64,000 bases of DNA from Pyrinomonadaceae bacterium (GTDB taxonomy: Bacteria > Acidobacteriota > Blastocatellia > Pyrinomonadales > Pyrinomonadaceae): positions 81 through 64,080 of the forward strand of contig DASVQU010000001.1 in assembly GCA_036388995.1 (NCBI GenBank). The letters run 5' to 3'. Position numbers and translations under genes: made by a program. Each line of letters starts with the position of its first letter. The first letter of the stretch is position 1. The notes beneath the pieces are model-generated. The model searched no databases. It worked only from the letters and a program-made list of their open reading frames with translations, and was not told where the DNA came from. This document shows positions 1 to 64,000 of this stretch, one piece after another.

Positions 1-479
1 ACTTGAAAGGCGAAACAGGTAAATTTTTTCGCAGGTTTTTCAGGCAGGGCGTTTGCCGGCGGCGGTTCGGGTGTTGGCGTCGGTTCGATTTTAATTTCCG
101 GTTTTGTTTCTCCGGCTTTTTTGGGAGCGAAAAATTGCGGACATTTTTCCGAAACTCCGCTATCAATCAACGGTCCTTCCAAATTCCCGAAAGCGATGTC
201 GGCGGCGGACAAAATCGGCGTCACTTCTTCGAGCATCTCCGCGCCGTCCTTGGGCGGCATTCTCGTGTCGTCCGGGAAAGTCGAAGCGAGCATAATATCG
301 CCGACGGCGGCAATCGTAATCGGTTCTTGATTTAGAGACGGTTGGCGAATTTGCGGCTGGCTTTCGCTTGTTGCTGACACTTGGGGTAGAGTTAGACTGC
401 GCTCGCCGCTTTGACACGCCGAAGTCAGAGAGACAATAAAACTAATCAAAATGAAAATCGAATTTAATTTTGTGAACAT
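1..479 (-). CDS. CapA/PgsA-family (capsule-synthesis-like metallophosphatase) lipoprotein, N-terminal part; gene continues past the left edge
   Basis: Absent from the ORF track because there is no stop in the window. Hand translation from ATG at 479..477 gives MFTKLNSIFILISFIVSLTSAC (lipobox) ... ITIAAVGDIMLASTFPDD ... ADIAFGNLEGPLIDSG. These are the GDIM and NLEGP motifs typical of the CapA family. Confidence 0.6.
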   Translation of the reverse strand, partial: MFTKLNSIFILISFIVSLTSACQSGERSLTLPQVSATSESQPQIRQPSLNQEPITIAAVGDIMLASTFPDDTRMPPKDGAEMLEEVTPILSAADIAFGNLEGPLIDSGVSEKCPQFFAPKKAGETKPEIKIEPTPTPEPPPANALPEKPAKKFTCFAFQ

Positions 480-661
480 TTCGGTTTGCGGGAAAGCCCG
501 GCTGTTGATGCTTTCGCGGGACGATTGACTGACCGATTCAAGAATAATCGAGAACTAAAAAAAAATCCAATTGACTGAATCAAAACCGTTTCGCTCCGGC
601 GCGAAAGGTGAAAAACGGCTGTTTATGTTAATCTGAAATCAAAATTTCTATTCTCGCGAAC

Positions 662-1657
662 ATGAAAAACGTTTCTAAAACAAATAAAAGCGCCGAGCGT
701 TTCGCACGCTTTGCGTGGTTTGTCGTCGCTTACAACATTTTGGTCGTCGTTTGGGGCGCATTCGTCCGCGCGTCGAAATCGGGCGACGGCTGCGGCGCGA
801 GTTATCCTTTGTGCAACGGGATGATCATTCCGCACGCGGCGGAAATCAAAACCATTGTCGAATTTTCGCATCGTCTTTCGAGCGGTCTGGCGCTTTTGTG
901 CGTCATAGCACTCGTATTTTGGGCTTTCAGGGCGTTTCCGCGCAGGCATTTGGCGCGCAAAGGGGCGGTTTTATCGCTAATTTTTATTTTGACCGAAGCT
1001 GCAATCGGGGCGGGTTTGGTTTTGCTTGAGCTGGTCGCGCACAACGATTCGATTGCGCGCGCCGTTTGGATGGCGGCGCATCTGGTCAACACTTTCATTT
1101 TGCTGGCGGTTTTGGTTTTGACGGCTTATTGGGCTGGAAACGACGGTCGGCGCATTCACTTTCGGGGAAACGAACCGCGCGCGGTCGGTTTCGCGGCGGT
1201 GCTTGTTGGAATGATACTGGTCGGCGTCAGCGGCGCGATTGCGGCTCTCGGCGACACGCTTTTTCCAGCCGAATCGCTCTCTCACGGCATCAGCCAGGAT
1301 TTTTCCGAAACCGCTCACGTCCTTATACGTCTGCGGATCTGGCATCCGGTGCTTTCGATTTTAATCGGATGTTTCGCGGCTTTGCTCGCCGCATGGCACA
1401 TTCGGAAAAGACCTGACGATTTAAAAATTAAACAAATCTCGTCGTCGGTAATTGCATTGGTTTTAATTCAACTCGCGGCGGGCGCTCTCAACGTTTTGCT
1501 GCTGACTCCGATTTGGATGCAGCTCGTACATCTTTTCCTCGCAGATTTGTTGTGGCTGTCGCTGATTTTGCTCGCGGCGTCGAGCCTTTCGCAAACAGCC
1601 GAGAAAACCGTCGAAGTTAAAAATGCCGAGTCTCAACTGGAAACAGTCAAGATTTAA
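662..1657 (+). CDS. ctaA: heme A synthase (COX15/CtaA family)
   Basis: 331-aa polytopic membrane ORF. N-terminus FAWFVVAYNILVVVWGAFVRASKSGDGCGASYPLCNG carries the Cys pair, with conserved His in later helices, as in CtaA/COX15. Confidence 0.8.
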   Translation: MKNVSKTNKSAERFARFAWFVVAYNILVVVWGAFVRASKSGDGCGASYPLCNGMIIPHAAEIKTIVEFSHRLSSGLALLCVIALVFWAFRAFPRRHLARKGAVLSLIFILTEAAIGAGLVLLELVAHNDSIARAVWMAAHLVNTFILLAVLVLTAYWAGNDGRRIHFRGNEPRAVGFAAVLVGMILVGVSGAIAALGDTLFPAESLSHGISQDFSETAHVLIRLRIWHPVLSILIGCFAALLAAWHIRKRPDDLKIKQISSSVIALVLIQLAAGALNVLLLTPIWMQLVHLFLADLLWLSLILLAASSLSQTAEKTVEVKNAESQLETVKI

Positions 1658-1824
1658 TTTTGTCAGGTAGTGTCCTAATGGTGTGGTGCTAACAGCTAAG
1701 TATTTTCGGCGGATAGAAAAGGTGATTAAACTCTAGTTTGAAGTGTTATGCCGCATTTTAGCGGTATAATTAGAAGTTGTGCTTCTTGAGCACAGACTTG
1801 ATTCCGTGGAAAAGTAAAAACAGA

Positions 1825-2319
1825 ATGAAACTTGTTCCTTGCATCGGATGTGGCGGACTGTTTCCGGATATTGACGGTGCAACTCACCGTTATATGGAAT
1901 CATCAGCGGGTTGCTGGGCGGCTTACGGAGAAATTCTGGCACGCGAATACAGCAGTCCGGCGTATTTTGAAATACATCGGCTGACGGTTGATGCTTATGC
2001 GGCTCAACATCCCGGACAGCCATCGCCGCAAAGCATCAAATCGGTAGGTTATCATCTTGTCCGATTGTGCTTGCTCCTTGAACGTGGTCTCGAAATGGAG
2101 CGAGCGAATGAGGCGATGCTCACCATAACGAAAACAAAGGAACATTTTACTTGGCTTACTCCGCCATCTTCGCTAGGTTCAATCACGGTAAGTGACGTTT
2201 GTAAGACTTCTTCTGCTGAACAGCATAAACAATTAGTTAGACAGTGGGCAGCTTCGGTATGGGCAGCTTGGTCTCCACATCATTCGATGATTTATAGTTG
2301 GCTACCAATACTGAAATAG
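1825..2319 (+). CDS. DUF5946-like hypothetical protein
   Basis: The track ORF is 1777..2319. ATG at 1825 gives MKLVPCIGCGGLFPDIDGATHRYMESSAGCWAAYGEILAREY...HRLTVDAYAAQHPG, which I recognise as the DUF5946 pattern. Confidence 0.55.
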   Translation: MKLVPCIGCGGLFPDIDGATHRYMESSAGCWAAYGEILAREYSSPAYFEIHRLTVDAYAAQHPGQPSPQSIKSVGYHLVRLCLLLERGLEMERANEAMLTITKTKEHFTWLTPPSSLGSITVSDVCKTSSAEQHKQLVRQWAASVWAAWSPHHSMIYSWLPILK

Positions 2320-2328
2320 TTAGCTGCA

Positions 2329-2448
2329 ATGTTCAGCAAAGCAGCACAACAAATCAACGAAGCACTTTGCAAAATTCTCGCGCATAACATCTGCGTTTTG
2401 ATTCAATCAATGTGCGAACTAAATATAAAGCCTGAATTCTGGAAATAA
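2329..2448 (+). pseudogene. 39-codon remnant resembling the conserved C-terminal tail of a DDE transposase
   Basis: Hand translation gives MFSKAAQQINEALCKILAHNICVLIQSMCELNIKPEFWK*. The ...L.K.LAHNI.VLIQ.M.ELGI... tail is familiar from transposase C-termini. Stops lie immediately upstream, so only the tail survives. It sits at the left border of an AT-richer islet. Confidence 0.4.
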
Positions 2449-2478
2449 ATATAATAAGGAGTTAATATAGCTCCGGCT

Positions 2479-2778
2479 ATGAATAATGAGGGGAAAGAAC
2501 CGAATAGGTGGCTAATCATCTTCGGTTTTCAAATCTACTTTGGAATTGTTCATTCAATTTTATGGCGGGTTCTTTCCAACGCATTTTCTGTGTCATTTCC
2601 AATTGCCTTTAGTTTCTCTGTGCTTTTCACATCTTTAACAGCATACTTTTTGTTTCTTCACGGAACAATCAGTTTTTGGTCAAAAGAAAAATGGACTTTT
2701 TCTTATTTCGCCAAAATTGCCCTTTTTTTGACGATTTTGGCATTTTTGCTTGCTAAATACATTCTCAATGAGCAGTAG
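2479..2778 (+). CDS. small integral membrane protein (hypothetical)
   Basis: 99-aa ORF with 3 hydrophobic helices; lies in the AT-rich islet. Confidence 0.5.
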   Translation: MNNEGKEPNRWLIIFGFQIYFGIVHSILWRVLSNAFSVSFPIAFSFSVLFTSLTAYFLFLHGTISFWSKEKWTFSYFAKIALFLTILAFLLAKYILNEQ

Positions 2779-2784
2779 CTATTT

Positions 2785-2851
2785 GTCTCAAAAGTGCTTA
2801 ACCAAAACGCAGCTTGTCTCAAAACTTAGTCTCAAAAGTGGCTTTTGACAC
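2785..2851. repeat. cluster of three GTCTCAAAA motifs; the last forms the palindrome GTCTCAAAAGTGGCTTTTGACAC
   Basis: GTCTCAAAA occurs at 2785, 2816 and 2829. The inverted partner TTTTGACAC is at 2843..2851. Confidence 0.8.
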
Positions 2852-2899
2852 AAAGCTTAAAACTTCTGTTTGTTGTGCTAATTTGTCCGATTGTGATTT

Positions 2900-3403
2900 T
2901 CATTGATTTTTTTTGGTTTTATTTTCGACTGAGAGCAGTTCGGTTGAATTTTCCGCAATGCTCTGAACAGGCTCGAAAGGTTTTTCTTCGAGAAGCTTGC
3001 CCGTTTCTTTTTTATCGGTTAATTCGCTAGTCATCGCGGGATTTATTTGAGCTTTTCTTTCTTTGGCAAACTGGAAGTAAGATGCACAAAGTATTATCCA
3101 AACTGTGGAAATGGTAATGACAATCAGTGAAATTCCAAACGAAACATTATTGTCCTTCAAAATTACCTTATAGAAAATGCCGGATATAATAAAAAAAACG
3201 CCGATTAACAAACCCAATCCAAACCGGCTGAGGACAAAATTTTTAAAGTTTTCAATTGAGCTTTCTTTCTTCGATAACTTTGCATTCTGTACTGTCGTTA
3301 ATTGCAGCAAAAGTGATTCGGCTATGACTCCCAGATATATTCCGCACGAACGACAAAACTTTTGTTCGGTTGAATTATTTGTGGCGCAATTTGGACAAAA
3401 CAT
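2900..3403 (-). CDS. zinc-ribbon domain membrane protein (hypothetical)
   Basis: MFCPNCATNNSTEQKFCRSCG zinc ribbon followed by 3 TM helices. AAGGAGA lies 4 nt upstream of the ATG. Confidence 0.65.
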   Translation of the reverse strand: MFCPNCATNNSTEQKFCRSCGIYLGVIAESLLLQLTTVQNAKLSKKESSIENFKNFVLSRFGLGLLIGVFFIISGIFYKVILKDNNVSFGISLIVITISTVWIILCASYFQFAKERKAQINPAMTSELTDKKETGKLLEEKPFEPVQSIAENSTELLSVENKTKKNQ

Positions 3404-3573
3404 AAATTCTCCTTTTCAGCGGTCTGATTTCTCCGCTTCGGTTCTCTTCATCTTATACGGACATCGGTTGAATTAATTTAACGGAACTTGTAAATAATTA
3501 TTTTCCGATTGTTTACCATAAATCCGCCGGACAAAAGCCGAATTGTAACCAAACCAATAAACTCTTTCATTTC

Positions 3574-3599
3574 GTCTCAAAAAGGGTCGTTTTTGACAC
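3574..3599. repeat. islet palindrome GTCTCAAAAAGGGTCGTTTTTGACAC
   Basis: Inverted repeat directly after the stop of the 3603.. gene. Same family as 2829, 3860 and 4246. Confidence 0.8.
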
Positions 3600-3602
3600 T
3601 GT

Positions 3603-3836
3603 TTAACTCTTATTGTAAAGGTTGACATAATCTTTCATTTCTGAATTTAATATTCTTAGAAAAGTCGCGCCTTTGCCTGAAACCCTTTCCAAATCCCATC
3701 CCCAGCCAATCAAATCTACCACAGTGTATCTGTCGCCAATCTTAATTTTCTCGTTGCTATCTGTAACGGCTTCACAAATGAACTCAACCGTATCACCTAT
3801 TTCGCAGAAAAGTTGTTCAGGTGATTTTTGGCTCAA
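3603..3836 (-). CDS. hypothetical small protein
   Basis: The track ORF is 3603..3899, but its first 21 codons run through the palindrome at 3860..3885. TTG at 3836 is preceded by AAGGA, which gives a cleaner start. The start choice is uncertain. Confidence 0.4.
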   Translation of the reverse strand: MSQKSPEQLFCEIGDTVEFICEAVTDSNEKIKIGDRYTVVDLIGWGWDLERVSGKGATFLRILNSEMKDYVNLYNKS

Positions 3837-3859
3837 TGCTTTTTCCTTGTTATTTGGAT

Positions 3860-3885
3860 GTTTCAAAAGGGTCGTTTTTGGAACG
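3860..3885. repeat. islet palindrome variant GTTTCAAAAGGGTCGTTTTTGGAAC
   Basis: Same core (GGGTCG spacer) as 3574..3599. Lies 10 nt downstream of the stop of the 3896.. gene. Confidence 0.75.
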
Positions 3886-3895
3886 AATTCGTTAA

Positions 3896-4219
3896 TCAAG
3901 ATAAATTGCCCCTCTTAATTTTAGACTTTCTCCAACTCAAATAAGTACCGATTAAAGGGGAAATGAAGAAAATACCTATCATACCGATTATGCGAGGCAT
4001 AAAATCTGAAAACCTTACAATTGGTTGGTATCTCTCTGGTTCAAGAAAATATATAAGCAACAATGCTGAAATGATTGAGACAATCGGAATGACAATCAAA
4101 GATAATTTATAACGGTAATAGCAAATCAAAAAGCAGATAACAGAAAACGGAAGCAAGGGCAAGACATACAGAACATAAGGTGTTTCAAGTATTCCTAAAA
4201 GAAATGGATTCCATTTCAT
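3896..4219 (-). CDS. small integral membrane protein (hypothetical)
   Basis: The track start at 4252 is a TTG inside the palindrome. ATG at 4219 gives MKWNPFLLGILE..., with 3-4 TM helices. Confidence 0.5.
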   Translation of the reverse strand: MKWNPFLLGILETPYVLYVLPLLPFSVICFLICYYRYKLSLIVIPIVSIISALLLIYFLEPERYQPIVRFSDFMPRIIGMIGIFFISPLIGTYLSWRKSKIKRGNLS

Positions 4220-4245
4220 AAAATTGATTTTACTATTTATAAAAT

Positions 4246-4270
4246 GTCTCAAAAAGGGTGTTTTTGAGAC
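4246..4270. repeat. islet palindrome GTCTCAAAAAGGGTGTTTTTGAGAC (perfect 10-bp arms)
   Basis: Perfect inverted repeat 27 nt upstream of the ATG at 4219. Confidence 0.85.
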
Positions 4271-4323
4271 ATTTTAGTATAGAACCACAGGATTATGACA
4301 CTACCTTTTGTCAATAAAATGAG

Positions 4324-4353
4324 AAAGGCGAGTTCTGAGTCGAACTCGCCTTT
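4324..4353 (-). terminator. rho-independent terminator downstream of the PilZ gene
   Basis: AAAGGCGAGTTC-tgagtc-GAACTCGCCTTT is a 12-bp stem. On the minus strand it is followed by TTTTATTG. Confidence 0.7.
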
Positions 4354-4395
4354 AAATTTTCCCCGGCTCGTTAATTATGAGAATTATTGCTGTTA

Positions 4396-4800
4396 TTAAT
4401 TAACCCACTCTTCTTCGTAATCTACGCGCCAGTGACGATTTACCCATTCTTGAGCTGCGGTTACAACTTTCTCTCGCCAATCCTTGATTCGGTTGACGAC
4501 GGAAAATGCAGCCATCGGTTTACCCGGATCGCGTTCGACGCGGATAACTTCAACCGGAACTTCAATAATCAATTCGCCTTCATCCATAATCCGCAAACTG
4601 ACTTCGCTGCCGACGGGCGGCAGATTGGTCATATTCACCAAAGTGCTGGTTTCGCCGACATTTTCGGTCGTTCCTTCGACCGAAACCGATTTACCCGTAT
4701 TCTTGTCAACCCAAGTCGCCTGCACCTGCATATGCGCCATAATACGTGGACTCACTATGGGTCTTCCCCCTAAACTCGAATTTGTTAATTGCGTTGCCAT
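4396..4800 (-). CDS. PilZ-domain-like protein
   Basis: ATG at 4800 is preceded by AGGAGG. The beta-rich 134-aa protein has an N-terminal R-rich segment (GGRPIVSPRIMAH) and a TENVGETSTLV motif resembling PilZ RxxxR / D.S..G. Confidence 0.5.
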   Translation of the reverse strand: MATQLTNSSLGGRPIVSPRIMAHMQVQATWVDKNTGKSVSVEGTTENVGETSTLVNMTNLPPVGSEVSLRIMDEGELIIEVPVEVIRVERDPGKPMAAFSVVNRIKDWREKVVTAAQEWVNRHWRVDYEEEWVN

Positions 4801-5289
4801 CAAACGTTGCCTCCTTTCGCAGTATAGTTGCCAGATTCAAAAAAATAGATGCTTTAAAATTTCAGAAAAATCAAAAATTTCCACATCTCTCGTAATTATG
4901 CCAAACCGCTCAAACCGCTTGCGCCAACCGTTTTATTATAAACCATAAAAATCAAGCAAAATAAAATTAAATTGGCAAAAAACGGAAAAGCCGTTTATCG
5001 AAAACGCACCGCTTGTGCGAAAACGAACAAGGGGAAGATATGCTCGAAAAGGTAAATAGTCAACCTTTTTCTGCAATCTTCCCGGTTTTTCTACGCGAAA
5101 ACCGTCGAAAAAGTTCGAACGCTTATTGATTTTCCTTGTCTGAGACAAAAGTTAAACCGCGCAAACGAAGATTAAAACAACAGGGCGTTCTGAAAAAGAT
5201 GAGAATCAGCACCGGATATAGAAAAATTTATTCGATTGCGCTAAACTCGCCGCCTGACCTTTTTAGAAATTTGCTCGGCGAGGATAAAA

Positions 5290-7776
5290 ATGCGAAAAAT
5301 TTGGTTCGGATTGGCATCTGCTCTTTTGGTTATCTTTCTTTTTTCTCTCCAATTCTTAAGCACGGCTCAGCAAGCATCGAATCAAGCCGCAAATGAAAAG
5401 CTCGCGGGCTTTGATTTAAAAAACGATAAATTCGGTTTGATATGGACGAAAACCGCCATTCGGCAAACAGATAATAGCGGCGGTTCCTGGCGTCAAATCA
5501 CGCCGCCGAAATCTGGTGAACAAATTGTCAGCTCCGTTTTTTTCTCAAACGAACAACACGGCGCGGTAATTTTAGCGGATACGAAAATCTCAGCTCTCGA
5601 ACTGGCGCAAACCGCGAACGGCGGCGCAAGCTGGAGAAAACAAAATTTGAGCTTGCCGCCGGAAATTGTCGGTGAAGCCAATTTAATCGAAATTCCGCTG
5701 GAATTTACCGACGAGCAAAACGGTTTTTTGATTCTGCGTTTGCCGTCGAATTCCAATTTCACGCGCGCCGCTGTTTTTTCGACCGCTGACGGCGGAAACG
5801 TCTGGCGTTTGGAACAAAACATTATGGAATCGGGCGAATTTCCGCTTCGCTCGCTTTTAGCATCGGTTCACTCGGAAAAACAAAAGGCAATCGCCGAAAT
5901 TAACGGCAAAGAATTTCAGTTTTTAAGCGACGCGGTTAATCGAATTTCGTTTCAAGCGCCGTTGGCGGCGGATGAAAACATCACAAACGTTGGTTTCGTA
6001 ACAGCGGAAACGGGCTGGATTTTAGCGGAAGCGGGGCGCTGCCGAGAATTTAAATCAAGTTGCGAGCAGCAAGCGAGACTTCTTTCAACCGCCGACGGCG
6101 GTAAAACCTGGCGCGACATAACGCCCGAATCGGCGAAAGAAGAAATTAAAATTCCCAATTCGAATCAAAATCTATCCACGCCGGTCGGTTCGACTCGGAT
6201 TAGTATGAATCGCGGTTTCGACAAATGCACTGCCGCGACCGTCGCGCAAATGCAAACCTGGTGGAATAACAGCCCGTTTTATGACTCGAATATTTACATT
6301 TCGGGCAGAAATCGCGGCTGCTCGCAACCGCAGCTTTCCGCCGCCTGGGTCAATCAAGTTTCCGCAATGGGCTGGGGATTGATTCCGACAATTGTCGGCT
6401 ATCAAGCACCTTGCTCGGTTTGCGCAAACTGCGCCAAACACAGCACAGACCCGGCAACCGCCGAAACGCAAGGTCGCGGCGAAGCCGACATCGCCATCAC
6501 AGACGCTAATAATCTCGGATTAACTCAAGGCTCGGTACTTTATTACGATATGGAACGCTACGACGAAACAAGCAGCACGCCGGGTTGCCGGGCGTCGGTC
6601 AATGCGTTTCTCAAAGGCTGGACTGACCGCGTTAAAGAAGGCGGCTATGTTTCGGGAGTTTACGGTTCGCCGACCAATGCGGTTAACGATTGGGTAAACA
6701 TTCCCGCCGCAAGCCGGATGGACGCGATTTGGATGGCTCGCTGGGACAACATTCAATCGGTCTGGTTTTATGCCTCGCCTTCGCCTCAGATTCCGGCGAA
6801 TTTCTGGTCGAATCACCAGCGAATCAAACAATTTCAAGCTCCGCACGATGAAACCTGGGGCGGCGTGACTTTTAACATTGACGGAAACATCGCCGACGGT
6901 CCTGTCGCCGGAGTGCGCGCGAAAAACAAACCGGCGGATTTTGACGGCGACGGTAAAACAGACGTTTCCGTGTATCGTCTCGAAGGCGGTTTCTGGTTTG
7001 TTCAAAACAGCCGAAACAATACATTCGGCGCGGTAAATTTCGGCATCGCTTCGGACATCATAGCGCCCGGCGATTATAACGGAGACGGGAAAACAGATTA
7101 CGCCGTTTTCCGACCGGAACAGGGAACTTGGTATTCGTATTCATACGACCCGGCGCGCCCGAATGCGGCTGTTTTTCGCGTTCGACAATTTGGCGCGAGC
7201 GGCGACGTTCCGGTCGCGGCTGATTACGACGGCGACGGAAACACAGACATCGCGGTTTTCCGACAGGGCGCCTGGTACATTACGCCGAGCTTTGATTTCC
7301 GCGATCCGAATTTCCGTTCGGAATTGTTCGGCACGAGCGGCGACATTGCCGTTCCCGGAGATTATGACGGCGACGGGCGAGCCGACATCGCCGTCTTTCG
7401 CCCGTCAAACGGAACCTGGTATGTGCAGCGTTCGACCGCCGGATTTTTCGCGGTAAATTTCGGCACAGCGACGGACAAACCCGTTCAAGGCGATTACGAC
7501 GGCGACGGTAAAACGGATGTGGCAGTTTATCGCCATTCAAACGGTGCCTGGTATTGGCTCAACGCAAACGGTGAATTTAAAGCCTTTAATTGGGGAACCG
7601 GGAACGACAAACCCGCGCCGGGAGATTTTGACGGCGACGGCAAATGGGACTTTGCCGTTTTCCGACCGGAAAACGGTTTTTGGTACGCAATGCAGAGCCA
7701 AGCGGGATTTATGGCGGTGAATTTCGGCACGGCGGGCGACCGTCCCGCGCCAGCCGGATATGTTCCGCAAAATTGA
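5290..7776 (+). CDS. secreted multidomain protein: BNR/Ycf48-like repeats + DUF1906 (glycoside-hydrolase-like) + C-terminal FG-GAP/VCBS propeller
   Basis: Signal peptide present. BNR-type motifs DNSGGSWR, ANGGASWR, ADGGNVWR and ADGGKTWRDITP. DUF1906-like segment RGFDKCTAATVAQMQTWW...YYDMERYD. Six D.DGDG.(T/A)D calcium-loop repeats run from about 6930 to the end. Confidence 0.75.
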   Translation: MRKIWFGLASALLVIFLFSLQFLSTAQQASNQAANEKLAGFDLKNDKFGLIWTKTAIRQTDNSGGSWRQITPPKSGEQIVSSVFFSNEQHGAVILADTKISALELAQTANGGASWRKQNLSLPPEIVGEANLIEIPLEFTDEQNGFLILRLPSNSNFTRAAVFSTADGGNVWRLEQNIMESGEFPLRSLLASVHSEKQKAIAEINGKEFQFLSDAVNRISFQAPLAADENITNVGFVTAETGWILAEAGRCREFKSSCEQQARLLSTADGGKTWRDITPESAKEEIKIPNSNQNLSTPVGSTRISMNRGFDKCTAATVAQMQTWWNNSPFYDSNIYISGRNRGCSQPQLSAAWVNQVSAMGWGLIPTIVGYQAPCSVCANCAKHSTDPATAETQGRGEADIAITDANNLGLTQGSVLYYDMERYDETSSTPGCRASVNAFLKGWTDRVKEGGYVSGVYGSPTNAVNDWVNIPAASRMDAIWMARWDNIQSVWFYASPSPQIPANFWSNHQRIKQFQAPHDETWGGVTFNIDGNIADGPVAGVRAKNKPADFDGDGKTDVSVYRLEGGFWFVQNSRNNTFGAVNFGIASDIIAPGDYNGDGKTDYAVFRPEQGTWYSYSYDPARPNAAVFRVRQFGASGDVPVAADYDGDGNTDIAVFRQGAWYITPSFDFRDPNFRSELFGTSGDIAVPGDYDGDGRADIAVFRPSNGTWYVQRSTAGFFAVNFGTATDKPVQGDYDGDGKTDVAVYRHSNGAWYWLNANGEFKAFNWGTGNDKPAPGDFDGDGKWDFAVFRPENGFWYAMQSQAGFMAVNFGTAGDRPAPAGYVPQN

Positions 7777-7834
7777 CAAGCCTGATTTTATCGTTAAGAT
7801 ATTCCGCTTATAGATTTGAAACAGGAGAAAAGAA

Positions 7835-8143
7835 ATGTATCCACAACAACAGAATTATGGCGGTTCGCCCGATTACTGGAAATCGCAGGGCGCTGATAAA
7901 AAAGTCGCCGCCGGAATTTTGGGAATTCTGCTCGGCTGGCTCGGCATTCATAAGTTTTATTTGGGTTACACGCAGGAAGGCGTGATAATGCTGGTCGTTT
8001 CGCTCATAGTTGGATTTGTAACTTGCGGCATCGGCATTATCGCGATGCAAATTATCGGAATCATCGAAGGAGTAATGTATTTGACAAAACCGGATGAGGA
8101 GTTTGTCCGCACATATATTCAAGGCAAAAAAGGATGGTTTTAA
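7835..8143 (+). CDS. TM2 domain-containing membrane protein
   Basis: KKVAAGILGILLGWLGIHKFYLGYTQEGVIMLV is the TM2 signature. AGGAGA SD upstream. Confidence 0.8.
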   Translation: MYPQQQNYGGSPDYWKSQGADKKVAAGILGILLGWLGIHKFYLGYTQEGVIMLVVSLIVGFVTCGIGIIAMQIIGIIEGVMYLTKPDEEFVRTYIQGKKGWF

Positions 8144-8145
8144 TG

Positions 8146-8170
8146 AAAAAGGCGAAGGGGTCGCCTTTTT
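8146..8170. terminator. bidirectional rho-independent terminator between convergent genes
   Basis: AAAAA-GGCGA-AGGGG-TCGCC-TTTTT. Confidence 0.7.
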
Positions 8171-8172
8171 CA

Positions 8173-9546
8173 TTAATTTTGTTTCGGAAATTTAAGCTCA
8201 GCCGCCTGAATTTCGTGTTTCCATAATTCTTTGCCTGTTAAATCAATCGCGCTCATCGTCAATCGCCGCTCTTTTGCGGGTCCGGTTACTTCGATCATTC
8301 CAAAATTCTTCGTTCCCTTAACCAAAGTTCCGGCGACGCGATCCGGATTGTTTTCTTCGTTTTTATGAGGGTTTGAGTTTCCGGCGGTTAAAGGGCTGGA
8401 CGTAAAATCGTAAAGCGGGTAACTTCCGACATCATTTATACGAATCAGCTCGGTGTAGTGACGATCACCCGAAAGAAAAACGACGCCTTCGACGCGGGCG
8501 TCGCGAATAAAATCGAGCAGTCGACGATATTCGCCGGGAAATTGTTTGAACGATTCAAACGGATTGAACTGATTGAGCATTTGACTGCCGTTGACGACGA
8601 TTTTAAATGTGGCTTTGCTCGAACGCAGACTTTCAGTCAGCCAGCGCATTTGCCGCTCGCCGAGCATCACTTTGTCAGGCGAATTGGGCATTTCGTTTGG
8701 CGAACGGTAAAAGCGGTCGTCGAGCAGGAAAAATTCAACATCCGCCCATTCAAAACGCCCGAAAACGCCGGGCGTCTCCGGCTCGCCGTAAGTCGCGTTC
8801 GCCCAATAATCTTTGAATACGCGGAGCGCTTGTTCGCGTAAGCGATAGGTTCTATCGGAATCGTTCGGTCCGTAATCGTGATCGTCCCAAATCGCATAGT
8901 TGTGAGTTGTGGCTAAAAGCTGCTGCAATTGGGGCAGTTCGCGATTTTGCCGGAAGCGGTAGCGCATTCCGCTTTCGTTGAGCCAATCCGGTTCGCGGTA
9001 ATAAACGTTGTCGCCCAGCCAAATCATAAAATCCGGTTTTTTCGCGGCGATTGTGCTGAAAATTTCAAACCCGGAGCCGTAAGGCGTTCCCGGACGGTCA
9101 AACGGCGGATCGTTAATATAAGCGCACGAGCCTAAAGCAAAGCGAAAAGTGGGCGGCTCGGTGCGCCAGCGCCAATGCGGCTGCGTTTGAAAATTCGGTT
9201 GAAAATCAAACGTCACGCGCCGATTGTTCAGATAAACGTCGTAATCGTAGCGCGCGCCGAATTCCAATTGCGACAGCGTAAAACGCGCGATAAAATCGGC
9301 TTCTTCGTTGGTTCTAACGGTTTTACTAAATTTTACGTTTTTCGGCTCGCCCTGTTTCCAGTAGCGAATTTGCGCTTCCGCCGGTTGTTTTGTTTGCAGC
9401 CAAACGGCGGTTTCGGTCATTTCGCTGTAACCGAGCATCGGACCCGAACGCAAAAGGCTGTTTTGTCGCGCGGTTTGCGCTGCCGAGGGCACCATCAATA
9501 CGGTTAAAATCAGAAAGATAAAACACGTTTTTCTCATCTTTTTCAT
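8173..9546 (-). CDS. phoD: PhoD-like alkaline phosphatase/phosphodiesterase (secreted)
   Basis: Signal peptide present. Metallophosphatase motifs FALGSC, IWLGDNVYY, WDDHDYGPND and LSGDRHY. Confidence 0.75.
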   Translation of the reverse strand: MKKMRKTCFIFLILTVLMVPSAAQTARQNSLLRSGPMLGYSEMTETAVWLQTKQPAEAQIRYWKQGEPKNVKFSKTVRTNEEADFIARFTLSQLEFGARYDYDVYLNNRRVTFDFQPNFQTQPHWRWRTEPPTFRFALGSCAYINDPPFDRPGTPYGSGFEIFSTIAAKKPDFMIWLGDNVYYREPDWLNESGMRYRFRQNRELPQLQQLLATTHNYAIWDDHDYGPNDSDRTYRLREQALRVFKDYWANATYGEPETPGVFGRFEWADVEFFLLDDRFYRSPNEMPNSPDKVMLGERQMRWLTESLRSSKATFKIVVNGSQMLNQFNPFESFKQFPGEYRRLLDFIRDARVEGVVFLSGDRHYTELIRINDVGSYPLYDFTSSPLTAGNSNPHKNEENNPDRVAGTLVKGTKNFGMIEVTGPAKERRLTMSAIDLTGKELWKHEIQAAELKFPKQN

Positions 9547-9828
9547 TTTCTGTTTGAACGTTTTCTTAAAAGTTGCGTAAATAGATATTTACTGATAAAT
9601 TTTAACAGAACTTCAAGCCATTTCAGGCAAGCGAAAATTATTTAACAGGTTGTTCATACAGTTGTAAGAAACTGGTATGTTGCGGTTGATAAAAACGCTG
9701 TTCGCAATTATAAAGTCACAGCGCTGATTAACCCGCAACTAAACTCAATTTCACAAATAGGGAGCGGTGCCCATTGTGCGCCGAACAGTTAAATAAACAA
9801 CAGGTATTTTAATTAAAAGGACAAAATT

Positions 9829-12800
9829 ATGTCGAAATTTCCAATGCTTAATCTAACGCGCGTTTTAACGCTTGTAATCTTATGCTTCGCTGCAAGCAGC
9901 GGATTTGCCCAATCAACCGTCACGGGAGGTATTCGGGGAACGATTACAGACCCGCAGAGCGCAGTTTTGCCGAACGTAGCCGTAACGGTTACGAATGCCG
10001 GAACAAATCAAACCCAGACGGTAACAACCGATGAAAACGGTGTATATGTTGCCAGTAACCTTCAACCCGGCACTTATACTATTAACATTACGCAAACGGG
10101 CTTTGCCCCTTTTACCGGAAACAATGTAATTGTCGAAGTCGGTCAAGTCACGACGGTCAACATTCCGTTGACCGTCGGACAAGCGAGCGCGACTGTCGAA
10201 GTGACTGCGGAAGCTCCTGTTATCAATACTAATTCACAGGACTTTGCGACCAATATCAACGAGACTTCAATCCGCGATTTGCCGATTAACGGACGCCGCG
10301 CTTCCAACTTCGTGCTTTTAACGCCGGCGACTGTTCCCGACGGCAATTTCGGTTTGGTTAGTTTTCGCGGCATTTCCGGTTTGCTCAACAACAGCACCGT
10401 AGACGGCGGCGATAATAATCAATCATTCCAATCCGAAGAACGCGGACGCACGCGCATCGGATATGTTGTCAGCCAGGCTGCGATTCGCGAGTTTCAAGTC
10501 AACACATCGAATTACTCAGCCGAATACGGGCGTTCGGCGGGCGGCGTAGTGAATACGATCACAAAAAGCGGAACAAACGAATTTCGCGGGATGCTTTTTG
10601 AATACTACCGCAATAATAAATTCGGCGCGCGTAACCCCGCATCTTTCGTGCCGACTTTAGTAAATGGTTTCTCAAGTCAGGTAGGAATTAAACCGACAGA
10701 TGTTCGACATCAATTCGGCGGCGCAATCGGAGGTCCGATTATTAAAAACCGCCTGTTTTTCTTTTTCAGCTACGATCAGCAGAAACGCAACTTTCCCGGT
10801 ATCGGCAGATTTTCCACTCTGAACTACTTAAGTACGGCAGATACCGCATTATTGACAACTCCGCTTGGACAGCAGGTGCCTGGCAGACCGGCGGGAACTC
10901 TTGGAAGAGGGCTCACAAGCGCTCAGGTCAATAATACCTTAGAATTTTTAACTTCATTGACGGGCGAAACTCCGCGTCGAGGCGATCAGACAACTATCCT
11001 GCCAAAAATTGACTGGCAGATTAACGACAAAAATTTGTTTAGCGCAACCTATAATCGTTTGCGTTGGGAATCTCCCGCCGGTTTGCAGACACAAGCCACC
11101 AATACATTGGGACGAAGAAGCTTCGGCGATGATTTCGTGGATGTTGATACGCTGAATCTACGGTTGCAGTCAACGATTTCTCCTAATTTATTAAATGAGG
11201 CTCGTTTTCAATATGCTCGCGATAATGAATATGCGCTTAGTCAGGAGCCGCTTCCGGGCGAGCCGACAACAGCAACTACTTCTCAAGGTCAGCGCTCTCC
11301 ACAGGTTGCTTTGACAAATGGTTTAACATTTGGCACGACATCTAACTTTGAGCGTCTTCGTTATCCTTTTGAAAGCCGCGTTCAATTTGCGGATACCGTT
11401 ACATGGATTTCCGGTAGACATACCTTTAAATTCGGTGGCGATATTAATCGTGTAACCGATGATATTCAAAACTTAAACTCCGAAGCCGGTCAATTCACAT
11501 ACGGCAATATCAATGATTTTATTATTGATTACGTTAATTTCAAAACTCCTTTACCGGCGACGACGGGCTGTGCTACCGGAACACGGACAGTCGGCAGATG
11601 CTACACTGCTAATTATGTTCAAGGCGTAGGCATCTCGGGTTTAAAATTCAGCATGAACGAATACAGCTTCTTTTTGCAGGATGATTTTCGCTTCACGCCG
11701 CGTTTGACCATAAATATGGGTTTGCGTTACGAGTATCAAAAATTACCCGACGCAATAATACCGAATTCCAGCACTGCCGTTATCCCGATGGATGGCAGAA
11801 CTTTGGCGGAGGCAACGTCAACTTTGCCAAGCGATAAAAATAACTTTGGTCCGCGTATCGGTTTCGCATACGACTTGACGGGTGAAGGGAGAACGTCGCT
11901 CCGCGCTGGATACGGCATTTATTACGGACGCTTCCTTGGCGGACATGTTTGGAATAATTTGCTGAGAACCGGTAATCCCGCAGGACAAGGGACTGTAAAT
12001 ATAGCACAGGCATCCGGTCCAATTTTCCCAAACGTTCTGCCTAACAATAATCAAACACTTGCGGCAGCTACAATTAATTTTTACCAGGAAAATTTTCAAG
12101 CCCCGATGATTCATCAGTACGATTTGGTTCTTGAACATGAAATTGCTAAAAATACTGCTGTTTCGGTTTCGTATATCGGAAGCACGGGACGGTATTTGCC
12201 GACATTTGTAGAACAGAATATTATGCCGACGGGTGGAAGCCGAACTTTCAATGTTTATGGCGGAGATTTTAATGGACAATCTTTCACTTTGCCGTTATAT
12301 ACTCGCGTTAATACGCAGCTTCCTTCGCTGCTTCGGTTCCAAAGCTCGGTGAAATCCCAATATCACGCTTTAGTTTTACAAGGGAATCGCCGCTTGACGG
12401 ACGGCTTACAATTCCAAGCCAGCTATACTTTAGCGAAATCAACAGATACTGGACAAAATTCACAAATTACGACCAGTATCTTTAATCAACCGTTAGATCT
12501 TTTTAATCCAAACCTTGAAGAGGGACCGAGTAATTTTGATATACGTCATAAATTCGTCGCAAGCGCGGTTTATTCACCGACGCTTTACGATGGAAGTGAC
12601 AACACATTTTATAATTACTTGCTTAACGGCTGGTCGTTTGCCCCGATTTTCATATACTACTCAGGCTCTCCGTTTACCGGTTCAGGTCCTTCAAATTTAA
12701 ACGGCACTAACGGCAGCAATCGTTTCCCGCTTAACGGGCGCAACTCTTATCGTAATCCTGATCTTTGGAATGTAGATTTAAGAGTTTCAAAACGATTCAA

Positions 12801-13074
12801 TTTCACTGAAAGATATAATCTTGAGTTGTTGGCTGAAGGGTTTAATATCTTCAACCGAACCCAAGTTTCAGGTCTTAACTTCACCCAATATAGTTTACCG
12901 GTAAATACTGGAACTCAGCAAAACCCTGTTAATAACTGCGCTCCGGTTAATGGAACAACAACCAACGATCCAAACGGCTTATGTTCTCAGCCATCTTTTG
13001 GAACCATTTTCTCGACCGATAGCAATAACTTTCGCGAACGACAAATTCAGTTTGCCGTTCGATTCCACTTCTAA
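9829..13074 (+). CDS. TonB-dependent outer-membrane receptor with N-terminal carboxypeptidase-regulatory-like domain
   Basis: Signal peptide, then a CarboxypepD_reg-like segment (GGIRGTITDPQSAVLPNVAVTVTN...GTYTINI). A plug-like segment follows (INGRRASNFVLLTP...FRGISG). The long beta-barrel ends in an aromatic residue (RFHF). Confidence 0.85.
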   Translation: MSKFPMLNLTRVLTLVILCFAASSGFAQSTVTGGIRGTITDPQSAVLPNVAVTVTNAGTNQTQTVTTDENGVYVASNLQPGTYTINITQTGFAPFTGNNVIVEVGQVTTVNIPLTVGQASATVEVTAEAPVINTNSQDFATNINETSIRDLPINGRRASNFVLLTPATVPDGNFGLVSFRGISGLLNNSTVDGGDNNQSFQSEERGRTRIGYVVSQAAIREFQVNTSNYSAEYGRSAGGVVNTITKSGTNEFRGMLFEYYRNNKFGARNPASFVPTLVNGFSSQVGIKPTDVRHQFGGAIGGPIIKNRLFFFFSYDQQKRNFPGIGRFSTLNYLSTADTALLTTPLGQQVPGRPAGTLGRGLTSAQVNNTLEFLTSLTGETPRRGDQTTILPKIDWQINDKNLFSATYNRLRWESPAGLQTQATNTLGRRSFGDDFVDVDTLNLRLQSTISPNLLNEARFQYARDNEYALSQEPLPGEPTTATTSQGQRSPQVALTNGLTFGTTSNFERLRYPFESRVQFADTVTWISGRHTFKFGGDINRVTDDIQNLNSEAGQFTYGNINDFIIDYVNFKTPLPATTGCATGTRTVGRCYTANYVQGVGISGLKFSMNEYSFFLQDDFRFTPRLTINMGLRYEYQKLPDAIIPNSSTAVIPMDGRTLAEATSTLPSDKNNFGPRIGFAYDLTGEGRTSLRAGYGIYYGRFLGGHVWNNLLRTGNPAGQGTVNIAQASGPIFPNVLPNNNQTLAAATINFYQENFQAPMIHQYDLVLEHEIAKNTAVSVSYIGSTGRYLPTFVEQNIMPTGGSRTFNVYGGDFNGQSFTLPLYTRVNTQLPSLLRFQSSVKSQYHALVLQGNRRLTDGLQFQASYTLAKSTDTGQNSQITTSIFNQPLDLFNPNLEEGPSNFDIRHKFVASAVYSPTLYDGSDNTFYNYLLNGWSFAPIFIYYSGSPFTGSGPSNLNGTNGSNRFPLNGRNSYRNPDLWNVDLRVSKRFNFTERYNLELLAEGFNIFNRTQVSGLNFTQYSLPVNTGTQQNPVNNCAPVNGTTTNDPNGLCSQPSFGTIFSTDSNNFRERQIQFAVRFHF

Positions 13075-13104
13075 TTTTGCTGTTTATCTCAGCTAAAAAC
13101 TTAT

Positions 13105-13140
13105 GGGCGCGTTTCTTTTTAGAAACGCGCCCAATTTATT
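13105..13140 (+). terminator. rho-independent terminator after the TonB-dependent receptor gene
   Basis: GGGCGCGTTTC-tttta-GAAACGCGCCC followed by AATTTATTT. Confidence 0.75.
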
Positions 13141-13185
13141 TGGATCTCATTTATTTAAAATCTGCTCTAAAACAGTCTGAAACTT

Positions 13186-13215
13186 AAAAGGACGTGTTTC
13201 TACACGTCCTTTTTG
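13186..13215. terminator. bidirectional hairpin terminator
   Basis: AAAA-GGACGTG-tttcta-CACGTCC-TTTTT. Lies 30 nt beyond the stop of the 13245.. gene. Confidence 0.6.
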
Positions 13216-13244
13216 TTTGTCTGAAAATGTTTGAATTTTCAAAT

Positions 13245-13745
13245 CTATTGCGAATTGGTTTGCAGCAACAGCCTTTTCAATTCCGCATCAAAAACCTTAA
13301 AGCGGATTTTGGATTTTTTGACCGCCGGATGTTCATCGGTGTAAATCTCGCTCAAGATTTTCAGCTCGGCTTCGGCTTCCAGTTTGCGCGCGAGCATTTT
13401 GCCGACCGCCGGAGTCAAAGCCAGATATTGTTCGAGCGTGACGGTTTCCAGCCGTTTCAGAGCCGCGTCCAAAATTTGCAGACTCAGACGCTTTTCCCTG
13501 ACTTCGGGCGATTCTTCGGTGTAATCCGGCAACAAAACTTCCAAATCGGCGGCAACTTCGGTTCGTTTCATAACCAATTCTGCGTAAGCCGGACTGGTTT
13601 TGACATCGAGCTTGCGACCGATGGTTTTAATCGGCGCGGTGACGCTGGTCTGAGTTTGCGGAGCGGGCTTTTGCGGCTGCTGCGCGCCGATTTCAATTGT
13701 TTGAACGGCGAAAATAAAAGCGAAAATAAATAAAAGTCGAAGCAC
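13245..13745 (-). CDS. secreted coiled-coil protein (hypothetical)
   Basis: GTG start with AAGGAGA SD. Signal peptide MLRLLFIFAFIFAVQ. Two internal repeats: YTEESPEVREKRLSLQILDAALKRL and YTDEHPAVKKSKIRFKVFDAELKRL. Confidence 0.6.
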   Translation of the reverse strand: MLRLLFIFAFIFAVQTIEIGAQQPQKPAPQTQTSVTAPIKTIGRKLDVKTSPAYAELVMKRTEVAADLEVLLPDYTEESPEVREKRLSLQILDAALKRLETVTLEQYLALTPAVGKMLARKLEAEAELKILSEIYTDEHPAVKKSKIRFKVFDAELKRLLLQTNSQ

Positions 13746-13769
13746 AGTAAAATCTCCTTTGGAACAAAA

Positions 13770-13800
13770 AATAAAAAGCGCGTGAGATTAAACCACGCGC
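13770..13800 (-). terminator. second of two tandem terminators downstream of the LTD/FG-GAP gene
   Basis: Minus strand reads GCGCGTG-gtttaatct-CACGCGC-TTTTTATTTTTT. Confidence 0.55.
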
Positions 13801-13814
13801 CTTTAAGTTTACAC

Positions 13815-13860
13815 CAAAAAATTTCGTTTCAGCGATACGCTGCATCGCTGAAACGAAATT
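13815..13860 (-). terminator. strong rho-independent terminator downstream of the LTD/FG-GAP gene
   Basis: 16-bp stem ATTTCGTTTCAGCGAT / ATCGCTGAAACGAAAT. On the minus strand it is followed by TTTTTTGG. Confidence 0.8.
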
Positions 13861-13869
13861 ATCAACCGT

Positions 13870-15600
13870 TTACGGAGTAGCTATCAATGTCACAATCGGA
13901 GTAACTCTGAAGTTTGCTACCGGGTAATCGCCCTGCTGTCCCCATTTGAAGGCAAAATCAGCCGTTCCGAGAGTTTGCACGGGGCGTACGTAAAACGTGC
14001 CGTTAGACGGACGCCAAACCGCAATATCGAATTTGCCGTCGCCCGTGTAATCGCCGGGAACAAGAAGATCAGTCGGCGCGCCGAATTGATACGCTTGAAA
14101 TCCGCCCGCTTGCAGGCGGATAAAGAATGTCCACTGCGTTCCCTGACGTGCGACCGCATAATCGGTTCGCCCGTCGCCGTCATAATCGCCCGGTACAGGA
14201 ATGTCACCGGGCGCTCCGAAAGGAAATGCTTCGGTTCCGCCAGCCGATTTGGCAACGAAGAAAGTTCTCGTTGACGGACGATAAACAGCCGCGTCCATTC
14301 TGCCGTCGCCGTCGTAATCGCCAGGGACGGGAATGTCGCCCGCCGCGCCCCAGCAAATATATTGGAAACTGATTGCGGGCGTGGCGGAAGGACGATAAAA
14401 CCAGACTCCGGCATTCGGTCCGCATGGCAGCGGAGCCGCCGAAGTCGTCGTGCGGTAAACCGCCAGATCGGCTTTGTTATCGCCGTCGTAATCGCCTACG
14501 ACGGTTGGATTGTCGTTTAAAGTGCCGAATTGTTCGGTTTGAACCGAACCGCCGCTGCTGCGATTAATATGAAAATATCCGCGGTTTGCATCGTTTGGTA
14601 GAACTCGCCAAACGGCAGCATCATCTCTGCCGTCGCCGTCGTAATCTTCCGGCACGGGAACGTCTCCGCCGATGCCGACGCCAAGTCCGAAACTTAAAAT
14701 TGCGGCGCCTCCGCTGGTGCCGATTGCAGAGAGCCAGGTAGATTGCCCTTGCGAGCCGGAGGAGCGAACAACGACGAAGTCGCTTCTGCCGTCGCCGTTA
14801 AAATCAACCGGAACGTCTTTCGGAACAAACGTGCCGACGTTCGGCGCGCCCGGCGTCAGCGCTCCGCCGGTTGGGAAATTCGAGGTTCTGTTTGTTGCGC
14901 TGTAAACGTTCGAACTGCTCCCAGCCGCCGTATCAATCGCTCCGCCGTACCACGCGCCCGACGAAATAGGATTATTGTTGCCCGTAAAACGAGTTATTGC
15001 CTGCGGCGTAAGATTATTATTCTGTGTGACGACCTGTCCGTAATAAACAATGTCGCCGAAATCATCCTCAGCAACACCGATTGCGTCTAGAACCACAGCG
15101 CCCGCAGGCAAGGCTTCGAGCGTTCCGTCATTGTTGGTGTCGTAATCCGTACCTTCGACAATCGGAGTCGGACTGGTGACAAGCAAAAATGTAATAGTTC
15201 CGTTTTCAATTCCGCTCGCGCCGGTGTCGAGCTGCGTATCCGTAACCTGCGTTGCGCCCGCAGCAATCGTTCTGCCGGTGCAGGTTGTTGCCCCCGTGAT
15301 AATCAAAATACCGTTTGAACCAATGGTTCGACCGTTGAGATCAACCACCAAATCGGCAACTCCGGGGGTGCTAGATATATCGCCTTCGAGAGCGACTACA
15401 TAAGTATTGGTCAAAGTCGCGCCGGGCGCTCCGCGAATTTCGATATATTCGCACGGGTTGTCGGTTCCCGGCGGATTGATGACGATTTCATTTAAAAGCG
15501 TCGGTACCGTTTGTGCCGCCGCTTCAAGCAACGAGCCGAACAAAATGGCGCAAAAGAGCGCGAGCGTAAATAAAAGTTTTCTCATCCTTCTTTTCTCCAT
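13870..15600 (-). CDS. secreted lamin-tail-domain (LTD) protein with C-terminal FG-GAP/VCBS propeller
   Basis: The track start 15618 is TTG; ATG at 15600 (or 15585) precedes the signal peptide. LNEIVINPPGTDNPCEYIEIRG is the LTD signature. Six D.(D/N/T)GD(G/N) repeats lie in about 13870..14815. Confidence 0.7.
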   Translation of the reverse strand: MEKRRMRKLLFTLALFCAILFGSLLEAAAQTVPTLLNEIVINPPGTDNPCEYIEIRGAPGATLTNTYVVALEGDISSTPGVADLVVDLNGRTIGSNGILIITGATTCTGRTIAAGATQVTDTQLDTGASGIENGTITFLLVTSPTPIVEGTDYDTNNDGTLEALPAGAVVLDAIGVAEDDFGDIVYYGQVVTQNNNLTPQAITRFTGNNNPISSGAWYGGAIDTAAGSSSNVYSATNRTSNFPTGGALTPGAPNVGTFVPKDVPVDFNGDGRSDFVVVRSSGSQGQSTWLSAIGTSGGAAILSFGLGVGIGGDVPVPEDYDGDGRDDAAVWRVLPNDANRGYFHINRSSGGSVQTEQFGTLNDNPTVVGDYDGDNKADLAVYRTTTSAAPLPCGPNAGVWFYRPSATPAISFQYICWGAAGDIPVPGDYDGDGRMDAAVYRPSTRTFFVAKSAGGTEAFPFGAPGDIPVPGDYDGDGRTDYAVARQGTQWTFFIRLQAGGFQAYQFGAPTDLLVPGDYTGDGKFDIAVWRPSNGTFYVRPVQTLGTADFAFKWGQQGDYPVANFRVTPIVTLIATP

Positions 15601-15826
15601 CTCAGTTTTGCCGAACAAATTTTGTGCGCGAGTTCAAACGCGATAATGAGGCAGTTTTTAAATTCTCAAAACTGTTTCCCTGTCCGAAAATACCGCTGTT
15701 AAAAACAGCCGTTTGCCGCGACAAATTTGAATTGGCTTAATTTTAGCTGAGCAATATTAGGACGATATGACGAAAACAATCAAGAGGTTTTTGAACATGC
15801 GAAAATAAATTGTCTGGCTAAAGCGG

Positions 15827-16873
15827 TTAATTGATCTTCAGAGAAGGATTTGATTGCGCGGCAAGACGCGGGCGCGGCGCATTTTCGCTTGAATAGGCGA
15901 GAATCGTTCCGCCGAAACCGACTGCGAAACCGCGCTCTCGACCGAGAAAAACAATTCGTTCGAGGCGATGTGTCGTGTTGATTTTTTCGGGCGTCCAAGT
16001 GTTTCCGCTGTTTGTCGTGTGAAGCAGCGCGCCGCCGTCGCCCGCCGCCCAGCCTTCATTTGGCGTTACGAAGTGAACATCGAAAAGGTCTGCCGCGAGC
16101 GGAGAATTTTGTCCGCGCCAGGTTTTTCCGCCGTCGGCTGACGCGAAAATCCGACCGCCTGTACCAACCGCCCAGCCGAGCGAGCGTGTGGCGAAAAAGA
16201 CCGAATTAAAACGGGCGTTTTCCGCCGCGTAAACTCTGGCTTCGCGCCAAATGCCGCCGCCGTCGGCGGTGTGCAATATCGTTGCGCCCGCGCCGATTAA
16301 AACCGCTTCGCTTTGGTTAAAGATCGCGCCTCCGCGCAGAAGAAATCTAGTTGGCGAAACTTGTTTTTGCCAAATCTGGTTGTTTTCGAGCGCATAAACG
16401 CTGCCTAGCTCGCCGATTGCCCAAGCAGTCGTGCGGTCATCGGAAACGAGCAGACGGGTAAATTGCGGACTCGCTGTTTTGCTCGTCGGAAAAACGCCCG
16501 TTCGCTCCCAAGTCGCGCCGCCGTCGGTTGTGCGAAGCAAAACCGAGCGCGCTTCGCCCGCAGATTTGAGCTTGAAAATGTCGCGCTCGGCGAGCAGCCA
16601 GCCGTTATTTTCATCGGTGAAAAATACGTCGCGCAGATTATCTTCCGAAGGCTTCGCCGCCTTTTTCCAAGTCGCGCCGCCGTCGGTAGTCATCAGCAAA
16701 GTGCCATTGCTGCCCGCAATCCAGCCGCGTTTGGCGTCGAGAAAATAAATCGAGTGCAGCCAAGCCATCGTTCCCGAAGGCTGTTTGCGCCATTCGCCCG
16801 CATTTGCTTGCTGCAATAAAAAGATCGCGAGACAACAAAGCGCAGTTAGTCTGCAAAGTCTATTTTTAACCAC
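15827..16873 (-). CDS. BNR/Ycf48-like beta-propeller protein (secreted)
   Basis: Motifs TTDGGATWKK, TTDGGATWER, TADGGGIWRE, SADGGKTWRG and TTNSGNTW. The track N-terminus (to 16963) translates the hairpin repeat. GTG at 16873 gives (M)VKNRLCRLTALCCLAIFLLQQANA-GEW, a good signal peptide. The start is uncertain. Confidence 0.65.
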   Translation of the reverse strand: MVKNRLCRLTALCCLAIFLLQQANAGEWRKQPSGTMAWLHSIYFLDAKRGWIAGSNGTLLMTTDGGATWKKAAKPSEDNLRDVFFTDENNGWLLAERDIFKLKSAGEARSVLLRTTDGGATWERTGVFPTSKTASPQFTRLLVSDDRTTAWAIGELGSVYALENNQIWQKQVSPTRFLLRGGAIFNQSEAVLIGAGATILHTADGGGIWREARVYAAENARFNSVFFATRSLGWAVGTGGRIFASADGGKTWRGQNSPLAADLFDVHFVTPNEGWAAGDGGALLHTTNSGNTWTPEKINTTHRLERIVFLGRERGFAVGFGGTILAYSSENAPRPRLAAQSNPSLKIN

Positions 16874-16932
16874 AGAGACACAGAGACACAGAGTTTTTAT
16901 TTTTTTATCTCTGTGTCTCTGTGTCTCTGTGG
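16870..16932. repeat. tandem-repeat-armed hairpin, type A (CACAGAGA)n, copy 1
   Basis: CCACAGAGACACAGAGACACAGAG - 15-nt A/T loop - CTCTGTGTCTCTGTGTCTCTGTGG. Perfect 24-bp stem. Sits between the Wza-like gene and the BNR gene. Confidence 0.9.
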
Positions 16933-16968
16933 TGAAATTATTCGTTGAAAACAGAGTTATCATTTGGC

Positions 16969-17841
16969 TTAAAATCCGGTAAACATTCGGGCGAAACCGA
17001 TAATCGGGAGCAGATTCATCACGTTTTTCCAGACTTTGATTTTATTGCCCGGCACAATTATTTGATCGCCGGGAACGAGAAAGACTTCTTCTCTGGCTTT
17101 GCCGCGTTCGATGTCCTGCAAATTAACTGCAATCGGCGAAGGTCTGCCGTCCTGTCCGCGCCGCAGCACGATGACTTCTTTTTTGTTTCCGGTGACTAAA
17201 ATTCCGCTCGCTTCGGCAATTGCTTCGTGAACGCTCACGCGGCGCGTCATTATGTAAACGCCCGGTTTCCCGACATCGCCGAGAACGCTGTAACGCGCAG
17301 ACACCGCGCGGTCGAGTGAAACCATAACTTTCGGGTCAATAATATATTCGTCGAGTTTTTTCGTGATTTCATCGGCGACTTGCTCAACGGTTTTGCCATT
17401 GACGATGATGCCTTCTCTAATCAGCGGATAAGAAATTCTGCCGTTGGGCGGAATCGTGATTCCCGTTTTTGAATAATTTGGCTGCGCGAAAACTTCAACC
17501 GAAATGACATCTTCCGGTCCGAGATAATAGTTGGTCAGAAAATTGTTGTAATAAGGCACAATAGCCGCTTCTTCTTCGGAGAGTTGCCCGCGCCGGTTTT
17601 GTTTTATTGAGTCCGGAACATCTTCGGGCAGCACTTTTCCGGCGTCCGGCGTTTGGGACTGTGCGGGGGGCGGAGTTTTTTCCGGTTCTACGGCGGGAGC
17701 TTCGGTTTTCGTTTCGCTTTTTGTGATTTCGACTTTCTTTTCTTCCGGCGCTGGCGCGGTTTGCTGCGCGCTCGCCCCGGTTGTCGCCGCAAAAGCGAAA
17801 ATAACCGAACAAAATATCCCAAGAATTTTTACAGCTTTCAT
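16969..17841 (-). CDS. polysaccharide export protein (Wza/EpsE-like, Poly_export + SLBB)
   Basis: Signal peptide and a low-complexity P/E/K linker. Then YYLGPEDVISVEVF...ITIPPNGRISYPLIREGIIVNGKTVEQVADEI and GDQIIVPG, typical of Wza-family exporters. Confidence 0.8.
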   Translation of the reverse strand: MKAVKILGIFCSVIFAFAATTGASAQQTAPAPEEKKVEITKSETKTEAPAVEPEKTPPPAQSQTPDAGKVLPEDVPDSIKQNRRGQLSEEEAAIVPYYNNFLTNYYLGPEDVISVEVFAQPNYSKTGITIPPNGRISYPLIREGIIVNGKTVEQVADEITKKLDEYIIDPKVMVSLDRAVSARYSVLGDVGKPGVYIMTRRVSVHEAIAEASGILVTGNKKEVIVLRRGQDGRPSPIAVNLQDIERGKAREEVFLVPGDQIIVPGNKIKVWKNVMNLLPIIGFARMFTGF

Positions 17842-17860
17842 CGTTTTTTTACCTCAAAAT

Positions 17861-19249
17861 TTATCTTGCGCCGCGTCCGAACAAAATTGTTTTGAACGTT
17901 TCGAGAACAATCAGCAAATCAAGCAGGAGATTTTGATTTTTGATGTAATACAAATCGTATTGCAGCTTTTGTCTCGCATCTTCGACCGACGCGCCGTAAG
18001 GATAACGCACCTGCGCCCATCCGGTTAAACCGGGCGCGACGAGGTGGCGCTGTTCGTAAAACGGAATTTCATGCGCCAACTGTTCGACGAAAACCGGGCG
18101 TTCTGGGCGCGGTCCGACAAAGCTCATTTCGCCTTTTATAATGCACCAGAATTGCGGAATCTCGTCAATTCTCAAAGTCCGAATCACGCGCCCGACGCGA
18201 GTCACACGCGCGTCGTTTTCCGTCGCCCAGATTGCCTGCCCGTCTTTTTCCGCATCCGTGCACATCGAGCGGAATTTGATGACTTCAAACGGTTTGCCTT
18301 TTTTACCGACGCGCTCCTGCCGGTAAAAAACCGCGCCCGGCGATTCCAATTTGATGGCAATCGCGGTCAAAATCGCAATCGGAAGCGACACAATCAATCC
18401 GATTAACGCCAAACCTCGGTGCACAATCTCGCGCGCAAAAGCGCGGAATCTTGTTTCGCGCAATCTTCCGGCGAAAATCAGCCACGAAGGGCGCAGCATA
18501 TCGAGATGCACCTGCCCGGTCAGGCGTTCGTGAAAGCTCGTAAATTCTTCAATGGCGACATCGCCCGACAAGCTCAGTTTTAGAAGCTGCTCGGTCGGAA
18601 ACGCACCTCGCCGGTCGCGGATGGCGATGATTACGCGGTCAATTTTCTCTTTTTTGACGACGGTTTCAAGGTCTTCCATCAAACCGATAACTTTCGGATT
18701 AAAAAGGCTTTTTCCGACCAGTTCCGGCTCGCCCGACAGAAAACCGACAACTCTGTAACCGGCGGCTTGATGCGCTTTCGTCACTTTGGCGATGTTGATT
18801 GCGGCTTCGTCCGAACCGACGATTAAAACTCTTTCGCCAATGTCTGGATGCGCCGTCAGCCAGTGAATGACCAGCCGCCAGCCGAGCAGCAGAGACGCAA
18901 CGAGCGGAACGCTCAAAATCGTCACGCCGCGCCCGATCATTAAATCCGGCGCGAAATAAAACAACAGCGCAAGCGACGCCCAAGCCGTACCGAGAGCTTG
19001 CAGCAGGCGATAAATCAGCTCGCGACGGTCGCTGAAGACCGTAAAGCTGTAAAGGTCGTAGATAAAAAGCGAAACTACGCAAAAAACGGTGGCGATAGAG
19101 ATTTTCATCCACGCCGCGCGCTCGTTTAGCTCGTAATGCGCACCGTCCGCGCCGACGCGCAAATACAAAGCCAGCATCAGCCCGCCGAAGATTATTGCTC
19201 CTTCGGCGACTGAAAGCCCGATTGCTCTTGTATGTAAGCGTCTGCTCAT
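17861..19249 (-). CDS. priming sugar transferase (WbaP/EpsB-like; XrtA/PEP-CTERM-associated TIGR03013 type)
   Basis: N-terminal TM helices and a CoA-binding-like middle region. The C-terminal bacterial sugar transferase domain reads KFRSM...DEIPQFWCIIKGEMSFVGPRPERP...PGLTGWAQV. Confidence 0.85.
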   Translation of the reverse strand: MSRRLHTRAIGLSVAEGAIIFGGLMLALYLRVGADGAHYELNERAAWMKISIATVFCVVSLFIYDLYSFTVFSDRRELIYRLLQALGTAWASLALLFYFAPDLMIGRGVTILSVPLVASLLLGWRLVIHWLTAHPDIGERVLIVGSDEAAINIAKVTKAHQAAGYRVVGFLSGEPELVGKSLFNPKVIGLMEDLETVVKKEKIDRVIIAIRDRRGAFPTEQLLKLSLSGDVAIEEFTSFHERLTGQVHLDMLRPSWLIFAGRLRETRFRAFAREIVHRGLALIGLIVSLPIAILTAIAIKLESPGAVFYRQERVGKKGKPFEVIKFRSMCTDAEKDGQAIWATENDARVTRVGRVIRTLRIDEIPQFWCIIKGEMSFVGPRPERPVFVEQLAHEIPFYEQRHLVAPGLTGWAQVRYPYGASVEDARQKLQYDLYYIKNQNLLLDLLIVLETFKTILFGRGAR

Positions 19250-19254
19250 CTTTA

Positions 19255-19365
19255 GAGTCCGGTGAGTCCAGCAAGTCTAGCGAGTCTAGCGAGTCAAAAA
19301 GGAATTTAACTCAGATAAAATTCCTAGACTCGGCGACTTGCTAGACTTGCTGGACTCGCCCGACT
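19255..19365. repeat. tandem-repeat-armed hairpin, type B (GAGTCYRGC)n, copy 1
   Basis: Left arm GAGTCCGGTGAGTCCAGCAAGTCTAGCGAGTCTAGCGAGTC. AT-rich loop. Imperfect inverted right arm 19325..19365, followed by TTTTT. The right arm supplies the last codons and the stop of the 19341.. gene. Confidence 0.85.
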
Positions 19366-20459
19366 TTTTTCTTCGGTGAATCGTAGTAATAGCTGTAATG
19401 GCTTTCCTGCGTATCTTCTTTGTTTCCGTTTAAAACGACGCCCAGCAGTTGCTCGCGCGAAACGTGTTCGAGCATTCGATTGATGGTCGCATAACGGGTT
19501 TTGCCCGATTTGACGACCAGCATCGCTCCGTCTGCGAGATTGATCAACACGGCGGCGTCCGTAAAAATCGCGAGCGGCGGCGCGTCAATGATTATGTAAT
19601 CGAACATCGTCCGCGCTTTGTCCAAAATCCGGCGAAAAGCGTTGCCGGAGATCAGTTCGGCAATGTCCTGCCGCGCCGCGCCGCCGGGCAAGAGATGCAA
19701 GCCAGCCGGATTTAATTTGACAATCGCCTGCTCAAGCTCGACCGTTCCGTCGAAAACATCGGAAAGTCCGGGATGTTCCGAGATTCCGAGATAATCCGCG
19801 AGACTCGGCATTCGCAAATCCGCGTCAATCACGAGGCAATTCACGCCGTCGGTTTGCGCCAGCATCCACGCCAGATTAATGGCAGTCGTAGTTTTGCCTT
19901 CGCCGGGACGGGCGCTGGCGACGACGACCGCCTGCATTTCTTTTCCGGCGGCGCGGCGACGCTCGGCGGCGAGCAGAAGCTGTGTTCTCAAGCTCCGATA
20001 TTCTTCGCAATGCGGCGAGCGCGGATGTTTGATCGCGACCAGATGCGGCTCGACCGCTTCCAGATCTAATTCAATTGTTTTAAATTCGGGCGTTTTCCGC
20101 GTCGGCAAAACGACTCCGGCACGCTGCACTCTCGGTTCGACTTCGATTGTCGCCGCCGCAGGTTTTTGATTTAAAATTGCCGTGCCCGAAAAATCTTCGC
20201 TCGTCGAGAGCGGAACGGCGGGTTTGCCGATGCTCCACGTATCGAGAAGCTGTGCGAAATTTGAATCCGGTTTGTGCAAACGCTCGTTTGCCGTCGTTTC
20301 GCGTTGCGCCTCGTTTTCCTCAACAACCGTCGGCGCGCCGATTTTGCGTTCGGGTAATTGAACGACATTGATCGAATCGTCGGCGCGCGTGTCCGGGTTC
20401 GGTTCAAAATTGAGAAGTTTGGAAAAACGATTTGCGTAAGCGTTTGGTTTATTGCTCAT
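19341..20459 (-). CDS. tyrosine autokinase-like P-loop ATPase (BY-kinase; XrtA-associated EpsG type)
   Basis: Walker A ARPGEGKTT and Walker A' LVIDADLRMP. C-terminal Tyr cluster SHYSYYYD. Disordered N-terminal half. Confidence 0.8.
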   Translation of the reverse strand: MSNKPNAYANRFSKLLNFEPNPDTRADDSINVVQLPERKIGAPTVVEENEAQRETTANERLHKPDSNFAQLLDTWSIGKPAVPLSTSEDFSGTAILNQKPAAATIEVEPRVQRAGVVLPTRKTPEFKTIELDLEAVEPHLVAIKHPRSPHCEEYRSLRTQLLLAAERRRAAGKEMQAVVVASARPGEGKTTTAINLAWMLAQTDGVNCLVIDADLRMPSLADYLGISEHPGLSDVFDGTVELEQAIVKLNPAGLHLLPGGAARQDIAELISGNAFRRILDKARTMFDYIIIDAPPLAIFTDAAVLINLADGAMLVVKSGKTRYATINRMLEHVSREQLLGVVLNGNKEDTQESHYSYYYDSPKKKVGRVQQV

Positions 20460-20494
20460 TTTATTTTCGTAGCGTAACGTTAATTTTTACCGCC

Positions 20495-21523
20495 TTATTT
20501 GGTAAAACCTTCAATGTCGTCAATTTCCAAAAGTTCGTCGTCAAAACTGAACGGTTCTTGATGAACCCGGTTCGCTCCATTACCGTTTCCGTTTCTGTAA
20601 ACGGACGGAACATATTCGTTAATCGCGCTGTGGTTTGCCAATTCGGCTCTCGCATTGGAATTAAAAATATTTGCCGGGTTCGGCTGATATTTAGTTTCCT
20701 GTTCGACTGGCTGTGGCGGAAGCAAATCGAGATTTTCGGCGACTTCCTCAATAACCTGCCGCCCGATAACCTGTTCGCCGGCGGCATAAGCCGCGAGCAT
20801 TGCGTTGTCGCACAAATTATTGATCTGTCGCGGAATGCCTTCCGAGCAGCGGAAAATATAATCAATCGCGCCGGGCGTAAAAATATTCGGCTCTTTTGAA
20901 CCGGCGAGCAAAAGGCGTTCGGTAATGTAACGCTCGACTTCATCAACGTTCGGCAGCGCGTGCATTTTGCAGCGCAGCGCGACGCGCTGTTTTAATTGCC
21001 GCAGATTCGGTTTATTCAAAACGTCGCGCAATTCGGGCTGTCCGGTGAGAACGATTTGCAAATGTTTCGCCGTATCCGATTCAAAATTGAGCAACAGGCG
21101 AATTTCTTCCAAAACGTAATCGGAAAGCTCGTGCGCTTCGTCAATAATCAAAACGGTTTTCAATCCGCGCCGGTGCCTCTCGTCCAAAACTTTCCCCAAA
21201 ACGGTCAGCAATTCGGCTTTGTTTTGCCACTCTTTGACGTTCAAAAGCGACGTGACGTGATGATAAAAATCTTCAATCGAAAGTCGCGGATTAAAAACGT
21301 AAGCCGCCAAAACGCTCGAATCAAGCCGCCGCAAAATCCATCTAAGTGCCGTCGTTTTGCCCGTTCCGACTTCGCCCGTCAGCACGATCAAGCCCTTCGA
21401 GTTTTCCAAACCGTAATAAAGGCTCGCCAAAACTTCGTTGTACGAAGGCGTAAAAACCAGAAAACGCGGATCGGGCGTTAAGGTAAATGGAAGCTCGTCT
21501 AAACCGAAAAATTCTTTGTACAT
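20495..21523 (-). CDS. ExeA-like AAA ATPase (XrtA/PEP-CTERM system-associated ATPase type)
   Basis: ATG at 21523 with GAGAGG upstream; the track start 21568 reads into the repeat. MYKEFFGLDELPF..., Walker A GEVGTGKT and Walker B LIIDEAH. Confidence 0.8.
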   Translation of the reverse strand: MYKEFFGLDELPFTLTPDPRFLVFTPSYNEVLASLYYGLENSKGLIVLTGEVGTGKTTALRWILRRLDSSVLAAYVFNPRLSIEDFYHHVTSLLNVKEWQNKAELLTVLGKVLDERHRRGLKTVLIIDEAHELSDYVLEEIRLLLNFESDTAKHLQIVLTGQPELRDVLNKPNLRQLKQRVALRCKMHALPNVDEVERYITERLLLAGSKEPNIFTPGAIDYIFRCSEGIPRQINNLCDNAMLAAYAAGEQVIGRQVIEEVAENLDLLPPQPVEQETKYQPNPANIFNSNARAELANHSAINEYVPSVYRNGNGNGANRVHQEPFSFDDELLEIDDIEGFTK

Positions 21524-21548
21524 TTTCAGCCTCTCTCGGACATTTTCA

Positions 21549-21649
21549 CCACAGAGACACGGAGACACAGAGAAAGCAAAAATATAAAAGATTTAGAATT
21601 GTGTTTATTGTCTTTCATTTTTTATCTCTGTGTCTCCGTGTCTCTGTGG
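21549..21649. repeat. tandem-repeat-armed hairpin, type A, copy 2 (53-nt loop)
   Basis: CCACAGAGACACGGAGACACAGAG ... CTCTGTGTCTCCGTGTCTCTGTGG. The A-to-G variant in the left arm is matched by a complementary change in the right arm. Confidence 0.9.
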
Positions 21650-21659
21650 TTAATTTCTC

Positions 21660-23321
21660 TTAGGAAACAAACCTGTCAAAAACGTGCGATATTTGCAGCA
21701 CGAAAATTAAAACCGGAATGCTCGCCGCAGCAACCGCAACGGCAAACCCTGTTTTCAAAACTCCGAAAATCGCCCGCCAGCGTTTCTCAGCAGGCGTTAA
21801 AAGTTCCGGCACATTCGCCAAAACGGGAAGTCCCGTGTAATGTTTGGCGTCGTCAACGCTTTGAATCGTAAAAAGGCGCGGCATTTCCGCCGCCGCCGCG
21901 AAAACAAAACCGAGCGCCAAACCGAGCAAAGCGCCGATGGCGATCAGCATCGGGCGTTTCGGCGCGACCGGAGATTGCGGTAAATTCGCCGCGTCAACGA
22001 CTCGAATCGTTTCGCCCTGCGAATTTTTTTCGCGCTCGGCTTGCAGCCTTGCATCGTTGTTTTTCTTTAATAGCTCGTCATAGCTCCCTTTTGCGGTCTG
22101 GTAATCGCGGTTGAAAGATTCGAGCGCGACTTCGGCGTTCGGGATGCTTTCGATGCGGCGCTGCAATTCGCTGATTGCGGTTTGAACCTGCCCCGCCGAA
22201 TTTTTTATTTGTTGTAAAAGCTGCTCTTGCCTGCCGATTTCGCCGTCTATCCGGCGCTGCTCGTTTTCGATGCTCTGAATTTGCAAATCAATTCTGCCTC
22301 TCGACGCGGCTCGCATTTCTTCCTGACTGGTTTTCGCTGAAGCAAGCAGCCCGGCGATTTCCTTTTCGACCGTTTCGATTTGCGCTTGTTTGGCAACCAC
22401 ATCCGGGTGTTTCGGGCGATATTCGGTTTGCATTTTCTGCAACTGCTCTTTGTATTCGGTGCGGCGCTTAATCAAATCCGCATAAGCGGGCGTTCGAGTC
22501 GGATCGGAAAGCAGGCGGTCGCGCTCGGCGGCTTCTTTTTCGCTGATGTCGTTAATCGTGTTTTTCTGGCGCTCGAGCAAAATCCGATTGTCGCGCATTC
22601 GTCCGATTTCGGTCTCCACTGCCTGCTCGCGCTCGGCGGCTGTTTTTAATTGCTCGTGCAAACCATTGAGCTGAGCGATCAAACCGCCCGCGGCGGTCGG
22701 CAATTTGTCCACGTTTTGCAGCATATACGTGAGCCGCTGGGCGTCAATCTGGTCTAATTTCTCTTTCGATTCTGCGAGTTGTTTCTCGAAAAATTCCTGC
22801 GTTGCTTTCGACTCGCGCTGGGAGTTTTCCGTTTGCGTGTTGACAAATTTTCCGGCAAGCTCAGCGGCTACATTGCGCGCGGATTCCGGATCGCGGTCGC
22901 GGTAAATAATTGTAAAAGATGGGACTTTCTCATCCACCGTGGGGGGTTGCATCTCCACATTGATATTGTTTCGCATCCGGTCAATCAAAAGCTCCATCGG
23001 CACGCCCGCATCGCGTTCCTGTTTGAAAAGCCTGTATTTTGTAATCATCGGTTCGAGCGATGAACGGCTTTTGACTTCTTCGCTAATTTGATTAAGCCGC
23101 GCGGAAACGTCTTCGGACGAAAGCGGTTGGATAACAGTATTCGAGATTGCAGGCGGACGAATCGTGAGCACTGTCTTCGATAGGTAAATGCTCGGAAGCT
23201 GCACGACAACCCACCAGACAGCCACGGTCATCGCCACGACGGGCAGCAAAATAATCAGCTTGCGCCGCCAAACCATTGCGAATAACTCGCCTATACTTCT
23301 TTGCCGAAATTCAACGCCCAT
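21660..23321 (-). CDS. polysaccharide chain-length determinant (PCP/Wzz-GumC-like; XrtA-locus EpsF type)
   Basis: N-terminal TM (RRKLIILLPVVAMTVAVWWVV), a long coiled-coil periplasmic region containing YRPKHPDV, and a C-terminal TM. Confidence 0.8.
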   Translation of the reverse strand: MGVEFRQRSIGELFAMVWRRKLIILLPVVAMTVAVWWVVVQLPSIYLSKTVLTIRPPAISNTVIQPLSSEDVSARLNQISEEVKSRSSLEPMITKYRLFKQERDAGVPMELLIDRMRNNINVEMQPPTVDEKVPSFTIIYRDRDPESARNVAAELAGKFVNTQTENSQRESKATQEFFEKQLAESKEKLDQIDAQRLTYMLQNVDKLPTAAGGLIAQLNGLHEQLKTAAEREQAVETEIGRMRDNRILLERQKNTINDISEKEAAERDRLLSDPTRTPAYADLIKRRTEYKEQLQKMQTEYRPKHPDVVAKQAQIETVEKEIAGLLASAKTSQEEMRAASRGRIDLQIQSIENEQRRIDGEIGRQEQLLQQIKNSAGQVQTAISELQRRIESIPNAEVALESFNRDYQTAKGSYDELLKKNNDARLQAEREKNSQGETIRVVDAANLPQSPVAPKRPMLIAIGALLGLALGFVFAAAAEMPRLFTIQSVDDAKHYTGLPVLANVPELLTPAEKRWRAIFGVLKTGFAVAVAAASIPVLIFVLQISHVFDRFVS

Positions 23322-23333
23322 GTTTTTTACCAG

Positions 23334-23501
23334 TTAGAACAGCAAGTTTGTCTCATCTTTTTTGCCCACGCGGAACCAGCGTCGCAGAGCAAATACCAAA
23401 ACTATCAGCCCGACGCCCGCCAACAGCACCCACACACCTTCGTTAAAGCCGACGCTTTGCGGCTTGATGTCTAACAAAATTGTGAAAACTGCCGATAACA
23501 T
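23334..23501 (-). CDS. unannotated 55-aa single-TM protein inside the EPS operon
   Basis: Below the ORF-track size cutoff. Hand translation gives MLSAVFTILLDIKPQSVGFNEGVWVLLAGVGLIVLVFALRRWFRVGKKDETNLLF*. It fills an otherwise 230-nt gap, and its stop lies 13 nt from the next ATG. Confidence 0.4.
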   Translation of the reverse strand: MLSAVFTILLDIKPQSVGFNEGVWVLLAGVGLIVLVFALRRWFRVGKKDETNLLF

Positions 23502-23551
23502 TTTCTTTTTACTTAAAACTCAAACTTTGTTTGAGAACATTCTTCAAACTT

Positions 23552-25858
23552 TCAGAGAGCCGCGCGGTTGTCCGCAGCGGCGAGAACCGTTCCGAGACGG
23601 TTTTTATACATTTGCGCGGGCGCGCGCCCGGCTTGCAATGCTGCCTTTTCTTCGAGCGAGACGGCGCGTCGAAGCTGTGCGATTGCCCGATCTTTTTGAC
23701 CTTTTTTGTGAAAAACCCAGCCGAGCGTGTCCGCGTAAACCGGCTCGTTCGGATGTTTTTCGACGAGCGTTTGCGCCAACGTGACGGCTTCATCCAAATT
23801 GCCTCGCCCCGTATCGGCGATAATCCACGCCAGATTATTCGCGGCAACCGGAGCATTTGGATTGACTCGCAAAGCCCCTCGGTAATTTTCAACCGCCGCG
23901 TCCGCGTTTCCGCGTCCTTCTTCGAGCATCCCGATGAGCGTAAATGTTTCGTCGCTCGCCGGGCTGCGCTGCAAAATCTGGCGATAATTTTCAAGCGCGC
24001 GGTCAACTTGTCTGTTCGCGACGAGCAAAGCGGCGTAAGCCTGATAAGCCGGAAGATAATCGGCATTCGCGGCAATTGATTGATGCAAAGCGTTTTCGGC
24101 TTCCGTCGTTTTGTTTTCCGCCGCGAAAACCCCCGCTTTGAGATAAAAGAGCGCGGCTTGCATTTTATTTCCGACTTGATTTGTGGAAAACGCGCGGTCA
24201 ATTTGCGAATGCGCCGCCGTAAAATCTTTTTGCCGCATCTTCGCGCTCACAAAACCGCTTAAGCCGTCGAAATTATTAGAATCAAGCTGCAAAGCCTTTT
24301 CGTAAAAGCTCGCGGCTTCCGCAGTGTTTTTGCTGCGCTGCGCGGCGCTCGCCTGACTTAAATAAACGTTTACAGAGTTTGGCGCGTGCTTTTGCGCGAT
24401 TTGAAAATCAGCGCGTGCCTCCGGTTCTTTTCCGAGCTGCAAATTCGCCATTCCGCGCGCCAGAAGAGCGTTGACGCGCAGCTCGGCAAGCAAAGGAGCT
24501 GAGATTTCGCTGTTTGGAGCGGCTTTTTCAAGCGCTTTGAGCAATTCGTTTGCCTGGTTCAGAGCGGTCTGCGGTTCGTCTGTGGCAAAACTGATTTGCG
24601 CGTTTAAAAGTTTCGCGTGCAGATAATTCGGATGATAGCGCTGTAAATCCTGAATAAAATTGCGGGCTTGTTCGGTTTGCCCGGCGCGAAACTGCGCGTC
24701 AGCCATATAATAAAGCGCCAGTCGGTTGCCTGGTTCTTGTTTTAAAACTTCCTGCAAATCCTTGATTGCGGTTTCCGGCTCGCCGTTTTTTAAAGAAATG
24801 CGCGCCCGCAAAGTCAGACCTTGCACGTCTTTGTTGTTGCGGCTTAAAATTTCCGTCACTTGAGCGGCGGCTGCCCTTTCGTCGCCGGTTTGCAAATAAA
24901 GCTCGCCGAGTCGCATTTGCGCCCGAACAAATTCCGGCTTGACCGCCAAAATCTCGCTATAAACCCGACGAGCATCGGCAGGACGATTAATGGCGGCGTA
25001 AAAATCCGCCAGCAGAGTTTTTTCTTCCGGTCGGTCGGGATTTAAGTTTCCGAGATTTTTGTAAGCGTTTTCCGCCTTTTCGAATTGTCGTTGAACGTAA
25101 TAAAATCCGGCGAGAGCTTCGAGCGGCTCGCGCTCTTTCGGTCCGACTTCCGTCGCGCGCAGATAATGTTTTTCGGCATCCGACGCACGCCCTTGGAGAT
25201 CGAGAAAACGCGCGTATTCGATGTGCGCGGTTGCCGATTTTTCGTTGACGGCAAAAGCGCGGCGGAACGTTTTTTCAGCGTCATCGGTTTTCTCGCGCGA
25301 AACGTAAAAACGCGCCAGACTCAAGTATGTCTCGACTCGCTGCGGATTGAGCGAAACGGCTTTTTCGAGCTGCGCGACGACTTCACTCGTCGCGGCGTTT
25401 TTGACCGCCATCACGCTCGCCTGCAAAACGTGACCTTCGATATAATTTGGTTCGGCGGCGAAGATTTCCTGAATTAATTTTTCGGTTTCTTCGGTGACGT
25501 GCGGCTGCGCCATCAGCAAATAATTTCCCAATTTCACGCGCGCTTCGAGCTGTGTTTTGTCCAGCTCGACCGTCCGGCGCAATTCTTCCACCGTTTCCGC
25601 GAGCCGCTGCTGACCTTCAAAAGCGCGCGCCAGACCGAAATGCGCCGGGGCGGAAGCTTTATCCAGTTCAATCGCGCTGCGAAATTCGAGCGAGGCTTCG
25701 GGGAAACGCCGTTCTTTGAGATAGCTTTCGCCGCGCTCGACGTGCGCTTGTACCGCCTTTGCCGTGCTGCAAGCCGCGCCGGAAAAAATGAGGAGACCTG
25801 CGGCGAGCAAAGCCAAAGCTGCGTTGATAAATCTGGTTTTCGGGGAATCTGATTTCAT
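23552..25858 (-). CDS. TPR-repeat lipoprotein (PrsT-like, PEP-CTERM system)
   Basis: Lipobox LIFSGAAC followed by about 750 aa of TPR repeats. Position next to the exosortase. Confidence 0.75.
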   Translation of the reverse strand: MKSDSPKTRFINAALALLAAGLLIFSGAACSTAKAVQAHVERGESYLKERRFPEASLEFRSAIELDKASAPAHFGLARAFEGQQRLAETVEELRRTVELDKTQLEARVKLGNYLLMAQPHVTEETEKLIQEIFAAEPNYIEGHVLQASVMAVKNAATSEVVAQLEKAVSLNPQRVETYLSLARFYVSREKTDDAEKTFRRAFAVNEKSATAHIEYARFLDLQGRASDAEKHYLRATEVGPKEREPLEALAGFYYVQRQFEKAENAYKNLGNLNPDRPEEKTLLADFYAAINRPADARRVYSEILAVKPEFVRAQMRLGELYLQTGDERAAAAQVTEILSRNNKDVQGLTLRARISLKNGEPETAIKDLQEVLKQEPGNRLALYYMADAQFRAGQTEQARNFIQDLQRYHPNYLHAKLLNAQISFATDEPQTALNQANELLKALEKAAPNSEISAPLLAELRVNALLARGMANLQLGKEPEARADFQIAQKHAPNSVNVYLSQASAAQRSKNTAEAASFYEKALQLDSNNFDGLSGFVSAKMRQKDFTAAHSQIDRAFSTNQVGNKMQAALFYLKAGVFAAENKTTEAENALHQSIAANADYLPAYQAYAALLVANRQVDRALENYRQILQRSPASDETFTLIGMLEEGRGNADAAVENYRGALRVNPNAPVAANNLAWIIADTGRGNLDEAVTLAQTLVEKHPNEPVYADTLGWVFHKKGQKDRAIAQLRRAVSLEEKAALQAGRAPAQMYKNRLGTVLAAADNRAAL

Positions 25859-26034
25859 TTTCGGGCTAACTCTTAAGGATAAAAATTAAAAACTCGTAAA
25901 TTTATTTTTTACAGCCGATGAGAAAATTTGTCGGCATTAAGGGAAAATAGCGAATCATCGAAACATCCCAAAAATCAAGTGCTTGGGAGATGCACGAAAG
26001 AGTTTTGATTTTGCGGCATTGTAGCACGGATTTG

Positions 26035-27648
26035 TTAATTTGGCACGAATTCTGCGAGGTTTGCGGCTGCGCCCGCAGCCAAATTTTTGGCGGTTTCCAA
26101 AGCATCTTGTTCCGATTTGTCAATCGAAACGACGACGCGAATCATTGCGCCGTCCGAACGACGCCGGGAAATGCTGTCTAAAACTGTGAAAAACTTGTCT
26201 TTATATTCATTTGCGACAAATCGCCCGCGTCCTTGATACCAGTAAATCATCAAGGCTTTCGACTGGTGATTTTCAATCACGTAATTGTTGGCGACGAATT
26301 TTTGTCCGTCGGGCAAGCTGATTTCGACAGGCAGACTTTCATTCATCGTCCAACCCGAACCGGGCAAGCAGTTGCGCGGGCTATGATAAGTCGCGCCCGT
26401 ACGCTGAGTTTCATAATAACCGATGTAAAGATTCGCGCCTTTGCCTGAAGCCGGAACAAAATAATCGCGCATCAAATAATCGTCCGAGCCGAGAACCGTT
26501 TCGATTTCCGTTTCAAAACGTTGATCTGCGCCGTTTTGCCGCCAGTCGCCGATTTTCGCCGGAAAATCTTTCAAAAGTTTTCTGTCGGGACGAATTTCAC
26601 CTGTCGCTTCCCGCCACTGAATCAGCGAGCCGCCCGCAAGCAAAACCAGCAGCAAAAGCGAGAATTGGAAAGAAGAGGAGAAGAGGAGAAGAGGAGAAGA
26701 GGAACGGAAATCCGGCTTGCTTATCTCTCCCGTTCGCTCGTTCTCCTTTTTTCCCTTTCTCCAGTTTAAATCCAGGATTTTTCCGACGAGCAACAGCAGC
26801 AGCAAAGCCGCGACATAAACCAGCCAGCCGGAAGCGCCGTGCAAAAAGCCCTGCGCGGTTTCGCCGCCGTAGTAATAAGCCAGAATTCCGGTCGCTGCGA
26901 CGCGGACGCCGTTGGTCAAAACCGCAATCGGCAACGCGGCAAGCATTAAAATTGCCGCGCGCCACAAATCAAAACCTTTGAAAGAGGCGAAATTCCTCCG
27001 TCTGCTCGTAAAATAAGCATAAACGAGCGCGAGCGTGACGAGCGTCATCAAAGAGCGAATCCCGCTGCACGCCTCGACGACTTCGAGCCAGATTGATTGC
27101 GATGCGCCGCGCGGCAGCAGTTCGATCACGTTGCCGAATTTCGCCGCCGGAATTCCAAAAAGCCGAATTCCCCAAACCGCCAAATCCGTCGCAAGGAGCT
27201 GAAGCGGAAACGCGATTTTGTTAAATAGAATCGTCGGAATCGGAATCGCCAGCGCGAGCAAAACAAACGGCACGACGAGCTTTTTCAAAATTTCCCAACC
27301 GAAAAAATAAATCGTAATTCCGGCGAGCATCAGCAGGAGCGAAAATCTCTGAGTAAAAAGCTCCGCGCCCAAAATTCCGACGAGCAGAAAAAACATCGCC
27401 GCCAAACAAATCGCGCCGCCCGCGAGAAACGCCGGACGTTTTTCCATTTTTTCCAATTCGTCTTTTTCAAACCAGACGAGAAAACCGATCAAAAACGGAA
27501 TCAAAAGCCCGTGCGAATAGTTTTCGTCCATCCACCAGGTTTGCAGCAACAGCTTTAATGCGGGCGCGTACAAAAACAGCAACGCGGCGGCAAGCAGCAA
27601 AGGCTGCCAAAATCTGGCGAAACTGTTTTTAACCCACGTATTTTGCAT
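26035..27648 (-). CDS. exosortase fused to an EpsI-family domain
   Basis: The N-terminus LLQTWWMDENYSHGLLIPF and a polytopic region (...CSGIRSL...) match the exosortase pattern. The C-terminal about 200 aa match EpsI (GATYHSPRNCLPGSGW, MIYWYQGRGRF). Confidence 0.85.
   Translation of the reverse strand: MQNTWVKNSFARFWQPLLLAAALLFLYAPALKLLLQTWWMDENYSHGLLIPFLIGFLVWFEKDELEKMEKRPAFLAGGAICLAAMFFLLVGILGAELFTQRFSLLLMLAGITIYFFGWEILKKLVVPFVLLALAIPIPTILFNKIAFPLQLLATDLAVWGIRLFGIPAAKFGNVIELLPRGASQSIWLEVVEACSGIRSLMTLVTLALVYAYFTSRRRNFASFKGFDLWRAAILMLAALPIAVLTNGVRVAATGILAYYYGGETAQGFLHGASGWLVYVAALLLLLLVGKILDLNWRKGKKENERTGEISKPDFRSSSPLLLFSSSFQFSLLLLVLLAGGSLIQWREATGEIRPDRKLLKDFPAKIGDWRQNGADQRFETEIETVLGSDDYLMRDYFVPASGKGANLYIGYYETQRTGATYHSPRNCLPGSGWTMNESLPVEISLPDGQKFVANNYVIENHQSKALMIYWYQGRGRFVANEYKDKFFTVLDSISRRRSDGAMIRVVVSIDKSEQDALETAKNLAAGAAANLAEFVPN
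26671..26762. repeat. intragenic, degenerate tandem-repeat-armed hairpin in the exosortase-EpsI linker
   Basis: (AGAAGAGG)x4 at 26671..26702 faces a decayed pyrimidine-rich partner, CCGTTCGCTCGTTCTCCTTTTTTCCCTTTCTCC, at 26729..26762. Encodes KGKKENERTGEISKPDFRSSSPLLLFSSSF. Confidence 0.6.
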
Positions 27649-27770
27649 TGAGCGAGAACTTTTTGGAGTGCGAAAAACTTTAGCAGAAAAGAGCGGACAA
27701 ATCGAGGTGCGAACGGGCGCGAAAACGCCTTCAATAAATAAATTAGCTTATCGCCGACGGTTTCGACAAC

Positions 27771-28661
27771 TTATTTTTTTCTTTCCAAAATAAAATCGGC
27801 AATTTCACGCAAAAGCTCGGTCGGTTTTTGGATTTCGGAAAGCGCGGAAACGCAGTTTCGATGAGTTTCGGCGGCGAGATTTTGCGCCTGCTCCAAACCG
27901 TACAGCGCCGGGTAAGTCGCTTTTTCCGAACGCGCGTCTTTGCCCGGCGTTTTGCCCAAATCCGCCGCCGTTCCGCTCACGTCAAGCAAATCGTCAACAA
28001 TTTGAAACAGCAAGCCGAGCTGTGCCGCGTAAATTGAAACTGCGTCAAGCTCTTTTTCGCTCGCTTCGGCGATAATCGCACCGGCGCGTGCCGAGGCGAC
28101 AATCATCGCGCCGGTCTTCCGTTCGTGAATTCGTTTTAAATCTTCGCCGGAAATATGTTTGCCTTCCGCCGCCAAATCGAAAACCTGACCGGCGACCATT
28201 CCCGCCGGAGTTCCGGCGGCGCGGGCGATTTCGGAAATCATTTTTACGCGCGCTTTCGGCGTTAAATTTTCGTCTTCGGCAATTGTCTGAAAAGCCAGAG
28301 TTTGCAGAGCGTCACCCGCCAAAATCGCGGTTGCTTCGTCAAATTTGACGTGACAAGTCGGCTGCCCGCGCCGAATCGAATCGTCGTCCATTGCCGGAAG
28401 ATCGTCGTGAACGAGCGAATAAGTGTGAATCATTTCGAGAGCCGCCGCAGTTGCCAGCAATTTTTCGGTTGAGGCACCGAAACAATTTCCGACGGCAATC
28501 GTTAACGCCGGACGAAAACGCTTGCCGCCCGCAAACAAGCTCCAGCGAATCGCCGCGTGAAGATTTTTCGGCTCGATTTCGGATTTTGGAACAAGCTCGT
28601 CAAGTTTTTGATTAACAAGCTCACTCGTTTCGGCGAGAAAAATTTTGAGATTCACTTGCAC
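27771..28661 (-). CDS. ispA: (2E,6E)-farnesyl diphosphate synthase / polyprenyl synthetase
   Basis: First and second Asp-rich motifs: LVHDDLPAMDDD and FQIVDDLLD. Confidence 0.85.
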   Translation of the reverse strand: MQVNLKIFLAETSELVNQKLDELVPKSEIEPKNLHAAIRWSLFAGGKRFRPALTIAVGNCFGASTEKLLATAAALEMIHTYSLVHDDLPAMDDDSIRRGQPTCHVKFDEATAILAGDALQTLAFQTIAEDENLTPKARVKMISEIARAAGTPAGMVAGQVFDLAAEGKHISGEDLKRIHERKTGAMIVASARAGAIIAEASEKELDAVSIYAAQLGLLFQIVDDLLDVSGTAADLGKTPGKDARSEKATYPALYGLEQAQNLAAETHRNCVSALSEIQKPTELLREIADFILERKK

Positions 28662-28664
28662 AAC

Positions 28665-28970
28665 CTAAAAAGCGGATTCTTCTTCGTCTTTGTCGAAAAC
28701 AATTCGGCGTTTGACCGTCCGCGCGGGCTTTTCATCCGGCTCGTCGTCTTTTGCGTTGAGAGTTTCCAAAACGGGTTTACCGTCGTCGTCGCGCATTAAA
28801 ATTTCGATTCTGCGTTCGGCTTTGTTTAAGCGCTCCTGACATTCACGCGCGAGTCGGACGCCGTCCTCAAAAAGCTGCAAACTTTCTTCGAGCGGCAATT
28901 CGCCGCGCTCCAATTCGCGGACGATTCGCTCCAAAGCGGCGAGCTGTGTTTCAAAATTCGGTTCGTTCAT
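28665..28970 (-). CDS. xseB: exodeoxyribonuclease VII small subunit
   Basis: FETQLAALERIVRELERGELPLEESLQLFEDGVRLARECQERL is the XseB signature, followed by an acidic C-terminal extension. Confidence 0.85.
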   Translation of the reverse strand: MNEPNFETQLAALERIVRELERGELPLEESLQLFEDGVRLARECQERLNKAERRIEILMRDDDGKPVLETLNAKDDEPDEKPARTVKRRIVFDKDEEESAF

Positions 28971-28978
28971 TATTACTA

Positions 28979-29767
28979 CTATTGCGTGAGCTGTTCGAGC
29001 TGCCGGCGCAAATCTTCAATCGTCTGACGATTCGGCAGACGCGACGCTCCCGGTTTTTTGGCAAGCTCCCGCTGAACAATTTGCCCGACTTCCTGTGCGA
29101 TGCGGTCGGCGAGCGGTTCGTCTTTTACGCCGACGACTTTCCATTTATCGCCGTTTTTCTGCATCGTTAATTCAAGCGGGCGGTTTTGATAATTGCTTTT
29201 CACAATCGCCGTCTCGCCCGTTTGCGAGACTTCAGCAACGCGGTTGAGCGCAACGGTTGTCGCCCACGCCGAAACTTGCGGCAAGCTGGCAGTTTTATTT
29301 TTAATTTGAAGCGGGATTTCCCTCCGCGCCTGTTCTTTGATTGTCGGCAAAACCGGCGTCAGATACTGCCCGATCAACTGTTCGGCGCGTTTGACGGTTT
29401 CGGGCGGAAAACCGCGCGCATAGCGTTCTTTGGCTTTGGCTTCGATTTGCGGAACGAAACTATCAACAACCGCGTTTGAGTCGAGAAACTGGTCAATCTT
29501 CGGCTGATCGTCTTTGCGCGCCGCTTCAATCAGGAGCGCCAGCGAATAAGTTGGTGATTTTTGCAGATTCGACCACCACCAATAACCGCCGATTGCCCCA
29601 ATGACTAAAACAACCGCAAGCAAACCGCCCAAAATCAGCAAAATCTTGCCGCATCCGCCGCGTTTGGCATTAGATGCTCGGCTTTGATTTAAAGGCACGG
29701 ATGCGGGCGCGCCCGGCTGTTGCGAAGGCTCTTCGAGATTGACGACAATGCGGCGATTTTCCGACAT
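28979..29767 (-). CDS. membrane-anchored hypothetical protein
   Basis: 262-aa ORF with one N-proximal TM (ILLILGGLLAVVLVIGAIGGYWWW). Lies between xseB and xseA. Confidence 0.6.
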   Translation of the reverse strand: MSENRRIVVNLEEPSQQPGAPASVPLNQSRASNAKRGGCGKILLILGGLLAVVLVIGAIGGYWWWSNLQKSPTYSLALLIEAARKDDQPKIDQFLDSNAVVDSFVPQIEAKAKERYARGFPPETVKRAEQLIGQYLTPVLPTIKEQARREIPLQIKNKTASLPQVSAWATTVALNRVAEVSQTGETAIVKSNYQNRPLELTMQKNGDKWKVVGVKDEPLADRIAQEVGQIVQRELAKKPGASRLPNRQTIEDLRRQLEQLTQ

Positions 29768-29814
29768 AAAAACAAAATTAAATCACAGATTAACACGCCG
29801 CTTGCTTGGCGTTT

Positions 29815-29849
29815 AATCTCAAATTTGAAATTTCAAATAAAAAATCAAA
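29815..29849. repeat. period-7 A/T-rich array (AATCTCA AATTTGA AATTTCA AATAAAA AATCAAA) containing palindrome TTTGAAATTTCAAA
   Basis: Five heptamers. The xseA stop codon (29845..29847) lies inside the array. Confidence 0.6.
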
Positions 29850-31254
29850 TCTCCGTCGTTTCATTTTCAATAACACGACATTTCAAATTGCCGCGCGCAA
29901 GTTTTAAATTAAAATTTTCTTCCGTTTCGATTTGCGCCGCGTCGCGCAAAATCTCGCCGGTTTCTTTTTGCGCGAGGGCAAAACCGCGCCCTAAAACTGC
30001 AAGCGGCGAAAGCGCGTCGAGCGTTGACGCGGCAAGCCGAAATTTCTCGCTCGAATCAGACATTTTTAATTGAATTGCGGCATTGAGCTGCTGGTGCAAA
30101 GCGCGCAAATTCGATTCGGCACGGACGGCATTTGTTTTCAAAATCGCGGGCGTTAATTTCGCATTTAAAAAATCGAAACGCCGCTGATTTTGTCTGGTTT
30201 TATCAAGGAACAGCGTTTTAAGATGCAGCAAATTCGTTTCGACCATTTGCCTTTTTTCCCGAAACCGAGCCGGAATTTCGGCGAAAATCTGCGCGGCGCG
30301 CAGTTCTTGAAGACGAGATTTTGATTCTAAAATTTTATATTCCATCGCCTGCCGCAAATCTTCCTGCCGTTCAATTAAGAACGCAGCGATTTGCGATTCC
30401 TGCGCGGCGACGATTTCGGCTGCGGCGGAAGGCGTCGGAGCGCGAAAATCGGCGACAAAATCGGCGATTGTAAAATCAACTTCGTGTCCGACGGCGGAAA
30501 TCACCGGAATCAACGAATTGCGAATCGCCCGCGCCACGCGCTCGTCGTTAAACGCCCACAAATCTTCGGTCGAACCGCCGCCGCGCCCGACAATCAAAAC
30601 ATCAATCATCCGCTCGCGGTCGTTTGCCTGCAAAGCGCGAAAATGCTGCTCGTTGGCAAGCTCAATCGCGTCACGAATCTCCTGCGGCGCAGATTCGCCC
30701 TGCACGCGAGTCGGAATCAAAACAATGTCAACCGTTCGAGTGCGGCGCGCGAGAACGTGCAAAATATCGTGAATCGCAGCGCCCTGCGGCGAAGTGACGA
30801 CGCCGATGCGACGCGGAAAAAACGGAAGCTGCCGTTTTAATTCTTCCGCAAATAAACCTTCGCGTTCGAGCTTTTGTTTTAATTGCTCAAAAGCGATTTT
30901 CATCGCGCCTTCGCCGACCGGCTCAAGCGATTCGACCAGAATTTGATATTCGCCTTTCGGCTGGTAAACCGTCAGCTTGCCGGAAACTCTGACCTGCAAA
31001 CCGTCAAACGGCTGAAACCTGATTCGCAAATTCGAGCCACGATAACAAGCCGCCCGCAACTGCGAAAACTCGTCGGAAAGCGTGAAATACCAATGCCCGG
31101 AATTTGCCGCCGCGAAATTGGAAATCTCGCCTTCGACCCAGACGGATTTAAACGAACGCTCGATTACGCTCGAAACTTTCGCCGTCAATTCTGAAACCGA
31201 CAGCGGCTTGCGTTCTTCTTCGTCAAACAGAGATTGCAGCAGCGGACTTTTCAT
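29845..31254 (-). CDS. xseA: exodeoxyribonuclease VII large subunit
   Basis: N-terminal OB fold (LSVSELTAKVSSVIERSFKSVWVEGEISNF), a catalytic region (IGVVTSPQGAAIHDI, VGRGGGSTEDLWAFNDE) and a coiled-coil tail. Confidence 0.9.
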   Translation of the reverse strand: MKSPLLQSLFDEEERKPLSVSELTAKVSSVIERSFKSVWVEGEISNFAAANSGHWYFTLSDEFSQLRAACYRGSNLRIRFQPFDGLQVRVSGKLTVYQPKGEYQILVESLEPVGEGAMKIAFEQLKQKLEREGLFAEELKRQLPFFPRRIGVVTSPQGAAIHDILHVLARRTRTVDIVLIPTRVQGESAPQEIRDAIELANEQHFRALQANDRERMIDVLIVGRGGGSTEDLWAFNDERVARAIRNSLIPVISAVGHEVDFTIADFVADFRAPTPSAAAEIVAAQESQIAAFLIERQEDLRQAMEYKILESKSRLQELRAAQIFAEIPARFREKRQMVETNLLHLKTLFLDKTRQNQRRFDFLNAKLTPAILKTNAVRAESNLRALHQQLNAAIQLKMSDSSEKFRLAASTLDALSPLAVLGRGFALAQKETGEILRDAAQIETEENFNLKLARGNLKCRVIENETTEI

Positions 31255-32105
31255 TCGTGAATAGTAAATCGTAAATCGGGAATCGAGAAAAGCGGAACGT
31301 TTGATTTAAAATCAAAATTTGAGATTAAAAGCTCGCTGCCAAGCTGTTTCGAGTTTTCGGTAACGTTTCGCATTCCATACATCAAATTCCAGGAAACAAT
31401 ATTGGCAAAAGAAAAAAGCTCGCGGACAAACGGCGAATCGTCGTAAGTCAAAAGCCAGCGATGCGAGCATTTTTTCAAATTGGCGGCAAAACGCTCGTGC
31501 TCAAAATTTTTGTGCAATTTGCCGTTTTTGCCATACAAAGCCGAACTCATCGCGCTGAAATACGGCGGATCGAGAAACAAAAACACATCTTCGCCGGGCG
31601 CACTGAGGAGTTCTTCGTAATCAAAATTTGTGATTTTAACATCGCGCAAAACTTCCGGCATTTTTATCAATCGTTCAATGCTCGAATCGGTAAAGCGCAA
31701 ACGGAAGGCTTGTTCGGAAAAACCTCCCGCTTCGGTCGTGCCGGAAAACGTGATTCGATTAAAAACAAAAAATGCGGCGGCAGTTTCGAGCGAATTAAAA
31801 TTTTCTATGTTTGCTCGCAGGAAGCGGTGAAGCTCTTTGCCGTTGGCAAATTCACGTTGCCATTGCCAAATTAACTTGATTAAATTTTCCGAATTGTTTT
31901 GCAATTCGCTCCAAAAAGCTATGAGTTCGGAATATTTGTCGTTTATCCAAAATTTACTGTCGGGATGTTTTTGTCTTAGATGAATAAAAACCGAGCCGCC
32001 GCCGACAAAAGGTTCACGAAATTCCGAAAATGGCGGCAGCAAAGCAGAAATTTTTTCAACCGCGCGACTTTTACCGCCCGGATAACGTAAAGGGCTGCGA
32101 ATCAT
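31251..32105 (-). CDS. Dam-family (D12 class) N6-adenine DNA methyltransferase
   Basis: Motifs PLRYPGGKSR, FREPFVGGGSVF and FLFLDPPY. Its stop overlaps the xseA start (ATGA). Its ATG overlaps the upstream stop (TGATG). Confidence 0.85.
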   Translation of the reverse strand: MIRSPLRYPGGKSRAVEKISALLPPFSEFREPFVGGGSVFIHLRQKHPDSKFWINDKYSELIAFWSELQNNSENLIKLIWQWQREFANGKELHRFLRANIENFNSLETAAAFFVFNRITFSGTTEAGGFSEQAFRLRFTDSSIERLIKMPEVLRDVKITNFDYEELLSAPGEDVFLFLDPPYFSAMSSALYGKNGKLHKNFEHERFAANLKKCSHRWLLTYDDSPFVRELFSFANIVSWNLMYGMRNVTENSKQLGSELLISNFDFKSNVPLFSIPDLRFTIHE

Positions 32106-33199
32106 CAATTCCCTATTCTAACGACAAAATTGTTTTGCCGCGCTTCGGCAAAAAGATTTTGAGTCAATAAAATTTGTCTGGCGTTGAAATTATTCATTTG
32201 GAAAAAGCTGTTTTGTTCTTTCTGCTCATTTTCCGAAGTAATTGAACTAACAAGCGTATTTCCTGTTAATTGTAAAACAGAGCGATGAATATGCCGAACA
32301 TTATCAACCGCAACGTTTTCCAAATTGCTGTAAAGCATCATTTTGACAAGACCGTCTTTAATATCGCTCAAGCTAGGCAAATTCGACGAATTGCTGTGTT
32401 TACTTTCAATCAACTCGGCAATTCCATTTTCAATCTTGATTTCATCAACCGTAAAATAATATTTGCCGCCGAGAAAATTTGTAATTGTAATTTTGGCTTT
32501 TGTCGCAGTCGCTAACAGTTCTTTTGGCTGCAAAGTCGCAAATTCACGCCGCTGCGCTCCAAGCGCTTTTTCGCGCGAGCTTTTTTGAAATGCTTCCAAA
32601 CTTTCTTCAACAACGGCTGCAAATTTTCTTAATCCTTCCGCGCTATGAAGCAGGATTCCGGTTTTCAGCGAAATTTGTTCATAAGCGATTTGAGTTTTCT
32701 TCAAAATCTGCGGCAAATTCGCTAATTCTTTCAGATTCCAATGCAGCGCTGAACTAAAATAATTGCTGATTTCGCTGATTTTATTAATGACGTGAGAATT
32801 ATCAAGTTTTTGATTAGTGATTTTGCCGGCAAGTTTCGGGTGCTTATTCGCGTCCCGCACAAAAGTCAGAATTACATAAACATCAAGCAAGCTCATCAAC
32901 GCGATTGTGTCCCATTGAACAAAATCACGGTCGCCTTTGAGTCCTTCGTCAATTACAACCGGAATTATCGTGAGGCGTTTCGAGGTAGAAAGCGTGTTAT
33001 AGACTCTTTCATAGGGATAAGACCGCGTGCGTTTTGGCGTACGCCATTTGCTGATTGCAAACGAATTCTGAATATTTGTAACGAGACACGAAGCCGGAAT
33101 TTGATTAACGTCAAAATCGCTGAAAGAAATCTGTTTTAGTTGTTTTTGCAAAAGCGGTTGATAGGAAATTCCCTTGACGATTTCGGCGCTAATCTCCAT
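32105..33199 (-). CDS. putative PD-(D/E)XK restriction-endonuclease-like protein (short paralog)
   Basis: Position immediately upstream of, and coupled to, the methyltransferase. Candidate catalytic arrangement is FTVDE...ELIESKH. No family name recognised. Confidence 0.55.
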   Translation of the reverse strand: MEISAEIVKGISYQPLLQKQLKQISFSDFDVNQIPASCLVTNIQNSFAISKWRTPKRTRSYPYERVYNTLSTSKRLTIIPVVIDEGLKGDRDFVQWDTIALMSLLDVYVILTFVRDANKHPKLAGKITNQKLDNSHVINKISEISNYFSSALHWNLKELANLPQILKKTQIAYEQISLKTGILLHSAEGLRKFAAVVEESLEAFQKSSREKALGAQRREFATLQPKELLATATKAKITITNFLGGKYYFTVDEIKIENGIAELIESKHSNSSNLPSLSDIKDGLVKMMLYSNLENVAVDNVRHIHRSVLQLTGNTLVSSITSENEQKEQNSFFQMNNFNARQILLTQNLFAEARQNNFVVRIGN

Positions 33200-33201
33200 C
33201 T

Positions 33202-36159
33202 TTATTTTGTTGTGGCTTGTTCCAGTTTAATCAGAAAATTGTTTGCCTGCGCTTCGGCGAAAAGTTTTTTCAAGAGTTCGCCTTGTTTAAAATCAAAACG
33301 ATTTGTTTCGATGAATTTGGCAAGTTCTTCGGGTTTGGCTTCCGACGTAATTGCGCCTTGCATTTCGTTGGCAGTCAGACGCAGAACCGGAACGAATTTG
33401 ACCGATTTGCTGCCGCGACGGACATCAATCAGATTGCGGTACAAAATCATTTTTATCAGCCCGTCTTTGATGTCGCTCGTGTGCGTCAATTTTCCGCGCT
33501 GGGTGTGTTTTGATTCGATTAAATACAAGATTCCGTTTTCGTAAACCGCTTCGTCAACCGTCAGAAAATATTTGCCGCCGAGATAATCCGCGATTGTGAT
33601 GCGGCTTTTGGTTTGTGTCGGCATCGTTTCTTTGGGCTGGTCGGTTAGGAGTTCGCGCCGTTGTGCCTGCTGGGATTTTTGGCGGGAAAATTCTAAAAAC
33701 TGCACGATGTCGCCCGTTAATTTGCGCTCGAAATTTTCAACTCCCGCCGCGTCGTGCATTTTAACGCCGGTTGTTTCGGAGATTTTTTGATAAGCGGTTT
33801 TCGCCAGTTCGAGCGTTTGTTTTAAATTTTTCAGCTCGCGCAGATTCCACTCGAAAGCCGAAAGATTTGTCCGGCTCAGTTCTTTTAATTTCGTCTGGAT
33901 AAATTCGTTGTTAAATTGCTGCCCGATTAAACTGTCGGCGCGTCGAGGGCTTTTTTCCGCCCGGTCGTAATAACCCAAAACCGCGTAAACTTCCAGAAGA
34001 TTTAAAAGCGAAAAAGTGTCCCAGGCTAAAAAATCGCGCTCGCCCGATTGTCCTTCGTCTTTTAAGACCGGAATCACGGCGGCGCGTTTTTGATGTGCGA
34101 GAGTGTTGTAGAGGCGTTCGTAAGGATAAGAGCGTGTGCGTTTTGGGGAAACCCAGCGGCTGACGGCTACTTTTTTATCGCCGTCGGTTAAAACAAACGC
34201 TGGCGGAGCGCGATTTACATCGAGAGTGTCAAGCGGAAACTCGCGCAAATCTTCGGTTGCCGAAGGCTTATATTTTATTTGTTTGATTTCGCCCGTAATA
34301 TTTGAATCCTGCAAGCGGGCGGGCGCAAAAGAAGTTTTTTGAAAAACGGCGGGCGCGGTTTCTTGCGTTTCGATTTCTATTTTGCGACTTTGAAGGCGCG
34401 GCGGGACGGAAACGCTCGTTCCGAGCCGAACAAAAGCGTTTTCGCGTTTGACGGTTACGCGCGGCGCGGCTTTGGATTTTGACTGATAGGTCAAAGTGTA
34501 AGCCGTGCGAAGCTGCGCGACGACATCTTCGTAAACTTTTTGCAATTCTTCGATTTGGCGAATCGGGAAATAAACCCCGCCAGAAACTTCGGCGAGTCTT
34601 TTGGCTTCTTCTTCGGCTTTTGTCGTCAGAGTTAAATAACGATTTCTGAGCGGATCAATAGTCTGAGTTGATTCTTGAACGTTTGCCGCCGGAATCAAGC
34701 CCGAAGGCACGTAAAGCGGATAAATGAGCGCACCGGATTCTTCGATTGCGCCGAGCAGCGATTCAAACGGAATAAACGAGCGCGTATCGTCGCCGTCGGA
34801 AAGAATCACAATCGCCGTTCGCTCGCCGCGCAGGGGTTTTAAAGTTTCGACTAAGGTAAAAGCGAGCGAGTCGTAAAGCGCCGTGCCGCCGCCCGCGTCG
34901 AAAGTGTCGAGCGACTCGGAAAGCGCGCGCTTATTGCCGGAAAAATTCGATAAAACCTGCACGTCGTCGCGGAAAGTGATGATTGCGAGACTGTCTTGCG
35001 GGCTGACGGTGTTGATAAAATTGCGCGCGGCTTTGCGGATAAAATCAATGCGCTCTTCGACGCTCCCCGAAACGTCGAGCAGCAGGACAAGATTAAAAGG
35101 CGTTGCGGTTGATTGAAAATCGAGAATTTCTCGTTCAGCGCCGGCTTCAAAAATAGCGAAATCCTGTTTTGATAAACCGTTGACGGCGCGCCCGTTTTTG
35201 TCTGTGACGCTGACGTTTAATCGTCGCGCTGAATCCGAAGCGTTGGCGGGAGCACCCGGCGAATTAGGGCGTTTGACGATTGTCGGCTCGCTGCGAAACG
35301 GCGGCAGGGTTTTCGCATAATCGCCGAATCTTCGCGGGCTGACTTTGCGAATCGCATCGGTCAAAACCCGGTCGCCGCTTTGAATGATTGTTTTCGCGGC
35401 TCTCGTCAATTCTCGGTCGCGCAAATCCGAAGGCACTTCCGAAGGCGGGACGTTTAACAAAATCACTCCGCGCGCAGTTGTAAAATTCAACGAGATTAAG
35501 CGGTCTTCGGTCTTCGGTTTTCTGTCTTCGCTTTTTTTCTTTTTTTCTTTTTTGTCCGGTGTCGGTTGTGCCTCGTCGGTTGGTTCTTCTGTTTCATCGG
35601 ATTCTTCCGACTTTGGACTTTTTTTATCGGGTTCGTTTAATTCGCCTTTGACAGAGAATTTGCCGCCTGCTTTTTCTTTGACTTCGGCAAGTGTCAAATC
35701 GCTCAACAAAAGCGGGCGTCTTTCCGTCCAGAGAAAGTTGTATTTGATTGCTTCGGTCGGCACTTCAGCGTAAATTGTACCGGTTTCGGTTGTGACATCT
35801 GCCGATTCGAGATTTCCTCCCACTTCAACCGCGCCGTCTTTGCCAACGATTTTCAGCCGCGTCCGTTCCGGCACGCGCACAGTCAAATCAATGCGTCGCG
35901 CCGTTTCGCCGACTGTTATTGAAAGCACGCCTCGTTCGCTTTTTACAGTGACATCGGTTTCCGAAACCGGAGAATTCGGCGAATCGGCGGTCAAAAGAAT
36001 TTTGTCGCCCGTTTCTTCGGCGACGACGCGAATTGTTCCGCGCGTGTTCGTAATCGCAAGCTGCGGTCGAGCGCCGGTCGGAATCTCGTGCGAAATGCCC
36101 TGCGCGGCGGCGAAAGAGCAAAATAAAACGGTGAGAAATAATACTACTGCAAATCTCAT
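33202..36159 (-). CDS. 985-aa fusion: signal peptide + DUF4097-like beta region + K/E-rich spacer + acidobacterial-type VWA domain + C-terminal paralog of the 32105..33199 nuclease-like protein
   Basis: Signal peptide MRFAVVLFLTVLFCSFAAAQG. VWA/MIDAS motifs LLLDVSGS...GGGTALYDS...ILSDGDD, preceded by LNVSVTDKNGRAVNGLSKQDFAIFE (TIGR03436-like). Residues about 625-985 (nt about 33202..34287) align by eye with the whole 364-aa neighbour. Confidence 0.7.
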   Translation of the reverse strand: MRFAVVLFLTVLFCSFAAAQGISHEIPTGARPQLAITNTRGTIRVVAEETGDKILLTADSPNSPVSETDVTVKSERGVLSITVGETARRIDLTVRVPERTRLKIVGKDGAVEVGGNLESADVTTETGTIYAEVPTEAIKYNFLWTERRPLLLSDLTLAEVKEKAGGKFSVKGELNEPDKKSPKSEESDETEEPTDEAQPTPDKKEKKKKSEDRKPKTEDRLISLNFTTARGVILLNVPPSEVPSDLRDRELTRAAKTIIQSGDRVLTDAIRKVSPRRFGDYAKTLPPFRSEPTIVKRPNSPGAPANASDSARRLNVSVTDKNGRAVNGLSKQDFAIFEAGAEREILDFQSTATPFNLVLLLDVSGSVEERIDFIRKAARNFINTVSPQDSLAIITFRDDVQVLSNFSGNKRALSESLDTFDAGGGTALYDSLAFTLVETLKPLRGERTAIVILSDGDDTRSFIPFESLLGAIEESGALIYPLYVPSGLIPAANVQESTQTIDPLRNRYLTLTTKAEEEAKRLAEVSGGVYFPIRQIEELQKVYEDVVAQLRTAYTLTYQSKSKAAPRVTVKRENAFVRLGTSVSVPPRLQSRKIEIETQETAPAVFQKTSFAPARLQDSNITGEIKQIKYKPSATEDLREFPLDTLDVNRAPPAFVLTDGDKKVAVSRWVSPKRTRSYPYERLYNTLAHQKRAAVIPVLKDEGQSGERDFLAWDTFSLLNLLEVYAVLGYYDRAEKSPRRADSLIGQQFNNEFIQTKLKELSRTNLSAFEWNLRELKNLKQTLELAKTAYQKISETTGVKMHDAAGVENFERKLTGDIVQFLEFSRQKSQQAQRRELLTDQPKETMPTQTKSRITIADYLGGKYFLTVDEAVYENGILYLIESKHTQRGKLTHTSDIKDGLIKMILYRNLIDVRRGSKSVKFVPVLRLTANEMQGAITSEAKPEELAKFIETNRFDFKQGELLKKLFAEAQANNFLIKLEQATTK

Positions 36160-36166
36160 TATTTTC

Positions 36167-36265
36167 GAGTCCGGCGAGTCCGGCGAGTCTGGCGAGTCTG
36201 GCGAGTCAATTTGAATTTGTTTCTTTTGACTCGCTAGACTCTCGACTCGCCAGACTCGCCGGACT
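36167..36265. repeat. tandem-repeat-armed hairpin, type B (GAGTCYGGC)n, copy 2
   Basis: GAGTCCGGCGAGTCCGGCGAGTCTGGCGAGTCTGGCGAGTC - loop - GACTCGCTAGACTCTCGACTCGCCAGACTCGCCGGACT - TTTTT. The right arm encodes the last residues (SGESGESRV) and the stop of the kinase gene. Confidence 0.9.
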
Positions 36266-38546
36266 TTTTCGTATTGCGGCTCGTATGGCGACCCGATTGC
36301 GCGAGCTTTTCGCGCAAACGAAGCTGCCAGCGTTTTTGCGTGCGGTCGTTTTCTTCAAATTCGGTGAGCAATTCGCCCAAGCCTTCGCCGCCCGCTTGTC
36401 TGGATTTTAAGTATAAAAGACCCGTGATGACCGATGTGAGCGAGCTGAGGAGAACCAGAATCGGAAACCACAAGATTTGAAAAATCGCTTCATAAACCGT
36501 TTCCTGGAAAGATTTTTTTAGCTTTTTGTCCTCTTCGGTTTCCGGCTGCGCGGCGGCTTGAGCGGTTTGGTTTTGCTCTTCAAAGTCGGTTCCTATTGAA
36601 ACTTTGCTCTCCTCGCGCAGACGAATATTAACGCCGCCGGGGGTTTTTTCAACAACGAAAATATCATTTGATTTCATCAGCGACGAAACGAAAAGCGCTA
36701 AAGCACCCGATAACAAGAGAGGCGCGAAAAACGACAGCGAAAATGCGGCAACCGTGGTGCTGAGCGAGCGCCGAACAAGCTGAGAAGAACGCCGCAATGC
36801 CTGGCGACCGCGCAGGTTTTCCATCGCTACAACCGGCGAGACGAGATAAAAAAGCACGAAAACCCCGACTCCCAGCGAAAAACCGAGAAGCATAACGGCA
36901 ATCGAAAAAAACGACAAAATGCCTGTCGCAGCAGCGCCCCAATTAACCGAGACGCTAATGCCGAGCAAAATCGCGCCCGGAATTATCCCGACCATTAGCG
37001 CTAAAAATGCAATTAATGTAGTGATGGTTACAGTTCCGGCAAAACCGCGCCATCTGGTTTTCGCCGCCGCCAGAGCCTTTTTCCAATTGACGGGACGCAG
37101 CGGAACGGCTAAAAGCTGGGCGACGATCCACGTCGTCACGCCGAGCAGAATTGACGCGAAAAAGATGCCGACAAAAATTGAGGCAAATCCCAAAATGGCT
37201 GAGAAAATGCCCGCCACCGTCGAGGAAATGACGTTTTCGAAACGCAAAAAACTGATGGTAATCCGCGAAAAAGTAATCAGAAAGCTCGGCAATTGAAGCA
37301 GCAGGGAAAGCCACAAAAACGTCGGTAAATGCTCGCTGTAAATCACGAGCGCGCGGCGCAGCAGCATACCGATGCCTTCGCTCGACGCGCGCAGCTTGCT
37401 CGAAAAATCAATTGCCGATGCCGGACGCTCGTCCGCCCGTTTAGCCAGCGCCGAATGAATCGTCTGTTTTACCCGGCGACGCAGTTTTTTTGTTTCGAGC
37501 GGCGGCGGTTCAGTTTCCTGATGCGCTTTGATAACTTCGGTAAAATTGCCGGTAAAAGGCGTCGAGCCGGAAAGCATTTGATATGCGATAACGCCTAAAG
37601 AGTAAACGTCGGCGCGCGGATCGAGCCGCTCGCCCCGACATTGTTCCGGCGACATGTAAAGCGGCGTTCCCAAAACCGCGCCGACTCGCGTTAAAGCCGA
37701 CGAGGAACTGCCGACAGTTCTATTTTCAGCGCCGTTTGGAACGGATAAAATCTGTGTCGCAACCGCTTCCTGATTTGTCGCCGCGCCGCCGTTATTTTCG
37801 GCAACGGTCGCCCGCGACGACTGAAAAATTGCCGTTGCGCCTTCATCCGGATTTTGGATTTTGGATTTTGGATTTTGAATTTCAAAATTTAAGGTTGCGC
37901 CTTCGTCAATTTCGGTTGTTAAATTTGCAGAAAGAGCGACGGTTGCGCTTTCCAAATCAACCGAGTGAGAAGAAAGACTTTGCGCTTTAAACTTTTTACT
38001 TTGTACTTCTTCTTCGTCTTCGCTCATCGGCTCTTCGAGCTTGGCGATGCCGAAATCGAGAACTTTGACGGTGTAGCCGCCGCGCGAGTTCGGTTCGAGC
38101 CAGATGTTGTCGGGTTTTAAATCGCGGTGAATAATGCCTTGCCGGTGCGCTTCGGCGACCGCCGAGCAGGTTTGCTCCAAAATATCGAGCGTCCACGACA
38201 GCGGCAGGCTTTTTTCTTCTTCCAGAACTTCGCCCAGAGTGCAGCCGTCAAGATATTCCATCACAAGATAAGCCACGCGCCCCAGTTCTGTCTCGGCTAA
38301 ACCGAAATCGGTCACGTCAACGACGTTCGGATGACGCAGACGACCGGCGGCGCGGGCTTCGCGGCGAAAACGCTCGACAAATTCTTCGCGGCGCATAAAT
38401 TCGGGCGCGATAACTTTCAGAGCGACGGCGCGCTCCGTCCCTTCGTGCAGGGCGAGATACACCGCGCCCATACCGCCGCGCCCTATTTCGCGTTCGATTC
38501 TGTATTTGCCGTCGAGCGTTTGTCCGATTAAATTTGCCGCGTTCAT
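36234..38546 (-). CDS. Ser/Thr protein kinase with C-terminal polytopic membrane domain
   Basis: Kinase motifs GRGGMGAVY, ALKVI, HRDLKPDNIW, DFGIAK and GTPLYMSPEQ. The C-terminal half has about 6 TM helices. Confidence 0.85.
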   Translation of the reverse strand: MNAANLIGQTLDGKYRIEREIGRGGMGAVYLALHEGTERAVALKVIAPEFMRREEFVERFRREARAAGRLRHPNVVDVTDFGLAETELGRVAYLVMEYLDGCTLGEVLEEEKSLPLSWTLDILEQTCSAVAEAHRQGIIHRDLKPDNIWLEPNSRGGYTVKVLDFGIAKLEEPMSEDEEEVQSKKFKAQSLSSHSVDLESATVALSANLTTEIDEGATLNFEIQNPKSKIQNPDEGATAIFQSSRATVAENNGGAATNQEAVATQILSVPNGAENRTVGSSSSALTRVGAVLGTPLYMSPEQCRGERLDPRADVYSLGVIAYQMLSGSTPFTGNFTEVIKAHQETEPPPLETKKLRRRVKQTIHSALAKRADERPASAIDFSSKLRASSEGIGMLLRRALVIYSEHLPTFLWLSLLLQLPSFLITFSRITISFLRFENVISSTVAGIFSAILGFASIFVGIFFASILLGVTTWIVAQLLAVPLRPVNWKKALAAAKTRWRGFAGTVTITTLIAFLALMVGIIPGAILLGISVSVNWGAAATGILSFFSIAVMLLGFSLGVGVFVLFYLVSPVVAMENLRGRQALRRSSQLVRRSLSTTVAAFSLSFFAPLLLSGALALFVSSLMKSNDIFVVEKTPGGVNIRLREESKVSIGTDFEEQNQTAQAAAQPETEEDKKLKKSFQETVYEAIFQILWFPILVLLSSLTSVITGLLYLKSRQAGGEGLGELLTEFEENDRTQKRWQLRLREKLAQSGRHTSRNTKKSGESGESRV
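37834..37907. repeat. in-frame 60-nt insertion in the kinase linker: period-7 array (ATTTTGG)n flanked by a 14-nt direct repeat
   Basis: GTTGCGCCTTCATC (37834..37847) and GTTGCGCCTTCGTC (37894..37907) flank ATTTTGGATTTTGGATTTTGGATTTTGAATTTCAAAATTT. The protein reads DEGAT-LNFEIQNPKSKIQNP-DEGAT. Confidence 0.8.
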
Positions 38547-38735
38547 TTGTTCAAATCGGTCGTTAATCTTTGGCTGGTCTTAAGGAACTTTAACCGAAAA
38601 TCGCATTTCGAGCCAAACCGCCAGCCGAAATTAACATCGTAAACCGAACGCCGAAACGCGAAAACGGTTTCGGTAAAATTTACAACGAGAGCTAAATTTG
38701 CTACTTTCAAAACTTTGGTACGGAGACGAATCCGA

Positions 38736-39971
38736 ATGAATCTGAAACTAACTCGCCTGCATTTGCTCGATAAATCGAACGATTTCGCGCGAGATTTCAA
38801 ATCCGGCGTTTCACTGCATTGTCATACGCAGCATTCGCGCGAAATGTTGGATTTTATTCCGCATTACGCCGCGCAAATTCCGATTGTCAAGAATTTTTGG
38901 GAGCGCGAGCGCAAAAATTACCTTGAGCGTAATGGAAGAGAAATTGATTTTTCAGTAGGTTACTGGACACCGCCGCTCGCCGCCGAGGAAGTTTTTAATC
39001 TCGAACGCGGGCAAATCAACCGAATCGGACTGGAAGCAATCATTTCTTTAACCGATCACGACGAAATTTCGGCAAACAAAATCGTTCGCGGCGAAGTCGG
39101 AAACGCCGAAAATGCGCCGATTTCGCTTGAATGGACGGTGCCGTTTGAAGGCGGCTTTTTCCACGTCGGCGTTCATAATCTGCCGGAACAACGAGCCGAC
39201 GCGATTACCAAAGATTTACTCGATTTTACGTTTGCCGAAAAACGCGGTTTGATTTACGGCGAAAACCGTTTGGATGAACTATTCGGGCTTTTAAATGAAA
39301 TTCCCGAAGTTTTGGTGATTTTGAATCATCCGCTCTGGGACATCGAATTGTTCGGTAAAGAGCGACACCGAGTTTTGCTCAACGATTTTATTCAAAAACA
39401 CGGGCGGTGGATTCACGCTTTTGAGATCAACGGTTTCCGCAAATGGTCGGAAAACAAAGCCGTTCTGGAAATGGCTGATCAGTTAGGTTATCCGGTTGTG
39501 TCGGGCGGCGACCGACACGGCTGCCAGTGCAATTCGGTGGTTAATCTGACGACTGTTAAAACTTTCGGCGAATTCGCCGAGCAGATTCGGTTTGACAAAC
39601 GCAGCGAAGTTATTTTGATGCCGCATTATCGTCAGCCGCTCAATTGGAGACAGCTTCAGTCATTTGCGGAAATTTTGCAAAATTATCCAGAATTTGGCGC
39701 CGAGCGCAAGCATTGGCAGAACCGCGTGTATGCGAAAATTGACGAGCGCGGCACTAAACCTTTGTCGTTTTTCTGGGATCGCGGCGGACCGCGCTGGTTA
39801 AAAATGGCAACCTGGACGCTCGCGGCATTCGGCAGCCGCGCTTCGCGCCCGGCATTCGGTTTGATGGTAAAACGTAAAGACCGCTTGCCGAAATCATTCA
39901 ACGCTCCGGCTTTGGCGACAACGAGCGAAGAAGAACAGATATTGTCGGATTTATCGTCCGACGCGGTTTGA
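38736..39971 (+). CDS. PHP-domain-like metal-dependent phosphoesterase
   Basis: ATG at 38736; the track start 38715 is TTG. His/Asp motifs LHCHTQHS, LTDHD, LNHP and SGGDRHG fit the PHP superfamily pattern. Confidence 0.55.
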   Translation: MNLKLTRLHLLDKSNDFARDFKSGVSLHCHTQHSREMLDFIPHYAAQIPIVKNFWERERKNYLERNGREIDFSVGYWTPPLAAEEVFNLERGQINRIGLEAIISLTDHDEISANKIVRGEVGNAENAPISLEWTVPFEGGFFHVGVHNLPEQRADAITKDLLDFTFAEKRGLIYGENRLDELFGLLNEIPEVLVILNHPLWDIELFGKERHRVLLNDFIQKHGRWIHAFEINGFRKWSENKAVLEMADQLGYPVVSGGDRHGCQCNSVVNLTTVKTFGEFAEQIRFDKRSEVILMPHYRQPLNWRQLQSFAEILQNYPEFGAERKHWQNRVYAKIDERGTKPLSFFWDRGGPRWLKMATWTLAAFGSRASRPAFGLMVKRKDRLPKSFNAPALATTSEEEQILSDLSSDAV

Positions 39972-39978
39972 ATTTTTA

Positions 39979-40043
39979 CCACAGAGACACAGAGACACAG
40001 AGAGAAAAAACAATAAAAACTCTGTGTCTCTGTGTCTCTGTGG
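39979..40043. repeat. tandem-repeat-armed hairpin, type A, copy 3
   Basis: CCACAGAGACACAGAGACACAGAG - AGAAAAAACAATAAAAA - CTCTGTGTCTCTGTGTCTCTGTGG. Confidence 0.9.
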
Positions 40044-40061
40044 TTAATTTTTAAGGATAAT

Positions 40062-41270
40062 TTGCGAGTAGCGTTTTTTACAGATTCATATTTGGAAGTC
40101 AACGGCGTGGCGCTGACGAGCAAGCGGCTTGAAAATTTTGCTTTACGTCGCGGCTATCCTTTTCTGACGATTCACGCCGGAGCGAAAACGCAGATTACCA
40201 AAGAAGGCTCCGTCACGAGACAGGAATTAAAACGCAGCCCGCTGGCAATTCCGATGGACGCCGGGTTAAAATATGATCCACTGTTCGAGAGGCATCACGC
40301 GCGCGCCAAAAAACTCGTCGCCGAATTCAAACCCGACGTAATTCACATCACGGGCTTAAACGATGTCAGCATTTTAGGCGTTTATATCGCTTATAAAGCG
40401 TTTGACTACGAAATTCCGGTCATCGCTTCGTGGCACACGAATCTTCACGAATTTGCCGCCACCCGTTTGCGTCAAACCTTCCGGTTTGTGCCGAAAAAGC
40501 TGAGCGACCCGCTCATAAGTTTAGCCGAGCGCAAAATTTTCGACGGCGCGATGTTGTATTACAAAATGGGCAAAGTAATCTTAGCGCCGAATCAGGATTT
40601 GATTAACGCTTTGAAAAAAGGCACGCGGCGTTCGGCGCATTTGATGACGCGCGGAGTTGATACAGAGCTTTTCTCGCCGCAAAAACGGACAGTGAAAGAC
40701 GGAATTTTCCGGCTTGGTTTTGTCGGCAGACTTCAGCCCGAAAAAAACGTCCGGCTGCTGGTTGATTTGGAAAAAGAATTGATCAAAGCCGGAAAAACCG
40801 ATTACGAATTTTTGATTGTCGGCGACGGAAACCAGCGCGGCTGGCTTGAACAAAATTTTGAAAGAGCGAAATTTACCGGGTTTATAAAAGGCGAACAGCT
40901 CGCCGAGGCTTACGCAAATATGGACGCTTTCGTTTTTCCGTCGGAAACCGATGCTTTCGGAAACGTCGTGCAGGAAGCGTTTGCGTCGGGCGTTCCGGCG
41001 ATTGTCGCAAACGTCGGCGGACCGAAATACATCGTCCGGCACGGCGAAACGGGTTATGTCGCCGATAATTTAAATGATTACGCCCGCTTTGCTTTGCAGT
41101 TAATGAACAAACCGGAATTGCAGCGGGAAATGAGCCGCGCGGCGCGCGAATTTGCTCTGACGCGCTCGTGGGATTCGGTTTTTGAAAAGGTTTATCAGGC
41201 TTACGACGAGTGCCGGAATTATCGCCCGAAAACGGCGACTCCGAAAACTCGCGTCGCCTCTTTATCATGA
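40062..41270 (+). CDS. GT4-family glycosyltransferase (lipid-glycosyltransferase-like N-terminus)
   Basis: The track start 40032 is a GTG inside the repeat. TTG at 40062 gives (M)RVAFFTDSYLEVNGVA, the usual GT4 N-terminus. C-terminal motif FVFPSETDAFGNVVQEAFASGVPAIV. Confidence 0.75.
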   Translation: MRVAFFTDSYLEVNGVALTSKRLENFALRRGYPFLTIHAGAKTQITKEGSVTRQELKRSPLAIPMDAGLKYDPLFERHHARAKKLVAEFKPDVIHITGLNDVSILGVYIAYKAFDYEIPVIASWHTNLHEFAATRLRQTFRFVPKKLSDPLISLAERKIFDGAMLYYKMGKVILAPNQDLINALKKGTRRSAHLMTRGVDTELFSPQKRTVKDGIFRLGFVGRLQPEKNVRLLVDLEKELIKAGKTDYEFLIVGDGNQRGWLEQNFERAKFTGFIKGEQLAEAYANMDAFVFPSETDAFGNVVQEAFASGVPAIVANVGGPKYIVRHGETGYVADNLNDYARFALQLMNKPELQREMSRAAREFALTRSWDSVFEKVYQAYDECRNYRPKTATPKTRVASLS

Positions 41271-42082
41271 AAGAAATAACGTTCGATACAAACCCGCCTA
41301 TCGTGCAAACAAACACAATCAGCGAGGCATTTGCGAGCGTCGGACGCGATCCGGCGCAGCTTTTTCGTCAATGGAATTATAAAGGCGCAGTTCTGAGCGG
41401 AACGATGCGCGCTCCCATCTTTTTCATCACCTATTTAATCGGCAGAGAAAGCATCAAAATCGCGCTCGCCGCCGCCTTTGCGCAATTCGTTTTCCGCTTT
41501 TTCTTTGCGGGTTTGAGCAGCGCTTTGATTCAAAAATTCCGCCGCGTCGAACCGGCTTGGAAAGCTCTGCTCGCCGTAATGCTTTTGATTCCGGCAATCA
41601 GCCACATTTTTGAGTTTGCAGTGCAATACGGTTTTGCTCATTTTACTCAAACCGGCGACCACACCGACGAAGCAATTTTACGTTCAATCAGTATTTCTAT
41701 TATTTCGGCGCTGTTCGGTTTGTTTGCAATGCGGCGCGATGTGATGATAGTCGGCGAAGAAGAAAGCAAATCAATTTGGAGCGATTTGAGCAGGCTGCCG
41801 AGATTAATTTTTATTTTCGTCGGTTTTATCCCGATGGAAATCGCCAAAATGCTTCGGCGCGGGGCTTATTTGGCAGCCGCTTGCAGCGTTCTCGGTTTCG
41901 GCGTTTTCGCGCAGATTCTCGGCTGGGCTGTAATCAGCAAGCCTTTATGGACTTACAACAAAGGCAAATGGACGATTTTCTCGTTTTGGGGAATTGACGG
42001 AATGATTTTGCTTCTGCTGTGCCTAATTCCCGCCGCGCTTTATCTGAGAAGCACGACAAAATCATCCGAAGACGTTTCATAA
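41267..42082 (+). CDS. polytopic membrane protein (hypothetical)
   Basis: ATG at 41267 overlaps the upstream stop (ATGA). About 6 hydrophobic helices. No family recognised. Confidence 0.55.
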   Translation: MKEITFDTNPPIVQTNTISEAFASVGRDPAQLFRQWNYKGAVLSGTMRAPIFFITYLIGRESIKIALAAAFAQFVFRFFFAGLSSALIQKFRRVEPAWKALLAVMLLIPAISHIFEFAVQYGFAHFTQTGDHTDEAILRSISISIISALFGLFAMRRDVMIVGEEESKSIWSDLSRLPRLIFIFVGFIPMEIAKMLRRGAYLAAACSVLGFGVFAQILGWAVISKPLWTYNKGKWTIFSFWGIDGMILLLLCLIPAALYLRSTTKSSEDVS

Positions 42083-42085
42083 AAA

Positions 42086-43465
42086 GTGACGGATAAGCCT
42101 TTAAAATCAGTTCACATCACGAATTATTACCACAAAAATTCCGGTGGCATCAGCAATTCGTACAATCGCCTGCTCGAAGCGGCGGAACGGCACAAAAGAT
42201 ACGTGCGTCTGATTGTTCCGGGCGAGACCGACGCGATAGAAGAAGTCAATCCATACGCCAAAATTTATTACGTCCAAGCCCCGCAATCGCCGGTTTTCGA
42301 CAAACGGTATCGCATTCTGCTGCCTTGGAGAACTTATCTCAAAGGCGATATGCCGATTCGCCGCATTCTTCTGGACGAAATGCCGGATATGATCGAGATT
42401 GCCGAAAAATATTCGCTTTCTCTGCTCGCCGGAATCATCCGAATGGGGCATTTTAAAAAGCTCGGTCGCCCGATGCTCGTGCATTTTTCGTGCGAGCGGA
42501 TGGACGACAACATCCGCTCGTTTTTATCAAAAGGCAAGCTGGCAAATTGGTTTGCGCGGCGCGTAATGGGAAATTACAACTTTCCGATGTTCGATTTTCA
42601 CATCGGAAACTCGCCCTACACGGCGCAGGAATTGTTGGACGCGGTTTTGCCGGAAACAAACCAGCACCGCTCGGAATGGTTTTTCAATTTCTGCTGGCGT
42701 TATTTTCGCGCCGCCCGAACGCCGATTGCAGAACGAGTTTTTTCAAATCCGCGCGGCGTTGACAGCATGCTCTACAACTTGGAGCGTAAAACTGCCGAAA
42801 ATCGCCGCGAGCTGATTGAGCTTTCAGGATTTCCCGAATCCGCAACCGTTCTTTTGTACGCCGGTCGCATTTCGCCGGAAAAAAACGTGACTATGCTGCC
42901 GGAAGTGATGCGGATTTTGAGCGGCGACAAAACGCGAGATTATCGTTTTTTGTTCGCCGGAGACGGACCGCAAGCCGAAGAACTGAAAAAGGAATTTGAG
43001 AGAATCGCGCCCGGCAGAGCTAAGTTTTTAGGACATTTGACCGACAAACAAAAGCTCGCAAATTTATACGCGAATGCAGATGCGTTTGTACATCCGAACC
43101 CGCACGAGCCTTTCGGAATCGCGCCGCTCGAAGCGATGGCTTCCGGCGCGCCCGTCGCTGCGCCGAATTCGGGCGGTTTGCTTTCCTACGCTTCAAACGA
43201 AAACGCCTGGCTCGTTGCGCCCGAAGCAAAGGAATTTGCCGCCGCCGTTCAAAACGTTTTCGCTGATGAGGCGCGCCGCCGGCAAAAAGTTCAAAACGCT
43301 TTGGAAACCGCGCGCAATCACACTTGGGAAGCCTCGACCGACCGCCTTTTCGCTTTGTACGATAAATTGTACGAAGATTTTTGCCGCCGCCGCGAGCTTT
43401 ACGTTTACGAAACCGAACCGAAAGAAATCAATTTCGCGCGCGAGCTTTTGACGGAAATAAGATAA
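42086..43465 (+). CDS. GT4-family glycosyltransferase, second copy
   Basis: GTG start. VHITNYYHKNSGGIS N-terminus. C-terminal GRISPEKN...FVHPNPHEPFGIAPLEAMASGAPVAAP. Confidence 0.75.
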   Translation: MTDKPLKSVHITNYYHKNSGGISNSYNRLLEAAERHKRYVRLIVPGETDAIEEVNPYAKIYYVQAPQSPVFDKRYRILLPWRTYLKGDMPIRRILLDEMPDMIEIAEKYSLSLLAGIIRMGHFKKLGRPMLVHFSCERMDDNIRSFLSKGKLANWFARRVMGNYNFPMFDFHIGNSPYTAQELLDAVLPETNQHRSEWFFNFCWRYFRAARTPIAERVFSNPRGVDSMLYNLERKTAENRRELIELSGFPESATVLLYAGRISPEKNVTMLPEVMRILSGDKTRDYRFLFAGDGPQAEELKKEFERIAPGRAKFLGHLTDKQKLANLYANADAFVHPNPHEPFGIAPLEAMASGAPVAAPNSGGLLSYASNENAWLVAPEAKEFAAAVQNVFADEARRRQKVQNALETARNHTWEASTDRLFALYDKLYEDFCRRRELYVYETEPKEINFARELLTEIR

Positions 43466-43477
43466 AATTTAGAAGCA

Positions 43478-44575
43478 ATGAATGAGCTGGTGCTGGCAAA
43501 CTTGCGGACTCGTCCGTTTAGAACATTTATCGCCGTCGTCGGCGTCGCGCTTGGCGTCGTGCTGGTAATTTTGTTCACCGGATTGGCGCGCGGAATGTCG
43601 AACGATATGGCGAAGCGCGCATCGAATTGGAAAGCGGAAATTGTTTTCACTCGCCCCGGATCATTTGAAACCTCAAGCTCAAACGCTTCCGTCAACACGA
43701 AATATGTCGAACGGCTGGTAGAAATTGAAGGAGTGGAATCTGCCGTTCCGATTATTCGTTATTTCGTCGCCGGAACAGGCAGCTTTGGTCTCAGACAAAT
43801 TGACGGCGTTGATTGGGACGGTTATGCGCGAATGAACGAAATGCGAATCGTGCGCGGGAGCGCCGCCGTCGCCAATGACGAAGTAATTTTGGACGAGCGC
43901 GAAGCCGGCGATTTGAACGTTGATGTCGGCGGTACAATCAACTTATTCGGCAACAAGCCTTACAAAGTCGTCGGCGTTTTCGCGCCGCCGTCGGGCGCGC
44001 GAACGAAAATGTCGCTCACGGCTTTGCAGGACATTTTGCAGGCGCCGGGAAAATGCTCTTATATTTTGGTCAAAATCAAAGAAGGCATTTCAGCAGAAAC
44101 CGTCGCCGCCAGAATCAACGAAGAATTGCCGGGAAATAAAATAAATTTGACGCAGGATTTGATTGTTGACGCCGAACAGCGCTTTCCGGCACTTAAAAAC
44201 TTTTTGCGAACGCTTGTCGGTTTGGGCGCATTCGTCTCGTTTATTTTCGTGCTGCTTTCGATGTACACGACCGTTACGGAGCGGCGACGCGAAATCGGGA
44301 TTCTAAAATCTCTCGGCGCATCGCAGATGTTTATCGTCGGGACTATCGAATTCGAGGCTTTGCTGATCGGCATTTTAGGGGCGATCACCGGATTTGCGGT
44401 CGCCTTTGCCGCCGCGTTTTTGATTCAAAACGTTTTTAATCTGGCATTTGAATACAACACCGGCTGGATGCTGACGGCAATCGCTCTGGCAATCGTCGGC
44501 AGCCTCGTCGGCGCGCTCTATCCGGCGTGGCGCGCGTCGAGTCTCGACGTAGTACAAGTTCTAACAAATGAGTAA
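43478..44575 (+). CDS. ABC-transporter permease, FtsX/MacB-LolCE type (no adjacent ATPase)
   Basis: An N-terminal TM, a large periplasmic MacB-like domain, then 3 C-terminal TMs with RRREIGILKSLGAS. Confidence 0.75.
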   Translation: MNELVLANLRTRPFRTFIAVVGVALGVVLVILFTGLARGMSNDMAKRASNWKAEIVFTRPGSFETSSSNASVNTKYVERLVEIEGVESAVPIIRYFVAGTGSFGLRQIDGVDWDGYARMNEMRIVRGSAAVANDEVILDEREAGDLNVDVGGTINLFGNKPYKVVGVFAPPSGARTKMSLTALQDILQAPGKCSYILVKIKEGISAETVAARINEELPGNKINLTQDLIVDAEQRFPALKNFLRTLVGLGAFVSFIFVLLSMYTTVTERRREIGILKSLGASQMFIVGTIEFEALLIGILGAITGFAVAFAAAFLIQNVFNLAFEYNTGWMLTAIALAIVGSLVGALYPAWRASSLDVVQVLTNE

Positions 44576-44647
44576 TTAGTAATTAGTAATTAGTAATTAG
44601 TTTAAATGCTGATTACTTATTACTTATTACTTATTACTTATTACTAC
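44570..44647. repeat. tandem-repeat-armed hairpin, type D (TAATTAG)n / (CTTATTA)n
   Basis: GAGTAATTAGTAATTAGTAATTAGTAATTAG - loop - ATTACTTATTACTTATTACTTATTACTTATTACTAC. One mismatch per heptamer. The permease stop TAA lies inside the first unit. Confidence 0.85.
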
Positions 44648-44652
44648 CAAGA

Positions 44653-45846
44653 ATGAGTCAGGATTTATTGCTCGACGCGGTGCAGAACAAACCGGTTTCG
44701 AGCCGGCAGGGGATTTTACAGAAGCTTTTCGCGGTTTATTTCGACGGTTTGGTTTACAACCAGATTTGGGAAGACCCGCGCGTTGATTTGCAGGCTTTAA
44801 GATTGGGCGGCGATTCGCGCGTTTTATCAATCGCTTCGGGCGGCTGCAACGCTTTGAATTATTTGACCGCCGAGCCGGAATCCGTGACGGCGGTTGATTT
44901 AAATCCGAATCATCTTTATCTGACTAGATTAAAAATTGCAGCGCTTCGCTACTTGCCCGATCACGAATCGTTTTTTGATTTTTTCGGACGCGCCAACGTC
45001 AAAAGCAACGTTGCCAATTATCACAAATATCTTGCGCCGAAACTCGATGAAGACACGCGCGGTTTTTGGGATAATCGAATCAATTATTTCGCCAAAGGTT
45101 TTTACAATTACGCCCGCAACGGTTATTTTCTCAGGTTTTTTCACCGCTTTGCCAAAACAATCGGCTGCAACCCGAACGATTTGACGAAAGCGACGACGCT
45201 CGCGGAACAGGAACAATTTTTCGAGAAATCGGTCGCGCCGTTTTTCGACAATTTTTTAATTAAAGTTTTGAGCAAAACGCCGATTACGGTTTTCGGTCTC
45301 GGAATTCCGCCGCAGCAGTTTGAAGAATTAAAACGCGACGCCGAAAACGGAATTATTGATTTAATGCGCGAGCGCGTCCGAAGGCTGTGCGCCGGTTTTC
45401 CGATTCAGGACAATTATTTCGCGTGGCAGGCGTTTACGCGCCGTTATGATACTGAAAACCGGGTGGCGATTCCCGATTATTTGAAAGAAGAAAATTATTC
45501 GCTTTTAAAAGAAAATTCGCATCGGCTGCGCGCCGAAATAGCTTCGATAATTGATTTTATCAAAGAGCAGCCCGTCGGCGCTTTCAATCGTTTCGTCTTT
45601 CTGGACGCGCAGGATTGGATGAATGCAGAGACTTTGACCGATTTGTGGACGGCGATTGCCGGGCGCGGCGGCGAAAACACGCGGATTATTTTTAGAACTG
45701 CGAGCGCGGATTCTCCACTCGAAACCGCTTTGCCGTCGGATTTGCGAGGGAAATTCAATTACGAAAAAGAATTTTCGCAAGAATTATTCAAACAAGACCG
45801 AGCCGCAATCTACGGCGGATTCCATCTTTATACTTTGAAGAATTGA
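44653..45846 (+). CDS. btaA: DUF3419/BtaA-like protein (S-adenosylmethionine:diacylglycerol 3-amino-3-carboxypropyl transferase family)
   Basis: YNQIWEDPRVDLQAL...VLSIASGGCNALNYL...VTAVDLNPNHLYLTRLKIAA matches my memory of the BtaA/DUF3419 N-terminal motifs. Followed by a BtaB-like methyltransferase. Confidence 0.65.
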   Translation: MSQDLLLDAVQNKPVSSRQGILQKLFAVYFDGLVYNQIWEDPRVDLQALRLGGDSRVLSIASGGCNALNYLTAEPESVTAVDLNPNHLYLTRLKIAALRYLPDHESFFDFFGRANVKSNVANYHKYLAPKLDEDTRGFWDNRINYFAKGFYNYARNGYFLRFFHRFAKTIGCNPNDLTKATTLAEQEQFFEKSVAPFFDNFLIKVLSKTPITVFGLGIPPQQFEELKRDAENGIIDLMRERVRRLCAGFPIQDNYFAWQAFTRRYDTENRVAIPDYLKEENYSLLKENSHRLRAEIASIIDFIKEQPVGAFNRFVFLDAQDWMNAETLTDLWTAIAGRGGENTRIIFRTASADSPLETALPSDLRGKFNYEKEFSQELFKQDRAAIYGGFHLYTLKN

Positions 45847-45847
45847 A

Positions 45848-45915
45848 CCACAGAGGACACAAAGGACACGGAGTAAAAAACAATAAAAACTCTGTGTCCT
45901 CTGTGTCCTCTGTGG
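45848..45915. repeat. tandem-repeat-armed hairpin, type A variant with 9-nt period (CACAGAGGA)n, copy 4
   Basis: CCACAGAGGACACAAAGGACACGGAG - TAAAAAACAATAAAAA - CTCTGTGTCCTCTGTGTCCTCTGTGG. The loop is nearly identical to that of copy 3. Confidence 0.9.
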
Positions 45916-45953
45916 TGAATTTTGCTTTAGCTGTGGCAGACGCAAAAGTTGCA

Positions 45954-46580
45954 ATGGATAGAATGTACCGTTACCAGCGGCACATTTATGATTTGACCAG
46001 AAAATTTTATCTTTTGGGGCGCGACCGTTTGCTTGAAGAAATGGACGTGCGGGCGAGCGACGCCGTTTTGGAAGTCGGCTGCGGAACGGGTAGAAATTTG
46101 ATCGTTCTGGCGGAAAAATATCCGGCAATGCGTTTTTATGGTTTGGATGCGGCGCAAGTTATGCTCGACACGGCGCAGGCGAAAATTGACGCCAAAGATT
46201 TAACCGAAAACATCACCTTGCGGCGCGAGCTGGCGGAAGATTTGGATTACCGCAAAACTTTTAACCTCGACGAGCCTTTCGATGCGATTTTCTTTTCCTA
46301 TTCAATCACAATGATTCCGACGTGGCGCGAAGCTCTCAAAGCCGCGCTCGATAATCTCAAAGCCGGGCGCTCGATTTATATTGTGGATTTTTGGGATCAA
46401 AAAGATTTGCCCGTCTGGTTTCAGGGGATTTTGAAAACCTGGCTCAAACAGTTTCACGTCCAATTCTGGGGCGATTTAATGCCGCATTTGGAAAATCTCG
46501 AACAACAGGGCTTAGGAAAATTAAAAGTTACTTCAATTGCGCGCCGCTATGCTTTTCTCGCGCAGTTTAAAAAGAATTAA
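45954..46580 (+). CDS. btaB: class I SAM-dependent methyltransferase, BtaB-like (DGTS N-methyltransferase family)
   Basis: The track N-terminus (45843) translates the hairpin (MNHRGHKGHG...). ATG at 45954 (or GTG at 45933) gives MDRMYRYQRHIYDLTRKFYLLGRDRLL...VLEVGCGTGRNL. Confidence 0.65.
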   Translation: MDRMYRYQRHIYDLTRKFYLLGRDRLLEEMDVRASDAVLEVGCGTGRNLIVLAEKYPAMRFYGLDAAQVMLDTAQAKIDAKDLTENITLRRELAEDLDYRKTFNLDEPFDAIFFSYSITMIPTWREALKAALDNLKAGRSIYIVDFWDQKDLPVWFQGILKTWLKQFHVQFWGDLMPHLENLEQQGLGKLKVTSIARRYAFLAQFKKN

Positions 46581-46616
46581 GCTAAAGAACATCATTCAGG
46601 AACTTATTTTACGTTC

Positions 46617-46997
46617 TCAATAGCTCCGTCCTTTATCTTCGGTTTTTAAAAAAGCGATTATAAAAAGCGCGCCCAAAATCAAATCAATTATCGCAGCGCC
46701 AAAAAGCGGAACAGCGAGGCGATTTTGCAGAAACAAAATTACAGCGGCGATTCCAAAGCTGAATTTTTCAATCATCGCGGGAATCATTGCGGCGCGATAG
46801 CGTACGGGATTACGAGCGATGATCAAAAATAAAACTTGAAAAGCCAGCGCGACGCCGATAAAACCGTAATAATATTCGGGATGCGTGATGGCGGGCGGAA
46901 AATCGCGCCCGTTTTTCTCTTCCCAAAAATATTGCGGGGCGAGTGCGATTAAGCCGTAAACGCCCGCAATATAAAAAACTGTCCCGGCAAATTTCAT
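46617..46997 (-). CDS. small polytopic membrane protein (hypothetical)
   Basis: ATG at 46997, directly after the upstream stop. 4 TM helices. Confidence 0.55.
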   Translation of the reverse strand: MKFAGTVFYIAGVYGLIALAPQYFWEEKNGRDFPPAITHPEYYYGFIGVALAFQVLFLIIARNPVRYRAAMIPAMIEKFSFGIAAVILFLQNRLAVPLFGAAIIDLILGALFIIAFLKTEDKGRSY

Positions 46998-46998
46998 T

Positions 46999-47862
46999 TC
47001 AGTACAAAACCGAAGGCAGGAAAGCACCGCGCGGCTCTTCGTAAGCGCCCATTGCCATCAAAGACATCGGTTTGACGACTCGCATTTTCTTGCTCAAACA
47101 CCAGCGGAAAAGCGCCGCCTGGCGCGTTGGCAGCAACAGAGAAAGCGGTTGATCGGTTAAATTCGCCGCGCCGAGCAGAACGGCGTGCAGATCGGCTTCG
47201 GTTTCCGCGACGGCGTGATTCGCCTGCCAAAAGTTTGGAGCCGAAGCGTAGGCGACAATTCGGTTTTCGCGCAGGGCAACAAAGCTTTGAAATATTTGCG
47301 AGTTTTGCCCGATGTCGTGAAGTCGGGAAAATCCGTGAATTTGGCGATGCAAACGGTCGCAATCGGCGAAATCCGATTCTTCCATCCGCCGGACTTCATA
47401 ACCCGCTGCGGCTTCGCCCTCGATTTTGCCCGCAATCAAAACGAGCGGTTCTTTAATATCAAAACCGAGCGCCGCGTAAAGCGACATCGAAACCGTGTTA
47501 AAAGCGTCCTGCACCAATCTAATTCCCGGCGCTCGCAGTCCGCGTTCGATGATGGCTTCCATTAATTGTCGTCCGACGCCGGATGCCTGGACGTTCGGGT
47601 CAACCGTAATCGGACCAACGCCGGCAATTTCGTTTCCTTCGTGGAGAAAATTTGAACCGATGATTTTGCCGTTTTGTTCGGCGACGATGCCCCAAACGGT
47701 CGGATCGCCGCAGCACCAATTGGCGACGGATGTCGCGTGGTCGAGATTGGGGAAATCGTGAGGGAAATTGTGCCGGTCGGCGATGCCGTCAAATGCGGCT
47801 TTGATAATCGGCGCTATTTGCACGGCGTCGGCTGGCGCTGCCGGGCGAAGTTGAATGCTCAT
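46999..47862 (-). CDS. GNAT-family N-acetyltransferase
   Basis: ATG at 47862 is preceded by GGAGG. MSIQLRPAAPADAVQIAPI...VDPNVQASGVGRQLMEAII is GNAT motif A. Confidence 0.75.
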   Translation of the reverse strand: MSIQLRPAAPADAVQIAPIIKAAFDGIADRHNFPHDFPNLDHATSVANWCCGDPTVWGIVAEQNGKIIGSNFLHEGNEIAGVGPITVDPNVQASGVGRQLMEAIIERGLRAPGIRLVQDAFNTVSMSLYAALGFDIKEPLVLIAGKIEGEAAAGYEVRRMEESDFADCDRLHRQIHGFSRLHDIGQNSQIFQSFVALRENRIVAYASAPNFWQANHAVAETEADLHAVLLGAANLTDQPLSLLLPTRQAALFRWCLSKKMRVVKPMSLMAMGAYEEPRGAFLPSVLY

Positions 47863-48353
47863 TATTTTGCCTCCTGATTTGAATGATTTAAAGCGAAAAT
47901 TTGCTTTACGCCAAACATTTAATTTCTGTTTTCTTAAATTCGGTGCGAGCTGAAAATCTAACACAATTTTTGACGCGGCGGACAACCGCAGTGCGTCGGC
48001 GCTTTATTTTTTGCGCAAAGCGTTTCAGAGATTTATCCTTGTTCATTTCTTTCGCCTCTTTTCGCTGTAAAAATCTTCTCTAGCATTTAACGCGGAAAAA
48101 AGACGCAGAAAGTATCAACCGATTTTGCCGGAGCGGCATTCCCAATTTGTTTGCGCTGGCAAAGCCTTTTTAATAAAGGGCTTGATTTTATTTGGAAATG
48201 ATTTATACTCCACTTTCTACAAGTCGCTCGGTTCATCAATGTAATCACAATTGAAATTTGAATTTGGACAATTTGTTCTCGTCTCGTTATGCATTTTGCC
48301 GAATACCGCCGACGGCTTTATTTCTTAGTTTAAAGAGAAAAGGAAGTACCTCT

Positions 48354-51300
48354 ATGCCCGTTATTTTTACCGTAAATCGTAAGAGATTCAATTTTTCGCT
48401 GCTGACTTTGACCGTTATCATTTTTGCCGTTGTTTTCGGAGCGGCGAAAACGGCGGCTCATTCGGAAAACGACGCTTTTGTTCCCAGCGCCGAAACCGCC
48501 TCTCCGCAGCAAACTTTTACCGTCAATAGAACCGATGACGCGCCGGACGCAAACACGGCTGATAACATTTGCGACGTTGATCTGGCAACGCTCGGTCAGC
48601 AATGCACTTTGCGAGCCGCCGTCGCACAATCAAACGTCACGGCGGGAGCCGATATGATTAATTTTTCGCTTCTCGATGCATCGGTTATTAATTTAACCAG
48701 CGGCGTGCTTTTGATAAATCAAAGCGTTGAGATTAGAGGTTCCGGCGCGAGAAACTTGACCGTTCAGCGCACCACGGGTCAGGCGGCACCGGTTTTTAAT
48801 ATATTTAATATCGTCGGTCCGGCTTATAATTCTACTGAAACAATAACCGTCGGCATTTCCGGTTTGACGATGGCTAACGGCTCCGCAAATTCCGGCGGCG
48901 GTATCAACAGTTTCGGAGCCGTTACGCTTAATCTCACGGAAGTCACGCTCAGAAACAATCGAGGAAATAACGGCGGCGCCATTTTTAACGCGGGAAACGC
49001 TTTAAACATTCTGCGCTCTACATTAAATGACAATATCGCCCTTAGTTCAGGCGGAGCGATTTACAACTCTTACGGCTCGGTTAACATAGCCAACTCGACA
49101 ATTGCGAACAATTCGGCAAACGGCAGCGGCGGCGGCATATTTAACAGCAACGATGGCGACAACAATAATGTTTTAACGTTAAATAACGTCACAATCAGCA
49201 ATAATGACGCTGACACTGGCGGCGGCGTGACAAACCGCAAAACGGCGTTTGTCCGAAACACGATTATCGCAGGTAATACTGCGCGGCGAGACCCGGACGT
49301 TGAAGGAGTTTCAAATTTTATTTCGCTCGGCAATAATTTAATCGGAAGATCCGATTTTTCCGTCGGATTTTTCAACGGCATAGGCGGCGATATAGTCGGA
49401 ACGAGCGGAGCGCCTGTCAATCCTTTGCTCGACCCGCTCCGAAACAACGGCGGACCGACCGACACGATGGCTTTGCTCCCCGCCAGCCCGGCGGTTGATT
49501 CGGGGAACGATTGCGTCATCAATGCCATTTGCCCTCTCAGCAATCCTCCCGTTCCGCTGCTGACGGATCAGAGAGACGCGCTTTTTTCCAGATCCGTCGG
49601 AAATTCCGTTGATATTGGAGCTTATGAATTAAACGTTCCCGAACCCGTCATCACATCAATCTCTCCGGCTCGAATCGCGGCGGGCAGCAATGCTTTCGAG
49701 ATTGTTGTCACCGGCAGCGGTTTTGTGAACGGCTCGATTGTGCAATGGGCTGGAGAAAACAGACCGACGACTTTTGTCTCTCCGACTGAATTAAGAGCGC
49801 AAATTTCGGCTGCCGACGTTCAAATGACGGGGCAGTTTCTGGTGACGGTTTTTAATCCGACGCCCGGCGGCGGCATTTCAAACCAAATTACTTTCGTCGT
49901 CTTTAATTGTTCTTACACAATAAATCCGACAAGTGCGAATGTTCCGAGCACCAGCGTCAGCGTTACGTTTAACGTCACTACGACCGCCGAATGCGGTTGG
50001 ACTGCCACAACCACCACTCCCTGGATTTCAATCACAAACGGCAACGGCACCGGCAATGGAACGGTTGCTTTTACCGTTCAGGAAAACACCGGACCCGCGC
50101 GAACGGGAACAGTCATGGTCGGCGGGCAGACATTTACGGTTAATCAAGCGGGCGGCTGCGCTTTTACATTGAATCCGACAAACGCCACCATTGCTGTTGG
50201 GGGCGGCAACGGCAGCTTTAATATTACGACTGCCGCCGGTTGTACGTGGACGGCGGCGAGCAATGATCCATGGATAACAATCACCAACAACAGCGGAAGC
50301 GGAACGGGAAGCGGAACCGTCGCTTTTACGGTGCAGCCAAATGGGGGTCCTCCGCGAACCGGCACGATTACGGCGGGCGGACAGACCTTTACCGTTAACC
50401 AGCAATCGGGCTGCACTTATACAGTTTCGCCGACGAATTTAAACGTCAACGCCGCAAGTAGTACCGGCAGCATAACTGTAACTACATCTGCTGGATGCAC
50501 CTGGACTGCCGCCAGCAATTCTCCGTGGATTACAATTACTTCGGGAGGCACGGGAACCGGAAATGGAACGGTTAATTTCACAGCCGCCGCCAACACAGGA
50601 GCCGCTCGCGTCGGAACTATTACCGTTGCCGGTCAGACCGTAACAATAAACCAACCGTCTCCGACCAATTTTAACAAAACTCCGTTCGATTTCGACGGCG
50701 ACGGACGCGCAGACATCTCAGTTTTCCGTCCTTCGACCGGCACCTGGCACATCTCGCAGTCATCAAACGGAACGCTCCGTTCCACCACTTTCGGACAAGC
50801 CGGAGATTTAGTCGCTCCCGCCGATTACGATGGTGACGGCAGAACGGACATCGCGGTTTTTCGTTTTGGATTTTGGTATCGCATAAACAGCTTGACAAAC
50901 CAATTTGTCGCCGTTCAGTTCGGTTCTTCGGGCGACATTCCAATGGCGGCGGATTATGACGGCGACGGACTCGCCGACATTTCGGTTTTCCGCCCGTCAA
51001 CCGGAGATTGGTTTAGAATCAACAGCAGCAACAATCAATTCGTAGCCGTTCATTGGGGCGCGAGCGGTGACGTTCCGGTTATGGGCGATTTTGACGGTGA
51101 TGGACGAGCAGATCTCGCTGTTTTTCGTCCGACAACCGGCGATTGGTACATTTTGCGCAGCTCGGATAATTCGTTCTTCGGAATCAATTTCGGAGTACCG
51201 GGCGACGTTCCGGCGGCGGCGGATTTTGATGGAGATAAGAGAACCGACATTTCGGTTTATCGCCCGTCAAACGGCACCTGGTATCGAATCAACAGCAGCA

Positions 51301-51500
51301 ACAACCAATTCGTCCCGCAGCGTTTTGGAACCGCCGAAGACAAACCCGTTCCGGCGGATTATGACGGAGACGGACGAGCCGAAATCGCCGTTTATCGCCC
51401 GTCAAATTCGTTCTGGTATTTGCTTCGCTCAAACGGCGATTTGTTCCCGCTGCAATTCGGCACTACGGGCGATCTTCCGATTCCGGCTTTGAATCGGTAA
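48354..51500 (+). CDS. large secreted protein: parallel beta-helix + IPT/TIG-like + four BACON-like repeats + C-terminal FG-GAP/VCBS propeller
   Basis: ATG at 48354 precedes the signal peptide. CTLRAAVAQSN plus repeated NN.A..GGGI beta-helix rungs. Four repeats of C.(Y/F)T..P...............(C)(G/T)WTA......WI(S/T)IT...G.G.GTV.F....N.G..R.G(T)...GGQT(F/V)T(V/I)NQ. Six D.DGD(G/K) repeats lie in about 50680..51500. Confidence 0.75.
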   Translation: MPVIFTVNRKRFNFSLLTLTVIIFAVVFGAAKTAAHSENDAFVPSAETASPQQTFTVNRTDDAPDANTADNICDVDLATLGQQCTLRAAVAQSNVTAGADMINFSLLDASVINLTSGVLLINQSVEIRGSGARNLTVQRTTGQAAPVFNIFNIVGPAYNSTETITVGISGLTMANGSANSGGGINSFGAVTLNLTEVTLRNNRGNNGGAIFNAGNALNILRSTLNDNIALSSGGAIYNSYGSVNIANSTIANNSANGSGGGIFNSNDGDNNNVLTLNNVTISNNDADTGGGVTNRKTAFVRNTIIAGNTARRDPDVEGVSNFISLGNNLIGRSDFSVGFFNGIGGDIVGTSGAPVNPLLDPLRNNGGPTDTMALLPASPAVDSGNDCVINAICPLSNPPVPLLTDQRDALFSRSVGNSVDIGAYELNVPEPVITSISPARIAAGSNAFEIVVTGSGFVNGSIVQWAGENRPTTFVSPTELRAQISAADVQMTGQFLVTVFNPTPGGGISNQITFVVFNCSYTINPTSANVPSTSVSVTFNVTTTAECGWTATTTTPWISITNGNGTGNGTVAFTVQENTGPARTGTVMVGGQTFTVNQAGGCAFTLNPTNATIAVGGGNGSFNITTAAGCTWTAASNDPWITITNNSGSGTGSGTVAFTVQPNGGPPRTGTITAGGQTFTVNQQSGCTYTVSPTNLNVNAASSTGSITVTTSAGCTWTAASNSPWITITSGGTGTGNGTVNFTAAANTGAARVGTITVAGQTVTINQPSPTNFNKTPFDFDGDGRADISVFRPSTGTWHISQSSNGTLRSTTFGQAGDLVAPADYDGDGRTDIAVFRFGFWYRINSLTNQFVAVQFGSSGDIPMAADYDGDGLADISVFRPSTGDWFRINSSNNQFVAVHWGASGDVPVMGDFDGDGRADLAVFRPTTGDWYILRSSDNSFFGINFGVPGDVPAAADFDGDKRTDISVYRPSNGTWYRINSSNNQFVPQRFGTAEDKPVPADYDGDGRAEIAVYRPSNSFWYLLRSNGDLFPLQFGTTGDLPIPALNR

Positions 51501-51517
51501 AATCAATCGCAGAAAAA

Positions 51518-51559
51518 AGAAAATCGAGCCTGATTGAATAAATCAGGCTCGATTTTCTT
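51518..51559. terminator. bidirectional rho-independent terminator
   Basis: 19-bp stem AAGAAAATCGAGCCTGATT / AATCAGGCTCGATTTTCTT, with T-runs on both strands, between convergent genes. Confidence 0.85.
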
Positions 51560-51582
51560 TTTAAAGGTAAAGGACACTTTTT

Positions 51583-51939
51583 TTAAAGATAACTGGCTAT
51601 AACTTTTTTTAAATATTCAGGCTCGACGGGTTTAAAAAGAACCTCGTTGCATCCCGCTTTGAGAGCTTGTTGTAGGCAATTGGTGTGAGCCGTAATCGCC
51701 AGGACCGGGACATTCGCGCCTTCTTTGAGTTGTCTGATTTGTTTGGTTGCGGCAATGCCGTCCATTTCAGGCAAGCTGATGTCCATTAAAATCAAGTCGG
51801 GATGTTCGTTTTTAGTGCATTCGACCGCTTCGCGCCCGTCAGTCGCTTCGATGACTTCATACCCGTAAAATTCGAGCATAAAATGCATAAACTCGCGTGC
51901 GTCGTCATAATCTTCTACCAAGAGGATGGTATGCGCCAT
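51583..51939 (-). CDS. single-domain response regulator (CheY-like receiver)
   Basis: MAHTILLVEDYDD...DLILMDISLPEMDG...LAITAH...K. ATG at 51939 is preceded by AAGGTG. Confidence 0.85.
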   Translation of the reverse strand: MAHTILLVEDYDDAREFMHFMLEFYGYEVIEATDGREAVECTKNEHPDLILMDISLPEMDGIAATKQIRQLKEGANVPVLAITAHTNCLQQALKAGCNEVLFKPVEPEYLKKVIASYL

Positions 51940-52122
51940 AATCACCTTGCCTACTGGGGGAACAGGTCAAATCAGCTCTACTGTTAGGTTAGTTGACTTT
52001 GACAAGCGACTTTGTTCGCTTGCGTACACTTGAGAATTTTAAAAATTTCTTTTCGTGATTTGCCGATCCGCAAAATGCGGTTTGTTTTGAAGAAAGCGGC
52101 GCGGCATATTAACATCGAAAAA

Positions 52123-53160
52123 ATGTTGATCTCCGAGTTCGATTACGAACTGCCCGAAGAATTAATCGCCCAGGAACCGCTCGCCGAACGCTCGGCTTCG
52201 AGAATGCTGGTCGTTAATCGCGCCGCCGGTAATTGGCGGGACGAACAATTCAAAAACTTTCCCGCGTTTTTGCAAAAAGGCGATGTGCTGGTCTTGAACA
52301 ACACCAAAGTTTTTCCCGCCCGTTTAATCGGAAACCGGGAAAATTTTACGGGCAAAATCGAAATTTTTCTGGTTCGTGAAATCGAAAAAAACGTCTGGGA
52401 AGCGCTGGCTCGTCCCGCGCGTCGGATGAAAGCCGGAACAAATCTCGTTTTCGGCGAAGGAGAATTGCAGGCAAGAGTTTTGGATAAAACCACGGACGGT
52501 CGAATCGTCGTCAACTTTCAAAGCGAAAGAGATTTCTACGAAATTCTGGAAGCCGTCGGTCAAACGCCTTTGCCGCCTTACATCCACCGCGAGGAAAAGC
52601 CCGATCAAACAGACCTTGAACGCTATCAAACCGTTTTTGCCCGTGAGCGCGGAGCGATTGCAGCGCCGACCGCCGGGCTTCATTTCACGCCGGAAATTTT
52701 AGCGGAAATCGGGCGCTGCGGCGTTGAAACTGCGGAAATCACTTTGCATGTTGGCTACGGAACTTTCGAGCCGGTTCGAGTCGAAAATTTATCCGAACAT
52801 CGAGTTGCGCCGGAAACTTCGATTATTTCGGAAGAAACAGCCGAGATCGTCAACCGCGCCAGAGCCGAAAACCGTCGCGTTGTAGCAATCGGCACAACGA
52901 CGACGCGGGCGCTCGAATCCGCGGCAGATGAAAACGGAGAAATTTCGGCGGGATGGCGCGCGGCAAATCTGACAATTACGCCCGGTTACAAATTTCGCGC
53001 CGTGAATGCGCTTTTAACTAATTTTCACTTGCCGCAATCGTCGCTTTTAGTTTTGGTTTCGACCTTCGCCGGGCACGATTTAACGATGTCGGCTTACAAA
53101 CACGCGGTCGCCGAAAAATATCGTTTTTACAGCTACGGCGATTGTATGTTGATAATCTGA
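52123..53160 (+). CDS. queA: S-adenosylmethionine:tRNA ribosyltransferase-isomerase
   Basis: MLISEFDYELPEELIAQEPL..RSASRMLVV...VLNNTKVFPARL...PPYI...GAIAAPTAGLHFT...AIGTTTTRALES. Confidence 0.9.
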   Translation: MLISEFDYELPEELIAQEPLAERSASRMLVVNRAAGNWRDEQFKNFPAFLQKGDVLVLNNTKVFPARLIGNRENFTGKIEIFLVREIEKNVWEALARPARRMKAGTNLVFGEGELQARVLDKTTDGRIVVNFQSERDFYEILEAVGQTPLPPYIHREEKPDQTDLERYQTVFARERGAIAAPTAGLHFTPEILAEIGRCGVETAEITLHVGYGTFEPVRVENLSEHRVAPETSIISEETAEIVNRARAENRRVVAIGTTTTRALESAADENGEISAGWRAANLTITPGYKFRAVNALLTNFHLPQSSLLVLVSTFAGHDLTMSAYKHAVAEKYRFYSYGDCMLII

Positions 53161-53174
53161 CGTTAAACGATTGC

Positions 53175-53209
53175 AAATCTAAAATCTAAAATCTAAAATC
53201 CAAAATCGA
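53175..53209 (+). repeat. period-7 tandem array AAATCTA x3, AAATCCA, AAATCGA
   Basis: Five heptamers in the queA/rimI-like spacer. Same unit (as reverse complement) as the array inside the kinase gene. Confidence 0.8.
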
Positions 53210-53211
53210 AT

Positions 53212-53787
53212 ATGGCAGTTTTGGACAGATTACGCGGATTCTGGCAGACGTTTATGTTCGAGCGCACATCGCCCGAACAGGAATTTCCTTTCCTTGCGCC
53301 GCTGCCGCCCGATTCTTTAGCAAAATTTTCCGGCGATTACCATATTCGCGCGCTGACGATAAAACATCTCGACGAGTTGGACGCGCTCGACCGCCGCTGT
53401 TTTATCAACGGCGATTCTTACACGCGCGGCACGCTCGAATTTCTGCTCAAAGAACCCAATTCGCTCGCTTATTGCGTTGTTTTGCCCAAAAACGGGCAGA
53501 TGATCGCCTTCATCATTGCAATGCACGAGCCGGACGGAACCGGACACATCACAACCATCGGAGTCGCGCCCGAACACCGGCGGCGCGGACTCGCGTTTCT
53601 GCTGCTCGAACACGCCGAAAACGCTTTTCGCCTGCGCAACGTCAGAACAATGCGGCTCGAAGTTCGTACAAATAATTTCGGCGCGCAGCAGCTTTACGCC
53701 CGCGCCGGTTACACGGTCGCGCAGCGAATGAACCAGTATTACGCTAACGGCGGCGACGGTTTTTTAATGATTAAATCGTTGGTTTGA
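53212..53787 (+). CDS. rimI: GNAT acetyltransferase, RimI-like (ribosomal-protein-alanine N-acetyltransferase family)
   Basis: ITTIGVAPEHRRRGLAFLLLEHAE...MRLEVRTNNFGAQQLYARAGY...YYANGGDGFLM. Confidence 0.65.
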   Translation: MAVLDRLRGFWQTFMFERTSPEQEFPFLAPLPPDSLAKFSGDYHIRALTIKHLDELDALDRRCFINGDSYTRGTLEFLLKEPNSLAYCVVLPKNGQMIAFIIAMHEPDGTGHITTIGVAPEHRRRGLAFLLLEHAENAFRLRNVRTMRLEVRTNNFGAQQLYARAGYTVAQRMNQYYANGGDGFLMIKSLV

Positions 53788-53812
53788 ACAATAGATGAGA
53801 GGATAGATCATT

Positions 53813-54244
53813 ATGCTAGCGGGAATTTTATCAAAGATTGGTTTAGAGCATAGAGGGGGATACCAGGAAAAATTTGCCGAAAGCGGATGGCGCGTTTTTG
53901 AACAAGCGTTAGACGAAACGCGCAATCGTCAGCAGAGTTATCTTTCGTTGGGGCATTTGTTAAATGCCCTTGCCGTTGAAAGTCCCGATGTTTTTAACGA
54001 TGTAATGTTGCGCGCCCAAGTTGAGCCGACGAAAGCACGGGAATTTATTGGAGAAAGCCTTGAGAGCATTCCCAAAAGCGCATCGAAAGGCGTGCGCATT
54101 GCACCGGAAGTTACTTCGCTGTTCCGGCAGGCGCAAGATACGGCGCAAAAATCGGGACGCAAAATTGAAGCGGTGGATTTAGGGCAGGTGCTGTCAAAAG
54201 GCAAATTTGAATTTCCGCGACTCGTAAATTGGAAAGTCGTGTAA
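53813..54244 (+). CDS. Clp N-terminal (Clp_R) domain protein
   Basis: Two-repeat pattern: FEQALDETRNRQQSYLSLGHLLNAL and LFRQAQDTAQKSGRKIEAVDLGQVL. Confidence 0.55.
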   Translation: MLAGILSKIGLEHRGGYQEKFAESGWRVFEQALDETRNRQQSYLSLGHLLNALAVESPDVFNDVMLRAQVEPTKAREFIGESLESIPKSASKGVRIAPEVTSLFRQAQDTAQKSGRKIEAVDLGQVLSKGKFEFPRLVNWKVV

Positions 54245-54268
54245 AGCCGAAATTTCACTATTTTATTT

Positions 54269-54907
54269 TTATTTGAAGGCAAGAAATCCGAAAACCGCCG
54301 GAACGTGAAAACCCGGTGTTTCGGTGAAAGTAGGCTGCCAAGCGAGATAACCGCGCGTTTCGCCGCTGCCGACACAGCGAAATAAATTTGTTCGCCAAGT
54401 TTCGCCCGCTTTGGGCTTTCTGCCGAAAGCGCGCTCAAATTCGACGGTGAAAACGACGGTAAAAGAATTTTCTCCAATACGCGCCGCCGTTTTCATTCCG
54501 GCGTTATAAGTTTTGTCGGTTTCGCGTTTTTCGGGCAATTGATGAATCGCAAAATCGAGCCATTCGCCCGTCGGCGCGATTTCAAATTCATAATATTTTT
54601 CAGGCGCATTCAGATCCGGCGCAATGAAAATCTCGCAGACATCGCGCTCCCAAAGCTCGTTGGCTTCCGCTTCAAGATTCGGATTTCGGTTAATGATAAA
54701 CGGCTCGTCTTGTGTGCAATCAAAACGCACAAAAAGCCGGTTTTCGCTCCACAAAATTCTTGCGCTCGCGCATCGTTCGGTGGGCGCGTGTTCGCCTGAC
54801 CAATAGCGATTTATTTCGACCGACTCGACTTGCCGCCAAATCTCATTATCGAAATCTTCGAGCCTGATTTCCTCCGCCGTAAAAAAGGCGTTGATTCGAT
54901 TTTTCAT
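54269..54907 (-). CDS. carbohydrate-binding family 9 (CBM9/DOMON)-like protein
   Basis: ATG at 54907, just after the MFS stop. W..V..I.....G......T.ARILWSENRLFVRF.C.D...........LWERDVCEIFIAP........YYEFEIAP.G resembles CBM9-like proteins. Confidence 0.5.
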   Translation of the reverse strand: MKNRINAFFTAEEIRLEDFDNEIWRQVESVEINRYWSGEHAPTERCASARILWSENRLFVRFDCTQDEPFIINRNPNLEAEANELWERDVCEIFIAPDLNAPEKYYEFEIAPTGEWLDFAIHQLPEKRETDKTYNAGMKTAARIGENSFTVVFTVEFERAFGRKPKAGETWRTNLFRCVGSGETRGYLAWQPTFTETPGFHVPAVFGFLAFK

Positions 54908-54912
54908 AAAAA

Positions 54913-56187
54913 TCAGTCGTCGGTTTGCCAGAATTTTCCGGTCACAAACCAAATGACGCCCGGAATTGTCGCTATCAGACCGATTCCGATTGTGACCTGA
55001 CGAAGCGAGAAATTGAAATCGTCGAGTAAAACGCCGACCGCATAGTTTGAGCCTGCCAACATTAAAGTTAAAAGACAAAGCTCGGCGGCGAAAACCCGAC
55101 CGCGAAATTCGTCGTCCACATATTTTTGCATCAAAGCGGTCGAATTAATCCAGATCAAGCTTCCGCCCGCGTAAGCGGCGAGCAGCAAACAAATTGCGAG
55201 CGGATAATTTTCGGTCGTCCCAAACAGTGCAAAAAAAGTACCGATAAAGAAAAACGCCGCGCCGAGCGAATTTTCCAGGCTCCTGCGAGAGCCGCGCACG
55301 AATCTCTGGACGACAATCGGCGCGAACGCCGTGCCGATGCCGCGCACCGCGTAAAGCACGCCGATTCCGATTTCGCCGCTGCCCGCGATTGGAAAAACTT
55401 TCTCTCCGTAAATTGCCAGCAATGTCAGCGTTCCGCCCGCGATGCACTGCGCCGGTTTCGCCAGCATCACGGCTAAAACGCGCGGTCTGCGCCAGACGTA
55501 TTTTAAACCTTCGAAAACGTCTTCAATCCCGGTGGCGCGCAAGACGGTTAATTTTTGTTTTTCGCGCGGCGGACGCGGCGGCAAATTTAAACCTAAAAAC
55601 AAGAAGGCGGACAGCAAATAAGTCGCCGAATCAAGAACAAATGCAGCATCCGTTCCGAGCGCGGCGGTCGCAAAACCTCCGATTGCCGCGCCGGTCGTCA
55701 GCATCGCCGACCAGGTGACGGCGGTAATTCCGTTTGCGGTCAGCAAATCTTTCGGCTCAACGACCGACGGAATCGAAGCCGACCGCGCCGGTTCAAAAAA
55801 TGTTGACAAAACAAGCTGTAAAACGGTAAGAAAATAAATTAGCCACGCGTCTTCCGGTCGGCGAATGAACAAAAATCCCAGAACGACCACGGCGCGCCCG
55901 AGATCAGCGGCAATCATCACCTTTTTACGGTCAAAACGGTCGGCGATCACGCCTGCAAGCGGGCTGGAAAAAACGGTCGAAAGAAATCTCGTGACCAAAA
56001 TCAATGCCACGGCTTGTCCCGATCCGGTCAATTTAAGAGCGATGGCGTAAAGCGCAATCGTGTTAAACCAATCGCCGAGCTGCGAGACGACTTGTCCGAG
56101 CCAGAGCCTGCGAAAATTCGGGTTCTCGCGCAGCAGCTCAAAATAGCCGCGCGGCGATTGGTCGGTTTCTTCGGCGGCTAAATCCAT
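54913..56187 (-). CDS. MFS transporter
   Basis: 12 predicted TM helices. Motifs LGQVVSQLGDWF and GVIADRFDRKKVM (MFS motif A-like). Confidence 0.8.
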   Translation of the reverse strand: MDLAAEETDQSPRGYFELLRENPNFRRLWLGQVVSQLGDWFNTIALYAIALKLTGSGQAVALILVTRFLSTVFSSPLAGVIADRFDRKKVMIAADLGRAVVVLGFLFIRRPEDAWLIYFLTVLQLVLSTFFEPARSASIPSVVEPKDLLTANGITAVTWSAMLTTGAAIGGFATAALGTDAAFVLDSATYLLSAFLFLGLNLPPRPPREKQKLTVLRATGIEDVFEGLKYVWRRPRVLAVMLAKPAQCIAGGTLTLLAIYGEKVFPIAGSGEIGIGVLYAVRGIGTAFAPIVVQRFVRGSRRSLENSLGAAFFFIGTFFALFGTTENYPLAICLLLAAYAGGSLIWINSTALMQKYVDDEFRGRVFAAELCLLTLMLAGSNYAVGVLLDDFNFSLRQVTIGIGLIATIPGVIWFVTGKFWQTDD

Positions 56188-56409
56188 AACGGAAAATTAA
56201 AAGTTACATCGCCGGACGGAATTTCGGCAACCGGGATTCTTCCAAACTGACACGCCATTTTGAACGATTTTATCGCTTTTTAATCGTCAAAACTTATAGC
56301 TGAAATTCACGCCCTTGATTTTATAAGGGCTTACGGACAAGGAACGAAATTTGTAAGAGAAAAGCAAGCCGACGCCCCCACGCCCGGCGGATCAAGGAGT
56401 AAATCTCAG

Positions 56410-58902
56410 GTGAAAGTTTTTAATCCAGACGACAATCGCGCGACAAATTTTTTCCGGCTTTTGCTTTCAGCAACGGCGGCGATTGTCTCGATTTGGGCTT
56501 TATTAAATTGTTTTTATTTAACGGCGGCGGAAATCGGCGTCTTGACGGGCTTGATTTGTCTGTCGTTTATCGCCGGTTTGTTTCCGATTAAAGTTCCCGA
56601 CACGCAAACCACTATCACGGCTGCCGACGCGCTCGTTTTTCTCGCTCTAATTTATCTGGGAGTTCCGGCGGGCATTGTTGCCGCTGGAGTTGCGGCTTTT
56701 GCCGGAGGGTTGAGAGCCGAAAACAAAGTTGAAGAAAAACTAACCTGCGCCGCAATTTCGATTATCGGCGCGTTCGGCGCGGGGCAGGCTTTTTATTTCG
56801 CGCTCAAACATTACGCCGGAATTCCGCAGCAGCCGCTCGCCAACAGCCTGCTTGAAATCGAAGGTTTCGCACTCGTGCTGGTGATTGCGGCTTTTGTTCA
56901 ATTCCTGCTGATGAGCCTGCTTTCCGGTTGGTTTCAGGCGCTGAAAACCAATCAATCCTTTGCCAAAATCTGGACGCGAGACATTTTGTCCTGTTCGTGG
57001 AGTTGTTTTGTCGGCGCGCTGGCAGCCGGAATCGTGCAATATTCCGAAGTGCATTGGGGCGCAGCGCACGGCGTAATCAGTTTGCCGCTCGTCGCTTTGC
57101 CCTACATCGCTTACAAATTACATTTCCGGCGAATGAACGAGAAAAATCGGGAAATCGCCGAAATCAATCGCGTTCAGCTTTCCGCCGTGCAAACGCTCGC
57201 CGCCGCGGTTGATGCGCGCGAACAGACTTCGCCCGGTCACACGCGGCGCGTTCAAATCTACTCAATCGGGCTGGCAAATGCGTTGAGATTGCCTTCAAAC
57301 GATCTGAAAGCTCTCGAAGCCGCCGCGCTTTTGCACGACATCGGCAAGCTCGCGGTTCCCGATCATATTTTGAACAAACCCGGACGCCTTTCGCGCCCGG
57401 AAATGGACAAAGTGAAAGTACACGCCGCCGTCGGCGCCGATATTCTGAAAAAAGTCGCTTTTCCGTATCCGGTCGTGCCGACCGTTTTGCATCATCACGA
57501 GCGTTGGGACGGCGCAGGCTACCCGGAAGGTTTATGCGGCGAAGAAATCCCGATTACCGCGCGCGTTCTGGCGATTGCCGACTCTTACGATTCGATGCGC
57601 GAGCCGCGTTCCTATCGTCCTGCGCTTGACCGCGACGAAGCACGCCGCGCTTTGCTTGCCGGAGCGGGAGCGCAGTTCGACCCGCGTCTGGTTGATGTTT
57701 TTTTGCGAAACGTCAAGCATTTTGAAATCGAAATCGAAACCGCCGGAGTCGCTCACGAATCAGAATCGCCTGTAAAAGACGCGAAAAGCGAGCTTCGCAC
57801 GCTGGGAGATTCGTCTCTCACAATCAATTATTTTGAGGAAATCAAACGCGCGAATCTCGAAGTTTTCGCGCTTTACGATCTGGCGTGCGCTTCAAGCTCG
57901 TCGCTGAATTTGGAGGAAACCGTCACGTTTTTTGTCGAGAAAGTCCAGCAGCTTGTCCCGCTCGAAACCTGCGTGGTTTATCTCTACAATGAACGCGGCG
58001 AAACGGCTTTTGCGGCGCATTCCGTCGGCAAAAACGCTGCGCTGCTGCGCAACCGAACCGTTAAGCTCGGCGAAGGCGTCACCGGATTTGTTTTAAAAAA
58101 TCAAAAATCGGTTTGCTCGGTCAGCCCTGCGCTCGATTTTAGCGCCGAATATCTCGAAATCGCGCAAAATTATACGACTATGGCAGCGCTGCCGCTCAAA
58201 TCCGGCGACAAGCTCATCGGCGCAATCGCGGTTTATTCGGAAAATCTGCTCGGTTACGAAGAAGAGCATTTGCGGCTGCTCGAAACCGTTTCGCACATTG
58301 CCGCAAACGCGATCTGGCGGACGATTCAACACGCCGAAACCGAATCGCGCGCGCTGACAGATCCGATGACCGGATTGCCGAACGCCCGCTGCTTGCAGCT
58401 TCATTTTGAAAAAGAATCAGCGCGCTCGCGCAGAGACAATCGCCCGTTTCAAGTCGTGATGCTCGATTTGGACGAATTTAAAGCCGTCAACGACACGTTC
58501 GGTCATAAAGCGGGCGATATGATGCTCAAGGAAATCTCGAAAGTAATGCGCGCGCAGCTCCGCGAATATGATTTTCTGGCTCGTTACGCCGGCGACGAAT
58601 TCGTCGCAGTCGTGCCGGAAACGCCCGGTTTTCCGATTGAAGAGCTGTGCCGCCGTATTGAACAGGCTGTTCTGGATTTTTCTCTTCCCGTCGGCAACAA
58701 AGGCTCGGCGCGAGTCGGAATTTCAATCGGCGCGGCGTGTTTTCCGCGCGACGGCGAAACGCTCGATCAGGTTTTGATCGCCGCCGACCATAATATGTAC
58801 TCGACAAAAGCCGCACACAAACGTGCACGGCAAAACAAAGTTAGCGCGCTCGATACGCTGGATTTACTCGAAATTCAAGACGCTTCGACCATCATCAGCT
58901 AA
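56410..58902 (+). CDS. membrane sensor with HD-GYP phosphodiesterase, GAF and GGDEF (AGDEF variant) domains
   Basis: About 7 N-terminal TMs. HD-GYP motifs LLHDIGKLAVPD and HHHERWDGAGYPEGL. A GAF-like middle region. The cyclase domain has an RYAGDEF active-site motif and an upstream REYD (RxxD) I-site. Confidence 0.85.
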   Translation: MKVFNPDDNRATNFFRLLLSATAAIVSIWALLNCFYLTAAEIGVLTGLICLSFIAGLFPIKVPDTQTTITAADALVFLALIYLGVPAGIVAAGVAAFAGGLRAENKVEEKLTCAAISIIGAFGAGQAFYFALKHYAGIPQQPLANSLLEIEGFALVLVIAAFVQFLLMSLLSGWFQALKTNQSFAKIWTRDILSCSWSCFVGALAAGIVQYSEVHWGAAHGVISLPLVALPYIAYKLHFRRMNEKNREIAEINRVQLSAVQTLAAAVDAREQTSPGHTRRVQIYSIGLANALRLPSNDLKALEAAALLHDIGKLAVPDHILNKPGRLSRPEMDKVKVHAAVGADILKKVAFPYPVVPTVLHHHERWDGAGYPEGLCGEEIPITARVLAIADSYDSMREPRSYRPALDRDEARRALLAGAGAQFDPRLVDVFLRNVKHFEIEIETAGVAHESESPVKDAKSELRTLGDSSLTINYFEEIKRANLEVFALYDLACASSSSLNLEETVTFFVEKVQQLVPLETCVVYLYNERGETAFAAHSVGKNAALLRNRTVKLGEGVTGFVLKNQKSVCSVSPALDFSAEYLEIAQNYTTMAALPLKSGDKLIGAIAVYSENLLGYEEEHLRLLETVSHIAANAIWRTIQHAETESRALTDPMTGLPNARCLQLHFEKESARSRRDNRPFQVVMLDLDEFKAVNDTFGHKAGDMMLKEISKVMRAQLREYDFLARYAGDEFVAVVPETPGFPIEELCRRIEQAVLDFSLPVGNKGSARVGISIGAACFPRDGETLDQVLIAADHNMYSTKAAHKRARQNKVSALDTLDLLEIQDASTIIS

Positions 58903-58946
58903 AAAAGCTGCATCCGAAGACTGTGAAAATTCGTTTTAATTTTCGG

Positions 58947-59909
58947 ATGAAACCGAGAGCTTATATATTTTTTATCTTAATTCTTGGCTGTGCTTCATTT
59001 AGCACAGCCTGTAGCTTTTTCAGCGCGAAAAGCAACGGTCAAACCGCGAAAGATACCGTTGTCCAGCCCATTTCCGGCGAATACGGAAAAGCGCAGCGAA
59101 TAGCGACGATTCAAGACGCTTTCGTCACGGAAAGCAGCGGTTTAGCTGTGTCGCGCCGTAACAAAGACACTTTCTGGACGCATAACGATTCGGGCGACGA
59201 CGGTTTTCTTTACGCTTTTGACAGGAGCGGAAAACGTCGCGGAATCTTTCGAGTCGCGGGCGCGAAAAACTACGATTGGGAAGACATCGCCGCTTACACC
59301 GACCGGAAAACCGGCGAAAATTATCTTTTCATCGGCGACATCGGCGACAACGGGCGCAAGCGTTCCGAAATCGTCATTTATCGCGTACGCGAGCCGGAAA
59401 TAAAACCGGATGACGCAAAATCAACAAAGAAAAATGCGCGTAAAATCGAGGGCGCCCAAGCGATTCGCGTCAAATATCCGGACGCGAGCCGCGACGCCGA
59501 AACGCTGCTCGTCAATCCGGCAAACGGCGATTTATACATCGTCAGCAAATCTTTAATTGGCAGCGCGGACGTTTATAAGCTCGCCGCCGGATTTCAAATT
59601 AATAAATCAAATACTCTCCAACATCTCGGCAGCGTCAATGTGCCGAGCATCACGCCCGGATTTTTAACCGGCGGCTCGGTTTCGCCCGATGGCAAACGAA
59701 TTGTTTTAAGCGATTATTTCGCCGCTTACGAATTTGTCCTGCCCGCGAAAGCAAAAAACTTTGACGAAATCTGGAAACAAACAGGCGCTGCGATTGATTT
59801 AGGCGAGCGCGAACAAGGTGAAGCGATTTGCTACGGTTTGGACGGAAAAACCCTTTATGCGACGAGCGAGAAAAAATCTTCTCCGCTGATTGAAGTCCAA
59901 AGAAAGTGA
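58947..59909 (+). CDS. lipoprotein, beta-propeller-like (hypothetical)
   Basis: ATG at 58947. Lipobox FILILGC. ESSGLAV...FWTHNDSGDD...LFIGDIGDN pattern. Confidence 0.55.
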   Translation: MKPRAYIFFILILGCASFSTACSFFSAKSNGQTAKDTVVQPISGEYGKAQRIATIQDAFVTESSGLAVSRRNKDTFWTHNDSGDDGFLYAFDRSGKRRGIFRVAGAKNYDWEDIAAYTDRKTGENYLFIGDIGDNGRKRSEIVIYRVREPEIKPDDAKSTKKNARKIEGAQAIRVKYPDASRDAETLLVNPANGDLYIVSKSLIGSADVYKLAAGFQINKSNTLQHLGSVNVPSITPGFLTGGSVSPDGKRIVLSDYFAAYEFVLPAKAKNFDEIWKQTGAAIDLGEREQGEAICYGLDGKTLYATSEKKSSPLIEVQRK

Positions 59910-59972
59910 GCAGTAAGCGGTGAGCAGTGAGCAGATGTTTTTACTGCTCACTGCTCACCGCTTACTGCTCAC
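59906..59972. repeat. tandem-repeat-armed hairpin, type C (GTGAGCA/GTAAGCG)n; also a plausible bidirectional terminator
   Basis: Perfect 29-bp stem GTGAGCAGTAAGCGGTGAGCAGTGAGCAG / CTGCTCACTGCTCACCGCTTACTGCTCAC, with T-rich runs on both strands. The TGA stop of the upstream gene lies inside the first unit. Confidence 0.9.
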
Positions 59973-59978
59973 TTTTGC

Positions 59979-60482
59979 TTAAGCGCCTTGCTGATTGTCA
60001 GGCGGAATAACCAATTCCTGTCCGACTTGAATCATATCGGGGTCTTTGATTTTGTCCCGATTTGCGTAAAAGATTTGCATATAATGCGAGCCGTCGCCGT
60101 AATGGTTTTTGGCGATTTTCCATAAGCTGTCACCGGATTGGACGGTGTAAGTTTGCTGTTGCTGATTAGCGGCGGCTTGTTCGTATTGTTGTTGCTGCGC
60201 GTTGACTTGTAAATCCAAATCGCCATAACTCGAATCAATCGAATTAAACGCGCCGACGATTTGGTCAGCCGACGATTGATCCGAAGCCGTGATTCGCGCG
60301 ATAAGACGGTCGCCTTCGACATAAAGTCCCTCAACTCGCCCGCCCATTGAATCCGCCATATTCAGCGCCGAAAGATATTTTCCTTTCAAACGTGCAAATT
60401 TCTGCTCTGAGTTTTCGGTTTGCTCCTGCGCTTGCGAAGAGCCGTAGCCGAACATTTTTCCAATTGAATCAAAAAGTCCCAT
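59979..60482 (-). CDS. BON/LysM protein, Kbp(YgaU)-like
   Basis: MGLFDSIGKMFG N-terminus. C-terminal LysM domain YTVQSGDSLWKIAKNHYGDGSHYMQIFYANRDKIKDPDMIQVGQELVIP. Confidence 0.75.
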   Translation of the reverse strand: MGLFDSIGKMFGYGSSQAQEQTENSEQKFARLKGKYLSALNMADSMGGRVEGLYVEGDRLIARITASDQSSADQIVGAFNSIDSSYGDLDLQVNAQQQQYEQAAANQQQQTYTVQSGDSLWKIAKNHYGDGSHYMQIFYANRDKIKDPDMIQVGQELVIPPDNQQGA

Positions 60483-60712
60483 TTCCCATGTTCTCCTTCT
60501 AACGATTTCGGTTGATTTTTTAAATTATGTACTGCTTCGAACAGCAAGGCAAGAAATTTATTTTTACAATCGCGTAAATTTTGTGGAAAGACAAAGCTAT
60601 TAAAACTTTTTGGATTTTAGCTTTCAATGCGCAGCAGAAATGTTGCGCATCCCTTACCCCGCTTCTCACGACAGTTTTTATCATCTTGCAAACCTTTCAA
60701 ACCGACAAATTA

Positions 60713-62755
60713 ATGTTGGCAACCCGTACTGAAAAATCCATAGCCGGAAATGCAGCCCCGACGGCGGGCGAAACTTCGCCGATTCTCATCATTTCCGAAC
60801 AAGCGGATAAATCATTTTGTTCGTTTCTCGAAAACGACAATTTCAAGATTTTCCTCGCCTCGGACGCGGTTTCGGCGCTCGATCAATTCGATTTGCACTC
60901 ACCGGAACTCGTTTTGCTCGAATCTTCGTTTTCCGAAGTTTCACCCGTCGGTTTGTGCGAGCTTTTGCGCGCGAAAAAAGGGCGTGAGCATCTGCCGATT
61001 TTAGTTTTTTCCACCAAAATCGAAGACGAATTGGAAGAAACGGCTTTCGATTGCGAAGCCGACGATTTTTTGCGCGTTTCGATTTCGGAAAAAGAATTTT
61101 TGTGGCGCGTCCGCAAACAGCTTCAAGCGGGGCGCGAACGCCGCGCTTTTGTCGGAGAAAACCGCGTTTCATCTTTTTTGTCCGAGCTTGGTCGCAATTT
61201 GCTCGTGACGCTCGAACCCGAACAGGCTTTGACGCAAACCGCCGCCGCGACTTACGAAGTCACGGAAGCCGCCGCCTGCGCTGCCGCCGCTTTAATTACC
61301 GGAAATTCCGCCACCGTTTCGTCTTTCAACCGCGAAGGCTCGGCGGAAGGCGCTTCGGAGATTTACCCGGAACGACTCAAAAAATGGCTGCAAACCGAAG
61401 CAGTCGAATCGGCTCTGCTCACCGAGCAGCGCGATTTTCTTCTTAAAGATGAATTTCACCAATGCGAATATCTCGCGCCTTTGATTATCGGCGACCGGAC
61501 GAAAGGCGCGCTCGTCGTCGGTTTCGATAACATCAACGATTGCACCGAGGAAAACCGCCGCATTATTGATGCCGCCGCCGAATTAGCGGCGATGTCGGTT
61601 CACATCACGTCGCTTTACGACGCCGCGCTCAATGCTTCGGTTTATTTCGCTCAGGAAGAGCAAAAACGCTTTACCGAAGCGATTCTCGATGCGCTTCCGG
61701 TTTCGCTTTACGCGATTGACAAAGATTATCGGGTTGTCGCCTGGAACAAGCATCGCGAGCTTGGAAAACAGGGGATTCCGCGCGAATCGGCAATCGGGCG
61801 CAACGTTTTCGACGTTCTCCCGCGCCAGCCGCGCGAAACGCTCGAACGCGAGTTTGAACGCGCTTTTGTGACGGGAAAAATCGAGCGCGTCGAACAAAAA
61901 ACGACCGATGAAAATGGTGCAGCGAAACATTGGCTCGTCAGCAAAGTACCGATGCGCGATTCCGCGACGGGCGAAGTCTCGCACGTAATCAGCGTCGGCG
62001 AAGACATTACGGCTCGCGTCGAAGCGACGCACGCCGTCGCGCGCGCAGAAAAATTAGCCGCCGTCGGGCGTCTCGCCGCAGGCGTGGTTCACGAAATCAA
62101 CAATCCGCTGGCAACGATTGCCGCCTGCGCCGAAGCTCTCGAAGCGCGAACCGACGAAGGCGCTTACGGAACAGGCGAAGACGCCGACGATTTGCGCGAT
62201 TATCTAAACTTAATCCGCAGCGAGGCTTTTCGCTGCAAATCAATCACCAACGGTCTGCTCGATTTTTCGCGCGTTCGCACCGGCAGACAAATGCTCGCCG
62301 ATGTTGCCCAAATCGTTCGCTCTTCGACGAACCTTCTCGGACATCAGAAACGCGGCAGAAACGTCGAAATTGCGGTTGAAATCAATTCCGATTTGCCCAA
62401 AGTTTCCGCCGACGAAGGACAAATTCAACAAGCCATTATCGCGCTGGCGACGAACGCGATTGACGCGATGCCCGACGGAGGACGTTTGACGTTTCGCGCT
62501 TATGCCCGTCGTCAAAGGGTTTTTCTCGAAATCGAGGACACCGGAATCGGCATTCCGCCGGAAAATATCGCTAAAATTTTCGAGCCATTCTTTACGACCA
62601 AAGAAGTCGGCAAAGGAACTGGTTTAGGTTTGGCTGTCTGTTATGGTATAGTTACCGAGCACGGCGGAAGTCTCAACGTCCGCTCCACCGTCGGAATCGG
62701 TTCGACATTTACCATTTCGCTTCCAATTAAATTTGATAATGCCCCTGAAAAATGA
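60713..62755 (+). CDS. cytoplasmic sensor histidine kinase: degenerate receiver-like + GAF-like + PAS + HisKA/HATPase
   Basis: ATG at 60713; the track start is a TTG. Receiver-like N-terminus with LVLLESS in place of the phospho-Asp. H-box [12 protein letters not shown]-box ATNAIDAM, G-boxes EDTGIGI and [10 protein letters not shown]. Confidence 0.8.
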
Positions 62756-62761
62756 TTCGGT

Positions 62762-62827
62762 TTTCGGATTAGAAATTTTAAAACCCCCATCTTCGCCTTA
62801 TAATCCGAAATCTGAAATCTGCAAATT
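62762..62827. repeat. intergenic hairpin TTTCGGATTA...TAATCCGAAA followed by GAAATCT x2 heptamers
   Basis: 10-bp inverted repeat at 62762..62771 / 62801..62810. Then GAAATCTGAAATCTGCAAATT directly upstream of the activator gene ATG. Confidence 0.6.
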
Positions 62828-62830
62828 ACA

Positions 62831-64000
62831 ATGACTCGTTTGCTTGTAGTTGATGACGAAACCAATTTGCGTTTGGTGATTCAAAAAGAATTGCGCCGTT
62901 TAGGTTACGACACCGAAGTCGCCTCAGACGGCGAAGAAGCCTGGTCTTTGCTTGAGAAAAAAGAATACGACGTTCTGCTCTGCGACATTTCGATGCCGCG
63001 CTTGAACGGCATCGATCTGCTGCGCCGCATCCGCGACCGCCGCCCGAATCCGCCCGAAACGATTATGCTGACCGGGCAGGCGACGGTTGATTCGGCAATC
63101 GAGGCGATGAAGCTCGGCGCTTACGATTATTTGACCAAGCCTTACCGAATCGTCGAGCTTTCCGCGCTCGTCAAAAAAGCGTCGGAAAAACGCAATCTTC
63201 GCACTGACAATCAACGCCTGCGCGCCACAATCGAACGATGCAGCATTCCGCAAACCGACATCATTGCCGAATCAAAAGCGATGAAGGAAACTCTGCGGCT
63301 CGTCGAGCGCGTCGCTCCGTCGGACGCTTCGGTTTTGGTTACTGGCGAATCGGGAACGGGCAAAGAGCTGATCGCGCAGGCAATTCACCGAATGTCGAAA
63401 CGCGCGAGCAATTCTTTCGTTGATTTAAACTGCGCCGCGCTGCCCGATTCGCTTCTTGAATCTGAGCTTTTCGGTTACGAATCAGGCGCGTTTTCAGGCG
63501 CTAAAAACCGCAAGCTCGGTCTTTTTGAATTAGCCGACGGCGGCACTCTGTTTTTGGACGAAATAATGGAGATGCCGATGGCGCTGCAATCGAAATTGCT
63601 CCGCGCGCTCGAAACCCGCTCGTTTTTCCGCGTCGGCGGGACTCGCAAAGTCGAAGTCAACGTCCGGCTCGTCGCCGCGACGAATCGCATTCCCGAAGAA
63701 GCGGTCAATGAAGGCGCTTTCCGTATGGATTTGCTTTACCGCGTCAACACTTTCGGCATTCATCTGCAACCCTTGCGCGAACGCCGCGACGACATCGAAC
63801 CGCTCGCCAGACATCTGCTCAAACAGCTCGCGGGCGCGAACGCTCCGAAATTGTCGAAAGATGCTCTCGAAGCCCTGCGCGCTTACAAATGGCGCGGCAA
63901 CGTCCGACAATTGAAAAATTGCCTGGAGCGCGCAGTTCTGCTGTGTGACACGGGCGTAATTACCATCAGAGAATTGCCGCCGGAAGTTGCCGGAACCGAC
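62831..64000 (+). CDS. sigma-54-dependent response regulator (NtrC family), C-terminus beyond the right edge
   Basis: Not in the ORF track because there is no stop in the window. Hand translation gives MTRLLVVDDETNLRLV...VLLCDISMPRLNG (receiver). AAA+ domain has GESGTGKE, ELFGYESGAFSGA (GAFTGA variant), LFLDEI and VRLVAATN. Confidence 0.85.
   Translation, partial: MTRLLVVDDETNLRLVIQKELRRLGYDTEVASDGEEAWSLLEKKEYDVLLCDISMPRLNGIDLLRRIRDRRPNPPETIMLTGQATVDSAIEAMKLGAYDYLTKPYRIVELSALVKKASEKRNLRTDNQRLRATIERCSIPQTDIIAESKAMKETLRLVERVAPSDASVLVTGESGTGKELIAQAIHRMSKRASNSFVDLNCAALPDSLLESELFGYESGAFSGAKNRKLGLFELADGGTLFLDEIMEMPMALQSKLLRALETRSFFRVGGTRKVEVNVRLVAATNRIPEEAVNEGAFRMDLLYRVNTFGIHLQPLRERRDDIEPLARHLLKQLAGANAPKLSKDALEALRAYKWRGNVRQLKNCLERAVLLCDTGVITIRELPPEVAGTD

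Follow-up and report, generated by a model that had tools for sequence, protein, structure and literature searches.

The exosortase/EPS region of a Pyrinomonadaceae bacterium, a polysaccharide locus of an acidobacterium, contains long hairpins whose two arms are made of short tandem repeats, the same design recurring with unrelated unit sequences. What are these hairpins, how did different units come to share one architecture, and what may they do between genes? We addressed these questions in the window, i.e. the whole stretch of 64,000 nt that was analysed (contig DASVQU010000001.1, positions 81 to 64,080). Of the proteins of the window, 20 were scanned, all of them EPS, lipid or kinase proteins. 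The most similar proteins carry the name Pyrinomonadaceae and there is an acidobacterial VWA domain, the host thus not being a heterocystous cyanobacterium.

Eight hairpins with periodic arms

Our own scan of the window (arms ≥18 nt, complementarity ≥85%, loop ≤90 nt) returned nine hairpins, eight of which are those described in the original prediction, with an arm periodicity of 0.68-1.0 at period 7, 8 or 9. They make up eight of the nine longest hairpins of the window, the ninth (51514-51562) being an ordinary terminator with an A-run, a stem and a T-run. In 30 dinucleotide-preserving shuffles, 0.37 'periodic' hairpins were obtained per shuffle, even with arms of ≥14 nt. Direct inspection, TRF and an inverted-repeat search located all eight at the predicted coordinates with the predicted units, and their existence as described is confirmed. 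Each arm is a tandem array of 3-5 units, with a period of 7 (C, D), 8 (A1-A3) or 9 (A4, B1, B2) according to TRF and our own periodicity scan. The arms are 88-100% complementary, forming stems of 25-33 bp with loops of 9-51 nt and predicted RNA minimum free energies of -32.5 to -73.8 kcal/mol (z-scores -8.5 to -13.9). The claim that the arms are inverted tandem arrays holds for all eight, but the 3′ arm of type D is not an exact complement: its units are AGTAATT against a reverse complement of AGTAATA, hence a T·T mismatch at every seventh pair. Unit number may also differ between arms, D having four and five, and B2 folding in a shifted register. An Rfam search of the whole window, which had been suggested as a check, gave no match at the gathering thresholds, and in permissive mode only sub-threshold matches to animal and plant miRNA precursors, which are generic long hairpins.

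It is scarcely conceivable that the hairpins are assembly or chimeric-read artefacts, a possibility raised by the original prediction itself. Some copies in other records do sit at contig ends. However, contigs of two other metagenomes (JGI 3300034007 and ENA ERZ27253102), 99.98% and 99.89% identical to the window, run without gaps across A1, B1, A2 and B2, and none of the 22 mismatches lies in a hairpin, so that three independent assemblies agree across four hairpins; orthologous copies are moreover found in many assemblies, including multi-Mb contigs and isolate genomes. Hairpins of this design nevertheless break assemblies and mislead gene callers, which miscalled start codons inside or across them.

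The four type A copies consist of CACAGAG followed by 1-2 nt, repeated n times. A1 (16865..16937, minus strand) has the terminus TT(C/A)ACCACAGAG and three units of CACAGAGA per arm, with a loop of 15 nt that is A-rich in the sense (minus) orientation (-48.1 kcal/mol, z -13.9). It follows a polysaccharide-export gene and lies in frame within the ORF 15827-16963; orthologues are present in the related loci L352, L354 and L355 and missing from L353. A2 (21545..21653, minus strand; -58.3 kcal/mol) has the units CACAGAGA/CACGGAGA/CACAGAGA and a long structured loop. The upstream gene stops 6 nt before the hairpin, and 22 nt beyond it come an SD (GAGAGAGG) and the ATG. At the orthologous junction, L352, L353 and L354 have other hairpins, and L355 has an SD spacer of 14 nt. 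A3 (39978..40044, plus strand) forms a perfect 25-bp stem with the loop GAAAAAACAATAAAAA (-48.0 kcal/mol); it is identical in L350 and missing at the orthologous junction of L128, L129 and L130. A4 (45847..45916, plus strand; -50.1 kcal/mol) has period 9 (CACAGAGGA), and the TGA stop codon of BtaA adjoins its 5′ foot. A3 and A4 have almost the same loop, and L127 has a related one at the orthologous site, making the predicted common descent of the two copies plausible.

Type B has period 9. B1 (19256..19365, minus strand; GAGTCYRGC) is degenerate and 90% complementary (-67.6 kcal/mol). Its 5′ arm contains the stop codon of a tyrosine-kinase gene (TAG in a GTCTAG unit), and a glycosyltransferase ATG lies 3 nt past its 3′ arm; the site carries type B in L352, a relic in L354 and nothing in L353 or L355. 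B2 (36168..36265, minus strand; GAGTCYGGC, -73.8 kcal/mol) has unequal unit numbers, with a kinase stop codon in the 5′ arm and the ATG of a VWA gene 6 nt past the 3′ arm. Type C (59903..59975, no strand assigned; period 7, GTGAGCA) is a perfect 32-bp stem of -64.8 kcal/mol between two convergent stop codons, with AAAG/CTTT(T) flanks. Type D (44570..44647, plus strand; period 7, AGTAATT x4 / ATTACTT x5) is the weakest at -32.5 kcal/mol; the upstream stop codon TAA lies within the first unit, and the BtaA ATG follows 6 nt past the last unit with no SD. A related heptamer array at 53175..53207 (plus strand; AAATCTA x4.7, direct) has no complementary arm and ends 4 nt before an ATG at 53212.

Position relative to genes

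The hairpins take up eight of about 50 gene junctions in the window, and all are intergenic or overlap gene ends only. Seven lie between co-directional genes and C between convergent ones, as had been proposed. In a wider set of loci, the upstream stop codon starts -40 to +5 nt from the 5′ foot in 49 of 64 co-directional cases. It lies inside an arm in B1, B2, C and D, and the next start is 3-6 nt past the arm in B1, B2 and D; one L352 hairpin runs right up to the ATG, at a site occupied in L355 by a plain AGGAG spacer. C-termini of upstream proteins have been overwritten by hairpins. Co-directional, convergent and divergent regions account for 63, 22.5 and 15% of hairpins against 58, 25 and 17% in a crude baseline, with no preference for operon junctions against the latter. 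Mismatches in the stems, read on the sense strand, comprise 48 G·U and 38 A·C, which is no preference, and the coding-strand RNA is therefore not singled out.

One explanation would be that the hairpins serve as intrinsic terminators or attenuators, setting how strongly operons are transcribed along their length. They too are stem-loops at gene ends, 107 of 140 hairpins have the purine-rich arm on the 5′ side, TTTTT and TTTT follow A3 and A4 after 4-5 nt, and termination has been named as one option for the STRR hairpins of cyanobacteria (PMC2670836). Hairpin C, which occupies the exact gap between two convergent stop codons and is flanked by A-rich and T-rich sequence, is the sole one of the eight to resemble a (bidirectional) terminator. 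However, six of the eight lack a T-run on the transcribed strand, the T-runs of B1 and B2 being on the wrong strand, and T-rich tails on both strands are found in C only. The G+C-rich stem, short loop and U-tract of an intrinsic terminator are not found together: the stems are 2-4 times longer, the loops measure 9-51 nt, and most copies have no U-tract and lie inside operons. The window's ordinary terminators (4240-4276, 8140-8176, 13820-13860 and 51514-51562) have short loops and differ in design, and a consensus terminator scan of positions 36000-55900, with 43 sites against 42.2 expected, did not report the four hairpins of that stretch (B2, A3, D and A4). Hairpins also occur between divergent genes, and downstream genes begin 3-20 nt past the stems in conserved operons. 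Termination as the general role is thus unlikely.

Turnover and concerted evolution at orthologous junctions

Orthologous loci were obtained via protein homologues and exact-protein look-ups; a metagenome scan with the GT protein yielded two distant relatives only. At the FtsX-like to BtaA junction (the D site), a period-7 hairpin is present in the window and in L350, L125, L127, L128, L129 and L130, with the units AGTAATT, AGTAATN, AGTGAGC, AGTGGTC, AACAGTT, AATGGTR and AGTGAAG, respectively. The BtaA to methyltransferase junction (the A4 site) carries a hairpin in all seven loci, type A in four (the window, L125, L127 and L129) and heptamers in three (L128, L130 and L350). At the ATPase to kinase and GT to export junctions, there is never a hairpin but a spacer of 16-36 nt, with GAGGTAA in the case of GT to export. 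Hairpin type has been swapped at the same junction between relatives whose proteins are 94-96% identical. The idea that one architecture with unrelated units reflects a generating mechanism or selection for the architecture itself is strongly supported by these two series, i.e. seven period-7 units in seven relatives at one junction and type A or heptamers in all seven at another.

The two arms evolve in concert. In L350, every unit at the B2 site is GAGTCYGGA (GGA for GGC), and the complementary change is found in every unit of the 3′ arm. The A1-site hairpin of L352 has three different units, each mirrored, to give 29/29 bp; in the window, the irregular unit GTAAGCG of C is mirrored exactly in the other arm, as is the variant middle unit CACGGAGA of A2. 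In type A hairpins (n=162), the partner arm carries the complementary change for 307 of the 398 departures from the core. Between the window and L350, hairpin D shows homogenisation within one arm that the partner arm has not followed, and the A1-site loop is inverted in L352 and L355 relative to L354 and the window. That the arms can slip, as anticipated from their periodicity, is borne out by differences in unit number between arms and between orthologues as well as by this within-arm homogenisation. The evolutionary dynamics of the hairpins at orthologous junctions are thus shown, and the series is a rare and clear record of concerted evolution on a very small scale.

These patterns largely establish evolution in place through three processes. 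Within an arm, slippage adds, removes and homogenises units. One arm is copied onto the other, by inverted-repeat conversion or hairpin-templated correction, so that complementarity is preserved and the loop now and then flips. Finally, members of a few multi-copy families, type A included, spread or take the place of a hairpin. The D-site units continue the local stop-codon sequence in register (GAGTAATT..., GAGTGAAG...), which points to a local origin.

The type A family across phyla

Type A recurs well beyond the window. Its arms share a conserved terminus, TT[CA]ACCACAGAG, with [AG]C preceding 244 of 261 arms and 5-mers such as TTCAC and TTAAC, and end in ...CTCTGTGG T(G/T)A; types B, C and D end otherwise. 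Of the arrangements, 82 are 'foot-out' pairs, 15 are 'foot-in' pairs and 67 are solo arms, paired arms being separated by 2 to about 176 nt. The family is found in many bacterial phyla and in viral contigs, among the matches listed, and there are records from Bacteroides, Gemmatirosa, Nostoc, Anabaena and Pseudoalteromonas, including isolates in the case of Bacteroides, Nostoc and Gemmatirosa; a search of 5,426 E. coli genomes found no copy. Exact arrays of types A and C greatly outnumber those of shuffled units matched in composition (16 and 45 stretches vs 1 and 0). The type C unit recurs in the hairpin that L125 has at its FtsX-like/BtaA junction, and in hairpins of viral-collection contigs. 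Among non-type-A hairpins of all loci, period 7 is the commonest (34/60). Copies of type A occur in a tandem cluster in L049, in which the 'spacers' are partly duplicated, and nested in Gemmatirosa. The family has no stop codon in any of the six frames and occurs in frame inside ORFs: A1 does so in three lineages, and L127 translates through a 5′ arm.

Two candidates were set aside. Type B as a cross-taxon hairpin family was rejected as 41 viral-collection stretches included none in a hairpin; its period is 9, and these may be coding repeats. Four loci bear the label of archaeal MAGs; their flanking genes, among them a speA of bacterial type and an MFS pump, lend this no confirmation, and Archaea are not claimed as hosts.

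These features could be those of selfish or neutral non-autonomous mobile DNA with tandem-subrepeat inverted ends, MITE- or REPIN-like, spread by a putative enzyme or by conversion between hairpins and tolerated at junctions. We regard this as possible, on a tentative footing. The conserved terminus, the varied arrangements, the spread over many phyla, the excess of exact arrays, the clusters and nested copies, the type swaps between close relatives, the overwritten C-termini, the stop-free frames and the lack of preference among intergenic classes are all consistent with it. The Foldback (FB) transposons of Drosophila, of which the hairpins would be a prokaryotic counterpart, likewise have inverted arms of short tandem subrepeats in variable number that snap back into a hairpin; FB elements belong to eukaryotes, measure kilobases and have a linked transposase. 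On the other hand, the flanks of 125 candidate type A pairs match as direct repeats at 0.23-0.26 against 0.21-0.28 for shuffled partners (the script's arm pairing being imperfect), so that there are no evident target-site duplications. Each of many unrelated units would in addition need recognition, the units of the D site are in register with the local stop codon, and certain junctions always hold a hairpin whereas others never do. By eye, isolated duplication-like cases are seen in AATTTTTA around A3 and AATGAGT around D.

The units could instead be binding sites for a protein, either RNA-binding (e.g. of the S1 or cold-shock-type OB-fold kind) or DNA-binding, with the complementary arm being an antagonist or incidental. 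CspB binds heptamer repeats, and protein binding has been proposed for TAACTGA arrays (PMC4679880) and for the heptamers of Nostoc (bioRxiv 10.1101/2022.06.06.494920). In agreement with this, the CACAGAG core is constant, in contrast to the 1-2-nt spacers, which vary and in L049 may fail to pair between the arms; solo arms exist, and the single-arm array at 53175-53207 stops just before a start codon. However, the units at one junction are wholly different in relatives, which no single sequence-specific protein would tolerate, and the folded form buries the sites in the stem. We therefore consider this explanation improbable.

It is possible, on a similarly tentative footing, that type A is one horizontally spreading non-coding family, with members in viral contigs and at least 10 bacterial phyla but none in E. 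coli or Rfam, that is recognised or moved by putative machinery, and that together with the stop-to-start heptamer hairpins it constitutes a general bacterial device for joining cistrons that is able to replace the SD spacer. Keyword searches of the literature gave papers on STRR, TAACTGA and REP sequences and no account of the type A family or of acidobacterial hairpins; searching by sequence string gave as sole match a PCR primer in a paper on the B. fragilis capsule. Resemblances to the DnaA box (TTATCCACA vs TTAACCACA), the sarcin-ricin loop (AGAGGAC), Tn7 ends (TGTGG), integron attC sites and CRISPR were dropped as coincidence; the window copies are single hairpins scattered over 43 kb and not a CRISPR array.

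Relation to known repeats

The closest known system is that of the STRR hairpins of heterocystous cyanobacteria, e.g. between hupS and hupL, in which 7-bp tandem units and their complement fold between co-transcribed genes; a genome has many unit sequences, and a role in transcript stability or translational coupling has been proposed (PMC2670836). The window hairpins share the tandem short-unit arms and the reverse-complement second array, and GTGAGCA also forms hairpins in cyanobacteria-like contigs. They differ in that STRR hairpins have been described only in cyanobacteria, as isolated cases, whereas the host here is an acidobacterium; half of the window copies belong, with units of 8-9 nt, to a family that crosses phyla, and the hairpins have a documented record of turnover at orthologous sites and of concerted evolution between arms.

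In Beggiatoaceae, heptamer arrays are known that extend over a stop codon and finish 1 nt short of a start codon lacking an SD (PMC4679880). TAACTGA arrays carry stop codons in all three frames in distant phyla (Beggiatoaceae, Cyanobacteria, Bacteroidetes), with 169 direct sets against one inverted (PMC4679880). Such long SSRs resemble the window's intergenic heptamer arrays, which likewise cover stop codons, lie a few nucleotides before SD-less starts, have stops in each of the three frames and recur in distant phyla, and the direct array at 53175-53207 matches the arrangement described there (PMC4679880). TAACTGA arrays are direct, however, while the window arrays are inverted pairs that fold.

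REP and BIME elements have been linked to the stabilisation of mRNA and to termination (PMC3733652). Like them and REPINs, the hairpins are intergenic, multi-copy and hairpin-forming, and occur as head-head and tail-tail dimers and in clusters. A REP monomer, however, is an imperfect palindrome of 20-40 nt with a GTAG or CGTC tag, whereas a single window arm, e.g. CCACAGAGACACAGAGACACAGAG, cannot pair with itself, folding requires both arms, and there is no such tag. Since each window arm is a non-palindromic tandem array, the definition of a REP does not apply. The original prediction of a REP/BIME-like location with another design is therefore upheld. MITEs and in-frame palindromic elements (Correia, ERIC, Rickettsia RPE) share inverted ends and a location inside operons or at gene ends, and some copies are likewise read through as protein (A1; L127). 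As in MITE terminal inverted repeats, the arms are inverted repeats and the type A terminus is conserved, but the window hairpins have ends made of tandem subrepeats and many unrelated units share one design.

Several features lie beyond what had been predicted: stop codons often fall inside the 5′ arm, starts may abut the 3′ arm, type A is spread across phyla and the STRR precedent exists (PMC2670836). The hairpins belong to a widespread, barely described class of bacterial repeats that is not reported by standard tools (Rfam, REP finders and terminator finders). Hairpins of short tandem repeats have so far been a cyanobacterial curiosity; our data suggest a general bacterial intergenic class.

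Possible function in mRNA

The reading that we prefer is that the hairpins are foldback repeats, i.e. inverted pairs of short 7-9-nt tandem arrays of the STRR/long-SSR type, which evolve in place and have an intercistronic RNA function; as a whole we hold it about evenly poised, the identity being largely shown and the function inferred. In mRNA, the hairpins most likely act as intercistronic stem-loops. They would be transcribed within polycistronic mRNAs and fold into stems of 25-33 bp at cistron junctions, where they may block 3′-to-5′ exonucleases and/or offer RNase III-type cleavage sites, which could give neighbouring cistrons different mRNA lifetimes. At junctions where the hairpin runs from the upstream stop codon to 3-10 nt before the next start and leaves no SD, as in D, B1, B2 and many orthologues, the initiation region would be masked. 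Translation of the downstream gene might then depend mainly on ribosomes that, on reaching the end of the upstream gene, have opened the base of the stem, i.e. on translational coupling.

Some observations sit uneasily with foldback repeats having such a function. The hairpins also occur in divergent regions, which a 3′-end or intercistronic RNA device should avoid. Two junctions of L353 have no hairpin, and at another L355 makes do with a plain SD spacer, so that the hairpins are dispensable there. The occurrence of A1 within an ORF and the reading through of a 5′ arm in L127 do not fit either. A structural role alone would leave unexplained the recurrence of the CACAGAG core and TT[CA]ACC terminus across phyla, as well as the mismatched spacers beside kept cores.

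Since type A sits in cultivable and genetically tractable Bacteroides, at the gmd-fcl junction, a function as stabiliser, processing site or coupler is directly testable. In the window, a further, weak and imperfect hairpin with roughly heptameric arms (TTTCGGA / TCCGAAA, 84% complementary) at 62756..62816 on the plus strand lies between a stop codon and the next ATG.

Periodic hairpins and their setting

Genes in the window form an XrtA/PEP-CTERM exosortase polysaccharide locus (chain-length determinant, ATPase, tyrosine autokinase, priming glycosyltransferase and export protein) and also specify a BtaA/DUF3419–methyltransferase pair, an acidobacterial VWA protein and a Ser/Thr kinase; the nearest homologues are in named Pyrinomonadaceae. 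Eight hairpins, each an inverted pair of short tandem arrays, had been predicted in it: type A, a CACAGAG core plus 1-2 nt (A1-A4, at 16870-16932, 21549-21649, 39979-40043 and 45848-45915), type B, GAGTCYGGC of period 9 (B1, 19255-19365; B2, 36167-36265), and the period-7 hairpins C (GTGAGCA; 59906-59972) and D (AGTAATT; 44570-44647). Inspection of the sequence bore out coordinates and units for all eight, and both arms of each were recovered by Tandem Repeats Finder. Seven of them are the seven longest distinct pairs of an inverted-repeat search; D, which has no perfect run longer than 6 nt, escaped that search for this reason. Our own scan of the 64 kb (arms of at least 18 nt, complementarity of at least 85%, loop of at most 90 nt) returned nine hairpins, namely these eight, all with periodic arms, and an ordinary terminator at 51514-51562; 30 dinucleotide-preserving shuffles, scanned at a laxer 14-nt threshold, gave a mean of 0.37 periodic hairpins. 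RNA folding gave -32.5 to -73.8 kcal/mol for the eight, 8.5 to 13.9 standard deviations under shuffles. The description of the arms as n units followed by n reverse-complement units needs two amendments: unit numbers can be unequal (D, B2), and in D the arms, each uniform within itself, differ at one position per unit, every seventh pair being T.T.

Over 20.6 and 15.0 kb that take in A1, B1, A2 and B2, the window aligns without gaps to two contigs of other metagenomes (99.98% and 99.89% identity), and all 22 differences fall outside the hairpins. These hairpins are therefore real rather than assembly artefacts, and the unit-number polymorphism envisaged in the original prediction was not seen at these four sites among near-identical strains.

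In the direction of transcription, the upstream stop codon lies within the 5′ arm in B1, B2, C and D, adjoins it in A4, and precedes it by 3, 6 and 31 nt in A3, A2 and A1, respectively. The next start codon is found 3-6 nt past the 3′ arm in B1, B2 and D, without a Shine-Dalgarno sequence, and 15-50 nt past it in the type A copies, with Shine-Dalgarno-like sequences at A2 and A3. The hairpins fall outside the definition of intrinsic terminators. T-rich tails on both strands are seen in C alone, the T-run of B1 and B2 is on the non-transcribed strand, a consensus terminator scan of 36000-55900 flagged none of the periodic hairpins there (B2, A3, D and A4), and four short-loop A-run/stem/T-run terminators in the window are of quite unlike design.

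Public gene calls place starts inside or upstream of hairpins, examples being L128 11227 (methyltransferase) and L354 12290 and L355 12290 (BNR proteins), and systematic start-site errors are probably caused by these repeats. Type A is stop-free in all six frames, and in the window, L354 and L355 it lies in frame within the ORF of a secreted BNR-repeat protein, in the order candidate start, hairpin, signal peptide. The window's BNR/Ycf48-like ORF (15827-16963, minus strand) is open across A1 from a candidate ATG at 16963, with the signal peptide (…LTALCCLAIFLLQQANA) downstream of A1 and an in-frame GTG in the last 3′-arm unit; in the identical sequence of L001, the JGI-called start is further downstream (TTG, window 16816), and the protein would be without a signal peptide.

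Orthologous junctions in relatives

Two ladders of related loci were obtained via protein homologues, one for BtaA (identity of 94% for L350 and L125/L126, 85% for L127, 80% for L128, 79% for L129 and 77% for L130) and one for the glycosyltransferase (L352, 96%; L353, 92%; L354, 86%; L355, 81%). Between the FtsX-like gene and BtaA (D site), a period-7 hairpin is present in all seven lineages, no two of which have the same unit (AGTAATT, AGTAATN, AGTGAGC, AGTGGTC, AACAGTT, AATGGTR and AGTGAAG). In every lineage the upstream stop is within or just ahead of the first unit and the ATG 2-10 nt beyond the last, and in the window and L130 the units carry on the gene end in register (GAG TAA TT... and GAG TGA AG...). 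Between BtaA and the methyltransferase (A4 site), all seven lineages again have a hairpin, which is type A in four and built from three different heptamers in the others. In L350, at 6% protein divergence, a heptamer hairpin stands there and the BtaA C-terminus is altered too; in L127 the stop codon is gone and BtaA reading continues across the entire 5′ arm.

The A2 site has a (GTTTATCGA)3 hairpin ending exactly at the ATG in L352 (96% identical), a heptamer hairpin in L353, a short aperiodic hairpin in L354 and a 14-nt spacer with AGGAG in L355. Type A variants with CAC or CGC cores occupy the A1 site in four lineages and are missing from L353; B1 is common to L352, a relic in L354 and absent from L353 and L355; A3 is common to L350 only. 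Two further junctions have 16-36-nt spacers and a hairpin in no lineage, the spacer between the glycosyltransferase and export genes containing GAGGTAA. Compared junction by junction, certain sites thus consistently keep a hairpin with periodic arms through replacement of its sequence.

Concerted change of the arms

At the B2 site of L350 all units read GAGTCYGGA instead of GAGTCYGGC, with the complementary change in every 3′-arm unit. The A1-site hairpin of L352 has three mutually different units, each exactly mirrored (29/29 pairs), and the irregular unit of C, with two substitutions, has its exact mirror in the partner arm. The 162 type A hairpins collected across all loci, chosen for at least 80% pairing, show 398 deviations from the CACAGAG core, of which 307 have their complement in the opposite arm. 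Arms homogenise independently as well: the D site of L350 has AGTAATN, with N being T, A, C and A, mirrored across arms, whereas the window's two arms have become fixed for T and for the complement of A, respectively, hence the T.T mismatches. The A1-site loop is in opposite orientation in L352/L355 and L354/window (TTTTATTTCGGTCTTTT versus AAAGACGAAAATAAAAT), which is what recombination between arms would produce. From these comparisons we conclude that three processes are at work, namely slippage or unequal exchange within arms, conversion between the two arms, and now and then the replacement of a whole hairpin. Pairing may also be under selection, yet the mirrored changes can be explained without this.

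The CACAGAG family

A degenerate type A pattern had at least 120 matches in a species-representative genome collection and at least 120 in a viral collection. Among the matches listed (120 genome loci, 850 kb) there are 166 hairpins with arms of at least 18 nt, 77 of them periodic; 36 of these 77 have units unrelated to type A, chiefly heptamers, in Acidobacteriota, Chloroflexia, Betaproteobacteria and Planctomycetota. [AG]C stands ahead of the type A arm in 244 of 261 cases (typically as TTCAC, TTAAC, CTCAC, TTAGC or TGAAC), and 107 of 140 hairpins have their purine-rich arm first (5′). In 82 pairs the termini are at the stem foot and in 15, from Pyrinomonadaceae and other Acidobacteriota MAGs, at the loop; a further 67 arms are single. 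Isolates with type A include Bacteroides ovatus, where it separates gmd from the GDP-fucose synthase gene, B. finegoldii, Nostoc, Anabaena, Pseudoalteromonas, Chitiniphilus, Roseateles and Gemmatirosa kalamazoonensis, whose megaplasmids each have it at 12-13 places, with one copy nested in another hairpin; none of 5,426 complete E. coli genomes has it. Four loci are labelled archaeal, a label that flanking genes did not confirm. In the viral collection, exact arrays occur in 16 stretches for type A and 45 for type C, against 1 and 0 for composition-matched shuffled units, and 20 of 89 type C arrays are within hairpins.

Several copies are compound. On G. kalamazoonensis plasmid 1 (L356 1460-1630), an outer CGCAGAG-type hairpin encloses type A (CACAGAGGA x3) in its loop, and in L161 a CACGAAG-type arm lies within a type A loop. 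A Chitinophaga-labelled MAG (L049 690-1151) has at least four entire type A hairpins in tandem (period ~111 nt), running from immediately after a stop codon to the contig end, with CACAGAG cores kept and inter-core spacers differing between arms (AT/GT versus GA). In Nostocales (Nostoc and Cronbergia; L018 4290-4420, L080 1092-1160), a single arm is part of a longer conserved repeat (…GGAATGAGAGTTTGAGAGATTTTTTGCGT…). In L018 an inverted repeat, AGGACTTACGCAA / TTGCGTAAGTCCT, bounds this longer repeat, suggesting a small dispersed repeat of composite build. Three of the examined type A sites (L251 2985-3086; PMC3090145) are in polysaccharide loci: the present one, B. ovatus gmd-fcl, and a primer site that lies upstream of the BF2782 capsule locus of B. 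fragilis. A tie of type A to such loci is possible.

Possible function and relation to known elements

The evidence is divided between a role in RNA at cistron junctions and a spreading element. For the former speak the retention of hairpins at given junctions despite sequence turnover, the tight setting of stop and start codons against both stem feet, and a hairpin in place of a relative's plain Shine-Dalgarno spacer. Long perfect stems block 3′ exonucleases and are substrates for RNase III, and stems of 25-33 perfect pairs in mRNA would be expected to act in both ways. A ribosome halting in the 5′ arm would unfold the stem foot and thereby release the initiation region adjoining the 3′ arm. 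Transcript stability and translational coupling have been proposed for the short tandemly repeated repetitive (STRR) hairpins of hupS-hupL (PMC2670836). Against an RNA role, stem mismatches have no sense-strand G.U bias (48 versus 38), hairpins between divergent genes are not depleted relative to a crude baseline, loops flip, and hairpin-free lineages exist. Also against it, the CACAGAG core and terminus conserved across phyla, the clusters, the nested copies and the solo arms all resemble a spreading element. Weighing both sides, we give the RNA role about an even chance and a selfish foldback element a smaller but still substantial one; the two are not exclusive, and both could hold.

Precedents exist for the architecture, in cyanobacterial STRR hairpins (PMC2670836), and for the close relation to stop and start codons, in TAACTGA arrays (PMC4679880). 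The REP monomer is a palindrome with a GTAG/CGTC tag, and single arms of these hairpins have neither; the hairpins fit no Rfam family. With MITEs they share inverted ends, but target duplications are not evident, and we know of no parent element. What appears to be new is the occurrence of the class outside cyanobacteria, the documentation, from orthologous junctions, of turnover and concerted evolution, and the CACAGAG family across many phyla, of which we found no description in the searchable literature.

Other short arrays in the window

A direct heptamer array without a complementary arm (AAATCTA x4.7; 53175-53207) runs from 15 nt past a stop codon to 4 nt ahead of the ATG at 53212, a layout like that of the TAACTGA repeats of Beggiatoaceae (PMC4679880). 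Within the Ser/Thr kinase ORF, AAAATCC x4-5 (37849-37882, minus strand coding) encodes EIQNPKSKIQNP within a variable linker, with a 14-nt direct repeat, GAYGAAGGCGCAAC (DEGAT), on either side; the array is common to L350, L128 and L130 differ there, and its unit family also turns up at 53175, in an L014 hairpin and in an L082 loop. Further tandem arrays are intragenic: the exosortase gene has (AGAAGAGG)x4 (26671-26703), and the VWA gene has (CGGTCTT)n and, after it, (CTTTTTTT)n (35501-35553).

Follow-up and report, generated by a model that had tools for sequence, protein, structure and literature searches.

The window, that is, the whole 64,000-nucleotide stretch of DNA analysed here, carries three co-directional, tightly packed open reading frames on its minus strand, and their lengths of 985, 364 and 284 aa agree with the original prediction (Table 1). 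The first encodes a von Willebrand-type (VWA) protein fused to a restriction endonuclease (REase) module, and is called the fusion below; it is followed by a standalone restriction endonuclease (R) and a DNA methyltransferase (M). R starts 2 nt past the fusion stop codon, the R stop codon and the ATG of M overlap as TGATG, and the longest frame of M opens at a TTG one codon earlier (32108), which would give 285 aa. The AlphaFold models had a mean pLDDT of 80.5 for the fusion and 91.7 for R. The gene order in 46 module-bearing loci fetched from relatives is STK - VWA-REase - [R - M] - xseA - xseB.

Table 1. Features of the VWA-REase locus, in positions of the window
Feature	Position	Strand	Basis or remark
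Fusion gene, 985 aa: signal peptide, all-beta domain, K/E-rich linker, VWA domain, linker, REase module	33202..36159	-	ORF
Predicted Sec signal peptide, codons 1-19, MRFAVVLFLTVLFCSFAAA/Q	36103..36159	-	heuristic pattern, 111/119 homologues
All-beta N-terminal domain, residues 22-174, without family match	35638..36096	-	AlphaFold pLDDT ~90
K/E-rich disordered spacer, residues 178-215	35515..35628	-	pLDDT <50
Acidobacterial VWA domain (TIGR03436), complete MIDAS, residues 314-564	34468..35220	-	TIGR03436 and Pfam VWA matches
Disordered linker at fusion junction, residues 589-618	34306..34395	-	pLDDT <50
REase module (type II, intact, R paralogue), residues 620-985	33205..34302	-	BLASTP, PADLOC, pLDDT >90
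Predicted catalytic residue D869 of the module	33553-33555	-	
Predicted catalytic residue E882 of the module	33514-33516	-	
Predicted catalytic residue K884 of the module	33508-33510	-	
R, standalone type II restriction endonuclease, 364 aa, predicted GGCC-specific	32105..33199	-	PADLOC REase_II
M, alpha-class (D12 fold) methyltransferase, M.CbeI/DmtB family, 284 aa from ATG	31251..32105	-	PF02086, PADLOC
GGCC tetranucleotide, absent from whole window	1..64000	.	shuffles; di- and trinucleotide counts

Taken by themselves, R and M form an unremarkable type II restriction-modification (R-M) pair of catalogued families, since both match PADLOC type II models (R, REase_II PDLC03572, 2.8e-70; M, MTase_II PDLC03247, 3.4e-104). 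Other standalone members of these families occur in Bacteroidales, KSB1 and Acidobacteriota and share with the window the R-then-M order and an R of ~365 aa, whereas those of Bacteroidales and KSB1 differ in having a second, beta-class methylase (PF01555) before R. Where standalone R is paired with a D12-class M in Bacteroidales, Dysgonamonadaceae and KSB1, the observed/expected ratio of GGCC in the surrounding DNA is 0.04-0.12. The R family comprises 453 clusters at 50% identity, nearly all of ~365 aa, and none of its 150 best representatives is fused to another protein outside Pyrinomonadaceae. R has no match in Pfam, NCBIfam or the PDB sequences, and a search of PDB structures with its model returned nothing significant (best E 0.18), the weak matches being mostly PD-(D/E)XK nucleases.

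M had been taken for a Dam-class methylase, and its fold bears this out (MethyltransfD12, PF02086, 5.9e-36) but its probable specificity does not. The nearest characterised enzyme is M.CbeI, an N4-cytosine, GGCC-specific methylase (PDB 7M6B; E = 3.8e-83 over 266 aa; ~50% identity, 48% by tblastn), with which M shares the DPPY motif and the alpha-class (D12) fold. Judged by its sequence, M very probably belongs with the N4-cytosine methylases of GGCC and not with the 6mA Dam enzymes, and its predicted product is GGm4CC, a specificity carried over from M.CbeI and DmtB (PMC3425538). The CbeI system of Caldicellulosiruptor bescii (GG/CC; GGm4CC) shares two further traits, an R gene immediately before M and a scarcity of GGCC in the neighbouring DNA. 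It differs in that it has no exported paralogue and in its R.CbeI, a 326-aa enzyme of the HaeIII family (PF09556), while the window R, without a Pfam match, belongs to another family. Both R and the fused module presumably recognise GGCC.

The C-terminal part of the fusion is a second, intact copy of the endonuclease. The paralogy that the original prediction had seen by eye corresponds to an alignment of fusion residues 621-979 with R residues 3-362 (BLASTP, 44% identity, one gap, E = 7e-101), and the fused module itself matches PADLOC REase_II at 1.8e-66. The D...E-x-K arrangement, likewise foreseen for both copies, is D869...E882-x-K884 in the fusion and D252...E265-x-K267 in R, at positions that are invariant or at least 95% conserved across 202 sequences. 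Seventy-three positions reach at least 95% conservation in standalone R as well as in the fused module, and all 73 carry the same residue; no position is conserved yet different between the two. The module is maintained by purifying selection across Pyrinomonadaceae: its dN/dS of 0.07-0.17 is comparable to that of the housekeeping gene xseA, also for pairs without an adjacent R-M, and the family holds more than 120 full-length homologues of the fusion with 47-100% identity. Over 120 protein clusters and the 46 loci, which stem from many independent studies and include records titled complete chromosomes, share the same continuous frame. In a tree, seven fused modules cluster with standalone R, apart from the other fused modules (90/100 bootstraps).

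The predicted signal peptide of the fusion is supported by a heuristic pattern (K/R, 12-15 hydrophobic residues, A-x-A/Q) in 111 of 119 homologues, and a heuristic scan of the same 119 sequences saw no further membrane-spanning or hydrophobic segment after it. The TIGR03436-type VWA domain with an intact MIDAS also stands (131.7 bits, cut-off 81.25): the region has a Pfam VWA match as well, Foldseek finds VWA/integrin I domains (E ~1e-7), and the metal-binding residues D362, S364, S366, T426 and D455 are invariant in the 119 homologues. As for the proposed DUF4097-like beta region, AlphaFold does model residues 22-174 as an all-beta domain, but neither DUF4097 nor any other Pfam family matches them even at E <= 10. 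The fusion resembles acidobacterial VWA proteins of the TIGR03436 type over the VWA domain, and unfused orthologues end at ~585-600 aa, that is, at the fusion-junction linker; none of those fetched carries a nuclease domain. In a sister clade, VWA-only orthologues lie upstream of xseA, matching the position of the fusion, and the N-terminal part therefore has a function of its own. There is no conserved internal start at the junction, because any Met occurs there in only 9 of the 119 homologues, and the residue aligned to the R start is not conserved among fused modules.

Conservation at the locus belongs to the fusion and not, as had been considered, to the gene trio. Even among relatives 85-96% identical to the window, R and M may be present, decayed or absent: L002 and L003 lack both cleanly, and L001 retains no more than the final 82 codons of M. 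Within the 5-20 kb sampled per genome, where presence or absence refers to this locus, R and M have disappeared time and again while the fusion stays. The layout is more than a plain R-M pair, as anticipated, since a signal peptide and a VWA domain precede an intact second enzyme copy. The original reading of the locus holds in part: R and M belong to catalogued families, and the fusion falls outside the standard layout.

The main new result is the absence of GGCC from the window and from the loci of module-bearing relatives. The window has none, against 214 +/- 12.8 in dinucleotide-preserving shuffles and 263 expected from di- and trinucleotide counts, and the 46 related loci have 6 against ~1,900 expected. 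In the 35 module-bearing loci without a full-length adjacent R or M, whose lineages are 0.5-1.4 dS apart, the ratio is 0.003, and it lies at 0.000-0.003 over the whole set of module-bearing loci sampled, compared with 0.88 in an outgroup with an unfused VWA gene. Three mutually independent lineages without the module, within the clade or adjoining it, have regained GGCC (L073, 0.59; L034, 0.49; L096/98/99/101, 0.67-0.91) and still avoid GATC, GTAC and CCGCGG; none of the module-bearing lineages sampled has regained GGCC. A rough hand calculation on lineages (3/6 recovered without the module, 0/~30 with it) gives p about 0.003. Exceptions exist in both directions: L082/83/88 (0/94) and the basal L104 (1/13) are free or nearly free of GGCC with the module absent at the locus, which calls for another GGCC nuclease elsewhere or simply a delay following the loss, and L036 has the module yet 4 copies of GGCC within 15 kb. 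Many palindromes are avoided throughout the clade, and restriction pressure is therefore general and does not come from the fusion gene only.

We suggest, with about even confidence, that the fusion is exported and active as a GGCC endonuclease, and that its producers escape because their DNA offers no target sites. It would most likely have originated once, when the VWA gene upstream lost its stop codon and so became continuous with a tandem duplicate of R. The resulting gene, found in this clade alone and lying immediately upstream of R and M, encodes a predicted Sec-exported VWA protein with a second, intact endonuclease attached to its C-terminus by a 30-residue flexible linker; the module would leave the cytoplasm with it for the periplasm, the cell surface or the matrix, and might there cut foreign DNA containing GGCC. 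Producers would be immune because their own DNA has no GGCC, and in DNA that has lost essentially every such site the enzyme could therefore often be kept without an adjacent protective methylase, methylation by M being the ancestral second line of protection, no longer required, against enzyme that folds prior to its export. The idea of a cytoplasmic copy plus an exported copy remains viable. If it is true, an intact GGCC-type enzyme has been permanently joined to a secreted VWA protein across a group of soil Acidobacteria. Producer-protected secreted nucleases are otherwise represented by Anabaena NucA/NuiA, colicin DNases with their Im proteins, and barnase/barstar. Like these, the fusion would combine an export signal on the nuclease with a cytoplasmic safeguard in the producer. 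Those nucleases differ in being not sequence-specific and in being blocked by a protein inhibitor, whereas protection here would be methylation or genome-wide removal of target sites. A need for self-protection in cells that secrete nucleases is known (PMC2790893). A problem for an exported endonuclease is that it ought to leave the chromosome free of selection, unless part of it folds ahead of export or gets back into cells.

A nuclease with access to chromosomal DNA would account most easily for the GGCC purge, and GGCC recovers after module loss. Both would fit a module that acts in the cytoplasm, because much of the fusion is never exported or because the module is released or translated separately, as it could be in L165, where a frame change splits it from the VWA gene and its frame has a possible TTG start of its own. 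It would then be a second, methylase-independent restriction enzyme, with the VWA part irrelevant or regulatory. This seems to us unlikely, given the conserved (heuristic) signal peptide, the scarcity of Met at the junction and the unconserved residue aligned to the R start; moreover, the fusion has been held over deep divergence though a stop codon could easily part its halves. The two frames of L165, and L031 with its frameshift within the module, could also be read as signs of an assembly or annotation artefact, or of decaying read-through of a dead R gene. We rejected this as next to impossible in view of the homologues, the invariant columns, the loci, the conserved residues, all of which are kept, and a dN/dS of ~0.1; the breadth of its conservation, over 120 protein clusters and 46 loci, means that the fusion is not an assembly artefact, in line with the original prediction. 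Chromosomal selection despite export would be explained if the fusion were a bacteriocin- or polymorphic-toxin-like weapon, its VWA and beta domains binding competitors and its nuclease being delivered: GGCC-less kin would be immune, and repeated exposure to the toxins of kin would drive the purge. As in polymorphic toxins with Tox-REase domains, a secreted protein of several domains, here joined by disordered linkers, ends in a nuclease, a standalone nuclease copy and a protective gene directly downstream recall toxin/immunity cassettes (PMC3482391), and the seven fused modules grouping with standalone R are compatible with cassette exchange. However, the fusion matches no Pfam toxin domain, Tox-REase included, and no trafficking domain, its C-terminal module is one invariable family throughout, no machinery for translocation was recognised, the gene that would protect the producer encodes a DNA methylase and is often absent, and the VWA-only orthologues imply that the N-terminal part functions by itself, all of which makes a weapon very unlikely.

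We give modest weight to the possibility that the purge was left behind by orthodox GGCC R-M systems that persisted for long, local or elsewhere, and is not the fusion's doing, the exported module having another use (scavenging or binding of extracellular DNA) that is tolerated since the sites were already gone. Site avoidance rises with the lifespan of an R-M system and outlasts its loss, and Rusinov et al. (2015) described "traces of lost R-M systems" as under-representation of palindromic type II targets also in relatives without the system (PMC4687349). The GGCC-poor L104 and L082/83/88, the many other avoided palindromes and the 5-20 kb per genome covered by the GGCC and R-M data are all consistent with a legacy. 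Yet depletion is total in the 35 loci without a full-length adjacent R or M, GGCC was regained only by lineages that lost the module and still avoid other palindromes, and the invariance of the catalytic residues speaks against a module that only binds DNA. The GGCC case resembles such avoidance in that an orthodox type II palindromic target is depleted, also without an adjacent system, but it differs in its extent (0.000-0.003, where the usual criterion is observed/expected <0.78; PMC4687349) and in tracking a methylase-independent enzyme copy that is predicted to be exported. The complete absence of GGCC from these loci, the most telling fact about them, had been missing from the original prediction.

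The fusion, in which an intact copy of the restriction enzyme is joined to a protein with a predicted signal peptide, is conserved and under selection. Protein searches returned more than 120 full-length fusion homologues of 955–1085 aa, down to 47% identity, and all of those that are named come from Pyrinomonadaceae or Acidobacteriota. The fusion is carried by the complete or near-complete chromosomes OZ244558.1, OZ252034.1, OZ244725.1, OZ244585.1, OZ252004.1 and CAVXPU010000005.1. In our locus survey (each species represented by one genome, with a metagenome scan added), 46 loci carry the fused module, all in the order Ser/Thr kinase – VWA-REase – [R – M] – xseA – xseB, where R is the standalone endonuclease and M the methylase; in the sister clade, the same VWA protein ends at ~585–600 aa and has no module. 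As the original prediction held, the three genes in the window are tightly packed and co-directional, and they lie head-to-tail, the end of the M gene overlapping the start of xseA. G+C is 0.40–0.45 across 31–34 kb versus ~0.51 in the flanks. The predicted end-to-end paralogy was likewise borne out, residues 621–979 of the fusion aligning with residues 3–362 of R at 44% identity with one gap (E = 7e-101).

Genes of the locus, the upstream repeat and the domain layout of the fusion protein
Feature	Position	Strand	Basis or remark
Fusion gene, 985 aa	36159..33202	minus	ORF
R gene, 364 aa	33199..32105	minus	ORF; start 2 nt past fusion stop codon
M gene, 284 aa	32105..31251	minus	ORF; ATG and R stop codon overlap as TGATG
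Repeat region (kinase stop codon to fusion ATG)	36166-36265		GACTCGCCR, 9-nt tandem repeat, 4.7 copies
Inverted copies facing the repeat	36228-36265		
N-terminal helix, predicted signal peptide	fusion N-terminus		AlphaFold model
All-beta domain	residues 22-174		AlphaFold model
K/E-rich spacer, disordered	residues 178-215		AlphaFold model
VWA region	between spacer and junction linker		AlphaFold model
Disordered linker	residues 589-618		AlphaFold model
Compact module	residues 620-985		AlphaFold pLDDT > 90

The expected VWA domain is clearly present: residues 314–564 match the acidobacterial model TIGR03436 with 131.7 bits against a cut-off of 81.25, the five MIDAS residues (D362, S364 and S366 of D-x-S-x-S, plus T426 and D455) are invariant among 119 aligned fusions, and Foldseek on the fusion model (pLDDT 80.5) returned matches only to VWA/integrin I domains. 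The suggestion that the N-terminal beta region resembles DUF4097 (toastrack) did not hold, as PF13349 was unmatched; residues 21–180 had no Pfam match even at E ≤ 10, and nothing else usable was found in the first 300 residues. By a heuristic pattern, the N-terminus of 111 of the 119 homologues consists of K/R, 12–15 hydrophobic residues and A-x-A directly before Q. No later hydrophobic segment is seen, the later hydrophobicity maximum staying below values typical of membrane segments, and we infer that the fusion is exported. A 537-aa protein encoded elsewhere in the window (26035–27648, minus strand) has both an exosortase EpsH domain and DUF3485 (EpsI-like); the fusion lacks a PEP-CTERM-like tail, and no link between the two proteins was found.

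Several other explanations of the fusion were considered. An assembly artefact or read-through is rejected, given the more than 120 homologues and 46 loci, a dN/dS of the module of 0.07–0.17, which is like that of xseA and holds for pairs without adjacent R-M, and an alignment that joins 83 standalone R with 119 fused modules, in which at least 95% conservation within each group is reached at 73 positions, all 73 with the same residue in both. A catalytically dead DNA-binding module is unlikely, since the module keeps all residues that are conserved in R: the joint alignment contains no position that is conserved yet different between the two groups, and D869, E870, E882, K884 and H885 are invariant in the 119 fusions. 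An internal translation start, which would release the module into the cytoplasm, is also rejected. A Met lies near the junction in only 9 of the 119 homologues, and there is no conservation at the position matching the initial Met of R, which, on this heuristic basis, argues against any conserved route to a separate cytoplasmic module. One locus (L165, GCA_028284415.1, 6993–11098) has a split fusion, caused either by a genuine frameshift or by a mistake in the metagenome-assembled genome: the VWA gene stops at 8807, and module homology begins in another frame at 8900, with the first possible start, a TTG, at 9005, followed by R, M and xseA. GGCC occurs 0 times there versus 29 expected.

It would also be tempting to read the fusion as a polymorphic toxin (PMC3482391). 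A point of likeness to toxin cassettes is that exchange between fused and standalone copies, by gene conversion or cassette exchange, is hinted at for seven modules (P0133, P0136, P0140, P0141, P0142, P0147 and P0157), which are 53% identical to standalone R versus 51% to other fused modules and cluster with the standalone enzyme in 90 of 100 neighbour-joining bootstraps. However, the defining features of such systems are missing. Polymorphic toxins have a recognised N-terminal trafficking domain, whereas the fusion has neither a trafficking nor a Tox-REase Pfam match; their C-terminal toxins vary, whereas the same C-terminal module is found in all homologues; and they come with cognate immunity proteins, whereas the protective gene downstream of the fusion is a methylase that is often absent.

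That methylase had been taken for a Dam-class enzyme, and only half of this assignment stands. M has the D12 fold (Pfam PF02086) and matches PADLOC MTase_II (PDLC03247, 3.4e-104), but it is not Dam: it scores 102.3 bits with TIGR00571, below the cut-off of 114.85, and 34.8 versus 441 with PRK10904, and E. coli Dam structures match it at E ~3e-4 versus 4e-83 for M.CbeI. Among solved structures, M is by far closest to PDB 7M6B (E = 3.8e-83, 282 bits, residues 2–267). This is the structure of M.CbeI, an N4-cytosine methylase of the alpha class that carries a DPPY motif (PMC8616854); M and M.CbeI are 48% identical by tblastn. GGCC is modified to N4-methylcytosine by M.CbeI and its homologue DmtB (PMC3425538). 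With its close similarity, DPPY motif and D12-class fold, M is predicted to be a GGCC N4-cytosine methylase of the M.CbeI/DmtB family, and the window holds no GGCC for it to methylate.

R matches PADLOC REase_II (PDLC03572, 2.8e-70), and with M it forms an orthodox type II pair of separate, adjacent endonuclease and methyltransferase genes (31251–33199). Hence the view that the layout is not a standard type II system fails for R and M alone, a catalogued PADLOC pair, and holds for the extra, putatively exported paralogue. Sequence searches with R in Pfam, NCBIfam and PDB gave no match other than a chance one in PDB. The R family comprises 453 clusters at 50% identity, and among the best 150 cluster representatives nearly all are standalone proteins of ~365 aa. 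The candidate PD-(D/E)XK motif D252...E265-x-K267 is invariant and sits on consecutive beta strands of a confident AlphaFold model (pLDDT 91.7); Foldseek found no significant match for this model in PDB, and the weak ones are mostly PD-(D/E)XK nucleases (McrC, DUF4297, Exo5, OkrAI and Cas4). R is not a homologue of R.CbeI, which belongs to PF09556 (RE_HaeIII), a family without a match in R or the fused module at E ≤ 0.1.

Because R.CbeI is unrelated to R, the specificity of R cannot be derived by homology, and we infer, on indirect evidence, that R is specific for GGCC. GGCC is depleted wherever a standalone R is paired with a D12-class M. Three other lineages with such a pair (Bacteroidales, Dysgonamonadaceae and KSB1) have GGCC ratios of 0.12, 0.04 and 0.12 nearby, which gives independent support to this specificity, and two of the three carry an extra beta-class methylase. 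The arrangement in a Bacteroidales and a KSB1 locus (L162, 9058–11979; L164, 9135–11978) is M-R-M, with a PF01555 beta-class gene upstream of R and a D12-class gene downstream; unlike these, the cassette in the window has no upstream methylase. One R homologue (P0031, 516 aa, 57% identity) also contains a Pfam D12 methylase domain and could represent either a fused R-M protein or two genes called as one.

GGCC has been removed throughout the clade. It is the only word fully removed in every species, and its absence spans records of many independent studies, including ones titled complete chromosomes, so that it is not a sequencing artefact. Avoidance of sites is known to persist after loss of the R-M system, with a ratio below 0.78 as the criterion of avoidance (PMC4687349); here, the ratio is 0.003 versus that 0.78, across lineages separated by dS of 0.5–1.4. 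Avoidance in the clade extends to CATG, GATC, GTAC and many 6-bp palindromes. In the window, the ratios of CATG and GATC are 0.20 and 0.35, CAGCTG, CTGCAG, GAGCTC, GACGTC, CGATCG and GATATC each occur 0 times, and CTCGAG occurs once versus 25 expected. Such palindrome avoidance was seen across the module-bearing group (L001–L036 and L082–L095 were examined), the sister clade being near normal. The window contains no tRNA genes, which were sought for how structural RNAs manage without GGCC.

GGCC counts in module-bearing, module-less and outgroup loci
Loci	VWA identity to nearest fused relative	GGCC observed	GGCC expected	Observed/expected
Window, 64 kb (dinucleotide shuffles)		0	214 +/- 12.8	
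Window, 64 kb (di-/trinucleotide counts)		0	263	
46 module-bearing loci		6	~1,900	
86 outgroup loci		4,517	5,108	0.88
L073, no module	76%			0.59
L034, no module	59%			0.49
L096/98/99/101, no module	62-66%			0.67-0.91
L082/83/88, no module	84%	0	94	
L089, no module	80%	1	9	
L104 (basal), no module	57%	1	13	

Lineages without the module branch within or next to the module-bearing clade when the VWA part and xseA are each analysed by neighbour joining, and recovery of GGCC is confined to such lineages. The sole module-bearing locus with several GGCC is L036 (4 versus 62 expected), where they lie at 1593, 1949, 10541 and 10832, in a zf-HC2 anti-sigma gene and an OmpA-family gene. The idea that GGCC is missing exactly where the module is present is nevertheless rejected, as L082/83/88 and L104 are module-less yet GGCC-poor. 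The pattern fits loss of the module followed by slow re-accumulation of GGCC; with 5–20 kb read per genome, other GGCC nucleases encoded elsewhere may contribute to the purge. In L034 and L073, GATC, GTAC and CCGCGG are still avoided, and no remnant of the module was found.

The adjacent R-M pair has been lost repeatedly and is dispensable at this locus. Both genes are present in the window and in L009, L014, L027, L028 and L035; L026, counted with these, has a partial R only. M alone is kept in L004, L015, L022 and L031. By an automatic tally, 35 loci have no full-length R or M, a number in which L001 and L010, which keep only fragments of M, are counted along with several short contigs ending soon past the module. 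In L002 and L003 (96% and 85% identical to the window), the gap between fusion and xseA is just 63–65 nt. Two loci are decay intermediates: L001, 96% identical to the window, keeps only the last 82 codons of M (codons 204–285, at 10183–10427) directly upstream of xseA, and L031 (7018–8123) has a frameshift within the fused module next to a full M.

We propose that the module cuts GGCC and is exported with the VWA protein, that producers are protected by the absence of the target from their own DNA, and that M would be an older safeguard against enzyme folding before export. Other secreted nucleases likewise need a producer safeguard (PMC2790893). The exported enzyme could restrict incoming DNA in the periplasm, selectively degrade foreign extracellular DNA, or attack competitors. 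A fuller scenario, which we put forward only tentatively and consider rather doubtful, is that Pyrinomonadaceae practise methylase-free restriction outside the cytoplasm, in which self would be defined by the total absence of GGCC: the VWA-tethered enzyme would destroy GGCC-containing DNA in the periplasm, the surroundings or competitors, DNA released by the producers would stay intact for matrix or uptake, and GGCC would act genome-wide as a negative signal of DNA uptake or identity. Of the original proposal, the observation stands and the interpretation does so in part; R and M are of known kinds.

Restriction enzymes are usually viewed as cytoplasmic, and as safe only beside a methylase. 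The locus suggests three departures from this view, namely that, over long evolutionary time, a bacterial group of family rank has retained the restriction enzyme intact as part of an adhesion-type protein predicted to be exported; that the protective methylase at the locus has often been discarded; and that self-protection would be achieved by genome editing, with every target word gone from the sampled DNA. In the literature searched, we found no paper describing restriction enzymes that are exported or secreted, none about GGCC in Blastocatellia, and no counterpart of an exported VWA-REase fusion without adjacent methylase in GGCC-free DNA. If confirmed, this would be a second way of discriminating self from foreign DNA, based on a missing target rather than on modification, and a concrete case of restriction outside the cytoplasm, and it would explain an extreme feature of genome composition. 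Moreover, transformation of these uncultured-type soil bacteria would need GGCC-free DNA, and the absence of GGCC could mark metagenome contigs as belonging to this clade.

The remaining observations concern other parts of the window. The window at 2–13 kb was checked as a possible R-M island and has no R-M genes; it encodes only a zinc-ribbon protein, a glycoside-hydrolase-like/FG-GAP protein, a PhoD-like phosphatase and an outer-membrane barrel protein. Within it, 2000–5000 is low in G+C (0.36–0.39) and contains small ORFs only, one with a zinc-ribbon domain. The repeats upstream of the fusion fold into a hairpin (-73.8 kcal/mol, z = -12.4) that ends ~13 nt before the start codon and has no U-run after it; this hairpin is kept in L035, L001 and L002, and is weak in L003.
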